Positions 1 through 64,000 are shown, counted from the stretch's first letter. The stretch: 64,000 bases of DNA from an uncultured Chloroflexia bacterium (GCA_963712745.1 CAVQJC010000010.1:114217-178216), one strand, 5' to 3'. Translations and numbers: made by a program. The notes: a model not told the origin generated them from the letters alone.

Positions 1-1455
1 GGCGCGGGCGAAGAGCACGCGGCGCTCGCTGGGTTCGCCGTCCACGACGCACGTGCCGGGCTCGTCGGGCGAGTCGAACGGGATGACCCGGATGGTTGCG
101 CCATTCTCGTTGGAGACCGCCTTCTCGCACGCGGCCGAGCCGCACCACGGCGCGAGCAGGAAGCCACCGGATGCGTCAAGCACTTCGGTCATCTCGCCGA
201 GCGTGTCCACCGAATGGGTATTCTCCACCTGGAAGTCCCTGGCCCGCTCGAAGACCTCTGCCTGGTAGGCCGCGAGCCGCCTGGGCAGCTCGTCTGCCAG
301 AGCAGACAGCGGCACGGAGTCCTTGGCCCGGTCGAGGCGGCGGACGAGCATGGCGGACTCGTTGGCTACGTCGCGCGGTCCGATCTCGAGACGGAAGGGC
401 ACGCCCCGCAGCTCCCAGTGGTTGTACTTGAAGCCAGGCGTCTCCTCGCGCCAGTCGACCTTCAGGCGCAGCGGGCCTGAGACCGTCGCTACCTCTGCGA
501 GCGAGGCCTGTAGTCGCTCGATGGCGACCGCCACCGCCACACGGTCATCCTCGCTGCGGAAGATGGGTACGACGACGACCTGGGTGGGCGCCACGTTGGA
601 CGGCAAGACCAGGCCCGAGTCGTCGCCGTGGGCCATGATCGTGGCTCCGACCATGCGCGTGGAGAAGCCCCACGAGGTGCCGTAGGGATGGACCCGCTCG
701 TTCTTCTGGTCAAGGAAGGTGATGCCGGCTGCCTTGGCGAAGTTCTGGCCGAGCATGTGGCTGGTGCCGGCCTGCAGCGCCTTCTTGTCACGCATCATGG
801 CCTCGACCGCATGCGTGTAGTCGGCCCCGGGGAACGTCTCGGCCGGGCTCTTGCGACCCTGGATGACCGGGATCGCCAGCCACTCCTCGGAGACCTTGAC
901 ATAGCCGGCCAGACCGGTGGCCACTTCCTCGGCCGCCTCCTCCTCCGTGGCGTGGAAGGTGTGAGCCTCCTGCCACAGGAACTCGGCGGTGCGCAGGAAC
1001 AGGCGCGTGCGCATCTCCCAGCGCACGACGTTGTTCCAGGAGTTCATCAACAGCGGCAGGTCCCGGTAGGACTGGATCCAGTCTTTCACGACCTCGGCGA
1101 TGATGGCTTCGCTGGTGGGCCGGATGGCCAGGGGTTCCTCGAGCTCGTTGCCGCCCGCACGGGTGACCCAGGCGACCTGCGGGTCAAAGCCCTCGACGTG
1201 GTCGGCCTCGCGGTCGAGCAGCGACTTGGGCACGAAGAGCGGGAAATAGACGTTGTCGTGCCCGGTGGCCTTGATGTAGCGGTCCAGCTCGTCGCGCATC
1301 GACTCCCAGATGGCGAAACCGTAGGGACGGATGATCATGCAGCCCCGCACCGGCGAGTAGCTGGCCAGCTGCGCCTTCAGGACGACGTCGTTGTACCAGC
1401 CGGGGAAATCCACCGACTGAGCGGTCAGCTCACTGACGAAACCGGACTTGGACAC
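1..1455 (-). CDS. proS: Proline--tRNA ligase, archaeal/eukaryotic type; last codon(s) lie outside the window
   Basis: Manual translation from GTG at 1455 (GGAGG upstream): MSKSGFVSELTAQSVDFPGWYNDVVLKAQLASYSPVRGCMIIRPYGFAIWE. The same frame ends RRVLFARA at position 1, matching the family's C-terminal FARAY. Confidence 0.95.
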   Translation of the reverse strand, partial: MSKSGFVSELTAQSVDFPGWYNDVVLKAQLASYSPVRGCMIIRPYGFAIWESMRDELDRYIKATGHDNVYFPLFVPKSLLDREADHVEGFDPQVAWVTRAGGNELEEPLAIRPTSEAIIAEVVKDWIQSYRDLPLLMNSWNNVVRWEMRTRLFLRTAEFLWQEAHTFHATEEEAAEEVATGLAGYVKVSEEWLAIPVIQGRKSPAETFPGADYTHAVEAMMRDKKALQAGTSHMLGQNFAKAAGITFLDQKNERVHPYGTSWGFSTRMVGATIMAHGDDSGLVLPSNVAPTQVVVVPIFRSEDDRVAVAVAIERLQASLAEVATVSGPLRLKVDWREETPGFKYNHWELRGVPFRLEIGPRDVANESAMLVRRLDRAKDSVPLSALADELPRRLAAYQAEVFERARDFQVENTHSVDTLGEMTEVLDASGGFLLAPWCGSAACEKAVSNENGATIRVIPFDSPDEPGTCVVDGEPSERRVLFARA

Positions 1456-1521
1456 AGGGCCTCCTGGTGGGTCGATGGTGCGGGCGTTGGAGAATCGTAG
1501 CGCAGCGGCCCGGCCGCGGCG

Positions 1522-2754
1522 CTACCCGACCGGCGCGCCGTAGCGGCGATCGACGTAGTCCTCGAGGATGCCGATGAACTCGTCGACCAGGCCATCACCA
1601 CGGAGCGTCTCGCGGAGCGCGCCGTCGATGAAGACGGGCGCCTTGGGCTCTTCGAACGTGCCTGGCAGGCTGATGCCGATGTCGGCGTGCTTCGACTCGC
1701 CGGGCCCGTTGACCACGCAGCCCATGACCGCCACCGACATGTCCTCCACACCGGGATAGCGCTCGGACCAGGCGGGCATGCGTTCGGCGATATGAGCCTC
1801 GATCGACTGGGCCATCTCCTGGAAGAACGTGCTCGTGGTTCGGCCGCAGCCCGGACAGGCCGAGACTTGCGGGCGGAACGAGCGCATTCCCAGCGACTGC
1901 AGCACCTGCATCGCGACCCGCACCTCCTCGGTGCGATCGCCTCCGGGCTGGGGCGTGAGCGAGACGCGGATGGTGTCGCCGATGCCCTCGTCGAGCAGGA
2001 TGGCCAGGCCGGCCGTCGAGGCCACCGTGCCCTTCATGCCCATGCCCGCCTCCGTCAGACCCAGGTGCAACGGGTAGTCACAGCGGCGGGCCAGCTCGCG
2101 GTAGACGTCAACGAGGTCGCGCACGCCGCTGACCTTGGCGCTGATGATGATGCGATCGTGTGCCAGAGCGGTGGCTTCCGCCAGCTCGGCCGAGCGCAGG
2201 GCCGACTGCAGCATGGCCTCGATCATCACCTCGCGCGCCTCCAGCGGCGCGGCGGTGCGGGCGTTGGCGTCCATCAGCTCCGTCAACAGGTCGGCGTCGA
2301 GCGAGCCCCAGTTGACACCGATGCGGACCGGCCGGTCCTGATCGACCGCGACCCGCACGATGGTGGCGAAGTTCTCGTCGCGACGCTTGGAGCCGACGTT
2401 GCCGGGGTTGATGCGGTACTTGGCCAGGGCCCCCGCCATCTCGGGGTGCTCGACGAGCAGCTGGTGGCCGTTGTAGTGGAAGTCGCCGATGAGCGGCACG
2501 CCGATGCCGAGATCGTCGAGCTTGCGGCGGATGACCGGCACGGCCTGTGCGGCCGCGTCGTTGTTGACGGTGATGCGCACGAGCTCGGAGCCTGCGTGCG
2601 CCAGGGCCGCCACCTGCAGCGCCGTGGCATCGGCGTCGGCGGTATCGGTATTGGTCATCGACTGCACCACCACCGGCTCGCCGGAACCGATGCCGACGCC
2701 GCCGACATCGACCCGGATCGTCTGACGCCGCTGCGGCCGGGCGTCAGGGCTCAT
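1522..2754 (-). CDS. ispG: (E)-4-hydroxy-3-methylbut-2-enyl-diphosphate synthase
   Basis: [42 protein letters not shown] and [12 protein letters not shown] motifs. Confidence 0.97.
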
Positions 2755-4020
2755 GCCAGCATCCGTTGGATATCGGAGAACGTGACCACCACCAGGAAGA
2801 CCATCAGGGCTACCCAGCCGGTGAAGTAGACCAGGCGCTCGGTGGCCGGGCTGACGCGGTTGCCGCTGGCCGCCTGCACCACGCCCATGACCATGCGGCT
2901 GCCATCCAGTGGCGGGATGGGCAGCGCGTTGATGACCGCCAGGTTGGCCGAGAGCAGACCCACGAACCAGAGCAGGAAGACCGGCGGCAGAGAAGTGCGC
3001 ACGTTGCCGACGACGTCAACGATGCCCACAGGGCCGGCCACATCATCGAGGCCGTCACCGGAGCCGCTGAGCAGCGAGACGAAGATGTTGCCGACCGCGC
3101 GCAGGATGAGCGTGGAGGTCTCGACGGTCATGCGCACGCCGATGGCCGCCGCATCGAGGAACCCGTTCTGCTGCTCACCGAAGTCGGCCGGGCCCTGGCG
3201 GAAGCCGAGCGCACCCAATCCGGCCTCGATCTCTTCGGCCGAGCGCAGGGTGGCCTCGATCTCATCCACGCTGCCGTCGGCGCGCTCGATGGTGAGAGCG
3301 ACGGTCTCGCCCGGCCGGTCGGCCAGGTACTGGATGGGCGTGATGCGGCCGCTGGCGGCCGCATCGGTGCGGGCAAGGTCGTCGAACACGGGGAAGGTCT
3401 GGCCGTCGATGGCCACGATGAGGTCGCCGCTCCGGTCGTACACGGGATACGGGATCGACCTCGCCGGTGGGGTTCCCATCGTCGTCCAGCACGGTGAACA
3501 GGTCGTACTCGATGAGCTGGCCGCCGACGAGGCCAGCCGCGGACGCCGGCGAGTCGGGCATGACCTCGGCCATGCGCACCTTCCATGTCGGCTCTGCCAT
3601 GAAGGCGATCAAGGTGAAGATGATCCAGGCCAGGACGAAGTTCACGAGAACGCCCGCGACGAGGATGAGCAACCGCGTGATGAGCGGCTGGTTGGAGAAC
3701 GCGCGCGGATCGAGCGACTCGACGTCGTCGGCCCGCTCGGGCTCGAGCGTCGCCTCCTCGTCGGCCTCGGGAGTGCCGTCGGCGGGGCTGACCTCCTCCC
3801 CTTCCATGCGCACGAAGCCGCCGATGGGCAGCCAGTTGAGCGTGTAGGTGGTGTCCCCGCGCTTGAAGAGAACGCGGGCCCGCGGCGGGAAGCCGATTCC
3901 GAACTCGTGGACCTTGACACCGGCCATGCGTGCCGCCACGAAGTGACCCAGCTCGTGGACCAGCACGAGGCCGGTCAGCAAGGTCAGCAGGATGACGATG
4001 TTGACGAGCATGTCGATCAT
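2751..4020 (-). CDS. rseP: RIP/M50 intramembrane zinc metalloprotease; +1 frameshift near 3457
   Basis: HELGH and LPIGGFVRM in ORF 3262..4020; [10 protein letters not shown] in ORF 2751..3479. Removing one base at ~3457 joins them (GEVIPYPVYD). Gene order dxr-rseP-ispG is conserved. Confidence 0.9.
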
Positions 4021-5249
4021 GCCGCCGTCCCTTCGGGGGCCGAGCGCGCCCAGGCACGGACCTCGGCGTCGATGGCTTCGAGCTCTTCGAGCCCGGGAGC
4101 GTGGCGGACGCTGAAGCGCTCGACGGCGGTCTCCACCAGGCGGGCCATACCCGGGTAGCTGAGGCTGCCGCCGAGGAAGCGCTCGACCGCGACGTCATCG
4201 GCCGCGATGAGCGCGGCGGTCGCGCCAGGACCGGCCTTGCCCGCAGCGCGTGCGATGGGGACCGCCGGGAAGCGGGCTTCGTCGGGGGCGGCGAAGGTCA
4301 TCAGGGGATGCTCCGTGAGATCGAGTCGTGGGGCCGGTCCGGCCGCACGCCGGGGGTAGGTGACGGCGTACTGGATGGGGATGCGCATGTCGGGCAGGCC
4401 CAACTGGGCCTTGAGCGAGCCATCGATGAACTCGACGAAGGAGTGGACCAGGCTCTGGGGGTGGATGATCACGTCGATGTCCTCGTAGGGCACATCGTAT
4501 AGCCAGTGCGCCTCGATGACCTCCAGGCCCTTATTCATGAGCGTGGCCGAGTCGATGGTGATCTTGGCGCCCATGACCCAGTTGGGGTGCTTGAGCGCAT
4601 CCTCTGGGCGCGCACCGGCCATGCGCTCGGTGCTCCAATCGCGGAACGGGCCGCCGGAAGCGGTGAGGATGAGCCGCGAGACGACATCAAGCTCCTCGCC
4701 CACGAGGCACTGCCAGATGGCCGAATGCTCGGAGTCGATGGGCCGCAGCCAGGCCAGCGGCGAGGCCTTCGGGTCGGCCGGGTCACGGCCCTCGGCTTCG
4801 GCTGCGCGGGCGCGGGCCAGGGGCATCACCAGGTGTCCAGCGGATACGAGCGTTTCCTTGTTGGCCGTGGCCACGACCTTGCCCGCCGCCAGCGCGGCCA
4901 GCACCGGACGCAGGCTGACGACACCGCCGGTGGCGATGATGACCAGGTCGACGTCATCTCTGACGGCCATCTGCGTGAGGGCGTCGTCCGCATCGAGTCG
5001 GGCGGTCCCGTCAGGCACATCCAGCCTCGCCGCAGCATCCGGGTCAGCCAGCGAGGCCACGCGTGGACGGAGCAGCGCGGCCTGTTCGGATAGCTTCGCC
5101 GCGTCTCGGCCGGCCGCCAGGGCCACCACGTCGAACGATCCCGCCTCCGCGGACGTCAGCACGTCCACGGTCTGGCGGCCGATGGAGCCGGTCGAACCCA
5201 GCAGAGCCACGCCCGTGCGCTCGTTCCGCTCCCCCGTTGGAGCGTCCAT
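4017..5249 (-). CDS. dxr: 1-deoxy-D-xylulose-5-phosphate reductoisomerase
   Basis: LLGSTGSIG, ATANKETLV, PIDSEHSAIWQ, LTASGGPFR and HPNWVMGAKITIDSATLMNKGLE motifs. Start placed at the ATG overlapping the cdsA stop. Confidence 0.96.
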   Translation of the reverse strand: MDAPTGERNERTGVALLGSTGSIGRQTVDVLTSAEAGSFDVVALAAGRDAAKLSEQAALLRPRVASLADPDAAARLDVPDGTARLDADDALTQMAVRDDVDLVIIATGGVVSLRPVLAALAAGKVVATANKETLVSAGHLVMPLARARAAEAEGRDPADPKASPLAWLRPIDSEHSAIWQCLVGEELDVVSRLILTASGGPFRDWSTERMAGARPEDALKHPNWVMGAKITIDSATLMNKGLEVIEAHWLYDVPYEDIDVIIHPQSLVHSFVEFIDGSLKAQLGLPDMRIPIQYAVTYPRRAAGPAPRLDLTEHPLMTFAAPDEARFPAVPIARAAGKAGPGATAALIAADDVAVERFLGGSLSYPGMARLVETAVERFSVRHAPGLEELEAIDAEVRAWARSAPEGTAA

Positions 5250-6079
5250 CACGAGCCGACGATGAGCAGGTAGGCGTAGACGACCGGTGCGGCGAAGAGG
5301 AAGGAGTCGGTGCGGTCGAGGATACCGCCGTGCCCGGGGATGAGGTTGCCCGAATCCTTGGCCCCGGCCGTGCGCTTGAGCATCGACTCCGCCACGTCCC
5401 CGGACTGGCCGGCGATGGCCACCAGCAGGCCCATCAAGAGGCCGCCGACGAGCAGTTGTCCCGCGGCCGAGGCCAGCACGCCACCGACGATGACGGCGGC
5501 TACCGTCCCGCCGATCACACCACTCCAGGTCTTGTTGGGCGAGATGTGGTTGAGGAATCGCCCCTTCTTGAAGGTGCGACCCGAGAGGTAGGCGAACGTG
5601 TCGAAGGACCAGACTGTCAGCACCAGCACCAGCAGCCAGGTCTGCCCGGCGCTGAAGTAGCCATGTAGCAGGGCGCCTTCGGGGATGGCTGGAGCGGCCA
5701 CCAGGATGGCCGCCATGAACGCCAGCAACGAGGCGTATACGGCCCCGAAGCTGCCGCCGACCCAGGCCAGGAAGCCGTCGCGGACCTCCGGGCGACGGAA
5801 GGCATCCATGGCGAGGATGACCAGCACAGCGGCCATGTAGACCGCGACCCAGCCGGCGTCGACGACGTCGAGGCCCATGGCCAGCACCAGCATCGGAGGC
5901 AGGACCACGCCGGGCAGGAGTCGCACCGGAAAGCCCGCGGGGGGCAACAGGCGGAAGGCCTCCACTGCAGCGAGCAGGGAGAGCGCGGCGATGCCCAAGG
6001 TGAGCCACGGCTGGCCGGCCACGAAGAAGACGATGACGACGACGGCGATGACTGCCGCGGAGATGGCCCGCTCACGCAT
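5249..6079 (-). CDS. cdsA: Phosphatidate cytidylyltransferase
   Basis: Hydrophobic protein with ISPNKTWSG, GDVAESMLKR, KDSGNLIPGHGGILDRTDS. Confidence 0.96.
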   Translation of the reverse strand: MRERAISAAVIAVVVIVFFVAGQPWLTLGIAALSLLAAVEAFRLLPPAGFPVRLLPGVVLPPMLVLAMGLDVVDAGWVAVYMAAVLVILAMDAFRRPEVRDGFLAWVGGSFGAVYASLLAFMAAILVAAPAIPEGALLHGYFSAGQTWLLVLVLTVWSFDTFAYLSGRTFKKGRFLNHISPNKTWSGVIGGTVAAVIVGGVLASAAGQLLVGGLLMGLLVAIAGQSGDVAESMLKRTAGAKDSGNLIPGHGGILDRTDSFLFAAPVVYAYLLIVGS

Positions 6080-6090
6080 GGGCTGAGGTC

Positions 6091-6834
6091 CTAGCGCCCG
6101 AAGCGGCGGGCACGGCTGGCGTACTCGGCCACCGCCGCGTCGAGCTCAGCCGGTCCGAAGTCGGGCCAGTAGCGGTCACAGAAGTAAAGCTCGGCGTAGG
6201 CCGCCTGCCACAGCAGGAAGTTGCTCACGCGCTGGTCGCCTCCGGTACGGACGAGCAGGTCCGGATCGGGCAGGCCGGCGGTGTAGAGGTAGTCGGAGAG
6301 GGCCTGCTCGTCGAGATCGGCAAGGTTGTTGCCATCATCGACGTAGGCCCGCACAGCATCGACGATCTCCGAGCGCGACGAGTAGTTGAAGGCCACGTTG
6401 AGGACCATGCGTTGCCCGCCGGCGGTGGCCAGGATGGCCTCCTCGATCGAGGCACGCGTGGCCGGGGGGAGCTCCTCCAGCCGGCCGGCCAGCCGGACCT
6501 GGACACCTTCCTCGATAAGCTTCGGAGTCTCGTCGCGGATGGCGGCCTCCAGCAGGCCGATGAGCGTCTCGATCTCGTGGTTGGAGCGCCGCCAGTTCTC
6601 GCGGCTGAAGGCGTAGATGGTGAGAGCCTCTATGCCCAGCGCGACAGCGTGCTCGACGATGGGCCGGATGGCCTCGACGCCGGCGGCGTGCCCCTGAGCC
6701 TCGGGCACACCGTGCTCGCGAGCCCAGCGGCGATTGCCGTCCATGATGATGGCGACGTGCCGGGGCACACGCCCACCCTGGGCCGGGCGGACGTTCGCTT
6801 CGTCCATGCGCTGCGTCACCGACGGTGCGGCCAC
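6091..6834 (-). CDS. uppS: Undecaprenyl/polyprenyl diphosphate synthase
   Basis: PRHVAIIMDGNRRWA, YAFSRENWRR, DLLVRTGGDQRVSNFLLWQ. Start may be the later ATG (MDEAN). Confidence 0.96.
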   Translation of the reverse strand: MAAPSVTQRMDEANVRPAQGGRVPRHVAIIMDGNRRWAREHGVPEAQGHAAGVEAIRPIVEHAVALGIEALTIYAFSRENWRRSNHEIETLIGLLEAAIRDETPKLIEEGVQVRLAGRLEELPPATRASIEEAILATAGGQRMVLNVAFNYSSRSEIVDAVRAYVDDGNNLADLDEQALSDYLYTAGLPDPDLLVRTGGDQRVSNFLLWQAAYAELYFCDRYWPDFGPAELDAAVAEYASRARRFGR

Positions 6835-8758
<1,924 letters not shown>

Positions 8759-8787
8759 GCTCGTGGCTATCCCTTTCGTTGGTGCTG

Positions 8788-9858
8788 CTAGGAGGCCGCC
8801 TCGGCGGTAGCCTCCTCCTTCTCTTCGGTGTCATCGGCCGGGGTCGGCTCGGCGGCAGCCTCCGACACTGCGGCGACCGGAGCTTCGGCCGCGGGCTCCT
8901 GGGCCGCGGGCTCCTCTGCCGCGGGCTCCTCTGCCCTGGCCTCCTGAGCCGCGGGCTCCTCTGCCGCGGGCTCCTGGACCGCGGGCTCCTGGGCATCGGC
9001 AGCGGGGGCGGCCTCAGCGGTCTCTTCGCCCGGCAGGACGGCTTCGTCCTCGTCGGGCTCAGGTGCGAAGCTGTAGGTGCCACCTGCAGCGACCGCGGCG
9101 ACCATCTCGTCGCTGGCGGTCTCAGCATCGCTGACCTCGGCGCCCAGCGGCGGCTCCTCGGCGGCACGAGCGGCGCGCTGGCCCATGCCCTCGATGGCGG
9201 CATCGGCCACGAGCTTGCAGAGCAGTCGGATCGAGCGGATGGCGTCGTCGTTGGCGGGGATGATGAAGTCGATCAAGTCGGGGTCGACGTTGGTATCACC
9301 GGTGGCGATGACCGGGATCTCCAGGCGGCGCGCCTCGGTCACGGCGATCTTCTCGCGCACCGGGTCGACCACGAAGATGGCGCCCGGCAGGCGACGCATC
9401 TTGCGCACGCCGCCGAGCTTCAGCTGCAGACGAGCCATCTCGTCAGTGAGGCGCGAGGCCTCCTTCTTCGACAGCCGGTCGAGATCGCCGCTGGTCTGGC
9501 GGGCCTCGAGCTGGTCAAGCAGGCCCACGCGCTTGCGGATGGTCACGAAGTTGGTGAGCATGCCGCCCAGCCAGCGGTGGTTGACGTAGGGCATCTCGGA
9601 CCGCGTAGCTTCGTCGCGGACCGGCTCCTGGGCCTGCTTCTTGGTGCCCACGAAGAGGATGTAGTCGCCGTTCGAGACGGTGTCGCTGACGAAGTCGAGC
9701 GCATTCTCGAGAAGCTTGGCGGTCTGGGCCAGGTCGATGATGTGGATGCCGTTGCGCTCCGCGAAGATGTACGGCTTCATCTTGGGATTCCAGCGGCGAG
9801 TCTGGTGCCCGAAGTGGACACCAGCTTCAAGCAGCTGGCGCATCGAGATGGACGGCAT
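8788..9858 (-). CDS. rpsB: 30S ribosomal protein S2 with long acidic C-terminal tail
   Basis: [38 protein letters not shown]. Confidence 0.98.
8888..8992. repeat. ~7 x 15-bp tandem repeat (GCCGCGGGCTCCTNN) encoding (E/Q)EPAA in the S2 tail
   Basis: Repeated gccgcgggctcct units read directly from the sequence. Confidence 0.85.
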
Positions 9859-9878
9859 GGGGCGTGGACCTCCTGTAC

Positions 9879-9968
9879 GGTTCTGCCTCCGCGTGCCTCA
9901 TAGTCCGCAGACCGTCGGCCATGATGGGCCGCACGGCACCCCTGCGGGGAGCGGTACGCGTGTGTGAT
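9879..9968 (-). ncRNA. rpsB leader (t44 / S2-binding autoregulatory RNA)
   Basis: Minus strand reads CACACACGCG...GGGGTGCC...TATGAGGCACGCGGAGGCAGAACC just upstream of rpsB, carrying the ACACAC, GGGGTGC and GGAGGC blocks known from the rpsB leader. Confidence 0.8.
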
Positions 9969-10079
9969 ACGCAGCGGATGCTGCGCTCCGGACTCGTCAG
10001 AGCGAGCCCGCGGGAGGATATCACGAAGGGGCCCGAACCCGTCCCCGATGCCCAAGTGACACCGGCGAGGCAGCCACGT

Positions 10080-10523
10080 TCAGGGCGGGACCAGACCGCA
10101 CAGGTGAGACTCGACCGACCAGGCACCTCCGCTGGTTCGGCCGAGCGTGACCAGGTCCACACGCCATCGCGGAGCGCCGACCCGATCGATATCGAGCGCA
10201 CCATGGCCAGCACGACGCAGCCTCATGGTCGCGCGGTAGAGCCGGGCGACCTTGCGCGCATCGACCGATTCGACGGCCTGCCCGTAGCGGCGACCCGAGC
10301 GCGATCGAACCTCCACCACCACGACCGTCTCGCGGGGCCGCGGATCGAGGGCGATGATGTCGAGCTCGTCCTGGCCGACGCGGATGTTGCGCGCGAGGAT
10401 CGTCCAGCCCAGGCTTTGCAGGTAGGCAGCCGCGGCCGCTTCGGCGGCCGCCCCCACGGCCCCCCGCGGTCCGGCCGGCGGCTGCGCTGAGGGCGCGGGT
10501 CGTCCCCGTGGTGGTCGGGCCAT
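10080..10523 (-). CDS. yraN: YraN (UPF0102) family endonuclease
   Basis: GAAAEAAAAAYL..GWTILARN..ELDIIA..VVVEVRSR..ESVDARK; typical neighbour of rnhB. Confidence 0.88.
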   Translation of the reverse strand: MARPPRGRPAPSAQPPAGPRGAVGAAAEAAAAAYLQSLGWTILARNIRVGQDELDIIALDPRPRETVVVVEVRSRSGRRYGQAVESVDARKVARLYRATMRLRRAGHGALDIDRVGAPRWRVDLVTLGRTSGGAWSVESHLCGLVPP

Positions 10524-10568
10524 GGGGTGATGGTGAGACCGGGCCCATGGCGGCTGCTTACCTCTTGC

Positions 10569-11276
10569 TTAGCTCTGACTCGACCGGCTCTCCCGCGGGT
10601 CGTCGTCGCGCTCGGCCAGGGTGCCGTCGAGGTCCAGGCTGAGCTGGTCACCTTCGAGGATGGCGCGGATGCGCTGGTAGGTGCGCCGGTGGTGGGGGCT
10701 GATACCCAGTGTCCGCAGGCCGGTCACATGGTCCCGAGTGGCGTAGCCGGCGTTGTGCTCCCAGCCATAGCCTGGATAGCGCAGCGCCAGCCGAGCCAGC
10801 AACCGGTCACGGGTGACCTTGGCGATGATCGAGGCACAGGCGATGGCATAGGACGAGGCATCACCCTTGACGATGGGCGTATACGGCCCGATGTGTTCCT
10901 CAATGCCCGTGATCTTCTGGCCATCGATGAGCACATGGTCGTAGGGCGGCAGGCGGCGGAGGGCACGACGCATGGCCAGATGGGCGGCGTTGCGCACGTT
11001 GAGGGTCTCGATCTCGGCGACGGAGGCGGCGCCGATGCCCCAGGCCAGGCTGCGCTGCTTGATCTCGTCCGCGAGGCGCTCCCGCTGGGCTGCGCTGAGC
11101 GTCTTGGAGTCGCGCACGCCCTTGACCTTGCGGGCGTGGGGCCTGACCAGCACGGCAGCGGCCACGACCGGCGCGCAGAGGGCCCCGGTACCGACCTCAT
11201 CGACGCCCACGACCAGGCGCGAACCGTCGCGCCAGAGCGCGAACTCGGCCTTGAGGTGGGGCTGACGGGGCGACAC
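10569..11276 (-). CDS. rnhB: Ribonuclease HII
   Basis: VVGVDEVG, VRDSKTLS, VLIDG, IVKGDA, IACASIIAKVTRD. Confidence 0.95.
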   Translation of the reverse strand: MSPRQPHLKAEFALWRDGSRLVVGVDEVGTGALCAPVVAAAVLVRPHARKVKGVRDSKTLSAAQRERLADEIKQRSLAWGIGAASVAEIETLNVRNAAHLAMRRALRRLPPYDHVLIDGQKITGIEEHIGPYTPIVKGDASSYAIACASIIAKVTRDRLLARLALRYPGYGWEHNAGYATRDHVTGLRTLGISPHHRRTYQRIRAILEGDQLSLDLDGTLAERDDDPRESRSSQS

Positions 11277-11372
11277 TGCCCGATGCTACCGCCGTCCTGG
11301 ACAGGCAGAGCTCCGGGCGAACCCGATCAGGCGAACGCCGGGAGCGACCGCAGCCCCGCCGCGGCGACGGGA

Positions 11373-11717
11373 CTAGGCGCGGCGCTCGCGGAGGGTGGCG
11401 GCCTTGCCGACGCGCTTGCGCAGGAAGTAGAGCTGCTTGCGGCGGACGACGCCGTGCCGCACGATCTGGATCTTCTCGATGCGCGGCGAGTTCACCTTGA
11501 AGGTGCGCTCCACGCCGACGCCGCTGCGCAGGGCGCGGACGGTGATGGAGCGGGTGATGCCGCCACCACGCATACGCATGACGGTGCCCTCGAAGACCTG
11601 GATGCGCTCGCGATTGCCCTCTACCACCTTCACCGAGACGCGCACGGTGTCACCGGGCTGGATCTCCGGCAGGTCGGTTCGGATCTGGTCGGCGACGATC
11701 TCGTCGAGAACGGTCAC
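11373..11717 (-). CDS. rplS: 50S ribosomal protein L19
   Basis: [34 protein letters not shown]; GTG start at 11717. Confidence 0.97.
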
Positions 11718-11849
11718 TTGGGTCACTTCCTGGTGCTGGTGCCACGACCGCATCGAATGCAGTGGGCATGCGTGGGCGGGGTCTATCCGGCTGGGTCGAT
11801 GGCGGAGTATAGCAGGCCCGTCGTCCGACGCGGTCAGCCGTGTGATTGC

Positions 11850-12539
11850 TCAGCCGGCTCGGTCGGCCTCCCCGGGCAGCAGGTCCGGCCGGTTCCGTCG
11901 CGTCCGCTCGAGGGCCTGCTCATGGCGCCACTCGTCCACGGCGCCATGGTTGCCCGACACGAGGATCTCCGGCACCGACACCCCGCGGAACTCCGGCGGG
12001 CGCGTCCACTGCGGGTACTCGAGCAGGCCCCGCGAGAATGACTCCTCCTCGGTTGAAGCTTCGTCGATGGCTCCCGGCAACAGGCGCAGCACCGCGTCGA
12101 TGACCGCCAGCGCCGGGATCTCGCCGCCCGACACGACGTAGTCGCCGACGGAGAGCTCCAGGTCGACCATCGCGCGCACACGGTCGTCCACACCTTCGTA
12201 GCGCGGGCAGATGAGAACCAGGTGAGCACGTTCGCTGAGATCCTGGGCGCGTGCCTGGCGGAACACCTCACCGCCAGGGTCGAGCAGGATGCGGAAAGCA
12301 GCGGAGCCCTCGGGTGCGACCGCATCGAGCGCATCGGCGAGCGGTTCAGGGCGCAGGATCATGCCGGCACCACCGCCGTAGGGGTAGTCGTCGACCGAGC
12401 GGTGCTTGCCCAGGCCCCACTGGCGCAGGTCGTGGGCGCACAGCTTGGCGAGCCCGCGCTCGAGGGCGCGGCCCGGGATCGATTCGGCCAGGGGCCCGGG
12501 GAAGATGGCGGGGAATAGCGTGATGACGTCGATGCGCAT
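11850..12539 (-). CDS. trmD: tRNA (guanine37-N1)-methyltransferase
   Basis: [41 protein letters not shown]. Confidence 0.97.
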
Positions 12540-13198
12540 CAGGCCGGGTCCTGCGAGCCCGCGGGTTCCTCGGGCACCGCTTCGGAGGCCGGAGCCCCGG
12601 CCTTGGCCTTGCGCGAGGACCTGGCCGCCTTCGCAGCCTTGCGATCGCGGCGAGTGAGCTCGTGGCGGCGGCGGCGACGTGGTGGCTTGTCGGGCAGGTC
12701 CAGTGCGACGGGGTCGATGACGAAGCGGCCGGCCGGGGGGTCGAAGTCGACGACCACGTCCCTGGTGCCAGGCACCAGGATCTCGCCCAGCGGTCCACCC
12801 TGGACCACGTAGACCTCCCCTCCTCCGGCGCGGAAGACGTCGGCCACCTTGCCCAGCGCGTCTCCGGCGGTGGTCACCACCTCGAGGCCCTGGACCTGGT
12901 GCCAGTAGTAGCTTCCCTCGGGCAGCGGCTCGCCCGGTTCGGCCTCCAGGTAGCGGCCGCGCAGGTGTTCGGCCGACTCGCGCGATGGCAGCTCCGAGAA
13001 ACTGACGAGGAGCCCCAGCCTGGCCGGCCCCGTCCAGTCGATGGTCAGCGCCCGGGCGTCGCCCTCGGCGAACACGACGGAGCCGACGGCGAACCGATCG
13101 GGGTCGTCGCTCAGGACCTCGACACGGACGGCGCCTCGAAGCCCGTGGAGTCCGTGCACGAGACCGACCGTGACACGCTCGTCAGCGGGCGTCGCCAC
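12539..13198 (-). CDS. rimM: 16S rRNA processing protein RimM
   Basis: [20 protein letters not shown]; position between khpA and trmD. Confidence 0.93.
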
Positions 13199-13204
13199 GT
13201 CGCG

Positions 13205-13438
13205 CTAGACGATCTCCAGGGAGATGGGCTGGCCCTCGCGCGTGGCGACGACCTTCAGCAGGGTGCGCAGGGCCTTGGCCACGGAGCCGTTGCGGCCGAT
13301 GACTTTGCCCATGTCGTCCTCGGCGACGGTGAGTTCGATGACCTGCCCGCCATCCTCTTCGTGGACCTCGACGCTGACCGCGTCGGGATCATCGACCAGG
13401 GACTTGGCTACGTAGGTGACCAGATCGACTGCTGCCAT
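13205..13438 (-). CDS. khpA: KH-domain RNA-binding protein KhpA
   Basis: LVDDPDAV, DMGKVIGRNG; follows rpsP. Confidence 0.92.
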   Translation of the reverse strand: MAAVDLVTYVAKSLVDDPDAVSVEVHEEDGGQVIELTVAEDDMGKVIGRNGSVAKALRTLLKVVATREGQPISLEIV

Positions 13439-13440
13439 GG

Positions 13441-13695
13441 CTACTTGAGGTCAGGCAGGATGCCGACCTGTCGGAAGAGCCGCTCCACGGTGGCGGAGGG
13501 CTTGGCGCCCTGTGCCATCCACTTGGTGGCCTTCTCAGCGTCGACGTTGATCTCGACGGGCTCGGCGCGCGGGTTGTAGTGACCCAGCGTCTCGATGGAG
13601 CGACCGTCACGGGCATTGCGGCTATCGGCAACGACGAAGCGGTAGCTGGGCTGCTTCTTCGCGCCGACTCGGGTGAGACGGATTCGGACTGCCAA
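13441..13695 (-). CDS. rpsP: 30S ribosomal protein S16 (TTG start)
   Basis: [37 protein letters not shown]; AGGAGG upstream of TTG at 13695. Confidence 0.97.
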
Positions 13696-13829
13696 GGTGT
13701 TCTCAGAAACCTCCTGTGGGGCGACGGCGTTGCCGCGACGATGAAGTCCCGCGGGCATGGGCACGCCGGGCACCGCTAGGCGATGCCCGGAGAATGGTAC
13801 CGCGTTATGCGACGGTCCGCGTCGGGAGG

Positions 13830-15566
13830 TCAGCCGTCGACGATGACCGATATGCGCGCCCCGGGCCCACCGTCATCGGCGGTGCTGACGACGACCATGC
13901 GGTCGAGGCCTTCCGCGTAGGGCGCGACCTGGGCCCAATCAGGCGACATCGTGGCCAGCATCGGATCGAGAGCCGTCAGCAGCGAGCTGATGTTCATGTA
14001 CATCACGCCCGTGTTGGGGGTGTCCTCGCCGATAGCGTCGACGTAGCCCGGACTGGTGGCCAGGGAGTCGGCACCGTCGGCGGCGAGAGCCGCCTGCACG
14101 AAGTCGCCGAGCCCGATGAGCAGGGCCCCGTCGGAGACGGCGACGCTGATGGTGTTCCCCATAGCCAGCGGCACCCCCGACCCGGCCAACATCTGGTCGA
14201 TCGGGAGCGTGATGGTGCTGACCTCGACATCACCGACCAAATCGGTCCCGACGCTGACGCCCTGATCCTCCATCATCATCGTGAACGTCGTGATCATGCG
14301 CATGAGATTATCGACACGCTCCTGTGCCAGCGCCTCGTCCGTGACCTCGCCGGCGATGCCCAGCCACAGCCCATCGGAACTCAGTCCGACGCCGATGCCG
14401 GCGTCTTCGACGAAGTCGAGGAACTCGGGCAGCGTCGCCTCAAGCTGGACCGCGAGAGGGCTGTTCTCACCGAGTAGAACCTCGATCTGGGCCGCGGCGC
14501 CCATGGCGCCGCTCGGATCGTCGGCCGGCATCTCGGCGGCGGCCATGAAGTCGACCAGCGCGTTGAGGCCGGACTCGACCATTGCACCCAGTTCACGCAT
14601 CTCGAAATAGACCTGCGTATCAGCGGGGAAGAGGCTGGCCATGTCGGATTCCCCGACCGCCAGGGACGGTGTCATCTCGCCAGGGGTGACCGCCGCAGTG
14701 AGGGTCATGCGGTCGTCCTCGGCCACCAGTGACATGACCATGTCCTGTGGCAGGAGAGCGGCCAGGTCCGCGGTGGGCAGAGCCATGCCGGTCTGCCCTT
14801 CGGCCATCATGCCGGCGAGGTCCATGAAGCCAGTGAACGGTGCGAAGTCCATGTAGGCCGCGCCTAGCCGACTCGTCGGCAGCTGCGACCAGGCAGCCGA
14901 GAAGTCCTGGTCGTCGGCGAGGCTCTCAGCGTCGCCCGCGAGGACGTCGATGGAGGCCATGACCTGCGCCGGGTCGTTGCTGAGCAGCAGCCAACCATCA
15001 GTGATGGCCGCGCTGGTGCTTGGATCACTGACGATGGCCACATCGTTGTACATCTCTTCTGTGGTCTCGGTCCCACCGCTGCCGATGAGGGAGTCGAAGA
15101 GCGAGGCCGCCGCGTCTTGGTCGGCCACGGCCAGGCCGATGATCATGGCCGGGTCCTCGCCCATCATGGCCGCTTCGAAGTCACCTGCCGCGAGGCCGAT
15201 CTCGCCGGTCAACACATCGCCGAAGAGGTCGCCGGCGGGCAGATCCAGGCCCATCTGACTACCGAGGCCGGTCATGACCTCGTCGATCTTCATCTGGAAG
15301 CTGCCGGCATCGGCGAAGCCGGGGAAGGCAGTCATCATCTGCGCCAGCGCCTCGTCCTGACCCGCGGGCATATCCAGCCGCGCTTCGACGTAGATGGAGC
15401 TGCCAGCGGGCACGAACTGCGGACCCTGGGACTCGCCCGCGCCGCTCTGGGCGAAGACGACGAGGCCCGATCCGGAGACGACGAGCATGACGGTCGCGAC
15501 GAGTGCGACCGCCCAACGCCACGGGCCGCGGCGCGCGGTCATGGACGTCTCAGCAGAAGTGGACAT
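13830..15566 (-). CDS. Exported acidic protein, DUF3352-like
   Basis: GGAGG then ATG at 15566; N-terminal signal/TM segment; FVPA, GEIGLA, DGWLLLS and SLADDQDF patterns resemble DUF3352 proteins (recalled similarity, not searched). Confidence 0.65.
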
Positions 15567-15644
15567 GGATACCTCCGTTGCGTCGGATCGTATTGATGGA
15601 CGACTCTGCGCGGCCATTGTCTCACCGATGGCGCTGCATTCACC

Positions 15645-16976
15645 CTAGCCCAGCGGTCCCATCGGCAGGCCGGCGATCTTGCCCCCCCTGCCGCGCATCA
15701 TCTTCATCATCTTCTGCATCTCGGCGAACTGCTTCACGAGCCGGTTGACCTCCGGCAGGCTGGTGCCGGAGCCCTTGGCGATGCGCCGCCTGCGCGAGGC
15801 GTTGAGGACGCCCGGGTCGTTGCGCTCCTCGAGCGTCATCGAGCGGATGATGGCCTCGACGTGTGCCAGGTCGCCGCGGTCGATGGCCTGCTGTGCCTGC
15901 TTGGCCGCCCCGCCCAGCCCAGGGATCATGTCGATGATCGAGCCGAGCGGACCCATCTTCTTGACCTGCTGCATCTGCTCGAGGAAATCATCGAGCGTGA
16001 AGGCGTTCTTCTGTAGCTTCTCGGCGAGCTTCTCCGCTTCCTTGGCGTCGTAGGTCTCCTGCGCTCGCTCGACGAGGCTGACCACGTCGCCCATGCCCAG
16101 GATGCGTCCGGCCAGGCGGTCGGGGTGGAAGACCTCGAGCGCATCGACCTTCTCGCCGGTGCCCATGAACTTCACCGCCAGGCCGCTCACCGCCGAGATG
16201 GAGAGGGCCGCGCCACCGCGGGCATCGCCGTCGATCTTGGTCAGCACGAGGCCGGTTACCGGCGTGTTCTCGTGGAACGCCTCTGCTACCGACACAGCCT
16301 CCTGCCCGACCATGGCGTCGACCACCAGCAGCGTCTCCCTGGGCTGGACGGCCTCGTGGACCTCGCGAATCTCGGCCATCAGCTGCTCGTCGATCTGGAG
16401 GCGGCCGGCGGTGTCGAGGATGACCACGTCACGGCCAGTCTGCTTGGCCTGGGCCACCGCGCCGGTCGCGATGTCGACTACCCGCGTGCCGGCCGGAGCG
16501 CTGTAGACGGGGATGTCCAGCGAGGCGCCCAGCGTCTTGAGCTGGTCGATGGCAGCGGGCCGGTAGATGTCCGCCGCCACCAGCATGGGCTGGCGTCCCT
16601 GCCGCACGATCCAGCGTGCCAGCTTGGCCGAGGACGTGGTCTTGCCCGAGCCCTGCAGGCCGACCATGGCGATGACCGCGGGCGAGCCGTCGAAACGGAA
16701 CGTACGGTCCCCTGCCCCGAGGATAGCCGTGAGCTCCTCGTGGACGATCTTGACCACCATCTGACCGGCGTTGACGTTCTCGATGACGTCAGCCCCGATG
16801 GCACGCTCCTTCACGCGCTTGACGAAGTCCTTGACGACCTTGTAGTTGACGTCGGCCTCGAGCAGCGCGAGACGGACCTCGCGCATGGCCACGTTGACAT
16901 CGTCTTCGGTGATGCGGCCATGGCCGGTGAGTCCGGCCAGGGCGGTGCGGAGTCGGTCGGAGAGCGCGTCGAACAT
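15645..16976 (-). CDS. ffh: Signal recognition particle protein
   Basis: ALLEADV, GLQGSGKTT, DTAGR, DGDARGGAA, RRRRIAKGSG M domain. Confidence 0.98.
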   Translation of the reverse strand: MFDALSDRLRTALAGLTGHGRITEDDVNVAMREVRLALLEADVNYKVVKDFVKRVKERAIGADVIENVNAGQMVVKIVHEELTAILGAGDRTFRFDGSPAVIAMVGLQGSGKTTSSAKLARWIVRQGRQPMLVAADIYRPAAIDQLKTLGASLDIPVYSAPAGTRVVDIATGAVAQAKQTGRDVVILDTAGRLQIDEQLMAEIREVHEAVQPRETLLVVDAMVGQEAVSVAEAFHENTPVTGLVLTKIDGDARGGAALSISAVSGLAVKFMGTGEKVDALEVFHPDRLAGRILGMGDVVSLVERAQETYDAKEAEKLAEKLQKNAFTLDDFLEQMQQVKKMGPLGSIIDMIPGLGGAAKQAQQAIDRGDLAHVEAIIRSMTLEERNDPGVLNASRRRRIAKGSGTSLPEVNRLVKQFAEMQKMMKMMRGRGGKIAGLPMGPLG

Positions 16977-17120
16977 GGGCGTCAGTCTAGCGGCGCTTGC
17001 GGATGTGGCCGGGACTGCGGCTGAGGCCGAGCCCGGGCTGCGCCGCCGAGCGCACAGCGGAGGCCGCCTCGGGGCCCGGCGCGCCGGGCCATGGCCTTGG
17101 GCTCCCCGCCGTACGCGGGC

Positions 17121-18071
17121 CTATCTGCGCGGGGGTGGATCCCCGTCCACCGCGAACAGGGCGGCCACGAAGGCGTTGGGGTCGAAGTCACGCAGATCGG
17201 TCATCTTCTCGCCCAGGCCCACGAAGAGCACGGGGACGTCCATCGAACGCTCGATGGCGAAGGCCACGCCGCCCTTGGCCGTGGAGTCGAGCTTGGTCAG
17301 CGCGATGGCGGTCAAGCCGGAGGAGCGGTGGAAGGCCTTGGCCTGCATCAACCCGTTCTGGCCGGTGGTGGCGTCGAGCACGAAGAGCACCTCCGGCTGC
17401 GCCTCGGGGATGCGCTTGCTGATGGTGCGGCGGATCTTGGCCAGCTCCTCCATCAGGTTGGCCTTGGTGTGCAGCCGACCGGCGGTGTCGATGATGACCA
17501 CGTCCATGCCCCGGGCCTTGGCCGCGTCCATGGCATCGAAGACGACCGCAGAGGGGTCCGCGCCGGCGGCGTGCGAGATGACCGGTACATCGATACGTCC
17601 GGCCCAGTCCGTGAGCTGTTCGATGGCCGCGGCACGGAAGGTATCGGCAGCAGCGAGCAGGACCTTGGCCCCCAGGGACTTGAAGCGGTAGGCCAGCTTG
17701 GCGATGGTGGTGGTCTTGCCCGTACCGTTCACGCCGACCACGAGGATGACCGCGGGGATACCGGGCCCGGGGATTCGCGGCCAGGGAACCGCCTTGCGCT
17801 CGGCGAACAGGTTGAGCAGCTCAAGCTGCAGGGCCTTCTGAGGGCCCACTTCGGTGCGGGCGCGGGCACGGTCGCAGACCTCGATGGCCAGCTCGGCACC
17901 GAGGTCGGCCGAGATGAGCGCCTCTTCGACCTCCTCCCACGTCTCGTCATCGAGATCGCCGGAGCCGAGCAGGCCGCGGACCCGTTCGGCGAATCCGAGT
18001 CGCGTCGGCTTGAGCGCATCCTGAAGCAGGATCCGCTCGGGCGGCGCTGCACCCGACCCGGGTGCGGTCAC
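17121..18071 (-). CDS. ftsY: SRP receptor FtsY (NG domain only)
   Basis: GVNGTGKTTTIAKLA, DTFRAAA, DTAGRLH, TKLDSTAKGG. Confidence 0.97.
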   Translation of the reverse strand: MTAPGSGAAPPERILLQDALKPTRLGFAERVRGLLGSGDLDDETWEEVEEALISADLGAELAIEVCDRARARTEVGPQKALQLELLNLFAERKAVPWPRIPGPGIPAVILVVGVNGTGKTTTIAKLAYRFKSLGAKVLLAAADTFRAAAIEQLTDWAGRIDVPVISHAAGADPSAVVFDAMDAAKARGMDVVIIDTAGRLHTKANLMEELAKIRRTISKRIPEAQPEVLFVLDATTGQNGLMQAKAFHRSSGLTAIALTKLDSTAKGGVAFAIERSMDVPVLFVGLGEKMTDLRDFDPNAFVAALFAVDGDPPPRR

Positions 18072-21000
18072 GCGAGCGCCCGGCCCGCGAGGCGCGGGTC
18101 GCCCTCGGGCAGGTCCGCCAGCTTCAGCGAGATGACATGGCTGACCGCGTCGTCACCGACCGTGACGCCGTAGAGCGCATCGGCGGCCTCGATAGTGCCG
18201 CGGTTGTGCGTGATGACCACGAACTGGATCTCCTCAGCCAGGGAACGAAGGGCCGATGAGAAGCGCCCGATATTGGCTTCGTCGAGGGCGGCGTCGACTT
18301 CGTCGAGCACGCAGAAGGGCACGGGCCGGACCTCGAGCATGGCCATCAGCAGGGCCACCGCGGTGAGGGCGCGCTCGCCTCCAGAGAGCATCGCCAGCGG
18401 CTGGCGCTTCTTGCCCGGTGGGCGGGCCGTGATCTCGACGCCGGTGGTCGAGAGGTCGTTGGAATCGGTCAGCGAGAGCACCGCCTCCCCACCGCCGAAG
18501 AGCTGATGGAAGCGACGGCTGAAGGCGCCCTCCAGCGCCTCGAAGGTCTGTCGGAACTGCTCGGTCATGAGGTTGCCCAGGCGGCCGATCAGCTCACGCG
18601 TGTCGCGGATGGCCTTCTCCAGGTCTTCGCGCTGGGACTCCAGCGACTCCAGCCGCACCTTGACCTCGGCCAGCTCCTGCACCGCGAAGGGGTTGCTGGC
18701 TCCGACATCGTTGAAACGGCGGCGCAGGGCGGAGATGCGCGCCCGTGAGGGGGGCTCAGCCGCCGGCGCGCCGACGGCTGAGGCCTCGCGCCAGGCGTCA
18801 AGGGCGGCGTCGAGTGCCGTTTCGAGCAGCTCCGGCAGCTCGTCCGCGCCCGGCGTCCCGGACGGTACCGCCTGATCCGCCTGGGCCAGCAGCGTGGTGA
18901 GGCCGTCATCACCGATCGAGGCCAGCTCCACGAGCAGACCTTCCCGGGCCGCGTCGACCTGCATGCGCGCCTCCATCTCGGCCACCTCGCTGTGGCGGCT
19001 GCGGCCTTCCGCCACCCGCAGGCGCTCGCGAGCAGCACTGGCAGCCGTCTCGGCAGCCAGCAGCTCATCGCGCTCGCCCCGCGCCGAGGCTATCGAGGAC
19101 TCGAAGGCTTCGTGCTCGGTGCGCTGGCGCGAGCGGGCCGCGGCCAGTTCGCCGGCCAGTCGTTCGCGCTCGGTGACCAGGTCCGCCTCGCGGCCACTGA
19201 GCCCGACCTCATCACGCTCGAGCTCCTCGATCCGGGCCTCGGCCAGACCAAGGGCGACCTCGGCCCGGCGCCGGTCCTCCATGGCCCGGTCGCGCGCCGT
19301 ACGTGCCTCGCCGGCCACCGAGGCAGCCGCGTCTCGCTCCCCGCGCAGGGCAGTCACGCGCGCCTCGAGGGCAGCAAGGGCGTCGCGGACCTCGTCGCTG
19401 GCTCCCTCCCCGGACTGGTGCTCGTCGAAATCCTTGAGCCCGGCCGCCCGTAGCGCCGCCTCCTCGCGGGCCGTCGCCGCATCGCCCTCGGCGCGCTCCA
19501 GCACGGCCTCCTGCCAGGCCAGGTCACGGGTCGCGTTCTCGGCCGCGGAGGCCGCGGAACGGTCGGTCTCATCGGCCACCCGCCGTTCGCGCCGCGCGGC
19601 GTCGAGGGCCTCGCGCGTGCTCTGTGATCGCTCCACTGCCGCCGTGCCGGCCTTCTCGGCCGCGTCCGCGGTCGCTGCGGCCGCCTGGAGCTCTGTCTCG
19701 GTCCGCTCCAGCCGCCGGGCGACCTCGTCGAGAGTGGCGCGCCGCTCGAGCGTTGACGCTCCGGGCGCGGGATGGATGACACCCATGTCGTCGATGACCA
19801 CGCCGTCCCTGGTCACCAACCGCCAGCCGGGGGGTAGATCGACTCGCAGGGAGAGCGCGTCGTCAAGCGTCGGGACCCAGGCACAGCGCGAGAGCAGCCG
19901 GGCAGCGTGTGACTCAGGGTCGAGCCGGAGCGCTGTCGACAGCGACCCGCCGCCGGCCTCGCCGACCTGCTCAGTAAGCCTGCTGGCAGCCCGGTCGGCT
20001 GCGCGACTGCGACCGTCGCCGCCGTCGCGCAGCACCATCACCGCGGCGGCATCGGCCAGCGCGCGCGCGTCGTCGGGGTCGATCACCAGGCCGGTGAGGA
20101 TGTCGCCCAGGGCGGCTTCGACGGCGGGCCGCAGTTCAGGCTCGACCTCCAGGCCCTCGCTGAAGCGACGTCCTCCCCGTGCGCGCGCGGAGCGCAGCAG
20201 CGACTGATCGAGCCCGGACTCCAACTGCTGCTCGAGCGCTTCACGCCTGGCCTTGAGCCCCTCGAACTCGGCTCGTAGCCGGCTGAGGGTCTCGTTGGCG
20301 GAGGAGGTGGCGGCCTCGGCTTCGTTGACCGCGACGCGGGCCATGGTGGCCTCGGACTCAGCCGCCTGTTCCGCGGCGTGTGCGGCGGCGCGAGACTCGG
20401 CCGCGGCGGCGGCCTTCTCAGCAGCCAGCGCCGCGGTCTCGACCTTGCTAGCGACCTGCTCCTGCTGGGCGCTCAGGCGGCGTTCAGCCTCGGCCTGGCG
20501 GCGGGCGGCTCGTTCCGCGTCGGCGGCGAGGCGGGCGCGGGCAGCGCGGGCGGTGGTGGCCCGCTCCTCGTCGGCGCGCCCGGCCTGGCGCAGCTCGTCG
20601 GCATCGCGTGAGGCTTCGGCCAGGCGCTGCTCGGCCTGCTCAAGAGCATCCTCGGCGGCTCGGTCGGGCTCCGGCAGCACCGCCGCCATGCGGCGCCGCG
20701 CCTCTTCCGCGCGGGCGGCTGTGGCAGCCTTCTCCTCGCCGATGCGGGACCGCTCGCGCACGAGCGCCTCAGCCTCGCTGGCGGAGCGAGTCTGCGCCAG
20801 CTCGATACGCTGGACCACTGTCCTGGCCTCGTCGAGACGCTGGCGCAGGCGCTGCTCGGCATCGGCCCGCTCGGACAGGGCGCGCGTCAGTGAAGCGGCC
20901 CTGTCCTCCGCGTCTCGCAGCGCTCCGAGGGCAGCGTCGGCCTCGTGACGCGACGAGGCCAGTGCTTCAGCGTGACGCTGGGATTCGATCTCGGCCGCGC

Positions 21001-21709
21001 TCAGGCGCGCCCGGGCCCCGGCCACGAGGGCCTCCGCCAGCTCCGCGCCGGCGGCCATGCGAGCCTCCTGCTGCTCAGCCTGGGCCGCCAGGCGGCGGGC
21101 CTGCGGGCGCAGCTCGGCGAGCACGTCGCGCACGCGCTCGAGGTTGGACTCGGCTTCGCTCAGCTCGTTCTCCGCCTTCTTGCGCCGTCGCTGGTGCTTG
21201 CGGATGCCCGCCGCTTCCTCGAACAGCGGGCGTCGCTCCTCCGGACGCAAGGCCAGCGCCTGGTCGACCATGCCCTGGCCGATGAAGAGGAAGGCGTTGT
21301 CGGCGATATTGGCGTCATCGAGCAGCTCGACCAGGTCGCGCAGACGGATGCGCTGGCGGTTCAGCAGGTACTCGTTCTCGCCGGAGCGGAAGAGGCGGCG
21401 CGAGAGCTCGACCTCGCCGAAGTCGACCGAGAGCAGCCGGTCCTCGTTGTCGATGACGAGGCTGACATCGGCCATGCCCACGGCTCGTCGGTTGGCCGAA
21501 CCGGCGAAGATGAGGTCCTCAGCACGGCGGCTGCGCAGCGCCCGGCCTTGCTCCCCCAGAGCCCAGCGCAGGGCGTCGGCGAGGTTGGACTTGCCGCTGC
21601 CGTTGGGACCGACGACCGCCGAGATCCCGGGCCCGAACTCCACCACTGTGCGCTCTGCGAACGACTTGAAGCCGACCATGCGCAGCTCGCGCAGACGCGC
21701 CAGGCTCAC
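18068..21709 (-). CDS. smc: Chromosome segregation protein SMC
   Basis: GFKSFA, GPNGSGKSN, long coiled coils, hinge, LSGGE, LDEVDAALD. Confidence 0.97.
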   Translation of the reverse strand: MSLARLRELRMVGFKSFAERTVVEFGPGISAVVGPNGSGKSNLADALRWALGEQGRALRSRRAEDLIFAGSANRRAVGMADVSLVIDNEDRLLSVDFGEVELSRRLFRSGENEYLLNRQRIRLRDLVELLDDANIADNAFLFIGQGMVDQALALRPEERRPLFEEAAGIRKHQRRRKKAENELSEAESNLERVRDVLAELRPQARRLAAQAEQQEARMAAGAELAEALVAGARARLSAAEIESQRHAEALASSRHEADAALGALRDAEDRAASLTRALSERADAEQRLRQRLDEARTVVQRIELAQTRSASEAEALVRERSRIGEEKAATAARAEEARRRMAAVLPEPDRAAEDALEQAEQRLAEASRDADELRQAGRADEERATTARAARARLAADAERAARRQAEAERRLSAQQEQVASKVETAALAAEKAAAAAESRAAAHAAEQAAESEATMARVAVNEAEAATSSANETLSRLRAEFEGLKARREALEQQLESGLDQSLLRSARARGGRRFSEGLEVEPELRPAVEAALGDILTGLVIDPDDARALADAAAVMVLRDGGDGRSRAADRAASRLTEQVGEAGGGSLSTALRLDPESHAARLLSRCAWVPTLDDALSLRVDLPPGWRLVTRDGVVIDDMGVIHPAPGASTLERRATLDEVARRLERTETELQAAAATADAAEKAGTAAVERSQSTREALDAARRERRVADETDRSAASAAENATRDLAWQEAVLERAEGDAATAREEAALRAAGLKDFDEHQSGEGASDEVRDALAALEARVTALRGERDAAASVAGEARTARDRAMEDRRRAEVALGLAEARIEELERDEVGLSGREADLVTERERLAGELAAARSRQRTEHEAFESSIASARGERDELLAAETAASAARERLRVAEGRSRHSEVAEMEARMQVDAAREGLLVELASIGDDGLTTLLAQADQAVPSGTPGADELPELLETALDAALDAWREASAVGAPAAEPPSRARISALRRRFNDVGASNPFAVQELAEVKVRLESLESQREDLEKAIRDTRELIGRLGNLMTEQFRQTFEALEGAFSRRFHQLFGGGEAVLSLTDSNDLSTTGVEITARPPGKKRQPLAMLSGGERALTAVALLMAMLEVRPVPFCVLDEVDAALDEANIGRFSSALRSLAEEIQFVVITHNRGTIEAADALYGVTVGDDAVSHVISLKLADLPEGDPRLAGRALA

Positions 21710-22437
21710 GTGGCTGCGGCCTCCGCTTCGGCCACCAGGCCATCGGTCGCGCCGATCTGCTCGAGGGCGGCCTCGGCCGCATGGGTCTCGGCCTCGCGCC
21801 GGCTCCGGCCCTCGCCGGTGCCGATGACGTCGCCGTCGACAGCTACCTCGACGATGAAGTGACGGGCGTGGTCGGGGCCTTCGCTGCTGACGATGCGATA
21901 GGCCGGCGCGCGGCCGGTAGACGCGAAGGCGTGTTCCTGCAGCCGGCTCTTTGGCGCCTTGAGGGCGTCGAGCGGCAAGGCGGCATCGAGTTCGGGAGCA
22001 GCCGCTTCGAGGATGAAGTGGCGGGCGGCATCGAGGCCACGGTCGAGGTAGATGGCCGCGACGATCGATTCGAAGAGACCCGCCAGCACCGAGCTGCGTC
22101 GACGCTCGCCGGAGTTTTCGGCACCCTGGCCCAGGACGAGTGCTTCGCCGATCTCGAGGCGGCGAGCCATCCGGGCCAAGCCACGCGTGGACACGATGGC
22201 AGCACGCCTGGTGGTCAGCGTTCCCTCGGGCTCGTCGCGATGGCGCTTGAAGAGCGCCTCCGACATGACCAGGGAGAGGACGGCATCGCCGAGGAACTCG
22301 AGCCGCTCGTTGGACTCGGTGAGGCTCTCAGGATGCTCGTTCACATAGCTGCTATGGACGAGGGCCTCGGTCAGGAGCGCGGGGTCGTCGAATTCCAGGC
22401 CGAGACGGTCGGCGAGCTCGGCGGTGCTCGTGGGCAT
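21706..22437 (-). CDS. rnc: Ribonuclease III
   Basis: NERLEFLGDAVL and a C-terminal dsRBD. Confidence 0.97.
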   Translation of the reverse strand: MPTSTAELADRLGLEFDDPALLTEALVHSSYVNEHPESLTESNERLEFLGDAVLSLVMSEALFKRHRDEPEGTLTTRRAAIVSTRGLARMARRLEIGEALVLGQGAENSGERRRSSVLAGLFESIVAAIYLDRGLDAARHFILEAAAPELDAALPLDALKAPKSRLQEHAFASTGRAPAYRIVSSEGPDHARHFIVEVAVDGDVIGTGEGRSRREAETHAAEAALEQIGATDGLVAEAEAAAT

Positions 22438-22454
22438 CGACCCCGGTCGGGGGG

Positions 22455-22697
22455 CTACTGGTTGAGGCGCTCGTCGATGTAGTCGACAGCGTCCTGGACG
22501 GTGCGGATGTTCTCTGCATCCTCGTCCGAGATCTCGGTTCCGAACTCCTCCTCGAGACTCATGACGAGCTCGACGAGGTCAAGGGAGTCGGCGTTCAGGT
22601 CATCCACGAACGAAGCCTCAAGCTTGACATCGGCCTCGTCCACACCGAGCTGCTCGACGATGATCTTCTTGAGTCGCTCGAAGGTCGAAGCGGTCAC
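22455..22697 (-). CDS. acpP: Acyl carrier protein
   Basis: [14 protein letters not shown] phosphopantetheine motif. Confidence 0.97.
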
Positions 22698-23239
22698 TCT
22701 CTGGGTCCCTCCCTATGGGCTTGGGTCACTGTATCGGTCACGCTCTCGGGGCCTGCGGGGCTTCCGTCCCGATCGGTCTCCTCTGCTTTCGCGGCCGCCT
22801 CCTGAGCGACACGTCCTAGAGCGCCATTCATGAGCCGCCGGGTGGGCTCTCCGCTGTAGGTTCGAGCGAGCTCGACCCACTCCGATATCGCGACCCGGGC
22901 TGGCGTCGTCGGGCAGTGTAGCAGTTCGCTAACGCCGCAACGCAGCAGAGCGCGGTCGATGCGCGCAAGCTGGACGACGGGATACTGCGTGGCCACCGAC
23001 TCGATGCGCTCATCGATGGAGTCACGGTAGGTCACGACGGCCTCGGCGATGCGGCGGGCGTGCGTGGCAGCGCGCTCACCGATATCGCCCTCCGCGAGCC
23101 GACGCTCGAGGGCGGCTCCGGCCGTACGCTGCCCGAACTCGGCCTCGAAGACCGCGGCCAGCGCCAGCTGGCGACCCTCGCGCTCCGGCCCGTGGACCGT
23201 GGGCCCGGTCCTGGCACGAGCAGCGGGGGTGTCAGTCAC
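22694..23239 (-). CDS. nusB: Transcription antitermination factor NusB
   Basis: [38 protein letters not shown] start at 23239 overlaps the plsX end. Confidence 0.88.
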
Positions 23240-24371
23240 CCTCGGCGACCTCGGCCACCTCGGCCGGCTCGGGCGTCGTCCCGGACTCTGGATGCAGAGC
23301 CGCGGTCTTCTTCTGGGCCGTCGACTTGTCCACGCCCTCGGACACCAGCGTGGCCGTGATGCGCTCGGGGATGTTGGCCCGTGCCGCGGCGGCCGTGACC
23401 TCAACGGCGTAGCCGATCATGCGGCGCTTGGCGCTGCCGTGGGTGATGAGGACCGTGCCGTTGACGCCGAGCAGTGGTGAACCACCCAGCTTCTCGTAGT
23501 CGAAGCGCGAGCGGATGCGGCGGATGCCGGGACGCATGAAGAAGTAGCCGAGCGGGCCCCAGGGCGGACGGCGGAACTCGGTCTCGAGCATGCCGAAGAT
23601 GGTCAGCGACAGACCCTCGAAGAACTTCATCACCACGTTGCCCACCGAGGCGTCGCAGACGACCACATCAGCGGGGTGGTGGGGCACATCACGGCCTTCG
23701 ACGTTGCCGATGAAGTTGAGGTGCCCGTCGCGCAGCAGGATGGTCGCGTCCTGCACTCTTGTCTCGCCCTTGCCCTCCTCGCCGCCGATCGAAAGCAGCG
23801 CCACGGTCGGGTCGGTCACGCCCAGCACGCGTTCGCTGAAGAGCGAGCCCATGTGCGCGAACTGGGCCAGGTTGACACCGGTGGAGTCGGTCGTGGCCCC
23901 GATGTCGAGCAGGGTCAGCGGGCCCTTGTCCGTGATCATCTGGACGGCCAGGGCCGGACGATCCACGCCGGGCAGCCGTTTCAGGTGCAGGATGGCGGAA
24001 GCTACGCCGGCGCCGGTGTGACCGGCGGAGACGACGGCATCGGCCTCACCGTCACGCACCAGGCGCATGGCCACGTTGATGCTGGCGTCCTTCTTGCGCC
24101 GGACCGCGACCGCCGGTGCCTCGCCCATGCCCACCGCCTGGCTGGCGTGGACGAGGCGCACATGATCGGGCAAGGCCTCGTCGATGAAGGGCGTGATGCG
24201 GCCCTCATCGCCCACGAGGATGACCTCCACGTCGGGGTGCTCACGGGCCCACTCGACTGCGCCGCGCACGACTTCTTCGGGGGCGTGATCGCCGCCCATG
24301 GCGTCGACGGCCACGCGTGGTCGTTCGAGGAAGCCGTCACCTGTGCCCTGTTCGAGGGCTGAGACGTCCAC
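23232..24371 (-). CDS. plsX: Phosphate acyltransferase PlsX
   Basis: VAVDAMGGDHAP, VSAGHTGA, GVDRPAL, FIGNVEG. Confidence 0.96.
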   Translation of the reverse strand: MDVSALEQGTGDGFLERPRVAVDAMGGDHAPEEVVRGAVEWAREHPDVEVILVGDEGRITPFIDEALPDHVRLVHASQAVGMGEAPAVAVRRKKDASINVAMRLVRDGEADAVVSAGHTGAGVASAILHLKRLPGVDRPALAVQMITDKGPLTLLDIGATTDSTGVNLAQFAHMGSLFSERVLGVTDPTVALLSIGGEEGKGETRVQDATILLRDGHLNFIGNVEGRDVPHHPADVVVCDASVGNVVMKFFEGLSLTIFGMLETEFRRPPWGPLGYFFMRPGIRRIRSRFDYEKLGGSPLLGVNGTVLITHGSAKRRMIGYAVEVTAAAARANIPERITATLVSEGVDKSTAQKKTAALHPESGTTPEPAEVAEVAEGD

Positions 24372-24410
24372 GTCAGGCGGCTCGGGTCAATGGCTGCGCG
24401 TGGGCGACCG

Positions 24411-24611
24411 TCAGGCGCTCTGCTCGGGCGTCTTCTCGCGGATCTTCACCGCCTCACGACCGCCGTACCAGCCGCAATTGGGGCAGGCATGGTGCGGACG
24501 CTTGGGCTGGTGGCAATGCGAGCACGCCTCGAGGCTTGGGACCGTGAGCGCGTGGTGCGAGCGCCGTTCGCGCTTGCGGGTGCTCGAGACACGTCGCTTG
24601 GGGACTCCCAT
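24411..24611 (-). CDS. rpmF: 50S ribosomal protein L32 (Zn-ribbon form)
   Basis: [24 protein letters not shown]. Confidence 0.96.
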
Positions 24612-24665
24612 GGATTACCTCGTTTCCTTCTCTGGGGGGTTGCTGTTCATGCTGACGCTGAAGCG

Positions 24666-25208
24666 TTACTGGAGCTGGTCACGGATGCCGGCCAGGGCGG
24701 CCAGGCGAGGATCGATCGGATCATCAGGGTGCGCGTGAGCGGGATCATCGGCGAGGTCCGCGCCGCACGTCTCGCACAGGCCGGGGCAGTCGGGCCGGCA
24801 CAACGGGGCGATCGGCTCTGCCAGCGAGATGGCGTCGCGGATGACCGGCTCCAAGTCCAGTTCGTGGTGGTCGGACACGCGCAGCACATCGGCCTCGGCG
24901 ATGCTCGCAGGAGCTCCGCTCTCGAGGTCGACCGAGGGTAGCGCCTCTTCCTCCAGCTCCACCGCGACCGAAGCCTGGGCCGGCCGGAGGCAGCGCGAGC
25001 AGCGCTCGGCGAGGGCGGTCTGCAGGTGCCCCTGGACCAGCACGCTCCGGCCGGAGTGCGTCAGGCGTACTTCGCCTGTGACCGGTCGCGCCAGTTCGAC
25101 CCCGTCTGCCATCGACAGCCCGGAGACCGCGATGTCGAAACGTTCGCTGGTGCCGGGTGCCGAGCGCAGCAGGTCGGCGACGTTAAAGCTGAGCATGCGT
25201 CCGCTCAT
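24666..25208 (-). CDS. YceD/DUF177 family protein
   Basis: FNVADLL, CSRCL, PLCRPDCPGLCETCG, DPRLAAL; upstream of rpmF. Confidence 0.92.
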   Translation of the reverse strand: MSGRMLSFNVADLLRSAPGTSERFDIAVSGLSMADGVELARPVTGEVRLTHSGRSVLVQGHLQTALAERCSRCLRPAQASVAVELEEEALPSVDLESGAPASIAEADVLRVSDHHELDLEPVIRDAISLAEPIAPLCRPDCPGLCETCGADLADDPAHAHPDDPIDPRLAALAGIRDQLQ

Positions 25209-25701
25209 CGGTCGCGGACTCGGCGTCGGCTTCGACGGGTTCGCTGCCGTCGGCCGGGTAGCGCTCGTCGAGGGCGGAGAGGCCGCGGCGGATGGATTGG
25301 AGGGCCTTGACGACTTCGCCCTCGAGCTTGACCAGCACGTTGGCGGCGTAGGCGTCGGCGCCTTGCTGGATCTCCTGTGCCTCGCCCCGGGCCTCCTCGA
25401 TGATCTCCTCCGAGCGCTGCTCTGCGGCACGCGTGAGCTCGCGCTCCTCGATGAGGAAGGCGGCCTGCTCCTGGGCCCGGGCGATGATGCGCTCGGCCTC
25501 GTCCTGCGCACGCTCGACGAGACGGCTGGACTCCTCGTTGATTCGCTTGGCCTGGCGGACCTCCTCGGGTACGGCCACACGCAGCTGCTCGATGAGATCG
25601 GTGGCAGCCACCTTGTCGACCATCACGGCATTGGTGCCGGGGAATCGGCGACCTTGCTCGACGAGAGCATCGAGTCGCTCGATGAGGAACATGAGGTCTA
25701 T
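25183..25701 (-). CDS. Coiled-coil protein (DivIVA / ATP-synthase-b-like) of the coaD-yceD cluster; start possibly ATA at 25701
   Basis: LIERLDALV..LIEQLRVAVPEEVRQA..GADAYA; conserved synteny with coaD and yceD. Confidence 0.8.
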   Translation of the reverse strand: MDLMFLIERLDALVEQGRRFPGTNAVMVDKVAATDLIEQLRVAVPEEVRQAKRINEESSRLVERAQDEAERIIARAQEQAAFLIEERELTRAAEQRSEEIIEEARGEAQEIQQGADAYAANVLVKLEGEVVKALQSIRRGLSALDERYPADGSEPVEADAESATDERTHAQL

Positions 25702-25831
25702 GGCACGGACTCCTGTGGACAGGGAAGGACGACTGAGGATTGTAGCGAACCTTCCATGCTCGCCCTACTGTAGCGGAAGCGTCGAGAGCCCCGTCGCGGC
25801 CGAGCCCCCCGACATCGCCCCCTGGCCTGCC

Positions 25832-26329
25832 CTAGCCGCGGTCGCGGCCCTGCAGCCGGCGCGCGACCGAGTCGGGGACCATGGCGCTGAGATCTCCGCC
25901 GAAGGCGGCGATCTCACGCACCAGACTGGAGCTGAGATAGGCGTGCTCGATGCCGGTCATGAAGAAGACGGTGTCGATCTCCGGCGCCAGCTGGTGGTTG
26001 AGATGCGCGATGGCTTGCTCGCTCTCGAAGTCGGACAGAGCCCGCAGGCCCCGCACGATCGAGGTTGCGCCGCGCTCGCGGGCAAGATCGACGGTGAGCC
26101 CCTCGTAGGTGATGACCTCGATGCCGCTCGCGGCCTCCTCGGTCATCTCCTCGGCGATGGCGGCCCGGATCAACTCCGCGCGCTCGGCGGCGGGGATGCT
26201 CGGCGTCTTGCGAGTATTGACCAGCACGGCCACCACCAGCCGGTCGAAGACCACGGCCGCACGCTCGATGATGTCGACGTGCCCACGGGTGATGGGGTCG
26301 AACGACCCCGGATAGACGGCCAGGCGCAT
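25832..26329 (-). CDS. coaD: Pantetheine-phosphate adenylyltransferase
   Basis: YPGSFDPITRGH, VRGLR, SSSLVREIA. Confidence 0.98.
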   Translation of the reverse strand: MRLAVYPGSFDPITRGHVDIIERAAVVFDRLVVAVLVNTRKTPSIPAAERAELIRAAIAEEMTEEAASGIEVITYEGLTVDLARERGATSIVRGLRALSDFESEQAIAHLNHQLAPEIDTVFFMTGIEHAYLSSSLVREIAAFGGDLSAMVPDSVARRLQGRDRG

Positions 26330-26937
26330 CAACGACCTCCCTCGGCGTGTTCTGGATGGCGACGATACACGCTCAGGGCGGTCTCGCCGAAGCGCCGCTC
26401 GCGCATGCGCTCCAGGCTGGCGATGCGTGGCGGCGGCGCGTCCTTCCAGAAATGCTTGGCCACGATGACCACTTCCGGGTCGATCCAGCCGGAGCCGGCC
26501 CGGGCCAGCAGCTCGAGCGCGGCCAGCAGATCCGCAACCTGCGCATAGGGCGGATCCAGCACGACGCAGCCGAAGGGCGCCTCCGGTGCTGCCCGGGCGC
26601 CATCGGCGAGGAATGCCAGGACGCCGCGACGCACGACCCGAGCGTCATGGCCCAGCTGGGTCCGTTCCAGGTTGCGCTGGATGACCGCGGTGGTGCGGCC
26701 GTCCTTCTCGACCAGCACGGCCGACGGCGCTCCGCGGCTGAGCGCCTCGATGCCGGCCGCGCCGGAGCCGGCGAAGAGATCGAGCATGGGCCGGGCCCAG
26801 ATGTCGGCGCGCTCAGCTTCGGCCATGGAGAAGAGGGCCTGCTTGACCTTGTCGCTCAGGGGCCGAGTGCCCGGTCCCGGGGCCTCGAGCCGCAGGCCGC
26901 CGGCGACGCCGGTGATGACCCGGCCGGCGTCAGGCAC
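26329..26937 (-). CDS. rsmD: 16S rRNA m2G966 methyltransferase
   Basis: RVITG, TRP..KVKQALF, LDLFAGSG, EALSRGA, DPPY. Confidence 0.93.
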   Translation of the reverse strand: MPDAGRVITGVAGGLRLEAPGPGTRPLSDKVKQALFSMAEAERADIWARPMLDLFAGSGAAGIEALSRGAPSAVLVEKDGRTTAVIQRNLERTQLGHDARVVRRGVLAFLADGARAAPEAPFGCVVLDPPYAQVADLLAALELLARAGSGWIDPEVVIVAKHFWKDAPPPRIASLERMRERRFGETALSVYRRHPEHAEGGR

Positions 26938-29152
26938 CCACCGCCTCCTCGTCGGCGCCCTCGCCCGCAGCGATAGCCGCCAGCCAACCCGTCTCAAGCT
27001 CGCGCGCCAGGGCCTCGTGCTCCGGGGCCAGACGACCGTGCTCGTCGACGAGTGACTCGGCCACTTCGCGACATAGCACCGCCAGCTCCCGGTCCTCCTC
27101 GTTCGTGAGCGAGGCCAGGCGCATCCGCGGCAGGCCGCTCTGGGTCAACCCCAGCACGTCGCCCTCGCCGCGCAAGCGCCAGTCTTCCTCGGCCAGCTCG
27201 AAGCCATCGTTCGAGTCGTGGATGGCCTTGAGTCGTGCGCGGGCGGTCGTGTCCTCGCCCACCTCGGCCACCAGTACGCAGTACGACTGAGCCGTACCCC
27301 GACCCACGCGTCCTCGTAGCTGGTGCAGCTGCGACAGCCCGAAGCGGTCGGCATTGAGCACGATCATCAGCGTGGCCTCGGGCACGTCGACCCCGACCTC
27401 GACCACCGTCGTGCCCACCAGCACATCGAGCTCGCCGTCTCGGAAGCGGCCCATCTCGGCATCGCGATCATCGGCGCGCATACGGCCGTGGACGAGACCC
27501 ACCTTCAGCGGCGCCAGTCGTGCCCGCAAGCGGGCGGCCACCTCCTCGGCGCCGCGGGCCTCGTCGTGCCCGTCCGCCGCCGGCAGCGAGGGCGGTAGCT
27601 CGGCGGCATCATCGCCCTCGTCGGAGCCCTGTGGGTCGATGTGCGGTACGACCACGAAGGTGCGGTGTCCCGCCGCGGCTTCCTTGCGCACCTGGGCCCA
27701 GGTGGTCTCAAGATCGTGGGACGGCTTCACGCCCGTCAGGGTGGTGGGACGGCCCGACGGGGCCGAGCGCAGGTCGGAGACATCGAGATCGGCGTACAGC
27801 ACCTGACCCAGAGTGCGCGGGATGGGCGTGGCCGTCATCAGCAGCACGTGGGGCGAGATGCCCTTGGCGGCGATGGCCTCACGCTGGGCCACCCCGAAGC
27901 GGTGCTGCTCGTCGACCACCACGAGGTCGAGTCGCGCATACGACACCGACTCCTGTAGCAGCGCGTGCGTGCCCACTACCACCTGGGCCTGCCCGTTGGC
28001 GATGGCTTCGTGGGCGGCCTTGCGTCCGGCTGTGCTCAGGGAGCCGGTCAGCAGCGTGACCGCGATGCCGGCGCGCGCAAGGAGATCTCCGATGGTCTCG
28101 GCCAGCTGCCGGGCGAGCAGGTCGGTCGGCGCCAGCAGCGCGGCTTGCCCTCCACCGTGCGCAGCGAGGGCGAGGGCATAGGCCGCTACGGCCGTCTTGC
28201 CCGAGCCGACGTCGCCCTGGATGAGCCTCAGCATGGGCACGACCGCAGCCACGTCGGCGCGGACCGCGTCCATCGCTGCCGCCTGGTCCGGGGTCAGTCC
28301 CACTTCGCGGCCGACACGCCCGGACAGCCCTCGTGCGATGCCCCCGCGCAGCGACTGGTCTTCGGCGTCGGTGATCTTGAGGCCTGCCTTGACCCGCTCT
28401 TCGCGGCGCTGACGGCGGCGCTGGACCATGCCCACCTGCAGGGCCAGCAGTTCGTCGTGAGCCAGCCGCCGCACGGCTGCGTCGCGTTGCGCGAAGTCGT
28501 CGGGATAGTGGGCTGCGGTGATGGCTGCGCGGATCGAGGGCTGGCCGCCACGGATGCGCCCCGGCAAGTAGTCCGGCTCGAGCAGCTGGCCGTAGCGGTC
28601 GAGGCCAGCGCGGATGGCGGCGCGCAGGGTGCGCGCGGTGACGCCAGCGGTCAGCCGGTAGATGGGCACGATGCGGCCCGCGTGCAGCAGGTCGCCGCCG
28701 TCGTCGCGCTGGAAATCGGGGTTGTCCAGCTGCGGGCGCCAACCGCGCAGCTTCACCTTGCCGCTGAGCACCAGCCTGTCCCCTTCGCCGATCTGGCGCT
28801 CGATGAACCGACGTCCGAACCACACCGCCTCCACCTCTGCACCGTCCTGCTGCAGGACCGCGATCGTCCGCTGCACGCGGCGACGGAAGGTCTTCTCCAC
28901 GCGCAGCGAGTCGACCGTGGCGCGGACCGTGACGGGCGTCTTCGGATCCAACTGCGGGAGACGCGCCACGGGCGTGAACTCACGCAGGTCCTCGTAGCGC
29001 TTGGGGAACGTGGTGACCAGATCTCGCACGGTCTCGATGCCCATGCGCCGGCCGTGGCGCCGCAGCACACTGGCGCCGGGAAGCCCGGAGCGGCCGATGG
29101 GCGTCTCGAGTCCGGAGCCGGACGGTGCCGCCGCGCCGGAGGCTCGGGCCAC
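26930..29152 (-). CDS. recG: ATP-dependent DNA helicase RecG
   Basis: QGDVGSGKT, DEQHRFG, MTATPIPRTL, QLHQLRGRVGRG. Confidence 0.97.
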   Translation of the reverse strand: MARASGAAAPSGSGLETPIGRSGLPGASVLRRHGRRMGIETVRDLVTTFPKRYEDLREFTPVARLPQLDPKTPVTVRATVDSLRVEKTFRRRVQRTIAVLQQDGAEVEAVWFGRRFIERQIGEGDRLVLSGKVKLRGWRPQLDNPDFQRDDGGDLLHAGRIVPIYRLTAGVTARTLRAAIRAGLDRYGQLLEPDYLPGRIRGGQPSIRAAITAAHYPDDFAQRDAAVRRLAHDELLALQVGMVQRRRQRREERVKAGLKITDAEDQSLRGGIARGLSGRVGREVGLTPDQAAAMDAVRADVAAVVPMLRLIQGDVGSGKTAVAAYALALAAHGGGQAALLAPTDLLARQLAETIGDLLARAGIAVTLLTGSLSTAGRKAAHEAIANGQAQVVVGTHALLQESVSYARLDLVVVDEQHRFGVAQREAIAAKGISPHVLLMTATPIPRTLGQVLYADLDVSDLRSAPSGRPTTLTGVKPSHDLETTWAQVRKEAAAGHRTFVVVPHIDPQGSDEGDDAAELPPSLPAADGHDEARGAEEVAARLRARLAPLKVGLVHGRMRADDRDAEMGRFRDGELDVLVGTTVVEVGVDVPEATLMIVLNADRFGLSQLHQLRGRVGRGTAQSYCVLVAEVGEDTTARARLKAIHDSNDGFELAEEDWRLRGEGDVLGLTQSGLPRMRLASLTNEEDRELAVLCREVAESLVDEHGRLAPEHEALARELETGWLAAIAAGEGADEEAVGA

Positions 29153-29155
29153 GCG

Positions 29156-30937
29156 CTATTCGACCGCGACCAGGAGGTGGTCGTGCGGCTGGCCCCCCTC
29201 GACGAGCTCCACCTCGGCGCCGAAACCGGCCAGCTCGATGCGCTCACACAGGTCCATCTGGCGGCCGGGCGTCTCGCCCCGGCCGCAGTAGAGGGTCACC
29301 AGCTCGATGTCCTCGAAGGTGGCCAGGGCCTTGAGCGTCACCGCCTCCACGTCGTCTCCGGCAGCCAGCAGGTGACGGTCAGCGTCGAGCGCCAGGATCT
29401 GGCCTTCGCGCACCGGCTCGCCGTCGACCACCGAGTCCTTGGCCGCGGTGGTGACACGGAAGGAGCGGATCAGGGTCGACTCCGCGGTCATGCGCTCGAG
29501 ATTGGCCTCCAGATCGGCGGCGGGATCGAAGGCGATGGCGGCGGCGATGCCCTCGGCAGCGTTGCGGGTGGGGATCACCTGCACGCGAACCATCGGCGTC
29601 AGCTCGGCCGCCTGGCCCGCGGCCAGTACGGCATCGCGGTCGTTGGGCAGCACGATGACCTGCAAGGCACCGGCAGCCAGGATGCCCTCGGCGATCTCGC
29701 CCACCGACGGTCGAGTGCCGTGGCCGGGACGGACGATGCGGGCACCGAGCGATCGGAGGACCCGGGCCAGTCCGTCCGCGCCGGTGACGGCCACGATGGC
29801 AGTCGTGGCCGCGTCCGTGCGCCCGACCGTGGGGTTCTCCGCTGGACCTTCGGCCTCCGTCGGCCCGGCCGCGGGCTCGGGCGCAGGCTCGTCCGCCGCG
29901 CCGGCGGCCCCGGTCCCCTCGGCGCGGGCAGGGTTGTGGGCGACCTGATCGTCCAGGTCGAGGACCTCGACCTGGCTGAGGCGGCCCCAGCGCAGGCCGG
30001 CCGCGATGGCCAAGTCCGGCCGCTCCCCGTGGACGTGCACGCGCGTGAGGCCCTCGTCGCCGGCCACCACCACCGAGTCCCCCACGGCCAGGATGGCTTC
30101 GCGCAAGGCGGCCACGTCGATGCCACGTTCGGGTGACGTCAGCATGTACTGCGTCTCGTAGCCGTGTTCATCGGTAACCGCCTGGCCCTCATGTCCATGA
30201 AGGCGAGCGGCACCCTCGCTGGCAGCTGCCGAGGCCTCCCTCGCGGCGGCCACCGGCGTTGGACCGGACGGTGTCGTGGGCGCCCGCGCCATGCGTCGCG
30301 CGAGAGTGGCTCGACGATCCGCCTCGACCTGGAGCATGCCCTCGAGCACGCGATAGAGGCCCTGCCCGCCCGAATCGACGACGCCGGCGTCCTCCAGGAC
30401 CGGCAACAGCGTGGGCGTGCGCTGCACCGAGCTGGCGGCAGCCTCGATGACGTCAGCCAGCACCGCCTCCACGTGGGGCTGCCGTCCGGCCGCCGCCTCG
30501 GCCGCGTCAGCGGCGTCACGGATGACCGTCAGGATCGTGCCCTCGACCGGCGTGAGCACCGACTCGTAGGCCACGTCGGAGCCCTTGCGCAGACCCTGGG
30601 CGAACTCGATGCCACTGGCACGCTGGCGCCCATCGGCCCCGTGGGTCATGCCCCGGATGATCTGCGAGAGGATGACCCCGCTGTTGCCGCGGGCGCCGGT
30701 CAGGGCCCCACGGCTGAGGGCCTCCGCCACGGAGTCGAGGTCCCGCCCATCCTCCGGCAACGAGTTGGCCTCGGCCAGGGCGGAGCGCATGGTGGCCAGC
30801 ATGTTGGATCCCGTGTCCCCGTCGGGAACAGGAAAGACGTTGAGCGAGTCGATCTCGTCCACGTGCCGCTCGAGGTTGCGGGTGGCGGCCTCGACCGCGC
30901 GAAGGAGCGTCGGCCCGTCGACATAGAGGCGGGTCAT
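29156..30937 (-). CDS. DAK2-domain protein (FakA/YloV family fatty acid kinase subunit)
   Basis: LNVFPVPDGDTGSNM, GARGNSGVILSQ, PVEGTILTV, GVVDSGG, GGQP; lies between rpmB and recG. Confidence 0.93.
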   Translation of the reverse strand: MTRLYVDGPTLLRAVEAATRNLERHVDEIDSLNVFPVPDGDTGSNMLATMRSALAEANSLPEDGRDLDSVAEALSRGALTGARGNSGVILSQIIRGMTHGADGRQRASGIEFAQGLRKGSDVAYESVLTPVEGTILTVIRDAADAAEAAAGRQPHVEAVLADVIEAAASSVQRTPTLLPVLEDAGVVDSGGQGLYRVLEGMLQVEADRRATLARRMARAPTTPSGPTPVAAAREASAAASEGAARLHGHEGQAVTDEHGYETQYMLTSPERGIDVAALREAILAVGDSVVVAGDEGLTRVHVHGERPDLAIAAGLRWGRLSQVEVLDLDDQVAHNPARAEGTGAAGAADEPAPEPAAGPTEAEGPAENPTVGRTDAATTAIVAVTGADGLARVLRSLGARIVRPGHGTRPSVGEIAEGILAAGALQVIVLPNDRDAVLAAGQAAELTPMVRVQVIPTRNAAEGIAAAIAFDPAADLEANLERMTAESTLIRSFRVTTAAKDSVVDGEPVREGQILALDADRHLLAAGDDVEAVTLKALATFEDIELVTLYCGRGETPGRQMDLCERIELAGFGAEVELVEGGQPHDHLLVAVE

Positions 30938-31027
30938 GACAGCGTCTTCAACACCCGCTGCGGGCAACCGGTCAGGGCGTTCCTAGGGCATGGCACGGGT
31001 CGGCTCCCTCCGTTCTCGCGAGGCCGA

Positions 31028-31036
31028 TGGTATAGT
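31028..31036 (+). promoter_or_regulatory. Putative extended -10 promoter (TGG-TATAGT) of rpmB
   Basis: TGnTATAGT about 60 nt upstream of the rpmB ATG. Confidence 0.5.
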
Positions 31037-31095
31037 ACGCGGCCGTGCGGTCGTCACTCGACCCGCCCCCATTTCATGCATTCCTGAGGAAGATC

Positions 31096-31293
31096 ATGGC
31101 TCGCTCCTGCGCGAAGTGCGGCAAGGCCTCCATGGGCGGCTACAACCCCCAGTCGTCTGGGATGAACCGTGTCCGTGCCCGTCGTCGCTACAACGTCAAC
31201 CTGCAGCAGCTCAAGGTCTACGAAGGCGGTCAGGTCACGCGTACGCTCATCTGCACGCGCTGCCGCCGCACGATGATGAAGTCCGCCTCCTAG
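31096..31293 (+). CDS. rpmB: 50S ribosomal protein L28
   Basis: MARSCAKCGK..RRRYNVNLQ..ICTRCRR; GAGGA RBS. Confidence 0.93.
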   Translation: MARSCAKCGKASMGGYNPQSSGMNRVRARRRYNVNLQQLKVYEGGQVTRTLICTRCRRTMMKSAS

Positions 31294-31303
31294 GCGCGAC
31301 CTC

Positions 31304-32176
31304 TCAGGCTTCGTAGCCGAGCTCCCGCAACCGCGGCCCGCAGAGCCGCTCGACCTCGCGCTGCTCGGCCGCATCGAGGTCCGCGCGCCAGCGCCCCACC
31401 GAGGCCCCACTCACGGCACCCTCGTAATCGGGGCGCTTCGTCTGCCCTGCATCAGCATCGTCCTCGCGCCGCCCGGCGCGCGCCAGCCACTCACCGTCGG
31501 GCGCGACGCCGACACCGTCGCAGATGGCCCGCAGCACCGGCCCGGGATCGGCCACCAGGTCCTCGTAGCGGACCTCGACGTAGCGAGGGTCGTCGCGCCA
31601 GGCCATGCCGCTGGCGGTGTCATCCAGCCAGCGCGTTGCGTACCACTCGAGCGAGCGTGGGACCAGCACCTTCTGCCATCGGCCGTCCACCCAGCGCCAG
31701 TCGGGATGCTGGCGCATGGAGCAGATGACGTCACGCCCGTCGCGGACGATGTGGACGACCGATGCCTTCGGCCAGCGGGCCAGGATCCAGTCGAGGTGGC
31801 GGATGTTCTGGGGTGTCTTCTCGGCCCAGCGCTCCTTGCCCCGGTCGGCTCGGACCCGTGCCGCGAAGTCGTCCACGAAGGCTGACTGGGAGCGAGCGGA
31901 GCGGCGCATCCCCTCCAGCTCCACGAGCGGGATCTGGTACGACCGAGCCAGCCACTCGAGATTGAAGGCGGCGGGCACGAAGAGCTTCGTCTCGGCCCCG
32001 GAGCAGACCGCGGGGTGCCGGTCGAACAGTCGGCGCAGCACCGTCGTGCCGCTGCGCGGAGCGCCGCCCATGACGATGTGCCGCTCCTCGGAGCGATGGC
32101 CAGCCATCCGCCACCGTCGCTGACGCAAGCGCTCGAGGCGATTGCGCATCCGGGTCCGGACTGGGCTGCCGGCCAC
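31304..32176 (-). CDS. Sulfotransferase family protein
   Basis: GAPRSGTT (PAPS 5'-binding loop), WAEKTP, HIVRDGRDV.CS, VRYEDLV. Confidence 0.9.
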   Translation of the reverse strand: MAGSPVRTRMRNRLERLRQRRWRMAGHRSEERHIVMGGAPRSGTTVLRRLFDRHPAVCSGAETKLFVPAAFNLEWLARSYQIPLVELEGMRRSARSQSAFVDDFAARVRADRGKERWAEKTPQNIRHLDWILARWPKASVVHIVRDGRDVICSMRQHPDWRWVDGRWQKVLVPRSLEWYATRWLDDTASGMAWRDDPRYVEVRYEDLVADPGPVLRAICDGVGVAPDGEWLARAGRREDDADAGQTKRPDYEGAVSGASVGRWRADLDAAEQREVERLCGPRLRELGYEA

Positions 32177-32177
32177 G

Positions 32178-32621
32178 TCAGGCGTCGCTGTCGAGCCAGA
32201 TGGTCATGGGTCCGTCGTTGACCAGCTCCACCTGCATCTCGGCGCCGAACTCGCCGCGACCGACCTCGACGCCGCGCGACTCGACCGCTCGCGCGAAGAC
32301 CTCCACCAGCTCCTCGGCCACATCGGGCGCGGCCGCCTGGATGAACGAGGGCCGCCGGCCCTTGCGCGTGTCGCCGTAGAGGGTGAACTGGCTGACCACC
32401 AGCATCGCGCCGCCGACGTCGGCCAGCGACCTGTTCGTGCGACCCTCGTCGTCGCGGAAGATGCGCAGGTCGACCGATCTGGTGGCCAGCGCCTGGGCCA
32501 CCGCCGGGGTGTCGCCCGGTCCGACTCCGACCAGCGTCATGAGGCCCGGGCCGATGGACCCGCGAACCGCATCGGCCACGCTGACCTGGGCCCGGGTTAC
32601 GCGCTGCAGCAGGACCCGCAT
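32178..32621 (-). CDS. dtd: D-aminoacyl-tRNA deacylase
   Basis: MRVLLQRV, VSQFTL, GRRPSF, LVNDGPMT. Confidence 0.97.
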   Translation of the reverse strand: MRVLLQRVTRAQVSVADAVRGSIGPGLMTLVGVGPGDTPAVAQALATRSVDLRIFRDDEGRTNRSLADVGGAMLVVSQFTLYGDTRKGRRPSFIQAAAPDVAEELVEVFARAVESRGVEVGRGEFGAEMQVELVNDGPMTIWLDSDA

Positions 32622-32624
32622 CGC

Positions 32625-33401
32625 TCAGCGCGCGGCGGCGGCGTCGTGCGTGGAGGTAGTGAAGGGATCAGCCGGGCCACGGTCCCGGCTCTCGACTTCG
32701 GCCGGACCGGCCTCGAACCCGCGCTGGGCAAGCTCCCTGACCAGCTCGACCTCGTCGGAGGCGTCGCTGCCGCGCTGGAAGAGGGCGGAGCCGACGATGC
32801 ACACGTCGATGCCGTGGCTGCCCACGAGCTCGGCCGTCCTGCTATTCACGCCGCCGTCGACATGGACCAGGCCGCCGCGGCCGGCGGCAGCCAGTTTGGC
32901 GCGCGCCTGGGCGATCTTGGGCGCCGTCTCGGGGATGAAACCCTGACCGCCCCAGCCGGGGTACACGCTCATGATCATGATGACCTCGAGTTCGTCCAGC
33001 CACGGATCGACCGCCGAGACCGGGGTGTCCGGGCTCACGGCCAGGCCGGCTCCCTGCCCGGCCGCGTGGATGGCGGCGATGGCAGCGCTCTTCTGCTCGG
33101 CCGGTTCCTCGCTCTCCACGTGGAAGCTGATCGTCTCTGGGCCGGCCTCGATGAAGCGCTGCATATAGCGGGCCGGCTGGCTGATCATGAGATGGACGTC
33201 GAGGGGCATGTCGGTGAGCCGCCGGAAGGCCGTCACCACGTCCGGCCCGAAGGTGATGTTGTCGACGAAGTGCCCGTCCATGACGTCGAGGTGCAGCCGG
33301 TCGGCCCCAGCGCGTTCCATCTTGTGCACGACGCGATCGAGGCGGCTGAAGTCGGCGTTGAGGATGCTGGCCGAGACCTGCACCTGGTGAGCATCCTTCA
33401 T
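32625..33401 (-). CDS. rpe: Ribulose-phosphate 3-epimerase
   Basis: HLDVMDGHFVDN, DVHLM, MSVYPGWGGQ, VDGG. Confidence 0.96.
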   Translation of the reverse strand: MKDAHQVQVSASILNADFSRLDRVVHKMERAGADRLHLDVMDGHFVDNITFGPDVVTAFRRLTDMPLDVHLMISQPARYMQRFIEAGPETISFHVESEEPAEQKSAAIAAIHAAGQGAGLAVSPDTPVSAVDPWLDELEVIMIMSVYPGWGGQGFIPETAPKIAQARAKLAAAGRGGLVHVDGGVNSRTAELVGSHGIDVCIVGSALFQRGSDASDEVELVRELAQRGFEAGPAEVESRDRGPADPFTTSTHDAAAAR

Positions 33402-34666
33402 GCCGGGCTGCCCGACGGCAGGTCGCGATCCACGACGACCAGCGCGGCCGCGCTGCGGCGCTCGATGACGTCGCGGCGCCGCTGGACCGCCGCCGGCGCC
33501 GGCTCTCCCGCCTTCTCCGCGGCCAGCTGACCACAGGCCGCACCGATATCGAGGCCGCGATTGCGGCGGACGGTCGTGTGCAGACCTACCGCCCTGAGCG
33601 TCGACGCGAAGGCCTCGACACGTTCGGGCGAGGAGGGCTGCCAGGGCGTGTGGGCGACCGGATTCATGGGGATGAGGTTGACGTGAGCGAGGCGTCCGCG
33701 CAGCAGATCGGCCGCGGCACGAGCGTCCGCCGGCGTGTCGTTGATGCGGTCGATCATGACCATCTCGTAGGTCACGCGGCGGCCGGTCGCGTCAGCGTAG
33801 GCCGTGGCCGCGGCCACGACATCATCGAGTGGGTACTTGCGGTTGAGCGGCACGAGCACGTCGCGCAGGTCGGGCCGGGCCGCGTGCAGGGAGACCGCCA
33901 GCTTGTACTGTCGCCGCAGCGAGGTCAGCCGCTCGATGCCCGGGACGACACCGCTGGTGGAGACCGTGATGTGGCGCTGACCAAGCCCGAACCGGTTGCC
34001 GTCGCTGAGCGCCGCGCAGGCCGCCAGCACCGCGTCGGGATTGAGCAGTGGCTCACCCATGCCCATGAAGACGATGTTGGTCAGGCGCCGGCCTTCGCCC
34101 GCCAGCTCGTTGCGCCAGTAACGTGCCTGGTCGATGATCTCCGAGGTGCGCAGGTCCCGCCACAGGCCCAGCTCACCGGTGGCGCAGAAAGGGCAGCCGA
34201 CCGCACAGCCGGCCTGGCTGGAGATACACAGCGTGGTGCGCTCACGGCGCGAGCCGCGGGCCGGATAGCGCATGAGCACCGACTCCACCACGCGGCCGTC
34301 GTCGAGCGAGTGCAGGGCCTTGTCGGTAAGGCCGCCGTCTGCCTGCTTGCGCTCGGTACCGGTCAGCGTACAGAAGCGGTATGTCTCCTCGAGCGCCTGG
34401 CGCAGCGGGCCCGGCAGGGTGTGGATGTCATCGAATGACAGGGCCCGGCCTGACCACACGTGGTCGGCCAGCTGGCGAGCACGGAATGCCGCTTCGCCCC
34501 GGTCGGCGAACCACGAGAGCAGCTCCTGCGGCGACGCATCGGCGATGCCCGGTCGTTTGTCCTGGGGACCGCTGGCCGGCAGGTCGAGCAGCGGCAGGGC
34601 AGCGTCGGCGCCGTCCGCCGGGGTCAGGGCGGGTTCGGGCACAACGGCAGGATCGGGCTTGGGCAT
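33398..34666 (-). CDS. rlmN: 23S rRNA m2A2503 radical SAM methyltransferase
   Basis: CISSQAGCAVGCPFCATG, VFMGMGEP, SLHA, AACGQL. Confidence 0.96.
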   Translation of the reverse strand: MPKPDPAVVPEPALTPADGADAALPLLDLPASGPQDKRPGIADASPQELLSWFADRGEAAFRARQLADHVWSGRALSFDDIHTLPGPLRQALEETYRFCTLTGTERKQADGGLTDKALHSLDDGRVVESVLMRYPARGSRRERTTLCISSQAGCAVGCPFCATGELGLWRDLRTSEIIDQARYWRNELAGEGRRLTNIVFMGMGEPLLNPDAVLAACAALSDGNRFGLGQRHITVSTSGVVPGIERLTSLRRQYKLAVSLHAARPDLRDVLVPLNRKYPLDDVVAAATAYADATGRRVTYEMVMIDRINDTPADARAAADLLRGRLAHVNLIPMNPVAHTPWQPSSPERVEAFASTLRAVGLHTTVRRNRGLDIGAACGQLAAEKAGEPAPAAVQRRRDVIERRSAAALVVVDRDLPSGSPA

Positions 34667-34752
34667 CGAGGCGGAATGGTACCCACAAAGCGCAGATGTG
34701 GCCGTGGAGCGCCTGGGCGCGCTCGAGCCCCGAGGGGCGCAGCGGTCCAGAG

Positions 34753-35667
34753 CTACGTGCGCCGGCCTCGACGATACTCGGCCCCGCTCATGCGCCGCTT
34801 GCCGGCCGGCTGCACCTCGTCGAGGCGCAGCAGCCCCTCGCGCGTGCCCAGCGCCAGCGTGTCGCCGACACGGACCAGCTCACCGGGCATGGCCATGCCC
34901 TCGACCACTGAGGTACGCCACACCTTCAGCCGCACCCCGTCCGCCTCGAGGAAAGCCCCGGGCCAGGGCTGATAGGCGCGCACCTGCCGCTCGAGCTCCG
35001 CGGCCGGCCGCGACGGGTCCAGGCGTCCGTCCTCGCGCCGCAGCTGGCGGGTCAGCGTGGCGCCCTCGTCGGGTTGCGGCCGGGCGGTGAGGGTGCCCTC
35101 GAGCCACGCCGGCAGATGCTGTATGAGCATCTCAGCGCCCAGCTCCGCCAGCCGCGCCTCCAGCTCGGGCGCCACTTCGTCGCCCTCGAGCGAGACCTCG
35201 CGCTGGGCCAGGATGGGCCCGGTGTCGAGACCCTCGTCCATGCGCATGAGCGTCACACCGGTGACGACGTCACCGGCCAGGATGGCCCCTGCCACGGGCG
35301 CGGCGCCGCGGTGCCGCGGCAGCAGCGACGGGTGGATGTTGAGCGCGCCGTGCCGGGGCAGATCGAGCACCGGGCCGGGTACCAGGCGACCGTAGTCGGC
35401 GAGCACGATGAGCTCAGGCCTGGCGGCGGCCAGTTCGGCCACGACCTGCTCGTCGCGCAGCGTCGAGGGCGTACGCACGGGCAGGTCGCGCGCGGCGGCC
35501 CGTTCGGCCACCGGCGTCGGCGTCAGCAGCCGCTTCCGTCCAGCCGGGCGGGGAGGCGCGGTCACGACCGACTCGACCTCCACGAACTCGCTCTCGAGCA
35601 GTCGCTCCAGGGCCGGTAGCGCGACGGGACCGCTGCCGAAGAACGTCGTGCGGGTCGTGGTCCTCAT
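34753..35667 (-). CDS. fmt: Methionyl-tRNA formyltransferase
   Basis: NIHPSLLPRHRGAAP, GVTLMRMDEGLDTG, RAYQPWPGA. Confidence 0.96.
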   Translation of the reverse strand: MRTTTRTTFFGSGPVALPALERLLESEFVEVESVVTAPPRPAGRKRLLTPTPVAERAAARDLPVRTPSTLRDEQVVAELAAARPELIVLADYGRLVPGPVLDLPRHGALNIHPSLLPRHRGAAPVAGAILAGDVVTGVTLMRMDEGLDTGPILAQREVSLEGDEVAPELEARLAELGAEMLIQHLPAWLEGTLTARPQPDEGATLTRQLRREDGRLDPSRPAAELERQVRAYQPWPGAFLEADGVRLKVWRTSVVEGMAMPGELVRVGDTLALGTREGLLRLDEVQPAGKRRMSGAEYRRGRRT

Positions 35668-35676
35668 CGATCCGGG

Positions 35677-36192
35677 TCAGCCCAGGACCGGCATCTCCTG
35701 GCCGGACTCGGCCACCTCCTCCTCCAGCCGGGAGACCGGGATGAGGTCATCAAAGGACTCGAGGTAGTCGATGTAGAGGATGCCCTTGAGGTGGTCAAGC
35801 TCATGCTGCATGGCCCGCGCCAGCAGGCCGCTGCCGTTGGTCTTGATGCGGCGGCCATCGCGGTCCTGGGCCTCGACCCAGACCTTCTCCTTGCGCGGGA
35901 CGTAGGCCACGTAGCCGGGCACCGAGAGGCAGCCCTCGAGGTCGTTTTCCTCGCCCGACGAGCGGGTGATGACCGGGTTGACCAGCTCATAGAGCCGGTT
36001 CTCGACCTCGATGACACAGACCTGCAGCGGCTCGCCGATCTGCGGGGCCGCCAGCCCGACGCCGGGGGCATCGCGCATGGTGTGGGTAAGGTCGTCGATG
36101 AGTTCGTGGAGGTACTTGCCGAAGCTGTCGACCGGCTCGCCCTTGAGGCGCAGGCGAGGGTCACCGAGGGTAAGGATGGGCTTGACGGTCAT
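35677..36192 (-). CDS. def: Peptide deformylase
   Basis: GVGLAAPQIG, EGCLSVP, QHELDHL. Confidence 0.98.
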   Translation of the reverse strand: MTVKPILTLGDPRLRLKGEPVDSFGKYLHELIDDLTHTMRDAPGVGLAAPQIGEPLQVCVIEVENRLYELVNPVITRSSGEENDLEGCLSVPGYVAYVPRKEKVWVEAQDRDGRRIKTNGSGLLARAMQHELDHLKGILYIDYLESFDDLIPVSRLEEEVAESGQEMPVLG

Positions 36193-36228
36193 GATCCGAG
36201 TATATGCCGGGGCCTGAAACGCCGAGGC

Positions 36229-38659
36229 CTACAACAGGCTCTCGGGATCGACGTCGACCGACCACGGCGCCCCGGGGTCGCCACCGAGCACCGCCGCCGG
36301 GTCGGGTCCGCGCAGCACCACGTGGAAACGCCAGCGACCGCCGCGACGGGCGATGTAGGCCGGTACCGGGCCCAGGACCGCCACTCCTGCCTCAAGCTCG
36401 GTGGAGCGGGCGCGCAGGCGAGCCACCATCTCCTTCGCCACCTCCTCGGCCGAGTCGCGCCTGGCCAGCGCCGACCGTGAGCTTGATGAGCCGTCCGAAG
36501 GGTGGCGAGCCGAAGCGCCGCCGCCGAGCCAGCTCGTCCTCCACGAACGAAGTCGCATCGCCGCTCGCGACGGCGCGGATGGCCGGGTGCTCGGGCTGAT
36601 AGGTCTGAACGATGGCGCGCCCGGGCCGCTCACCACGACCGGCACGGCCGACCGCTTGCGTCAGCAGCTGCCAGGTGCGCTCGGCGGCGCGTTCGTCGGG
36701 CAGGTTGAGTGCGATATCCGCCGAGACCACGCCGACCAGCGTGACCTCTGGGATGTCGAGGCCCTTGGCCACCAGGCTCGTGCCCACCAGCACGTCCGAG
36801 CCACCGTTGGTGAAGTCGTCGATGACCCGCGCCGCAGCGCCCTTGCGTTCCACCACATCGCGGTCGAGGCGCGAGACCCGCAACTGGGGGAATCGCACCC
36901 TGAGCTCCTGCTCCACCCGCTCGGTACCGCCACCGAGGTAGCGGATGCGCACTGACTGGCAGGCCGGGCAACGCCGGGCCACGGGCGCCGAGGCGCCGCA
37001 GTGATGGCAGCGCAGGGCCACGACCGAGGCGTGGAATACCAGCGGGCGCTGGCACTCGGGGCAGATCTGGACGTAGCCACAGTCGCGGCAGAGCACGACG
37101 CTGGCGGCACCCCGGCGGTTGATGAGCAGGATGGCCCGGTCGCCCGCGGCGCGATCGAGCTCGTCGAGCGCCGTCGCGAGCGTGGCCGAGAGCAGGCCGC
37201 GATTGCCCTCCGCCAACTCCTCGCGCATGTCCGCGACCTCGACCTTGACTGGTGATCCCGAGCGGCGGCCATGCAGCCGCAGGTGCCGTAGCCGTCCCTG
37301 GCGGGCCAGCCCGACCGAGACGATGTCGGGCGTGGCGGAACCGAGGACCACCGGCACCGAGGCCAGCGAGCCCAGTACCACGGCCACGTCGCGGGCCTGG
37401 TAGCGCGGCGTGCGATCGGACTTGTAGGCGGGATCGTGCTCCTCGTCCACGATGACCACGCCCAACGGGTCCGGCGGCGAGAGGGCGGCCAGGCGCGTGC
37501 CCACCACCACCCGCGCCTCACCGGACGCGATGCGGCGCCACTCGTCGGCTCGTTCGCCGTCGCCCATGGCGCTGTGGAGCATGGCCACGTCTTCGCCCAG
37601 GTCGTGGCGCAGGCGGTCGATGAGCGGCGCGGCCAGGGCGATCTCGGGCACCAGCACGAGGGCCCCACGGCCGGCGGCACGGGCGCGACCGATGGCCTCC
37701 GCGTAGACCGCGGTCTTGCCGCTGGCGGTGTCGCCTTCCAGCAGGACCGTCTCGTGTCGTCGAGCGTCGATGGCCTCGCCCACGACACGAAGCACAGCCG
37801 ACTGCTCGGGGTCGAGGGCCGTGCCGGCCGGCCGGCTGCCGCGTGCCGGCTCGGCCCGTCCGGCCAGCGGGCGCCGGTCCTCGGTGCGCACGTCCAGCTC
37901 GAGCAAGCCACGCTTGACCAGCCCGGTCACGGCCGAGGACCCGTGGCGGTCGGCAAGGCGCGCCGCGACCTCGGCCCCGGGATGGGCCGGCTCGGCCATC
38001 TCAGTCAGCAAGGCCTGTTGCCGTGGACCGAGTGGTGCCCCCGCTGGTCGGTCGTTCCTGGCGAGCACGGCTGCTGCCTGCCGGCCAGCCTCGGTGAGCA
38101 CCGCCCAGCGACGCTGCCTGGGCCGTGCGGTCGGTGGCTGCACTTGCCACTCCAGGCGCAATGCGCCATCTGCCTCGAGTGCCCGTAGTGCTCGTAGGAG
38201 CATGGCCCGGCTGCCGGCCTGCGGCAGCTCGTCGACGGAGATGCCGGCCGGCCCGGCCGCGGCCACGGACGCGAGCAGCGGCTCCACGGCGCTCCCCTCG
38301 CCCGCGCTGACCGCGAAGAGCCCGATGCGCTCGAGGGTCCCCCGCGGCAGCATCGCCCGCACCACCATGCCCGGGGGCGCCAGGTAGTAGCGGGCCACGT
38401 GCAGGGCCAGCTCGCGCCAGAGCTGACCCAGCAGGACACCATCCGAGCGTACGCGGGCCAGCAGCGGCTTCGTCTCCATCGCGGGCTCGGGCGCTTCGGC
38501 CAGGACCACACCGACCGCCCGCCGCCGGCCGAACTCGACCATCACCGCCTCGCCTGCTGCGATATCGGCCAGCGCTGCCGGCACGCGATACGAGAAGCAG
38601 CGGCCGCCGGGTACGCCCGGCGCGTCGACCGCGACCTCGACGAAGCGCGGCTCCGTCAT
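36229..38659 (-). CDS. priA: Primosomal protein N'; +1 frameshift near 36473
   Basis: GDTASGKT, DEEHD, CxxC Zn cluster, KGLD, GRAGRG. The C-terminus (VLGPVPA..VDVDP) is in ORF 36229..36645 and joins after removing one base. Confidence 0.93.
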
Positions 38660-38665
38660 GACGGC

Positions 38666-39289
38666 CTAGACGCGGATGCGGCGGTGGGGGAACCTGCGGT
38701 GCTCGGTAGCGATGATGGCCTCGATCTCCTCGGCGGTCTCGTCGACCTTGCCGGTCTGGTTGACCACCACCTGGTCGTACTCGTCCTTGCGCGCCAGCTC
38801 CCGTGCCGCGTTCCGGCGGCGGATCTCCAGGTCCTTCGGCTTCTCGGTGTTGCGTCCGACCAGGCGCGCGTCGAGCTCCTCGAGCGAGGGTGGGACGACG
38901 AAGATGAGCAGCGCATCGGGCACCTTGGCGCGAACCTTGTCCGCCCCCTGCACGTCGATCTTGAGGATGGCGTCGCGGCCCGACGTGAGGGCCGCCTGGA
39001 CCTGGTCGCGCGGGGTGCCGTACTTGTGGCCGTGGACGGGGCTAGCCTCGAGCAGGCCGTCCGCTGCCTCCAGCCGGTCGTAGTCGTCCCGCGAGAGGAA
39101 GTGGTAGCTGACACCGTCGATCTCGTTCGGCCGTCGCTGGCGGGTGGTCACGGTCACCACGTAGTGCCGCGGGTATGCCGGCTCGCGCCGGGCCATGGCC
39201 TCGATGATGGTGTCCTTTCCCACTCCCGACGGCCCGGAGATGATTACCAGCTGCGCACCCGGCCGCCCCTCGATCGCGCGAATCGTCAG
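38666..39289 (-). CDS. gmk: Guanylate kinase; start codon apparently non-canonical (CTG at 39289 or ATT at 39283)
   Basis: LVIISGPSGVGKDT P-loop, TTRQRRPNEIDGVSYHF, YGTP, IDVQGA, PPSLEEL. Confidence 0.95.
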   Translation of the reverse strand: MTIRAIEGRPGAQLVIISGPSGVGKDTIIEAMARREPAYPRHYVVTVTTRQRRPNEIDGVSYHFLSRDDYDRLEAADGLLEASPVHGHKYGTPRDQVQAALTSGRDAILKIDVQGADKVRAKVPDALLIFVVPPSLEELDARLVGRNTEKPKDLEIRRRNAARELARKDEYDQVVVNQTGKVDETAEEIEAIIATEHRRFPHRRIRV

Positions 39290-40230
39290 CTCCTTCTCTC
39301 CTCGCTCGCCCGCAACCGCTCGAGCACGGACTCGAGCTCGTTGGGCAATGGTGCCTCACATCGGACCAGCCGTCCGGACCCCGGTGACACGAACTCCAGC
39401 TTCCAGGCGTGCAGGAAGAGGCGCTCGAGCCGGTCGGGCCCGCGGCGCACCGTGCCCGTAGCGTAGACCGGGTCACCGGCCACGGCGTGCCCGATGGACG
39501 CGAGGTGGACACGGATCTGGTGGGTCCGACCTGTCACCAGGTCGAGCTCGAGATACGTCCACTCGGCGAAGCGCTCGCGCACGCGGTAGCCGGTCACCGC
39601 CGGCTTGCCCTCGGCGGTGACGGCCATGCGCATGCGATTGCGTGGATCGCGCCCGACCGGCTTCTCGATGCGGCCAAGCTGGGCATTGACCAGTCCTCCC
39701 GCCAGCGCCAGGTAGGTCTTGCGCACGCGGCGGGCCTTGAGCTGTGCCTGCAGCGAGGCCTGGGCCGCATCGTTGCGCGCGACCACGATGAGCCCGGAGG
39801 TGTCGCGGTCGAGACGGTGGACGATGCCCGGGCGTTCGGCCCCACCTCTGGTGGCCAGCCCGCCGCCGCCTCGCTCGAGGGCCAGCAGCGCGTTGACGAG
39901 CGTGCCTCGCTCATGGCCCGGTGCGGGATGCGTGACCAGGCCGGCCGGCTTGTCGATGACGATGACGTCGTCGTCGCGGTAGACGACATCGAGCGGGATG
40001 TCCTCGGGCAAGAGCGCATCCACCGTGACCTCGGGCACATCGAGGACCAGCACCTGGCCCGGTCGCACCGGGTCGCGGGCACGGACGCGCTGGCCCTCGC
40101 TGGTCAGACGGCCGTCGCTGATGAGCCGCTGCACGAAGGCCCGGGATAGCCCGGCCGCGTCGGCCATGAAGCGGTCGGCGCGGCTGCCAGCGGCGCCCTC
40201 GGGCACGGTCACGTGCAGGGGTCCGCTCAC
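39286..40230 (-). CDS. RluA/RluD family pseudouridine synthase
   Basis: S4 domain, DKPAGLV, RPGIVHRLDRDTSG, TGRTHQIRVH. GTG start overlaps the lspA stop. Confidence 0.94.
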   Translation of the reverse strand: MSGPLHVTVPEGAAGSRADRFMADAAGLSRAFVQRLISDGRLTSEGQRVRARDPVRPGQVLVLDVPEVTVDALLPEDIPLDVVYRDDDVIVIDKPAGLVTHPAPGHERGTLVNALLALERGGGGLATRGGAERPGIVHRLDRDTSGLIVVARNDAAQASLQAQLKARRVRKTYLALAGGLVNAQLGRIEKPVGRDPRNRMRMAVTAEGKPAVTGYRVRERFAEWTYLELDLVTGRTHQIRVHLASIGHAVAGDPVYATGTVRRGPDRLERLFLHAWKLEFVSPGSGRLVRCEAPLPNELESVLERLRASEERRS

Positions 40231-40808
40231 GACGGTGCGTCGCGGCGGAGGGACACGGCCCGGTCCCCGAGCAGGGCCGCGGCGAAGAGCAGGAGGATAC
40301 CGATGAAGACCGCGGCATCGCTCACGTTCCAGGCGTACCAGCGCATGTCGCCGATGCCCATGTCCACGAAGTCGATGACATGGCCGAACCGTAGGCGGTC
40401 GATGAGGTTGCCGACCGCGCCACCCGCGAGCAGGCCGAGTCCGACGGTCACCAGCGGACCCAGGCCGGCGCCGTGCCGCCACTCGTACCAGGTGATGCCG
40501 GCGATGACGAAGACCGAGAGGATGGCCATGAGCATGGCCGAGGTGTCGAGGAAGCCGAAGATGGCGCCGTCGTTGTAGGTCTTGGCGATGCGAACCAGGT
40601 CGCCGAGCAGCTCGGTCGGTCCGCCCGGCTGGCCGGCCGGGATGGCCCGGGAGGCGACCTCGAAGGACCCATCGACCCAGGCCTTGCTGAGCTGATCGAA
40701 CAGCACCACCGCGCCGGCCGTTCCCAGGAAGAGCGCCCAGCGACGACGCCATCGCGCGGGCGCCTCGCGGGCCCCCTCTTGTTCGACCGAGGCTGGCGCC
40801 TCAGCCAT
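40227..40808 (-). CDS. lspA: Lipoprotein signal peptidase II
   Basis: DQLSK, NDGAIFG, GGAVGNLIDR, VIDF, NVSD. Confidence 0.95.
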   Translation of the reverse strand: MAEAPASVEQEGAREAPARWRRRWALFLGTAGAVVLFDQLSKAWVDGSFEVASRAIPAGQPGGPTELLGDLVRIAKTYNDGAIFGFLDTSAMLMAILSVFVIAGITWYEWRHGAGLGPLVTVGLGLLAGGAVGNLIDRLRFGHVIDFVDMGIGDMRWYAWNVSDAAVFIGILLLFAAALLGDRAVSLRRDAPS

Positions 40809-43800
40809 CGGCCCCCTCCAGGGCGATGCGCACGATGCCGTTGTCGAGCGTCACCTCTACGGCCGTGATGCCGGCAGGTGGCTCTGCGAGCTCGATGTCG
40901 TCGGCGAGGACGTCGGCAGCCACACCGCCAAGGTGTGGTTCCAGGCGGTCGAGCACCGCCGTGGGGCCGCTGAGCCACAGCCGGATGCGGGCATCGAGCG
41001 CCAGCTCGGCCTGCTTGCGCGATCCCTGCACGGCGCGGGTCAGCTCGCGGGCATCGCCCTCGGCGACGAGCTCCGGCGTGAGCTCGGTATCGATGACGAC
41101 CACGATGCCCTCGTCGTGGGCCACGGCGGTGCCCGGGCGCGGGGTGGCCAGGACCTCGACCTCGTCCGGCGCCAGGGTCACACCACCGAGCGTGACCGAG
41201 CCGTCGTCGTGGTATTCCACCTCGTCGGCGCGAGCGGCGGCCATGATGGCCGGGATGGCCGGGCCGTGCTTCCTGCCGATGACCGGCAGCAGCGGCTTCA
41301 CGCGCCTGTCCACGAGCTCCGATTCGTCGCCGATGATCTCTACCGACTTGACGTTGAGCTCATCGGTCAGCAGTGCCAGCAGCTCGTCGGCAGCACCGGG
41401 CGGCAGCCCCTCTGCGAGTGAGCCCGACGGCATCGCCAGCCACAGCCGGCCCAGCGGCTGCCGCACGCGGATACCGGCCCGGCTGCGCAGGGTGCGGCCC
41501 AGCTCGACCGCCCGACGCAGATCCGCCATGGCCGACTCCAGCCGCTCGTCACGGAGCGGCGCCAGGTCGGCGGACGGCCAGCGCGTGAGGTGGACCGACT
41601 CGGGGGCACCCGGCTGAGCCGGGGCGACCAGCACCTGGTGGAACTCCTCGGCCAGGAAGGGCAACAGTGGAGCGAAGGTGCGAGCCACGCTCACCAGAGC
41701 CAGGTGCATCGTGCCGAAGGCGGCGTCGCGGGCGGAGGCGTCGTCGCCTCGCGAGAGGCGACGACGGGAGCGTCGCAACCACCACGTGGAGAGGTCATCC
41801 ACGAAGCTGCTGATGGCACGGGTGGCCCCACGCGTGTCGTACTCGGCCATGGACTCGCCCGCGACCGTGGCAGTGTCCGCCGCGCGCGAGAGGATCCAGC
41901 GGTCGAGCAGGCTGCGACGGGGGTCGACCGACTGCTCACCGACGACGTCACGGGCCGGCTCCCAGCCGCCCAGTCGAGCGTAGGTCGTGAAGAAGGCCAG
42001 CACGTTCCACAGCACCAGCAGCTCACGCCGCGCCTCATCGGCGGTGTGATAGCCGAAGAGGATGTTGTCCTCGGGTCGTGCGCTCGCGTACATCCAGCGC
42101 ATGACGTCGACACCCATCCGCTCGGCCGCCTCGTTGAACTCGATGGCGTTGCCCCACGACTTGTGCATGGGCCGGCCGTCCTCGCCGTAGAGGGTGGCGT
42201 AGCCGAAGAGCGACTTGAACGGTGGCACCCCGCGCAGCACGGTGCCCATGGCCAACATCGAGTAGAACCAGTTGCGGAACTGGCCGGGGAACGACTCGGT
42301 CACGAAGTCGGCCGGGAACCACTTCTGCCAATACTCGGGGTCCGTCCGGTAATGCAGCGTGCTGAAGGGCACGATGCCGGCGTCGAGCCAGGGGTTGCCC
42401 ACGTCGCGGATGCGGCGCGAGTCCGCCCCGCACCGCTGGCACGGCACGACGACCTCGTCGACCCAGGGTCGATGTGGCGAGCGGCCTGCCAACTGCTCGA
42501 AGCCCGATGACGCCCTTTGCGCCAGCTCCTCGCGGCCACCGATGACCTGGTACCCGTCGCACTCGGTGCACTCCCAGATGGGCAGGGCCAGGCCCCAGTA
42601 GCGTTTCTTGGAGATCGATCCAGTCGCCCATCGTGTAGAGCCAATCGATCTCGCGGTCGTAGCCGAAGCGGGGGTACCACCTGATCTGGTCGACGATGTC
42701 CATGATCTGGTAGCGCAGGCTGGCGTTCTTCTGCGCCTGCGTCAGCGTCTCGCGCGGCTGCTCGTAGACCTCGCCCATGGAGATGTACCACTCGTCGACG
42801 ACGCGGAAAAGCAGCGCCGTGCCGCAGCGCCAGCAGTGCGGGTAGCGGTGTGTATAGGGCTCGAGGTGGTAGTAGAAGTCGAGCGCCTCGAGCTCCTCGA
42901 TGATCTCGGCCGCGATGCCCGCGGCATCCTTGCCGCTGAACTTACCGAACCCCGCGAGGTAGTGGCCGGCCTCGTCGAGGGGCGCGATGACCGGCAGCTT
43001 GAGCTTCTTGCCCAGCGCGAAGTCCTCGGCCCCGCCGCCCGGGGCGATGTGGACGATGGAGGTGCCTTCGTCCTCACCCACCTCGTCCCATTCGATGACG
43101 CGGTGGACATAGGGCGCCTGGCCGTCGACGTCGACACCTTCGGCGAATGCCTCCGCCACCACCGGCAGGTCATCGAAGGCGAACCGGTAGTGCCAGCCCA
43201 GCAGGTACTCGCCCTTGTGCTCCTCGATGACCTTGAAATCGCCCTGCACAGCGGTCCTGAGCGCGACCTTGCCGACCCAGAAGCGCTCGTCGCCCTGCTC
43301 GATGAGCACGTAGTCGAGGTCGGGGTGAACCGCTGCGGCCACGTTGGCCGTCATCGTCCAGGGGGTCGTCGTCCATACCAGCAGCGACTCACCAGGGCGG
43401 TCGACCAGCTTGAAGCGGACGGTCAGGCCCGGGTCTTCGCGGTCGCTGTAACCCTCGTTCATCTCCATCTGGCTCATGCCCGTGCCGCAGCGCGCGCACC
43501 AGGGCATGGAGTCGATACCGCGGTAGAGCCAGCCGCGACGATCGCACTCGGCGAGGAAGGCCCAGATGAGGTCGTTGTTCTCGTTGCTGAAGGTGAAGTA
43601 GGAGCCACCCAACTCGGGCAGGCCGAGGCGACCCACGATCATCTCGACCGTATCGGTGACCGGTCCGCGGGGGCCCTCTACGGTGATGACCTGCGAGGGA
43701 TCCTGCTCCATCAGGTCGCGCAGGCGACGCAGCTCCGCGGGGTCGTTCCAGTCCATCCAGTAGCCCAGTCGGATCGACTGCTCGGTCTGGACCGCAGCAT

Positions 43801-44192
43801 AGGTGAGCACGCGCTGCTTGCACAGGCGCACGAAGTCGGCCATGCCGAAGGATTCGATGTCCTTCTTGCTGGTGAAGCCGAGCTCTCGCTCGACGTTGAC
43901 CTCCACCCACAGGCCCTGACAGTCGAAACCCTGCTGCCAGCGCAGCTCCTGACCGAGCATGGCGTGGTAGCGGTTGAAGGCGTCCTTGTATGTCCGGCCC
44001 CAGGCGTGGTGCACACCCATGGGATTGTTGGCGGTGATGGGGCCGTCGACGAACGACCAGTCGATCCCCGCCCGCATTCTGCGCGCGGAGCTGGCTGAAG
44101 ATGGACCGCTCTCGCCAGAAGTCGAGCGTGCGGTGTTCCTGGGCAGCGAGGTCTGGCTGCGCGGCGACAGCCGGGAATGGGCTTCGTGACAT
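40801..44192 (-). CDS. ileS: Isoleucine--tRNA ligase type 2; +1 frameshifts near 44062 and 42617
   Basis: DGPITAN, GVHH, GFDCQGLWVE, WTTTPWT, YPHCWRC, DW(M)ISKKRYWG, PMHKSWGN spread over three ORFs that join after removing two single bases. Confidence 0.93.
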
Positions 44193-44299
44193 CGGGATGT
44201 GCAGTCTAGCCGAGCGTCCCGCGTTGAAGCGTGGTGCGCCGACGCACCAGCGACATGCGGTCCCGGCACACAACGATGATTGGGGCTACGATGCCGCCG

Positions 44300-46201
44300 A
44301 TGGCCTCCAGCGACGTAGCCGTGCGTCCCAGGCGAAGCGCCTTTGCCGCGGCATTCCTCTCCGCCCTCTTCCCCGGCCTAGGCCACGCCTATCTCGGCCG
44401 CTGGTTGCGGGCCCTGCTCTGGGCCGCCTTGCCCATCCTCGGCATCGCCGCCATGGCCGGCCTGGCGGCCAGCTCCAGCACCACCGACCTCGTCGAGATC
44501 TTCGCCGACCCCGACGTGCTCAACGGCATGCTCGTCTTCCTCGTGATCGACGTCATCTACCGGGTGCTCGCGGCCTGGGATGCCTGGCGGCTGGCGCGTG
44601 ACCCGGGCGTCGGGTCGGCCGGCTCGCGCATACTCTCGATGGCCGGGCTCGTGGCACTGGTGATCGTGCTCGTGGGCAGCCACGTCGTCATCGCCCGCCC
44701 GGTCTTCTTCGCCACCGACCTCTACACGGACATCGCCGAGAACGCCGGCGACGAGAGCGAGATCATCGACATCGGCGATCTGGCCGCTGAGGATCCAGAC
44801 TTCCAGCTGGTGCTCCCCGACGACCCCGAGGCCACGCCCGAACCCAAGGCCTCGCGCAAGCCCGGTGCCGCTGGCGGCTCGGGCACGCCCGAGCCCAGCG
44901 CCGAGCCCACCCAGGCTCCCGCCACCGAGCAACCGGCGGCCACCGCGGAACCGACACCCGAGCCCCCTCGCGTCGAGTGGGACGGCAAGGAGCGGCTTAA
45001 CGTCCTGCTCATCGGCCACGACGGCGGCCGCCAGGGCAAGCTCTCCTCGAGCGCCCTGACCGACACCATGATCACCATCAGCGTCGATCCGACCACCGGG
45101 CGCGTGGCCTTCATCTCGCTGCCCCGTGACACCTCGGGCATCCCACTGCCGCGCGACTGGGCCGCCTACAACAGCTTCGGCGGCAAGTACAACAACAAGA
45201 TCAACACGCTCTATACGGTCGCCCGTGGCCGCAGCGACTTCCCCGGCAGCTCCAAGCAGCGTGGCTACAACGCGTTGATGGGCGCGCTCGGCGAGCTGTA
45301 CGGCCTCGACATCAAGTACTACGTCTCGGTCGACCTCAACAGCTTCCGCCACGTCGTGAACACGCTCAACGGCGTGGTCGTGGACGTGCAGCTGCCGGTC
45401 ATGGACAAGGACTACTCGGCGGCCGATGGACGTGGAAACCTGAAGCTGTACATCCCCCCCGGCATCGCTCGCATGAACGGCCAGGACGCGCTGGCCTATG
45501 CCCGCTCGCGGCACGGCTCGTCGGACTTCGACCGGGCCGCCAGGCAGCAGCGCGTGATCACCTCGGCCGGCAAGCAGATGGACGTCGATGAGCTCCTCCA
45601 GCCCGGGGTCATCTCCGGCCTCATCGGCCAGCTCAAGCAGGACGTGAAGACCAACATCCCGCCCAAGCTCGTGCCCAAGATGGTGGCACTGGCCTCCGAT
45701 ATCGACCTCGATCGTCGTGAGAACCTCGTCTTCGACAGCTCCCGCTACGTCGACGAGTGCTACCCGTGTCCGCCCACCGGGCTGTATCTGCTCAAGGCCA
45801 AGCCCTCGGCCATGCGAGCGGCGGTCAAGAACGTCTTCAGCACCACCAAGGCCCAGGCGCGGCAGATCAACGAGCTCGAGGACGAAGGTGCGGTCGTGCA
45901 CGTCCTCAACGGCCAGGGCGGCGGCAACAACAAGGCCATCAATATCGCCGCCTTCCTCGCCAGCAAAGGGATCGACGCGGTGGTCCCGCCGGTCGGCGGC
46001 GGCAGGGCCGACTCGAACGACTACGGGGGCACGGTCATCACCGCCTACAACGACGCCAAGACGGAGATGCCCATCACGTTCGCCAGGCTCAAGCGGAGCT
46101 TCAATGACAAGAAGCGCGAAGTCATCTTCGTGGACGATCCCCAGACAGAAGCCGACTTCACCATCACCGTCGGCGCGAAGACCGCGGCGCTGAAGCCCTA
46201 G
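44300..46201 (+). CDS. LCP (LytR-CpsA-Psr) family protein with N-terminal TM segments and C-terminal LytR_C-like domain
   Basis: NVLLIG.D, LTDTMI, SLPRD, KIN, LAYARSR, DFDRAARQQ, VLNG. Start uncertain between 44276 and 44300. Confidence 0.92.
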   Translation: MASSDVAVRPRRSAFAAAFLSALFPGLGHAYLGRWLRALLWAALPILGIAAMAGLAASSSTTDLVEIFADPDVLNGMLVFLVIDVIYRVLAAWDAWRLARDPGVGSAGSRILSMAGLVALVIVLVGSHVVIARPVFFATDLYTDIAENAGDESEIIDIGDLAAEDPDFQLVLPDDPEATPEPKASRKPGAAGGSGTPEPSAEPTQAPATEQPAATAEPTPEPPRVEWDGKERLNVLLIGHDGGRQGKLSSSALTDTMITISVDPTTGRVAFISLPRDTSGIPLPRDWAAYNSFGGKYNNKINTLYTVARGRSDFPGSSKQRGYNALMGALGELYGLDIKYYVSVDLNSFRHVVNTLNGVVVDVQLPVMDKDYSAADGRGNLKLYIPPGIARMNGQDALAYARSRHGSSDFDRAARQQRVITSAGKQMDVDELLQPGVISGLIGQLKQDVKTNIPPKLVPKMVALASDIDLDRRENLVFDSSRYVDECYPCPPTGLYLLKAKPSAMRAAVKNVFSTTKAQARQINELEDEGAVVHVLNGQGGGNNKAINIAAFLASKGIDAVVPPVGGGRADSNDYGGTVITAYNDAKTEMPITFARLKRSFNDKKREVIFVDDPQTEADFTITVGAKTAALKP

Positions 46202-46290
46202 CGTCAGCCACCCCGGGCCGCGATGAGCGCGGCACCCGTGGCCGGTGTCCGCCCCAAGTCCCTACCGGTAGAGCGGACCCTGGGCAGTCC

Positions 46291-47289
46291 CTACTGGTAG
46301 ACCGGCACGACCCAGCTGCCGTAGTCCGCGTTGCGTCCCCGTACAGCGTCGAAGTAGGTATCCATGATGCCGCGCGTGACCGGGCCGATGCCACCGTCTC
46401 CGACGGGCCGATGATCGATGGAGGCGACGGCAGAGACCTGGCCGCCCGTCCCACACAGGAAGACCTCTTCGGCGATGTAGAGCTCGCTGCGGTCGATGGG
46501 GCGCACGTGGCACTCCAGGCCCAGCTCTCGCCGGGCGATGTCGATGATGCCGGCGCGGGTGATGCCCTCAAGGATGTCGGCATTGACGCCGGGCGTGACC
46601 AGCTGGCCCTTGCGGACCATGAACAGGTTCTCCGCGCTACCTTCGGAGACCTTGCCCTCGTGTGTGAGCACGATGGCCTCCTCGTGGCCGTTGAGCGCCG
46701 CCTCGGTCTTGGAGAACGCCGGGTTCACGTATGAGCCGGTGATCTTGGCCCGCGAGGGGATGTTGAGGTCACCGGTGCGGCGCCACGAGACGGTACCGCA
46801 ACTGATGGGCTCGTCGACCGAGATGTAGTCGCCGAAGGGGATCGAGAGCAGGTTCAGTCGCGAATCGATGCCGTGGAGCTTGACGCCGATGGCCTCGTCC
46901 GACTTGTAGACCGTGGCCCGCACGTAGCAGTCCTCTCGGTACTGGTTCTTCCGCAGCAGCTCGAGGGTCAGCTCGATCATCTCGTCCACGCTGTAGTGCG
47001 GATCCATCATCAGGATCTTGCTCGAGTCGACGATGCGCTCGAAGTGTTCGCGCGCCTTGAGCAGGTAGAGCTGCTCCTCGTCCTCGTTCCAGTAGGCGCG
47101 GATGCCCTCGAAGACGGCGGTCCCGTAGAGGAACGAGTGGGTCATGATGCTGACCTTGGCCTCCGCCAGCGGAGTCCACGCGTCCTCGAACCAACATACC
47201 GTGTCGTCCTGCGGACGCGCGCCGGGACGGCGAGCGTGAGGGTCGGACTTGGCTTCGGCTGGTGTCGGGGAGGGCTCTTGGGTCAGCAT
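46291..47289 (-). CDS. ilvE: Branched-chain amino acid aminotransferase
   Basis: YGTAVFEGIRAY, AKITGSY, EGSAENLF, ILEGITR, EVFLCGT. Confidence 0.94.
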   Translation of the reverse strand: MLTQEPSPTPAEAKSDPHARRPGARPQDDTVCWFEDAWTPLAEAKVSIMTHSFLYGTAVFEGIRAYWNEDEEQLYLLKAREHFERIVDSSKILMMDPHYSVDEMIELTLELLRKNQYREDCYVRATVYKSDEAIGVKLHGIDSRLNLLSIPFGDYISVDEPISCGTVSWRRTGDLNIPSRAKITGSYVNPAFSKTEAALNGHEEAIVLTHEGKVSEGSAENLFMVRKGQLVTPGVNADILEGITRAGIIDIARRELGLECHVRPIDRSELYIAEEVFLCGTGGQVSAVASIDHRPVGDGGIGPVTRGIMDTYFDAVRGRNADYGSWVVPVYQ

Positions 47290-47343
47290 GAGCGGGAGTA
47301 TACGCGGGCGCGCGCCGTGGTCGAACCCGGGCCCGCGAACGTC

Positions 47344-47370
47344 GAAGACCCGGCCGTGACGACCGGGTCT
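47344..47370 (-). terminator. Hairpin after rpsR (putative terminator)
   Basis: GAGACCCGG..CCGGGTCTTC inverted repeat. Confidence 0.55.
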
Positions 47371-47395
47371 CGCTGGTAGCTGGTGTTGCGCTGGG

Positions 47396-47656
47396 CTATG
47401 GCCGCATGTGCTGCGGTGCGTACGGCAGCAGGGCCACGTGGCGGGCGCGCTTCAGGGCGACGGCCAGCGCCCGCTGGTGCTGGGCGCAGGTGCCCGTCTT
47501 GCGACGCGGCTCGATCTTGGCCCGCTCACTGATGTAGCGGCGGAGGCGGTTGACCTCCTTGTAGTCGATGGACTTGGACTTGTCGGCGCAGAAGGCACAG
47601 ACCTTGCGGCGACGGCGGTCGCGGTAGAAGTCGTCACGGCGCTTGCGCGGTCCCAT
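47396..47656 (-). CDS. rpsR: 30S ribosomal protein S18 (C+ form)
   Basis: [28 protein letters not shown]. Confidence 0.97.
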
Positions 47657-47725
47657 GGGCGGGTTCCCTTTCTGTGGTCGGTCGGGTGTTGATCGTGTTC
47701 GGAGGGCCGTCCGGCTGGGCGGCGG

Positions 47726-48223
47726 CTAGAAGGGCAGGTCGTCGAAGTCCTCGGCCGAGCTGGACGGCCCCGCGGAGCCACTCGAGCCGGACCCACTCGA
47801 GCCGGAACTCGAGCCCCCAGCCCTGCTCCCGGAGCCGGAGTCACCCGAGAAGCCGTCAGCCGCGTCACCCGCGATGGGCGGCTCGCCCTCGCGGTCCCGC
47901 CGCTCGAGCGACTGGACGCGGTTGGCGATCAGCTCCGTCGTGTAGCGCTTGTTCCCGCTCTGGTCTTCCCACTGGCGTGTCTGCAGGCGGCCTTCGACGT
48001 AGACCTTGTGGCCCTTGCGCAGGTACTCGGCCACGCGCTCGCCCTGGTCACCCCAGACGACGACGCGGAACCACTCCGTCTCGCTCTGCCATTCCCCCTG
48101 GGGATCGCGGTAGTTGCGGTTGGTGGCCACGCTGAACTGCGTGACCGCCTGCCCGCTGGGGGTGTAGCGCATCTCCGGGTCGCGGCCGAGGTTGCCGATG
48201 ATCATGCACTTGTTCAGCGACAT
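47726..48223 (-). CDS. ssb: Single-stranded DNA-binding protein
   Basis: NKCMIIGNLGRDPE, EGRLQTR, C-terminal DDLPF. Confidence 0.98.
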   Translation of the reverse strand: MSLNKCMIIGNLGRDPEMRYTPSGQAVTQFSVATNRNYRDPQGEWQSETEWFRVVVWGDQGERVAEYLRKGHKVYVEGRLQTRQWEDQSGNKRYTTELIANRVQSLERRDREGEPPIAGDAADGFSGDSGSGSRAGGSSSGSSGSGSSGSAGPSSSAEDFDDLPF

Positions 48224-48247
48224 GGCTGATCCTCCTCTGGTGCGCGC

Positions 48248-48688
48248 CTAGTCGGTCGCGCGGGGGGCGGCCTCGCTCTCGGATTCGTCGATCCTCTCGC
48301 CGTCCTCGAGTTCGTCATCGTCGTCCGTCGGCGGCAGGTCCTCGTCCTCGTCCTCGTCCAGACCGTCGAGATCGTCGTCCTTCCTGTCGCGGCGAGCGGC
48401 CGGGCGTTCGATGCGGGTGACCAGGTGGCGCATGACCTCTTCGGTGATGTTCAGGCCACGTTCGAGCTCATCGATGGCCTCAGGGGGCGCGTCGAAGACC
48501 ACGATGAAGTACGAGCCCTCGCGGTAGCTCGAGATGGGATAGGCCAACCGGCGGCGGCCCCAGGGGCTGACCTTGACGATCTGGCCTTCGCCCGCGGCGA
48601 TACCGCGGGTGGTGCGATCGAGGATCTGCTGGACGCGGTCGTCAGCGGTGTCCGGCCGCAGGACCAGCATCAGTTCATAGCGACGCAT
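48248..48688 (-). CDS. rpsF: 30S ribosomal protein S6 with acidic tail
   Basis: MRRYELM, WGRRRLAYPI, EVMRHL. Confidence 0.97.
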   Translation of the reverse strand: MRRYELMLVLRPDTADDRVQQILDRTTRGIAAGEGQIVKVSPWGRRRLAYPISSYREGSYFIVVFDAPPEAIDELERGLNITEEVMRHLVTRIERPAARRDRKDDDLDGLDEDEDEDLPPTDDDDELEDGERIDESESEAAPRATD

Positions 48689-48755
48689 AGGCGTTCACTC
48701 CTCCCAATGGGTTTGCCTCGCTCGCATGCCGGGCGTGGTCGCCCCACGGCAAGGC
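48689..48755 (-). ncRNA. Probable rpsF leader (S6:S18-binding RNA)
   Basis: GCCTTGC/GCGAGGC stem enclosing a CGTGG/CCACG hairpin and a CCCG internal loop, directly before the rpsF RBS. Confidence 0.45.
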
Positions 48756-48916
48756 TGAAAGGACTGGCCGAGGATAGCACAGCGAACCCAAGGCCCGGCC
48801 ACCGGGAGCCCTCGGGCCGACGCGCCATTTCACCGCGGGCACCGCGCTGGTGCGTCGGTGCACCATCCCGGCGTTCACCGCACGCACCAACGTCGGCGCG
48901 GCGGTGGTCCGGTGCC

Positions 48917-50185
48917 TCAGAACATCATCACGCACCACGCCGTGCGGTCGGCGGCGAACAGCGCATTCGCGCGGCGGAGCGCACCGGGCACGACCTCCTT
49001 GATGCGTCCGGCAGCAGCGAGCTCGGCCGGCCGGGTGGTTCCCAGATAGATGGCCGCGAGGTCCGTGGTGTCCAGGACCAGGTCTGATGCATCGTCGGTG
49101 CGCGCCACCTCCGCCTCGGCGACCCCGGCTTCGCCCTCCGCGCGGAGTCGCCAGCGCCCCGCGTTCCAGGGGCAGAACCTGTCGGATACCTCCAGTACGA
49201 GGGTGCCGGCCGTGCCATAGCGGCGCGCGGTGAGAGCCCCGGGCAAGTCCACGAGCCTGACCCAGAGGCCGTCGCTGACCACCAGGCCCAGCGCTCGCGG
49301 CTCGGCCAGCACGTGCTGGAGCGGCGTCGGTACCGCTACGCGGACGGCCTTGACCGTGCGTACGAGATCGACGTCGAAGAGATAGCGCCACAGCCCGCGC
49401 ACCGCGCGCGGCGACGTGCTCACGGCCTCCTTGACCGTGAGCACCGCCCGCGGCCCACGCTCGTCCCACGATTCCTTCACCCGGTAGATGGCATAGCCCT
49501 CGGGTCGGCCCTCGGCCTCGTAGACCACGCGGAACTTGGGACCGGCACCCTCGCGTCCGTACTCCGGGTCAGCCAGCACGCCCTCCGTCCACCACGCCTC
49601 GGTCCGTGACAGTGCACCGGGCGTGTCGGCTCGCATGGCCTCGTAGACCAGCGGGATCGTCCCGGCCGCCTCGTCCTCGTCGACGATGCGCACGCGACCC
49701 TCGAGAGCCACGCCAGGCGAGAACTCGGTCATGGCGGTCGAGACCTCGAACGAGCCATCCATGGCTGCGAGCCCGTAGCCGAACCGCTGGTAGATCGAGC
49801 CCTCGCTGGCCCGCAACACCGTCACCTGCTCACCGCGCTCGCGGACATCCTCGAGTTGGCGTGCCATGAGCGCCCGCAAGACGCCACGTCGACGCTGATC
49901 GGGCCGCACGCCGACGCCTGTGACGGCCGCTGCCGCGATCTCACCTCCAGGCACCGTCAAGCGCGCCGACAGGGCCGCGGCGCAGCCGGCCGCTTGCTCG
50001 CTGTCGGCGTCTTGGAATGCTCCCAGCCAGCGATCGACCTCTGTGAGCTTCAGCCAGTCCTCGAGCTCGGCGTCGCTGGAGCCGCCTCCGAAGGCCAGCT
50101 GGACGGGCGTGACGAAGGCGCGCAGCTGTTGGGCCATGGGGACCCGAAGATGCCAGTTGGTGGTCGGTCGGTGGTCGGTGCTCAT
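48917..50185 (-). CDS. Eis-like GNAT acetyltransferase with C-terminal SCP2-like domain
   Basis: LTVPGG, VTGVGVRPDQRRRG, ASEGSIYQRFGYG, DGLWVRLVD..AL.AR.Y, CPWNAG, C-terminal F. Confidence 0.9.
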   Translation of the reverse strand: MSTDHRPTTNWHLRVPMAQQLRAFVTPVQLAFGGGSSDAELEDWLKLTEVDRWLGAFQDADSEQAAGCAAALSARLTVPGGEIAAAAVTGVGVRPDQRRRGVLRALMARQLEDVRERGEQVTVLRASEGSIYQRFGYGLAAMDGSFEVSTAMTEFSPGVALEGRVRIVDEDEAAGTIPLVYEAMRADTPGALSRTEAWWTEGVLADPEYGREGAGPKFRVVYEAEGRPEGYAIYRVKESWDERGPRAVLTVKEAVSTSPRAVRGLWRYLFDVDLVRTVKAVRVAVPTPLQHVLAEPRALGLVVSDGLWVRLVDLPGALTARRYGTAGTLVLEVSDRFCPWNAGRWRLRAEGEAGVAEAEVARTDDASDLVLDTTDLAAIYLGTTRPAELAAAGRIKEVVPGALRRANALFAADRTAWCVMMF

Positions 50186-50230
50186 GGCCGCATCGTGCCA
50201 CGCGCCGGGGTGTGGGGTGGGCTGGCAGCG

Positions 50231-50402
50231 CTACCCCGCCGGCATGGCCAAAATGGCCTCGATCGTGGGGTCCGGCGGACCCTCGGCGAGATCGGTGCGT
50301 ATGGCTCGACAAGGCCGGCACGATCGAGCCCGGGTGACGATGGCGCTGGTCTCGGCGAGCCGAGGGTCGTCGTCGGGCACGGGGGTGAGGGAGGTTGCGC
50401 AC
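50231..50402 (-). CDS. Possible small CxxC protein (needs a -1 correction in a C5 run near 50383)
   Basis: GGGAGG then GTG at 50402; corrected reading MRNLPHPVPDDDPRLAET..CRPC..DPTIEAILAMPAG. Confidence 0.3.
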
Positions 50403-50471
50403 GACCCCTCCCGGGCCGTTGGCAGGTTCTGTCGGGAGGCTACGACTCGGCTGGCACTGGGCGCGAGACCG

Positions 50472-51380
50472 TCATGGTCTGCCGTGGCACCTTCGCTCGC
50501 CGCCGTCGCTGTAGGTCTCACCCTCGACGGGCAAGAACTTCCAGGCGTATGACCCGTTCCGTAGCCGCAAGCGCAGTACCCCCCAGGCGTGGCCCTGGAA
50601 CGCTCGGCTATGAGCCGCTTTGGTATCTCCCCTGCCCCTTAGCGGGGCGCCGCCGGTGCCGACGATGAACTGCTGGACGCCATGGCGGCGGTCGACCCGG
50701 CCGTAGGGATCAGCCGGGGCCAGACGCTCGTAGTTGTGGTCATGTCCATTGACGATGATCTCCACACCCGACTTCCACAGCAATCGCTGGAGTGGCCGCA
50801 CGCGAGGATCATCACCATGACTCCCGCTGCTGTACAGAGGTGTGTGCCAGACCGCCATCGAACATCGCGCGCGCTGTTTCGCAAGCTTCTTCTTCAGCCA
50901 CGTGTACTGTGGGCTGCCGGGCCCGCATCCGACCTCGGTCTTGCAGGCCTCGCTGTCGAGGGCGTAGGCCCGCCAACTGCCGACCTTCACGCCGTAGTAG
51001 CCCCGCCGATCCGGCCCAGCGCGCCGACCGAAGTAGTCGAAGTAGCCGCTGGCACCGGGCGTGAGAACGTCGTGGTTGCCGGGCGTGGGTCGGGTCCGAT
51101 GGAGAAGGCGACCCCACGTGGGGTCGTAGTAGGCTTGGAACTCCTCGCGCGTGCCGCTCTGGTAGGCGTTATCACCGGCTGTCATCACGAGGCCTCTCTG
51201 ACCCTCCACCAGCCTGGCCGTTGCTGCCTCGCCAGAGGTGCCGGTCCCCGCGGCGATGTCGCCCGCGACGATGACGGTCGGAGACTTGGCAAGGGCGGGG
51301 AGAGCGATCGTCACCAGCAGGACGGCCATCGACAGGATCACAGCCAACAGGCGGACGGGCAGGCTCGTGCTGCGACTCAT
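50472..51380 (-). CDS. Secreted metallophosphoesterase (calcineurin-like)
   Basis: Signal peptide; AGDIA, GDNAY, PGNHD, WH, GHDHNYER. Confidence 0.9.
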   Translation of the reverse strand: MSRSTSLPVRLLAVILSMAVLLVTIALPALAKSPTVIVAGDIAAGTGTSGEAATARLVEGQRGLVMTAGDNAYQSGTREEFQAYYDPTWGRLLHRTRPTPGNHDVLTPGASGYFDYFGRRAGPDRRGYYGVKVGSWRAYALDSEACKTEVGCGPGSPQYTWLKKKLAKQRARCSMAVWHTPLYSSGSHGDDPRVRPLQRLLWKSGVEIIVNGHDHNYERLAPADPYGRVDRRHGVQQFIVGTGGAPLRGRGDTKAAHSRAFQGHAWGVLRLRLRNGSYAWKFLPVEGETYSDGGERRCHGRP

Positions 51381-51548
51381 CGCGCACAGGATAGACGACC
51401 AGCAAGCTTCCCTTGGTTCCACGACCAGCGTCGGTTCCGCATCGCACGACCCGCCCCAGGCGTCGATGGGTCAGGCGGGCACCCGAAGGCCGTGTGGGGC
51501 ATGACGCGGAGCCGGACCGTCCCGCGGGACGTCCGCCGCGGGCCGAGA

Positions 51549-51584
51549 GGGACGCGACCCCGACGCGTGGCCGGGGTCGCGTCC
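51549..51584. terminator. 13-bp inverted repeat downstream of the RTX-repeat gene
   Basis: GGACGCGACCCCG..CGGGGTCGCGTCC. Confidence 0.55.
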
Positions 51585-51605
51585 TGAGCGTGCGCTGGTC
51601 GGGCG

Positions 51606-52100
51606 CTAGGTCCTGACCGTGACCTTCTCGCAGCCGGTGACGAGGTCGCTGGGGTCGACGAAGGCACGATCGCGGTCGCCATCGCCGCAGTCGACGAAGT
51701 CGGCCCCGCCACCCGCGGCCCGGATGACGTCGTCGGCATCCCCGCCGAAGAGGCGGTCCCGGCCGGCCCCGCCGGTCAGCACGTCGCGACCGTCGCCACC
51801 GCGGAGGACATCGTTGCCCAGGCCGCCGTAGAGCTCGTCGCCCCGCCCGCCGCCGCGGACCACGTCGTTGCCGGGACCGCCGAGGATGAGGTCGCGGCCA
51901 TCCTTGCCGTAGAGGGTGTCGTTGCCGCCCCGACCGCCGATGCGATCGTGGCCCGGGCCACCCTCGAGCTGGTTGGCCTTGTCGTCGCCCTTCAGCACCT
52001 CGTCCCAGGGAGGACCGAGCCCGGCGCCGCTCACGCCCGAGCCGACCAGCATGAGCGCGAGCAGCGCCACGCCCAGCGCCTTGAGGATCATCGGTCTCAT
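51606..52100 (-). CDS. Secreted calcium-binding protein with RTX-type GGxGxD nonapeptide repeats
   Basis: GGAGG RBS, signal peptide, about 9 GGxGxDxL-like repeats, terminal DCGDG.D..CE motif. Confidence 0.88.
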   Translation of the reverse strand: MRPMILKALGVALLALMLVGSGVSGAGLGPPWDEVLKGDDKANQLEGGPGHDRIGGRGGNDTLYGKDGRDLILGGPGNDVVRGGGRGDELYGGLGNDVLRGGDGRDVLTGGAGRDRLFGGDADDVIRAAGGGADFVDCGDGDRDRAFVDPSDLVTGCEKVTVRT

Positions 52101-52365
52101 CACGTACCTCCTCGTACCCCGGGATGCCTGCTGCGCGACAGCCGTGCGGCTCTCATCCCAACAATATGATGGCTCCCGATCTCGGAATGTCCACCTCCAT
52201 TCCAAGATCCAGATCCGACAGGCCCCTTGGTTGCGCCGGCCTCGATCGGGCGTCAGCGAGTTCGAATCTGTGAGCGGTGGCATCCGCTCGGGCAAGTCCA
52301 CGGCATCGACCATCGATGACCTCGCTTGGCCTGCACGCCTCTTGGATGCACCCGCGATGGAAGAG

Positions 52366-52415
52366 TAGTGCGGGAGACGAGACTCGAACTCGCAGGGGAT
52401 CTCTCCCAGCGGTGT
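52366..52415 (-). mobile_element. Displaced 3' half of tRNA-Leu (att-like scar 1)
   Basis: Minus strand ACACCGCTGGGAGAGATCCCCTGCGAGTTCGAGTCTCGTCTCCCGCAC(TA): 3' anticodon stem, long variable arm, T arm and acceptor 3' strand. No 5' half. Confidence 0.75.
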
Positions 52416-52430
52416 CCAGGACGCGCTCTC

Positions 52431-52460
52431 GGCGTCCACGGGCGTCCACGGGCGTCCACC
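52431..52460. repeat. 3 x GGCGTCCAC(G/C) tandem repeat beside scar 1
   Basis: Read directly from the sequence. Confidence 0.85.
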
Positions 52461-52705
52461 CGCGCCCAGGATGGCCTCTCCGAAGGGCCTCGTGCGGGGG
52501 CCTGCCTACCGGCGTTGTGCTCACTGATTCGCCCATCGGGTCCCACCTGCCGCGTGATCCTCGCATCAGGTGCCATGTCCGGTCCCTCCGCCTACCCCCC
52601 GGTGCGCTCGACGGCGCGGCCCGCCGCGGTGAGGCACGACGGTGCCAAGTCGAGATCTCGCCGTCAGCTTGTTCGTCCGTGTCCGGCGGTGACGTCGCCC
52701 TGCCG

Positions 52706-53872
52706 CTAGCTCGGGCAGGCGGGCGAGATAGGAGCACCGGGCTGCTTGATGGCCTTCGCCAGGACACTGGGATTCGCTGTTCCGCCAGCAGTCGCCCAGT
52801 CCGCCAGCTTGGTGAGGTTGCTGTCCGGGCCCAGCACCGCGATGTAGATCGTGGGCCGCTTGACCCAGCGGCCATCGACCTTCACCTGCCTGCAACCGTT
52901 GGCTGGCTCAAGGAAGCGAAGGTTGGCCTTTCCGGCGGCGTTTCGGTAGCAGCCCTCCGTGGTGACGCCGCCACCGATCCAGTACGTCATGGACTTCTGA
53001 CCCTCCGAACAGCGTTTCCCGCTGTCGGTCACCCCGTTCTGGTCCATGCGCTGCTCGAACACCTTGGACGCATCAGGGCCATCCATGAGGTAGTAGGCCA
53101 TGTCCGCGACCGCAGAGGTGTCGGGCGCGCACTGCACCGCGGCGATCGTGCCGCTGGGGTTCTGGCCGCGGCGAGGCACGCAGGTGCCCCGGATGGCCGC
53201 CGGGATGCCCTTCCGGAGCACCTGCTCGGCAGAGGTGAACGTGGCAGGCTTTGGCTTGGCAGCTGCGGCCTTCTGGGCATTGAGCTGACTCCTGACCTCC
53301 TTCAGCTTGGCCTGGAGCGTGGAGACCTGCTTGCGCAGTTTGGTGGTCCTGTTGGCGGCCTTGGTCAGCCTGTCCACGTCCGCCTGCAGCACCCCGAATT
53401 CGGCGAGGATAGCGGCGATGTCACTGTCCGTCAGCGCGATGCTCGGTTGCTCGAAGGCCAGAATCACCTCGCCGTCTCCGTCGGACAACTGGAGAGCCCC
53501 CTCCGCGATGGCCCACGTCGCGACCATCGGGAGGGCGGCGAGGTAGGCGTCCTCGACCGTCGTCTCGTCCTCGGGGCAAGCCGCCAGCGTACGCTCGAAC
53601 TCGTCGCCGAAAGTGAGCGACTCGCCCTCAAGGGCATAGGTCCCGGTCAGGCTGTTGCAGCCACCGTCTCCGCTGGCAACCCCGGTATCGAACTGGAGCA
53701 TCGCGTCCACGGTCCAGGGGACGGGCACGAGCTCCCCATCGGCGGCGTAGGCGGTGAGGTCCCAGCGGGAGCCTTCGGGGCTATCGGGCTCGTCCTGGGC
53801 GAGCGCGGCGGACGGAATGGTGACCACGAATATCGCTGCCACGAGCGCGCGGCAGCGTCGGTACCTGGGCAT
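52706..53872 (-). CDS. Secreted META-domain protein with coiled coil and Cys-rich C-terminal domain
   Basis: Signal peptide (AALAQ), W.L..Y, SGDGGCN..G.Y, TLAAC, E.AYLAAL. Confidence 0.85.
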   Translation of the reverse strand: MPRYRRCRALVAAIFVVTIPSAALAQDEPDSPEGSRWDLTAYAADGELVPVPWTVDAMLQFDTGVASGDGGCNSLTGTYALEGESLTFGDEFERTLAACPEDETTVEDAYLAALPMVATWAIAEGALQLSDGDGEVILAFEQPSIALTDSDIAAILAEFGVLQADVDRLTKAANRTTKLRKQVSTLQAKLKEVRSQLNAQKAAAAKPKPATFTSAEQVLRKGIPAAIRGTCVPRRGQNPSGTIAAVQCAPDTSAVADMAYYLMDGPDASKVFEQRMDQNGVTDSGKRCSEGQKSMTYWIGGGVTTEGCYRNAAGKANLRFLEPANGCRQVKVDGRWVKRPTIYIAVLGPDSNLTKLADWATAGGTANPSVLAKAIKQPGAPISPACPS

Positions 53873-53926
53873 CGCAGAATCCCCCAACTTACGACCGCAT
53901 CGACGACACGAGGCTAGGCCCCACGT

Positions 53927-53983
53927 CAGTGGCTCGGCACGGCCCAGGCGGCCACCACAGGGCCGTGCCTCACAGCCTCCCGC
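53927..53983 (-). promoter_or_regulatory. Leader motif A, copy 1 (upstream of META gene)
   Basis: GCGGGAGGCTGTGA-GGCACGGCCC-loop-GGGCCGTGCC-GAGCCACTG; perfect 10-bp stem. Confidence 0.75.
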
Positions 53984-54899
53984 TTTGGCGCCACGGTCGA
54001 CGGTTCTAGAGCATCGCGCAAGTGTCCAAGGTCACCAGCGACTGGTGCCGCAATGGGTGTGGGCCTAGCCGGATGCTCGATCAGCGCGAGGCCGCCAGGC
54101 GGACGTCCCTCCACGACGCGGGCATTCCCGCAGCGGGGAGCGTCCACGACGTTGTAGCGCCCCAGGAACCACCCCGACTGCGCATCGACGGCCGCTACCC
54201 GGCGAAGCCACTTGAGGACGAGGCGGACAGCGTCCTCACGTTGGTCGTCGCAGGCGAGCCCGTGGGCGGCCTCCAAGCGGCGGTGGTGCTCGGCACAGCG
54301 GTCCGCCTGTTCGGGCGAGGCCAGTCGCCCAGAGAGGTGCGGACGAAGCGAGCGTCAGGGGCATGTCAGTGCTGAAGCGGCGGGGAACGAGCTCGAGGTC
54401 TCGGTGGATGCCGAGGCGATCGCTGCAATGCCGGTAGTCGATCAGCCCGCGACGATGCTGGGCTCTGGGCTCCCACTCGCCAGCCTCATCGGGGCAGCCG
54501 AGCACCCGACATAGCTCGCAGGGTCGGTCTCGTTGCGGCAGAGCTGAGCGTCGAGGTCCACCGGAACGACCTTGGTGGCGTGGTCCCCGAAACGGTCGTG
54601 TTGTCCCAGGCCCATCCGGCGATGGCCCGGTGGTGTCGGGAGTCGGGGACAGTGCGACAGCCATCGCCACCCAGGGCGATGTAGCGCGACAACCGGAGCG
54701 CGGTCCGGTGTGGCTCGGCCGTCCAGTAGCCCTCGCACTGGGTGACCGCGGCCTTGACGGCGTGATCGCGCCGTGCCCGCTCGTCGACCGCCGGCTAGAC
54801 CTCGCTGATGGCCCGCGTCATGAACGGGGGCTGGCTTCGCGAGGCGCACACACCCTTCGGGCCGCTGTAGTTGGGCATCAGCTTGAAGCGCAAGGGTCA

Positions 54900-55165
54900 C
54901 CGAGACGGGCATGCTGCACGCCGCGCCACCGTCCGGTGATCGTGCCGATAGCCGGTGATCGTGCCGATTTCGAGCACCCGACGGGCGCCAGTCAGATGCG
55001 CGAGCATGGCAGCCGATCGTCTGACGACTGGGCCCGCGAACTGGCGACCAGCGACGTTAGGCTCGTGCGTGTGCGCGGCCACGTCGGCGACGCAGCTGGT
55101 CGGGGGCAGACGCGGCGCTCCGCATACGCCACCAGGGGGTCGGCGATGTTCCGGTCGCGCACGGC
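54900..55165 (-). pseudogene. O-methyltransferase remnant (caffeoyl-CoA/catechol OMT family)
   Basis: MLAHLTGARRVLEIGT.TGY motif; frame broken upstream; ends at a 17-bp duplication. Confidence 0.6.
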
Positions 55166-55223
55166 CGCATCACTCCGCCCGGCGGCGCCGCTCGCGGTGT
55201 CCGATGGGCAAGCGATGCCTGGG

Positions 55224-56174
55224 TCAGGCGGCCCACTCCTTGGCGAGGGCGCCCAAGAGGTCTACGTACTCGAGGTCATGGGGCAGGAAGTCCTGGAGGA
55301 CGATCATCTCGACACCCGCGTCCGCGTACTCACGGATCTTGACGGCCGCCTCGTCCGGGGTGCCGATGGCCCAGGAACCGCCGCGCTCGGTCTCGAGGGA
55401 CACGCCACTCCCATACTCCATCGTCTCGACAAGGGTGGCGATACGCCGGTCGGCCTCGGCGCGGTCGGCGCCGATGGCGACGGCGCACAGCACCGACGTC
55501 AGGACCTCACCCGGATCGCGGCCTTCCGCCGCGCATGTGTCGCGGAAGCGAACGAGAGTCTCAGCCGTGCCCTCGGGATCGATCGTGTTGAGATTGAGGT
55601 GGTCTGACCAGCGCGCGGCTGTGCGCAGCCCGCGCGACACGCCGATCGTGCCCATGATCAGCGGGACCCCCGCCTGCTGGACGGGCTTGGGGGCGTATCG
55701 CGTGTCCTCGACCGTGTAGTGCTTGCCGTAGAACGACCAGCCCGGCCCCTCGTTCCAGAATCCGCGCACGATCTGGAACTGCTCCTCCATCATCTCGATC
55801 CGCGTGGTCCGGTCGTAGAAGGCGAGGCCGTGGCGGGCATGCTCGACCTCGTTCCAGCCGGCCCCCAGGCCGAGCTCCACGCGACCTCCGCTCATCTCGT
55901 CGATCGTCGCGACGACCTTGGCCACGTTCGCGGGGTGTCGGTACGTGACCGGCGACACCATCGTCCCGTGCCGAAGCCTCGAGGTCTCGTGAACGAGGCC
56001 CGCGATCGTCGCCCAGGCATCGGTCGTATGCTTGCCGGCCGGGCCTGGGAACGACTCGTAGTGGTCGGCTCGATAGAGGATCTCGAAGCCGGCCGCCTCC
56101 GCTCGCTGCGCGATCTCGACGTGCGTCGACCACGCGACGTCTTGCTGGGGTTCGATCATCAGTGCGAATCGCAT
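55224..56174 (-). CDS. LLM-class (luciferase-like, probably F420-dependent) oxidoreductase
   Basis: MRFALMIEPQQ, RADHY, TDAW, VSPVTYRHP, DEMSGGRVELGLGAGW..EH. Confidence 0.9.
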   Translation of the reverse strand: MRFALMIEPQQDVAWSTHVEIAQRAEAAGFEILYRADHYESFPGPAGKHTTDAWATIAGLVHETSRLRHGTMVSPVTYRHPANVAKVVATIDEMSGGRVELGLGAGWNEVEHARHGLAFYDRTTRIEMMEEQFQIVRGFWNEGPGWSFYGKHYTVEDTRYAPKPVQQAGVPLIMGTIGVSRGLRTAARWSDHLNLNTIDPEGTAETLVRFRDTCAAEGRDPGEVLTSVLCAVAIGADRAEADRRIATLVETMEYGSGVSLETERGGSWAIGTPDEAAVKIREYADAGVEMIVLQDFLPHDLEYVDLLGALAKEWAA

Positions 56175-56285
56175 GCACGCCTCCAGGCTGGATGTCCTCG
56201 CCGGCTCACCCACTTGCTCACAGTACTGGTTAGACGTCCATGCAACAGGGGTCAAGGACCGCCGGCGCCGGCGTTGCGCCTATCG

Positions 56286-56341
56286 TGGTGCCGGAGACGA
56301 GATTTCGAACTCGCACGGGGTTGCCCCCAGCGGTGTTTAAG
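56286..56341 (-). mobile_element. Displaced 3' half of tRNA-Leu(TAA) with CCA end (att-like scar 2)
   Basis: Minus strand CTTAAACACCGCTGGGGGCAACCCCGTGCGAGTTCGAAATCTCGTCTCCGGCACCA starts at the anticodon loop. Upstream sequence cannot form a D arm or the acceptor 5' strand. Confidence 0.85.
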
Positions 56342-56475
56342 TGAGCGGTCAGAGGGGACTCACGGGGACAGATGACCCCCATTTCACGCTCAGCCACGCT
56401 CAGGTCTGTCAGGTCCCCTGGGTCACGTCTGGACTCCCATAGCCTTAACCGATAGCCGAAGTAGAAGTCGGTCTG

Positions 56476-56511
56476 GTGGACATGTCCACTTGACATGTCC
56501 ACCTTGTCCAC
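56476..56511. repeat. GTGGACATGTCCAC palindrome plus two further TGTCCAC copies
   Basis: Read directly, about 135 bp inside scar 2. Confidence 0.8.
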
Positions 56512-56529
56512 CAACTCGAACGACCGCGG

Positions 56530-57144
56530 TCAGGTCAGGCTCTCGATCCCCTGGTCGATGAACTGAACACCGTCGTCCCAGGTGCGCATCAACTGCTCGA
56601 CCACCGAAGCCCGCCATGCCGGAATGTCCGTGTACCAGTCGTCGGGTGCCTCGATGAGGCGGTAGGCGATCCAGTGACTGCCGCGGCGATACCTCTTGGG
56701 TGCGACGAGCTCTCGTTCTGCCAGTGGACGCACCGCCGCCTCGATGGCACGGCCCCGCTCCGTGGCATGTGAGGCGAGCACCCCCACATAGGGCAGGCTG
56801 GCACCGGACCCCCGCGTGGGCTGCACCTTGCGCCCGTCCCAGCCGATGCCGATGGCGATGTCGGGACCGTCAGCGCCCGGTGTCAGCCACGACGGCCGAT
56901 GGAGCATCGGTGCGGGCCATGAGTCGCCGGCGACATGTTCCGCGACGGAGAGCTCGATGCCAGCGTCGGTGGCCGCTTCCTGGAGCAGACCTCCCAGCCG
57001 CCGCAGTTCATCTCCGACCGCGTCCGACACCTCGTTCGCCAGCGCGGCCCAGAGCAGGATGAGGTCGTGGTTCTCGAGGAAGAACTGGAGCCGGTCGTCC
57101 TCGAGGGCGCTGGTCATCTCCGGTGTGGTCTCGTCGTTCGTCAT
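56530..57144 (-). CDS. Hypothetical protein (204 aa)
   Basis: GAGGGA RBS, ATG start, balanced composition unlike GC-rich shadow ORFs. Confidence 0.7.
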   Translation of the reverse strand: MTNDETTPEMTSALEDDRLQFFLENHDLILLWAALANEVSDAVGDELRRLGGLLQEAATDAGIELSVAEHVAGDSWPAPMLHRPSWLTPGADGPDIAIGIGWDGRKVQPTRGSGASLPYVGVLASHATERGRAIEAAVRPLAERELVAPKRYRRGSHWIAYRLIEAPDDWYTDIPAWRASVVEQLMRTWDDGVQFIDQGIESLT

Positions 57145-57146
57145 GC

Positions 57147-57434
57147 CTGATCCCTCGTGGTGATGGTGAATGGCGCGGCTGGTCCGACCAGGTGGTCGAG
57201 AGCGAAGCCGACCTGCGGCAATACGGCGGGATCCGCGAGCTCATCAAGAGCGAGACGGTCGGGATTATCAGCTCGAACGACGACTACCCGCGCCTCGCGG
57301 CGTTCCTGCGCGACTACAGGGATTGGCTACTCGCCGAGGGCAAGGGCATGCGCCCGACCTTCGAGGGGATGGCGCCGGGGGCCGACCAGACATCCGACGA
57401 TGGCTCGGAGGAAGTCCTCAGCTTCGACCTGTAG
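57147..57434 (+). pseudogene. Probable C-terminal fragment of an unknown gene
   Basis: Protein-like reading GEWRGWSDQVVESEADLRQYGG..EEVLSFDL with no credible start; abuts the divergent gene at 57144. Confidence 0.4.
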
Positions 57435-57644
57435 ACCGGGCCATATCGTCTCGAGCGGCGCTCAAGGCCAGCCGCCGGGGCGCTCAGCCGAGCGGGACGG
57501 GCTCGTTGCGGGGGCCAGGCGCTTGCCACCGGAGGGCCTCTTCGCAGTACACACGATTCTCCCATCGTGACGCGGCCGTACTTCTGCGCTCATGAACATC
57601 GCCTCTTGTGTGCTGAGACAGGCACGCGACACCATCGACGGCGA

Positions 57645-57728
57645 GCGGGAGGCGATGACGCTCGGTCCGTGCCCTGGCCGCCTGGATCGTGCCGAGCTAC
57701 AGGTGGCGGCCTGTGCGAGGTGTGGACC
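57645..57728 (+). promoter_or_regulatory. Leader motif A, copy 2
   Basis: GCGGGAGGCGATGA-CGCTCGGTCC-GTGCCCTGGCCGCCT-GGATCGTGCC-GAGCTAC, followed by ATG at 57729. Confidence 0.75.
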
Positions 57729-58293
57729 ATGCAGGAAGCCGGTCTGTTCGTCACGCTGGCCGAGATAGCCGGTGTCTTCGTCGGCTTCGGGGCACTCATC
57801 GCCGTGCGCAGCGGCGGTGCGAGCGATGCGAGGGAGGTGTTGTACATCCGCTCGGTGTTGTCCATCGGAGTCTGGGTGGTCGTCGCGGCACTCACTCCGG
57901 TGACCCTCGGCGCCTATGACATCGGCGAGCGTGAAGTCTGGCTCGTGAGCGGCCTCGTGGCGCTCGCCTGGTTCTCGTGGGCGTGTGGGCCGTCAACCGC
58001 CGGACACCCGAGATGCAGGACTACTGGGCGGGGCGAGCTAAGTGGCGTACATCCACGCCGCGGGCGCAGCTCGTGCTCGAGGCAGCCGGGAATACGCTCC
58101 TCGCGGTCGCCATTCTGTGGCTGCGCTCGTCCTCGTCGTGCTGGGCCTGTTCCCGGACCAGGAGTCGGCGGTCTATCTCACCGCCGTCGTGCTGGGCCTG
58201 TTCGGGGCCGCGCTGAGCCTCCTCTTCCTGGTCTTCGCACATCGCGGCCCGACGCCAGCTGTGTCTGATGAGCTGGAGGAACCCGCCGAATAG
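57729..58293 (+). CDS. Membrane protein with ~5 TM segments; two -1 frameshifts (~57974, ~58114), pseudogene or sequencing error
   Basis: MQEAGLFVTLAEIAGVFVGFGALI continues across three ORFs; both breaks fit TTCCT>TTCT. Confidence 0.7.
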
Positions 58294-58299
58294 CCCCAT

Positions 58300-58327
58300 C
58301 GCGCCGCCTCGGCTGCCTGCGGCGCCC
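58300..58327 (+). repeat. 3' repeat C, copy 1 (copy 2 at 59433-59460)
   Basis: CGCGCCGCCTC(G/A)GCTGCCTGC(G/C)GCGCCC, 26/28 identical. Confidence 0.7.
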
Positions 58328-58377
58328 AGGTCATCAACGCTCTGGCGGTAGACACCCGGAGGACAATCCAGGCATAC

Positions 58378-58470
58378 GCGGGAGGCGATGAGACGCGGCC
58401 TGTGCCCTGGCCGCCCTGGACCGCGTCGAGCCACTGGCGAACCCGGCCCGCGCCTGAGAAGGGGGATGTC
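58378..58470 (+). promoter_or_regulatory. Leader motif A, copy 3
   Basis: GCGGGAGGCGATGA-GACGCGGCCT-loop-GGACCGCGTC-GAGCCACTGGCGAACCCGGCCCG..AAGGGGGA, followed by ATG. Confidence 0.8.
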
Positions 58471-59322
58471 ATGCGGAGGTTGAGACTGTTTCTGGTGGGA
58501 ACGGTCATGCTGACCTTGCTCGGAGGGCTGGGCGGCGCGGCGATGGCGCAGGACGAGATGCCGGGGGTCAGCGTCGAGACCCTCAGTGACCACGCGCTGA
58601 TCCCGGTGGAGGCCATACCCGAGACGACCGACCACCTCGCGCTCTGGCGGACCTGGGTCGAGCCAGGGACCGCCGGGGAGCTCGGGTCCGAGCACCCGTC
58701 GCAGGGAGTCAAGGTCGCCTATGTCGAGAGTGGCGCGGTCACGTTGGAGCGCGATGGCGACACCACGTTGTGGCGAGGCGACGGCAGTGTCGAGGCGGCC
58801 CCAGCCGGGACACGCTACTCGCTCGGCTCGGGTGACACCGAGCTGGAGCGGGATGGCACGTCCTCGTTCTCGTTCGAGGTGCCTGCCGAAGATGGACTGG
58901 TCATCCTCTATGTGGGCATGAGCGACAGCATCGAGCCGGCCGAAGCGCAGCAGCAACCACCAGGCGTCAGCCCCGAGGTGCTCGCCTACATCGTCCCTGA
59001 TCAGGCGGACCTCGAGCGCTTGTTCAGCCGGCCGCTCGGCGTCTCGTTCGAGCGGGTGACCCTCGATCCGGGGGCGCAGCTCGTGCTCGGGCGTGACGAG
59101 GTCCCCATGCTCGCGTTCATCTGGCTCGAGAGCGGCAAGCTCAAGTACGATGAGGTACCCGCCGACGAGGTCTCCCAAGCGGATCCTGACTTCACGCTCT
59201 GGTCGGGCGACACCTGGATCGGGCAGACGCCCGCTGCTGGAGATGTCCACGTACTTCGTAACGAGGGGGACGAGCCGGCTGTGGCGATCGGGGTGACGCT
59301 GTCCCACGCGTCGGACACCTGA
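58471..59322 (+). CDS. Secreted protein with probable tandem cupin-like domains
   Basis: Signal peptide (AAMAQD); two repeats of EPG/DPG...ESG.V/L; ends LRNEGDEPAV. Confidence 0.75.
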   Translation: MRRLRLFLVGTVMLTLLGGLGGAAMAQDEMPGVSVETLSDHALIPVEAIPETTDHLALWRTWVEPGTAGELGSEHPSQGVKVAYVESGAVTLERDGDTTLWRGDGSVEAAPAGTRYSLGSGDTELERDGTSSFSFEVPAEDGLVILYVGMSDSIEPAEAQQQPPGVSPEVLAYIVPDQADLERLFSRPLGVSFERVTLDPGAQLVLGRDEVPMLAFIWLESGKLKYDEVPADEVSQADPDFTLWSGDTWIGQTPAAGDVHVLRNEGDEPAVAIGVTLSHASDT

Positions 59323-59514
59323 GCGTTCGGCGACCGTCTCCGAATGATCCGCTCCGTGAGGGATTAGCCCCTCGATCGATCCGGGCGGAGAGGACTCACC
59401 GTCACCGCCCACCCGGATCAAGTGCCGGACGGCGCGCCGCCTCAGCTGCCTGCCGCGCCCCGCTCAGCGGGTCAAGGGCCGGACGGCCCGACGGCGTGCG
59501 CGGCGGCCGTGGGG

Positions 59515-60082
59515 TCAGGCTAAGTCGTCCAGCCGACGGGGCGATCGCGGGATCGGTGAGGCCTGCGATGGTGGCTCGACCATGCCACGGGTCGCCTCGA
59601 TGAACTCGCTGAGGGCTTCAGCGGGAGATCTCGGAGGTGACGGTGAGACCCTGGTGCTGGCTGATCGATGACGGCCTGGCGGACAGCACCTGGAACCTGT
59701 CGATGATCAGGCACGCATCGCGGGGTGTCATGTACCAGGCGGGCTCCTCGCTGATGCTGCCGTCGGGCTGCCTGACCTTCTTCGTCGCCTTCAGGTCGGC
59801 CCTGAACCTGGCGATGGCCTCAGCGATGGCCTCGAGGACCTCGTCGTGGATCTCGGCCTGGCGAGCAGCCATGCGCTCGGCGTGGTGCTTGATGAAGGAC
59901 TCCGACGCCCGGGCCTGATACGCCTCGCGCTTCCTCTCCCAGTCCCCTTTCTTGGCCTGGACGACGACGGCGGAGTGGGCCTTGATGCCATGGCGCCTGC
60001 ACAACTCTCTGATGGAGATGTCGGTGCTGATGAACTCGCGCTCGAGGGCGCGGTAGTCGTGGGACTTGTTGATGACGACCAC
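59515..60082 (-). CDS. HTH protein resembling a phage terminase small subunit; probable +1 frameshift near 59624
   Basis: DYRALEREF..ISIRELCRRHGI..AKKGDWER N-terminal HTH. After correction the frame continues SAEALSEFIEATRG to TGA at 59515. Confidence 0.55.
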
Positions 60083-60461
60083 CCTTTCGGGCTGTCTCGG
60101 CCTCCGGCCTCTCCTCGCCGCGACGAGGGGCGGAGTCACCGTCTGGCTCCATCGTAGCCCTCGATGCAAGCGGACAGATGCACGCGGGGTGGTGGCGCAC
60201 GGAGGGAACAGTGGAGGGAGTGGATGGGGGCCGGCATCCCGCCTGCCTGGGTCACCGGACCCCAGCGCTGGCATAGCAGCCACCTGAGGCAGGGGGGATG
60301 GTACCGGCGGACCAGGACCGACTCGGGACCGCTCCAGACCCTACCGGGCCGTCCCTGGACAGCGTTGTCGATGGGCACCATGTCGAGGTCGTGGCGGGGT
60401 TGGTCGGATGCGTGTCGGCTCGCGGCGCTGTTTCAGCGTGCAGGAGCTGCTCAGGATCACG

Positions 60462-61119
60462 TCAATACGGACCGACCGCAGACGACCAGTAGTCCGATGG
60501 TGTCGGGGTAGATGACTGTATGGGTGCTCGGGCTCGCGGCGCCGAGCGTGGGCCTGGTCGGATGGTCAGTCGTCGGTCGGAGTCGGGAAGGATCCATCCC
60601 TCGATGTCCCAGCCCTCCCACTCGTTCTCCAGCGGTCCTACGAATCGCACGGTGGCGCTGAGCCCCTCGTTCGCTCCCACACCGTGGGAGCCAGGACACC
60701 TGCACTGGGTAGGGGGCGAAGGGGTCACACCCCCAGTCGGCTGGCTGTTCTGCGGTGCCGAACCGAGTCCCCGAGCCACGTGACGGGACCGTCACGGCCG
60801 AGGCGGCCCGAGGCATCGCACGTGTGGATGCGGACCGTCAGCCGGCCCCAAGGAGCCCCTGCCGTGCCGCCGGTCGGCTTCACCACGTAGCAGCCCGTCA
60901 GCCGCGCATCGCTCGTCATCGCGGCACCTTCGTACCGGCAGAGCGACTCGGGCCCGCAGCTGCATCCCCATCCGAACGTAGGTGCCGGTCACTTCCACCG
61001 GCCCGCGCTGGGCCACGCAGTACTCGGGCGGGGCTGTTCGTCGCATCCTGAGCCAGCGTCAGCGTCCCCAGCATCGAACACATCAGGACGGCCACTCCAA
61101 CGGCCCTTACCGTGCGCAT
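60462..61119 (-). pseudogene. Secreted hypothetical protein with several frameshifts
   Basis: Signal peptide MRTVRAVGVAVL..LAQD, then PVEVTGT, MTSDARLTG, GVGANEGLSA and WDIEGWILP in different frames. The true end is probably near 60570. Confidence 0.6.
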
Positions 61120-61210
61120 CGGACTCCCCTCGCTCACACGGGCCGGGTCCGCCAGTGGCTTGGCACGGTCCCGGCGGCCAGGGTATGGGCCGTGCCTCAT
61201 CGCCTCCCGC
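61120..61210 (-). promoter_or_regulatory. Leader motif A, copy 4
   Basis: GCGGGAGGCGATGA-GGCACGGCCC-ATACCCTGGCCGCCG-GGACCGTGCC-AAGCCACTGGCGGACCCGGCCCG..GAGGGGAG, followed by ATG. Confidence 0.8.
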
Positions 61211-61402
61211 TACCGACTATTGTCCGCCTCGCGACAAGGCCACTGGGCGTTCGACGGTGGTAGATGGGCGTGCGGTCGGTCCGCTGTTCTCAGGGTCTTC
61301 GGCGCGGTTCTCGGGCCCAACGTCGTGTCGATGTCGGTATCGCTGAGGCCAAGCAGGGGCAGATGCTCTTGGTGTCCGTGTCTATCCCTATGGGGATCTG
61401 GC

Positions 61403-61435
61403 TCGCGGCGCTGAGCGTGGCGGGTGGTCGGGTCG
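61403..61435 (-). repeat. 3' repeat B (other copies 62211-62243, 60531-60561, partial 60417-60430)
   Basis: TCGCGGCGCTGAGCGTGG(C/T)GGGTGGTCGGGTCG, 32/33 identical between 61403 and 62211. Confidence 0.8.
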
Positions 61436-61441
61436 GCGGTA

Positions 61442-62083
61442 TCAGTCCTTGTAGCCAGTCGTCAGGTACGCGCCCAGGACACGCCGCCCGGACACGCGCC
61501 GGAAGCCCGCCTCTTCCATGACCTCGCATCGATCCATGCCGACGACCGCTCGTCCACCGGGCTTCAGCACCCGGTACATCTCCTGGATCGCGGCAGGGGC
61601 CTTGGCCTCGTAGCAGTTCACGTCGTTGCTGGTCACGACCGTGAAGGTGTCGTCGGGCCACGGCAGCGTGGCGGCATCCCCGACGACGAACTCGGCACTG
61701 CCCTCGGAGATCCGGTCGGCGTTCTCGCGCCGTGCTTGATCGATCATCGCCTGCGACATGTCGAGGCCGGCGATGCGGCGGATGTGTGTGGCGTGCTTGG
61801 CGAGGAAGACCCCCGAGCCGCAGGCCACGTCGAGGACCTCATCCTCCGGTTGCAGACCGATGCCCTTGGCGTAGGCGGCGTAGAGCAAGGAGTTCAGCGG
61901 GGCGTAGTGGCGGGCCAGGAACCGCCCCAGAGGCCCGTCGAGGGTCCTGAGCTGGGCGTCCTCCGACCCCATCCACTGCCAGGCCGCCTCGATGCGTTCC
62001 CAGAGGCCGCTGAGCCGCAGCGCGACCCCGGCGATGCCGACGACGGTGATGGTAGCGAGGCTTGCTCGCATGAAGCCGTTCAT
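61442..62083 (-). CDS. Class I SAM-dependent methyltransferase with hydrophobic N-terminus
   Basis: VLDVACGSG, GLDMS, GDA..LPW.D..F, EMYRVLKPGG. Confidence 0.9.
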   Translation of the reverse strand: MNGFMRASLATITVVGIAGVALRLSGLWERIEAAWQWMGSEDAQLRTLDGPLGRFLARHYAPLNSLLYAAYAKGIGLQPEDEVLDVACGSGVFLAKHATHIRRIAGLDMSQAMIDQARRENADRISEGSAEFVVGDAATLPWPDDTFTVVTSNDVNCYEAKAPAAIQEMYRVLKPGGRAVVGMDRCEVMEEAGFRRVSGRRVLGAYLTTGYKD

Positions 62084-62147
62084 GGCGTTCCCCCTTGCCA
62101 TACGCGCGGGCCGGGTCTGCCAGTGGCTCGGTGCGGTCCAGACGACC
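62084..62147 (-). promoter_or_regulatory. Leader motif A, copy 5 (3' part only)
   Basis: GGTCGTCTGGACCGCACCGAGCCACTGGCAGACCCGGCCCGCGC..AAGGGGGA, followed by ATG. Confidence 0.7.
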
Positions 62148-62286
62148 CGCCCTCGTTGGTAGGGTGCCGCATGTCTACGGCGACCGACAAGAGGCCTGGG
62201 TCACGAAGGTTCGCGGCGCTGAGCGTGGTGGGTGGTCGGGTCGTGGACGGGTGGTGGTGTGGCTGACGGCTGCCGCGAGCAAGAAG

Positions 62287-62315
62287 GAAGAGGCCCGCCC
62301 CTCGCGGGACAGGCC
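62287..62315 (-). terminator. Terminator-like hairpin T, copy 1
   Basis: Minus strand GGCCTGTCCC-GCGA-GGGGCGGGCC-TCTTC. Confidence 0.65.
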
Positions 62316-62351
62316 CCGCAGGCAGCCGACGAGGGCTGATCCGAGGTGTCG

Positions 62352-62824
62352 CTACTTGCAGGAGACGCTGTTCAGGATGTTCGACACCGTCGTCTGATCC
62401 CGTTGGCGTTGATCGTGAGGTGTGAGGTGAACGTGAGCGTGTAGTCGGGGGCCTTCCCCTGTCCGACCATCTTGAGCGTCTCGCGCACCGTATCCGTGAC
62501 GGGCGAGCCGCCCGACCCGGTGTTGATCACCGTCTTGCGGGTGTCGCTCCCGCGATAGACGTTGCCGGTGGTCGTACCCACGCCGACGAACGTCTTCCTG
62601 CTGAGGAACGTGGTGTGGCTACCACCGGCGCCGTCGTAGGTCTCGGTGATTACCTGGTGCCACTTGCCCTCGAGATTGAGCCCCTCCTCGAGGCACGACT
62701 ACGGGGCCGTAGACGTACGACCCGGTCCTCGTTCGTTGTAGACGTTCGCCGCGGACGTGGGCAGGACGGCGAGCAAGGAGAGCGCCAGTGCCAACGACAA
62801 CGAGAGTCCGATGAGCTTGCGCAT
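62352..62824 (-). pseudogene. Secreted beta-rich hypothetical protein; in-frame TAG at 62699-62701 and a frameshift near 62400
   Basis: Signal peptide MRKLIGLSLSL..SAA, then CLEE..GVGTTTGNVY..GQGKAPD..HLTINANG..SVSCK. Confidence 0.6.
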
Positions 62825-62973
62825 GGTGCGCACCCCCCTCATGCGGGTCGCAGCTTCCTCGGATGCGGACGCATGGCAGCGGCCGCCCGGCGCGACCTCC
62901 ACCCCGGATTCTCCTCCGTCGTCCAGCGACCTCGTCCACGTCTGACTCGGGCACGCAGGAACCTGATGCTCGA

Positions 62974-63004
62974 GAAGAGGCCCGCCCCTCGCGGGACGGG
63001 CCTC
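62974..63004 (-). terminator. Terminator-like hairpin T, copy 2
   Basis: Minus strand GAGGCCCGTCCC-GCGA-GGGGCGGGCCTC-TTC. Confidence 0.7.
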
Positions 63005-63032
63005 GAATGGCGGTCGGGCGCGAGATGCCCGG

Positions 63033-63887
63033 TCACTTGAGCCGGTCGATCACGTGTTCTGCCTTCGCGACTAGGTTCTTGGCAGCAGCGACGGCGATCT
63101 TCTTCCCCGCCTGTGCTTCAACCTTGTTTACGAAGGCTCTCAGCTGTCCGACCGCTGCCTTGTCGTTGCGCGTGCTGCTATCGGCGAGTTTGCTGACCGC
63201 AACGTCGAGCGAGGCGCCGAGCGCATTCCTGACTCCCCGAGCGACGTCGAGATTCGCGACATCGCCACTGAGGTGCCGAACCGACTTCAGCGGCGACGGC
63301 GGGCTCGTCGTGAGCTTGAGAGAGACCCAGCTCTTGCGACCCGCCTTCTGGTTCGGTTGGCGGATGGCGAAGCCTACGTACTTGTCGCCCTGGGCGGCCC
63401 GCTTGTTCACGAACGACAGCACGTCGAGAGACAGTGGTCCCGAGCTGTGATTGAACGTGGCGATGAAGTTGGCGCCGGAGTCGAAATCGGGGTTGGACAC
63501 GGACCCATCACCGACGTACCCCCAGAGTTCGAGCGTCGCCGGTCCCGTGGTGTTGTAGAACGGCGAGCCACTGAACCTCGCAGAAGACTGCGGGAAGAGC
63601 AGGCCTGAGACATCGAACTCGACGATGGCACGTTCCTCCTGGCCGGGAGGAACGCGGTTCAAGACCGCGAAGAAGCCCCCGAGGACGCAATCAGGGGTGC
63701 CGTCGCGGGGCGGAGGCGGCGACATACCCGAGCACGCGCCGTCCACGACCGTGGCATACGCAGTGGGGCTGATGACGTTGTCGCCGTTCGCGACTACGGG
63801 CGCGGCGAGAGTGCCGACGGTGAGCGCTGCCAGAAGTGCCGCGGAAGTCGTGAAAGCCGTGGCGCGACGCAGAGTGTTCCCGTTCAC
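63033..63887 (-). CDS. Secreted protein with a beta-sandwich domain and a C-terminal FIMAH-like helical domain
   Basis: Signal peptide; RAIVEFDVSGL; AVGQLRAFVNKVEAQAGKKI. Domain names are from recalled similarity. Confidence 0.75.
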   Translation of the reverse strand: MNGNTLRRATAFTTSAALLAALTVGTLAAPVVANGDNVISPTAYATVVDGACSGMSPPPPRDGTPDCVLGGFFAVLNRVPPGQEERAIVEFDVSGLLFPQSSARFSGSPFYNTTGPATLELWGYVGDGSVSNPDFDSGANFIATFNHSSGPLSLDVLSFVNKRAAQGDKYVGFAIRQPNQKAGRKSWVSLKLTTSPPSPLKSVRHLSGDVANLDVARGVRNALGASLDVAVSKLADSSTRNDKAAVGQLRAFVNKVEAQAGKKIAVAAAKNLVAKAEHVIDRLK

Positions 63888-64000
63888 TGGATTACCCGCG
63901 TATCAAGGCGGTGAGGAGTCCCGCCTTACCGACTCCGACCATTCATTGGGCGGATGATCGGCTACTCCGGAAGCTAAGTGGGAGGCCGATGGCGACGACG

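What the first reader, a model, noticed from the sequence alone, without database searches (positions are those of the whole stretch)
53873..62147. Repeated 5'-leader with compensatory base pairs ahead of five unrelated genes: candidate new regulatory RNA
Seen in sequence: one motif lies in the sense orientation upstream of the META gene (53927-53983, -), a membrane protein (57645, +), a cupin-like protein (58378, +), a secreted protein (61210, -) and, as a 3' part only, a methyltransferase (62147, -). Consensus: GCGGGAGGCGATGA-[arm1]-..TGGCCGCC..-[arm2]-RAGCYAC(TGGC..CCCGGCCCG)-RBS-ATG. The arm pairs are GGCACGGCCC/GGGCCGTGCC, GGCACGGCCC/GGACCGTGCC, GACGCGGCCT/GGACCGCGTC and CGCTCGGTCC/GGATCGTGCC. 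These show three compensatory swaps: pair 2 G-C>A-T, pair 4 A-T>G-C, pair 8 C-G>T-A. In three copies the 5' GCGGG can also pair with CC(C/T)G(C/T) close to the RBS, tolerating G-U pairs. A -10-like hexamer (GACAAT, GACAAT, CACCAT) lies 8-10 nt before three copies, suggesting the motif starts the transcript. Inference: a cis-acting structured RNA (riboswitch-like or protein-bound) that controls a set of mostly envelope/secreted genes. I do not recognise it as a known family.
Basis: partly seen in the sequence, partly recalled or inferred. Interest (0 to 1): 0.85.

Follow-up and report, generated by a model that had tools for sequence, protein, structure and literature searches.

The report
Known c-di-GMP-II-type riboswitch, many copies
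The repeated leader is not a new RNA but a known riboswitch aptamer of the cyclic-di-GMP class II type, which this uncultured soil or sediment bacterium uses in unusually large numbers ahead of mostly secreted-protein genes.

Summary
Rfam cmscan places the motif in clan CL00127, the c-di-GMP-II variant aptamers. Window 58372-58457(+) scores 68.9 bits and 61132-61216(-) 59.8 bits on RF03170. 57639-57720(+) scores 44.1 on RF03169. 53902-53989(-) is sub-threshold at 38.8. 62101-62147(-) is a 3' remnant. The genome holds 47 RF03170 matches, 32 of them over the cut-off, and 44 full-length copies by my own profile. In 41 of those 44, an SD plus start codon follows 7-21 nt downstream in the same orientation. 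P3 shows compensatory changes, and P1, P2 and the pseudoknot are conserved. A -10-like hexamer sits 9-14 nt before P1. The most likely function is a translational riboswitch at the 5' end of single-gene mRNAs. I could not infer whether it switches ON or OFF. One nuance: at the three ligand-pocket positions that name the Rfam families (canonical A-A-G, variants G-C-G and G-A-G), 36 of 44 copies here read A-C-G. Two window copies are intact A-C-G, two are degenerate there, and one is a remnant. The ligand is untested; c-di-GMP is the most probable. Interest is modest.

The parts
58372..58457 (+). Intact aptamer copy with P1, bulged A, P2, P3 and pseudoknot. Pocket positions 69/70/73 read A-C-G.
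   Evidence: RF03170 68.9 bits, full model 1-85. Pocket read from the cmscan alignment and from A1.
58361..58366 (+). -10-like hexamer GACAAT, 11 nt before the P1 5' strand.
   Evidence: Read. The position is conserved across 43 copies.
58471..59322 (+). Single-gene unit encoding a 283-aa exported cupin-like protein. SD GGGGGA and ATG lie 14 nt after the aptamer.
   Evidence: ORF and SD. Cupin_2 E 1.1e-5, 25.5 bits, below the cut-off of 27.2. Signal-peptide-like N-terminus.
61132..61216 (-). Intact aptamer copy, pocket A-C-G.
   Evidence: RF03170 59.8 bits, model 1-85.
61219..61224 (-). -10-like hexamer GACAAT on the minus strand.
60570..61119 (-). Gene for a signal-peptide protein. ATG at 61119, 13 nt after the aptamer. 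The reading frame is interrupted after 67 codons.
   Evidence: Related metagenome contigs differ by single-base indels at 60765-61018.
57639..57720 (+). Aptamer copy with a 3-nt deletion that removes pocket positions 69-71. Probably impaired.
   Evidence: RF03169 44.1 bits against a cut-off of 40; the alignment shows the gap. Also A1.
57630..57635 (+). -10-like hexamer CACCAT.
57729..58293 (+). Membrane-protein gene with no Pfam family. ATG lies 9 nt after the aptamer. Low third-position GC (0.69) suggests a frameshift.
   Evidence: A homologue sits behind a similarly truncated aptamer in another genome (cluster 10).
53902..53989 (-). Divergent aptamer copy. P1, P2 and P3 are kept, one pseudoknot pair is mismatched, and the pocket/J region is rewritten.
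   Evidence: RF03170 38.8 bits, below the cut-off of 47.9. nhmmer covers profile positions 3-68 only. Pocket reads G-G-T in A1.
52706..53872 (-). META-domain protein gene (388 aa, signal-peptide-like). ATG lies 29 nt after the aptamer.
   Evidence: Pfam META E 1.4e-18. ORF.
62101..62147 (-). Aptamer remnant holding only the 3' half: P3 3' strand, P2 3' strand, J and P1 3' strand.
   Evidence: nhmmer profile positions 39-85, E 7.9e-6. No cmscan match at E<=10.
61442..62083 (-). Class-I SAM methyltransferase gene (213 aa). SD AAGGGGGAA and ATG lie 17 nt after the remnant.
   Evidence: Methyltransf_11 E 1.4e-22. Five paralogues stand behind full aptamers elsewhere in the genome.

Best explanation
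The repeats are copies of a c-di-GMP-II-type riboswitch aptamer (Rfam clan CL00127; best models RF03170 and RF03169). Each copy appears to sit at the very 5' end of a single-gene mRNA. A -10-like hexamer lies 9-14 nt upstream, so transcription probably starts 0-2 nt before a short 5-bp P1. The Shine-Dalgarno sequence and start codon follow 7-21 nt after the aptamer, which leaves no room for a terminator. The inferred mechanism is ligand binding in the three-helix junction, which stabilises P1 and the pseudoknot and changes ribosome access to the adjacent SD, giving translational control. The fold, its conservation, its position and its orientation are shown here. The transcription start, ligand binding and the direction of the switch are inferred or unknown. 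The ligand is most probably c-di-GMP. The two intact window copies keep both base-reading pocket residues of the solved class-II structure (A69 and G73) and differ only at the intercalating position (A70 to C). My sub-probabilities are: member of this aptamer fold 0.95, cis-regulatory 0.85, translational 0.7, ligand c-di-GMP about 0.55, ON versus OFF undecided.
For: Rfam matches: three copies pass curated cut-offs and a fourth has E 3.5e-4.
Genome-wide counts: 47 RF03170 matches, 32 over the cut-off. There are 57 nhmmer hits, 44 of them full-length.
Position: 41 of 44 full copies have a purine-rich SD plus ATG/GTG/TTG opening an ORF of at least 40 aa, 7-21 nt downstream on the same strand. One of the three exceptions has SD plus ATG at +17 with a 38-codon frame. 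In other genomes, 106 of 139 copies have this at 6-25 nt.
Structure: P3 changes on both sides in 7 of 9 pairs (own genome) and 9 of 9 pairs (other genomes). Overall pairing is 75.8% and 78.1%, against 30-42% when the 3' partners are slid by 1-3 columns. The fifth pseudoknot pair alternates between U-A (18) and C-G (16).
No terminator-like site lies between any window aptamer and its start codon.
The promoter-like -10 is conserved.
Pocket mapping: the consensus lines are AGUgGUGCAACCGg for RF01786, AgUGGCGAGCCCGa for RF03170 and AgUGGCGAGACCGa for RF03169. The text of PMC13715770, read in full, states that in 3Q3Z A69 reads one guanine, G73 the other, and A70 stacks between them. The window copies read GGCG-A-A-C-C-C-G and GGCG-G-A-C-C-C-G, which is A69, C70, G73.
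The genome has c-di-GMP enzymes: 8 GGDEF and 5 EAL matches.
The same gene families stand behind different pocket types. SRPBCC: A-C-G 4, G-A-G 4, A-A-G 1, G-C-G 1. Methyltransferase: A-C-G 10, G-A-G 3.
Against: No copy reaches the gathering score of the canonical c-di-GMP-II model: 0 of 37 matches, best 49.5 against 53.5.
The pocket is neither canonical A-A-G nor the G-C-G of the best-scoring family, and ligand binding is untested.
Three thermodynamic tests found no consistent SD-sequestering switch. Mean SD unpaired probability was 0.49 with P1 enforced and 0.45 with it blocked (34 copies). It was 0.47 in a bound-like state and 0.43 unconstrained (107 copies). SD-aptamer duplexes were no stronger than with shuffled SD regions (-11.8 against -12.3 kcal/mol).
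Many copies are related by duplication of promoter, aptamer and signal peptide together. Part of the conservation is therefore descent, and shuffle controls overstate the covariation.
Two of the four full window copies are degenerate in the pocket region.
No RNA data were available to place the transcription start.
Confidence: 0.85

Rival explanations
1. The fold is the same but the ligand is different. The A-C-G pocket (and G-A-G and G-C-G in relatives) has been retuned to another cyclic dinucleotide or a different metabolite, so this regulon does not report c-di-GMP.
For: Rfam keeps the G-A-G and G-C-G types apart from c-di-GMP-II, and none of the copies here passes the canonical model. Position 70 contacts the ligand by stacking. 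An engineered single-nucleotide deletion variant of a class-II aptamer binds cGAMP isomers, and one base-pair change shifts the 3',3'/2',3' preference from 41.8-fold to 4.2-fold (PMC13715770, whole text). Specificity in this fold is therefore easy to move. Four pocket types coexist in the lineage, sometimes in one genome.
Against: A69 and G73, the two base-specific readers, are kept in the A-C-G type. Canonical-pocket A-A-G copies occur on the same scaffold, in the same genomes and ahead of the same gene families. No regulated gene found here points to another metabolite (30 downstream proteins scanned).
Confidence: 0.35
2. The copies are inert leader sequences carried along when promoter, leader and signal-peptide cassettes were duplicated. 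On this view they are conserved by recent descent and not by function.
For: About 20 copies share a promoter-like block, and many share the N-terminal MRTLRLSL... signal peptide. Some pairs are identical (C2:108458 and C20:4185; C5:98135 and C5:101572). There are 13 truncated copies, and some are degenerate.
Against: The element is kept ahead of unrelated proteins: methyltransferase, SRPBCC, GNAT, Fe-S protein, periplasmic binding protein, esterase and rhodanese. It occurs in 23 of 24 same-genus genomes, and exact-pattern matches come from many records labelled Chloroflexota or Ca. Limnocylindria. Changes concentrate in P3 as compensatory pairs, while the pocket, P2 and the pseudoknot stay nearly invariant.
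Confidence: 0.05
3. A mobile or repetitive extragenic element (REP/MITE-like) that happens to fold.
For: High copy number, clustering in islands, and truncated copies.
Against: Orientation and spacing are fixed with respect to the downstream start codon in 41 of 44 full copies. The match is to a curated riboswitch model over its full length. I saw no terminal inverted repeats, but I did not run a dedicated search for target-site duplications.
Confidence: 0.02
4. A protein-bound leader (an autoregulatory or regulon-wide RNA-binding protein) and not a small-molecule sensor.
For: Nothing specific. No tool here can exclude it.
Against: The full-length match, pseudoknot and pocket nucleotides included, is to a fold whose members are solved with bound cyclic dinucleotides.
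Confidence: 0.03

Closest known systems
c-di-GMP-II-GCG aptamer (Rfam RF03170)
   Same: It is the best-scoring model for three of the four full window copies, two of them over the cut-off (68.9 and 59.8 bits), and for most genome copies. The helices, bulged A, loop/3'-tail pseudoknot and C at pocket position 70 are the same.
   Different: The consensus has G at pocket position 69, where 36 of 44 copies here have A. Only 1 of 44 (C7:63328-63413, ahead of a DUF5658 membrane protein) is truly G-C-G. The outer six pairs of the model's 11-bp P1 are mostly unpaired here.
c-di-GMP-II-GAG aptamer (Rfam RF03169)
   Same: It is the best model for 57639-57720 (44.1 bits). It is the commonest pocket type in other Chloroflexota or Limnocylindria-labelled records (65 of 139), with the same scaffold and the same kinds of downstream gene.
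   Different: Its pocket is G-A-G. The window copy assigned to it lacks positions 69-71 altogether.
Canonical c-di-GMP-II riboswitch (Rfam RF01786; solved structure 3Q3Z as described in PMC13715770)
   Same: The architecture is the same. It shares the ceiling adenine after P2, A69 and G73, and sits in the 5' UTR ahead of surface or exported protein genes. That such gene associations are typical of c-di-GMP riboswitches is recalled, not taken from a call.
   Different: A70 is replaced by C. The pseudoknot and loop sequences are GC-rich variants. No copy passes the canonical cut-off (0 of 37). Canonical members do occur in the phylum: 25 of 151 sampled genomes are over the cut-off, a tally that includes the unpublished genome G184. 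One canonical-scaffold member in a same-family genome (L208) also carries A-C-G.
Engineered c-di-GMP-II-Bh (BhP1-5delC) variant that binds cGAMP isomers
   Same: It shows that small changes in this fold redirect cyclic-dinucleotide specificity (PMC13715770).
   Different: It is a laboratory variant of a Bacillus aptamer. Its changes are a single-nucleotide deletion and the first P2 pair, not position 70.

Membership tests
Rfam RF03170 (c-di-GMP-II-GCG) | Covariance-model score at or above the curated gathering score (47.9 bits) | tested here: met
   Met by 58372-58457 (68.9) and 61132-61216 (59.8). Not met by 53902-53989 (38.8). 32 of 47 genome matches are over the cut-off.
Rfam RF03170 (c-di-GMP-II-GCG) | Pocket nucleotides G-C-G at the positions equivalent to 69/70/73. 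This is inferred from the family names, the three consensus lines and the residue roles in PMC13715770. | tested here: not met
   Both intact window copies read A-C-G. In the genome the counts are A-C-G 36, A-A-G 2, G-C-G 1 and other 5, of 44. I therefore file them under the clan, nearest to RF03170, and not as strict G-C-G members.
Rfam RF03169 (c-di-GMP-II-GAG) | Score at or above 40 bits and pocket G-A-G | tested here: inconclusive
   57639-57720 scores 44.1, but positions 69-71 are deleted in the alignment.
Rfam RF01786 (canonical c-di-GMP-II) | Score at or above 53.5 bits | tested here: not met
   0 of 37 matches in the genome reach it; the best is 49.5.
Rfam RF01786 (canonical c-di-GMP-II) | Pocket A69, A70, G73 | tested here: not met
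   A69 and G73 are kept; A70 is C.
c-di-GMP-II fold (clan CL00127) | P1, bulged A, P2, internal loop and P3, with base pairing kept through compensatory change | tested here: met
   P3 has 7 of 9 pairs (own genome) and 9 of 9 pairs (other genomes) with changes on both sides. P2 cells are paired at 97.6% and 98.3%. The inner five P1 pairs are conserved.
c-di-GMP-II fold (clan CL00127) | Pseudoknot between the P3 loop and the 3' joining region | tested here: met
   Loop CGCC pairs with GGCG in 121-137 of 139 sequences. Those four pairs hardly vary, so they carry little covariation evidence. The fifth pair alternates U-A 18 and C-G 16, with a mismatch in 101.
Riboswitch (general) | Sense orientation in the 5' UTR immediately ahead of the regulated ORF | tested here: met
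   41 of 44 full copies in the genome and 106 of 139 in other genomes.
Riboswitch (general) | Direct, selective ligand binding that changes expression | not testable with these tools
   No binding or expression data. No RNA run holds the locus.
REP/MITE-like repeat | Orientation independent of genes; terminal repeats or target-site duplications | tested here: not met
   Orientation and spacing to start codons are fixed. I did not search for target-site duplications specifically.

The most novel reading that the evidence does not exclude
The A-C-G pocket keeps A69 and G73 and replaces the intercalating A70 by C. On this reading it is a fourth natural pocket class of the c-di-GMP-II fold, with its own ligand preference. 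In this Limnocylindria-like genus it has been copied onto more than 40 single-gene units, mostly exported proteins of unknown function. That would make one of the largest single-riboswitch regulons, tied to an uncharacterised signal.
Probability: 0.25. Interest if true: 0.7.

Novelty: new member of a known kind. Interest (0 to 1): 0.33.

Why it matters
For the scan, this finding is explained: a cmscan against Rfam settles it, and it should not be carried forward as a new RNA class.

Three points may still interest riboswitch specialists.

1. One 4.2-Mb genome carries 47 matches to a single aptamer family, about one per 90 kb, arranged in islands of one-riboswitch-one-gene units.
2. Four pocket types (A-A-G, A-C-G, G-A-G, G-C-G) occur on one scaffold, in one lineage, and ahead of the same gene families. 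This is a natural experiment on what sets ligand specificity in this fold.
3. I found no paper in the library that reports the ligand of the G-A-G or G-C-G families. The paper I recall as their source (Weinberg et al. 2017, PNAS) is not held, so I could not check what it says.

The regulon is dominated by lineage-specific secreted proteins of unknown function. It offers a handle on cyclic-dinucleotide signalling in an uncultured soil or sediment lineage.

Tried and rejected
New RNA family: rejected by Rfam matches over curated cut-offs.

Canonical c-di-GMP-II membership: rejected. 0 of 37 matches reach 53.5 bits. Even copies with an A-A-G pocket in related records score best with RF03169 (13 matches in 9 loci, none assigned to RF01786).

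SD sequestration. I ran three tests. (a) P1 enforced against its 5' strand blocked, 34 own copies: SD unpaired 0.49 against 0.45, with 7 copies higher by more than 0.2 and 3 lower. (b) Bound-like state (helices enforced, joining region made unavailable) against unconstrained, 107 copies from other genomes: 0.47 against 0.43, with 24 higher and 11 lower. (c) Best SD-aptamer duplex against a shuffled SD region: -11.8 against -12.3 kcal/mol, with no preferred partner site. None shows a consistent switch, so I give no direction. These folds ignore the pseudoknot and the ligand.

Strict sigma-70 scan: 1 promoter-like site in 53500-62600, not near an aptamer. The -10-only signal comes from my own column counts.

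Expression data: no RNA holder was listed for window 57500-61400. Laying four DNA contig sets cannot show starts or strands. It showed only summed-depth peaks over the two aptamers in that stretch (58286-58547 and 61037-61298), with many loose ends at 58415 and 58451. That pattern fits a conserved core shared by many contexts. It also showed single-base indels in related contigs at 60765-61018.

Function of the main regulated protein family: 271 homologues, none with a Pfam domain among the 120 listed, and every source-given name was 'hypothetical'. A profile search of PDB sequences gave nothing significant (best E 0.19).

tRNA at 56.3 kb: ARAGORN finds none in 50000-64000. Only a 3' fragment is present.

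Literature: the Weinberg 2017 PNAS paper, Smith 2011 PNAS and Lee 2010 Science are not held. What I say about them is recalled. Supplements were not consulted. The supplements of PMC5737381 and PMC13715770 may bear on the variant families. No paper in the library holds both 'Limnocylindria' and 'riboswitch'.

Rows dropped. C17:38850-38951, which has a 17-nt insertion, was left out of alignment A1, so A1 holds 44 of 45 references (43 of the 44 full-length copies plus the window copy 53902-53989, which nhmmer classed as partial). Two copies did not match the anchor regex (43 of 45 used). One copy lacked a recognisable P1 3' strand. In one search only 100 of the 116 external loci were searched.

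Full report
WHAT IS THERE

I read window 53700-62400 and ran the whole window against Rfam 15. Three matches pass curated gathering scores. They are 58372-58457(+) and 61132-61216(-) to RF03170 (c-di-GMP-II-GCG, 68.9 and 59.8 bits, cut-off 47.9), and 57639-57720(+) to RF03169 (c-di-GMP-II-GAG, 44.1 bits, cut-off 40). A permissive scan of 53500-62600 adds 53902-53989(-) to RF03170 at 38.8 bits (E 3.5e-4, below the cut-off). Apart from three chance-level hits, it finds nothing else.

The fifth element is found only by an nhmmer profile that I built from the genome's own copies. It lies at window 62101-62147(-) and covers profile positions 39-85, the 3' half.
- The arms are helix P3.
- The GCGGG/CCCGC pairing is P1.
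- The conserved TGGCCGCC and TGGCG are the two strands of the class-II pseudoknot.
- The element is a member of a family that has been in Rfam for years.

GENOME-WIDE PICTURE

The window is C10:114217-178216 of a 4.22-Mb, 20-contig assembly (68-69% GC, completeness 84.6%, contamination 5.0%).

RF03170 matches 47 places at E<=0.001, 32 of them over the cut-off. My profile finds 57 places, 44 full-length and 13 truncated. No copy reaches the cut-off of the canonical model RF01786 (0 of 37, best 49.5 against 53.5).

The copies cluster in islands, for example 8 within C7:63-75 kb and 8 within C5:76-112 kb. The five in the window span 8.3 kb.

In 41 of 44 full copies a purine-rich SD and an ATG/GTG/TTG opening an ORF of at least 40 aa follow 7-21 nt after the model's end, on the same strand. 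One of the three exceptions also has SD plus ATG at +17, but its frame breaks after 38 codons. This fixed orientation and spacing excludes a REP/MITE-like repeat.

REGULATED GENES

I scanned 30 downstream proteins against Pfam. Those with a family are:
- META
- Cupin_2 (weak)
- class-I methyltransferases (a paralogue group of 6)
- SRPBCC/polyketide-cyclase-like (3)
- a periplasmic binding protein
- a BD-FAE esterase (two identical copies)
- rhodanese
- GNAT
- a 4Fe-4S protein
- a BNR/sortilin-like protein
- a dynamin-like GTPase
- DUF4886 and DUF5658

Fourteen of the 30 have no family. Most of those are proteins of 170-190 aa that begin MRTLRLSL... By a crude heuristic, 27 of 41 first-pass ORFs in this genome and 78 of 107 in other genomes have signal-peptide-like N-termini. 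The commonest family has 271 homologues in the large protein collection. None of the 120 listed has a Pfam domain or any name other than 'hypothetical'. Where a source names the organism, it is Ca. Limnocylindrales or Chloroflexota.

STRUCTURE AND COVARIATION

On 44 own copies (42 distinct), the structure with the pseudoknot pairs 75.8% of cells. With the 3' partners slid by 1-3 columns the figure is 33-39%. Seven of nine P3 pairs change on both sides. P2 and four pseudoknot pairs hardly vary. Of the Rfam model's 11-bp P1, only the inner five pairs are kept.

I built a covariance model from these copies and searched 100 loci from other genomes. It found 140 matches. On those, 78.1% of cells pair (30-42% when slid), and all nine P3 pairs change on both sides. 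The fifth pseudoknot pair alternates U-A (18) and C-G (16), with a C·A mismatch in most.

Two caveats apply. Many sequences are close kin, and the second alignment is fitted to the model, so both lean towards the structure. The shuffle controls are not probabilities.

PROMOTER AND TRANSCRIPT START

With 43 copies aligned on the P1 5' strand, position -10 is A in 32, -9 is T in 27 and -1 is A in 36. The usual hexamer at -14..-9 is GAGAAT, GATAAT or GACAAT.

About 20 copies share a longer block, roughly TGGACGCCCGCGAGAGAATC. A second group has CTTGAAC... followed by TCATAC.

If this is the -10 element, transcription starts 0-2 nt before P1. That would explain why the outer P1 pairs of the Rfam model are absent here. 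This step is inference. A strict two-hexamer scan finds no promoter there, and no RNA run was available.

MECHANISM

With 7-21 nt between aptamer and start codon, and no terminator-like site in that gap in the window, control at translation initiation is the economical reading.

I tried to infer the direction and could not. SD accessibility barely differs between P1-enforced and P1-blocked folds (0.49 against 0.45, 34 copies). It also barely differs between bound-like and unconstrained folds (0.47 against 0.43, 107 copies). The SD region pairs with the aptamer no better than a shuffled SD region does. The switch may depend on tertiary compaction next to the SD, which secondary-structure models cannot show.

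THE POCKET

To place the ligand-contacting residues, I found canonical class-II members in the same phylum and printed their alignment to RF01786. The 14-nt joining region between P2 and P1 reads:
- AGUgGUGCAACCGg in RF01786
- AgUGGCGAGCCCGa in RF03170
- AgUGGCGAGACCGa in RF03169

Positions 9, 10 and 13 of this stretch are therefore A-A-G, G-C-G and G-A-G. This matches the family names and the residues A69, A70 and G73 of structure 3Q3Z. The text of PMC13715770 states that A69 and G73 read the two guanines and that A70 stacks between them.

The two intact window copies read A-C-G. Across the 44 aligned copies the counts are A-C-G 36, A-A-G 2, G-C-G 1 and other 5.

Copy 57639-57720 has lost positions 69-71. 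Copy 53902-53989 is rewritten in this stretch and has a mismatch in the pseudoknot. Together with the remnant at 62101-62147, only two of the five window elements look like competent aptamers.

I file the copies under clan CL00127, nearest to RF03170, but not as strict G-C-G members.

RELATIVES

RF03170 matches 23 of 24 same-genus genomes, with 1 to 31 copies each; this genome has the most. It matches none of 16 genomes (1.0-1.4 Mb) of the other family sampled in the order.

Nearly all are MAGs labelled Chloroflexia, Chloroflexota or Ca. Limnocylindria(-ales). A few strays are labelled Cellulomonas, Actinomycetes, Isosphaeraceae, Armatimonadota, Patescibacteria or Dactylosporangium.

Among 139 distinct matches from those loci, the pocket is G-A-G in 65, A-C-G in 47, G-C-G in 9 and A-A-G in 9.

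The types follow lineage, and A-C-G dominates in this genus. Some genomes hold two or three types. The same gene families sit behind different types. Copies with an A-A-G pocket on this scaffold still score best with RF03169. A canonical-scaffold aptamer in a same-family genome carries A-C-G (L208).

The single true G-C-G copy in this genome precedes a DUF5658 membrane protein. So do the single G-C-G copies of two same-genus genomes. This looks like an old, conserved locus beside a recent A-C-G expansion.

LIGAND

Nothing here tests binding. Four points favour c-di-GMP:
- The A-C-G type keeps both base-reading residues.
- Canonical-pocket copies share scaffold and gene families with the variants.
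- The genome encodes 8 GGDEF and 5 EAL matches, plus one DAC domain.
- The regulon consists of exported proteins.

Three points count against it:
- The canonical model rejects all copies.
- Position 70 touches the ligand.
- This fold's specificity is known to shift with small changes.

I put c-di-GMP at about 0.55, another cyclic dinucleotide at about 0.2, and something else at about 0.25.

VERDICT

The motif is a known riboswitch aptamer family, newly seen in quantity in an uncultured Chloroflexota lineage. The functional reading is supported and the novelty claim is refuted. The undescribed-looking A-C-G pocket and the size of the regulon deserve a note but not a high score. I could not check the source paper of the variant families, so I cannot say that the A-C-G type is unreported.

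The search of earlier findings, the protein atlas for new sequences and structure prediction.

Noticed in passing
G000 C7, C17, C5 and others; in the window, upstream of 58372 and 61216: Promoter-like block, aptamer, SD and an MRTLRLSL-type signal peptide recur together ahead of unrelated mature proteins (cupin-like, esterase, periplasmic binding protein, unknown). This suggests a 5' cassette that has been duplicated or recombined onto different genes.
   Followed up: partly
window 61380-61445 and 62211-62243; 10 places genome-wide: A repeat of 30-65 nt (core CTCGCGGCGCTGAGCGTGG.GGGTGGTCGGGTCG) lies about 160-190 nt upstream of several aptamer copies in a fixed relative orientation. Its function is unknown. 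It may be part of the duplicated upstream region.
   Followed up: partly
window 56286-56328 (-): A tRNA-like 3' fragment (variable arm, T arm, acceptor 3' strand and CCA) without the 5' half. ARAGORN calls no tRNA here, and the assembly holds no second copy. It is possibly an att-site remnant of an integrated element.
   Followed up: partly
window 57729-58293 and 60570-61119; L038, L039, L078, L086; C10:43192 downstream: Many riboswitch-controlled ORFs change frame after a few dozen codons. Related metagenome contigs differ by single-base indels in 60765-61018. These could be assembly indel errors or true pseudogenes; this is not resolved.
   Followed up: partly
G000 C7:63328-63413 (-); L095, L096: The genome's only true G-C-G-pocket copy has the Rfam-like loop CGGUCGCC and precedes a DUF5658 membrane protein. 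Two same-genus genomes have a single G-C-G copy ahead of a homologous protein.
   Followed up: partly
L208:61-144 (+): An aptamer in a same-family genome is best matched by the canonical c-di-GMP-II model (65.3 bits) yet carries the A-C-G pocket. The A70-to-C change is therefore not confined to the variant scaffold.
   Followed up: no
G000 C15:167471-167556 and 167569-167654 (+): A 5' half-copy of the aptamer stands 13 nt before a full copy, a truncated-plus-intact tandem.
   Followed up: no
L058:249-794 and paralogues; alignment A3: A lineage-specific family of exported proteins of about 180 aa has invariant W72, P75-R76-L77, W113 and a C-terminal EGYIFEGELPP motif. It has 271 homologues, no Pfam domain and no PDB relative by sequence. 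It is the main cargo of this riboswitch.
   Followed up: partly
window 58286-58547 and 61037-61298: In four estuary, sediment or aquatic metagenome contig sets, summed contig depth over the aptamers is tens to hundreds of times that of the flanking genes, with many loose ends at 58415 and 58451. This is as expected if the conserved aptamer core occurs in many contexts and organisms in those samples.
   Followed up: no
window 55224-56174 (-): A luciferase-like monooxygenase gene (Pfam E 3.4e-51) lies between riboswitch units, and the stretch 54000-55200 has no clean long ORF.
   Followed up: no
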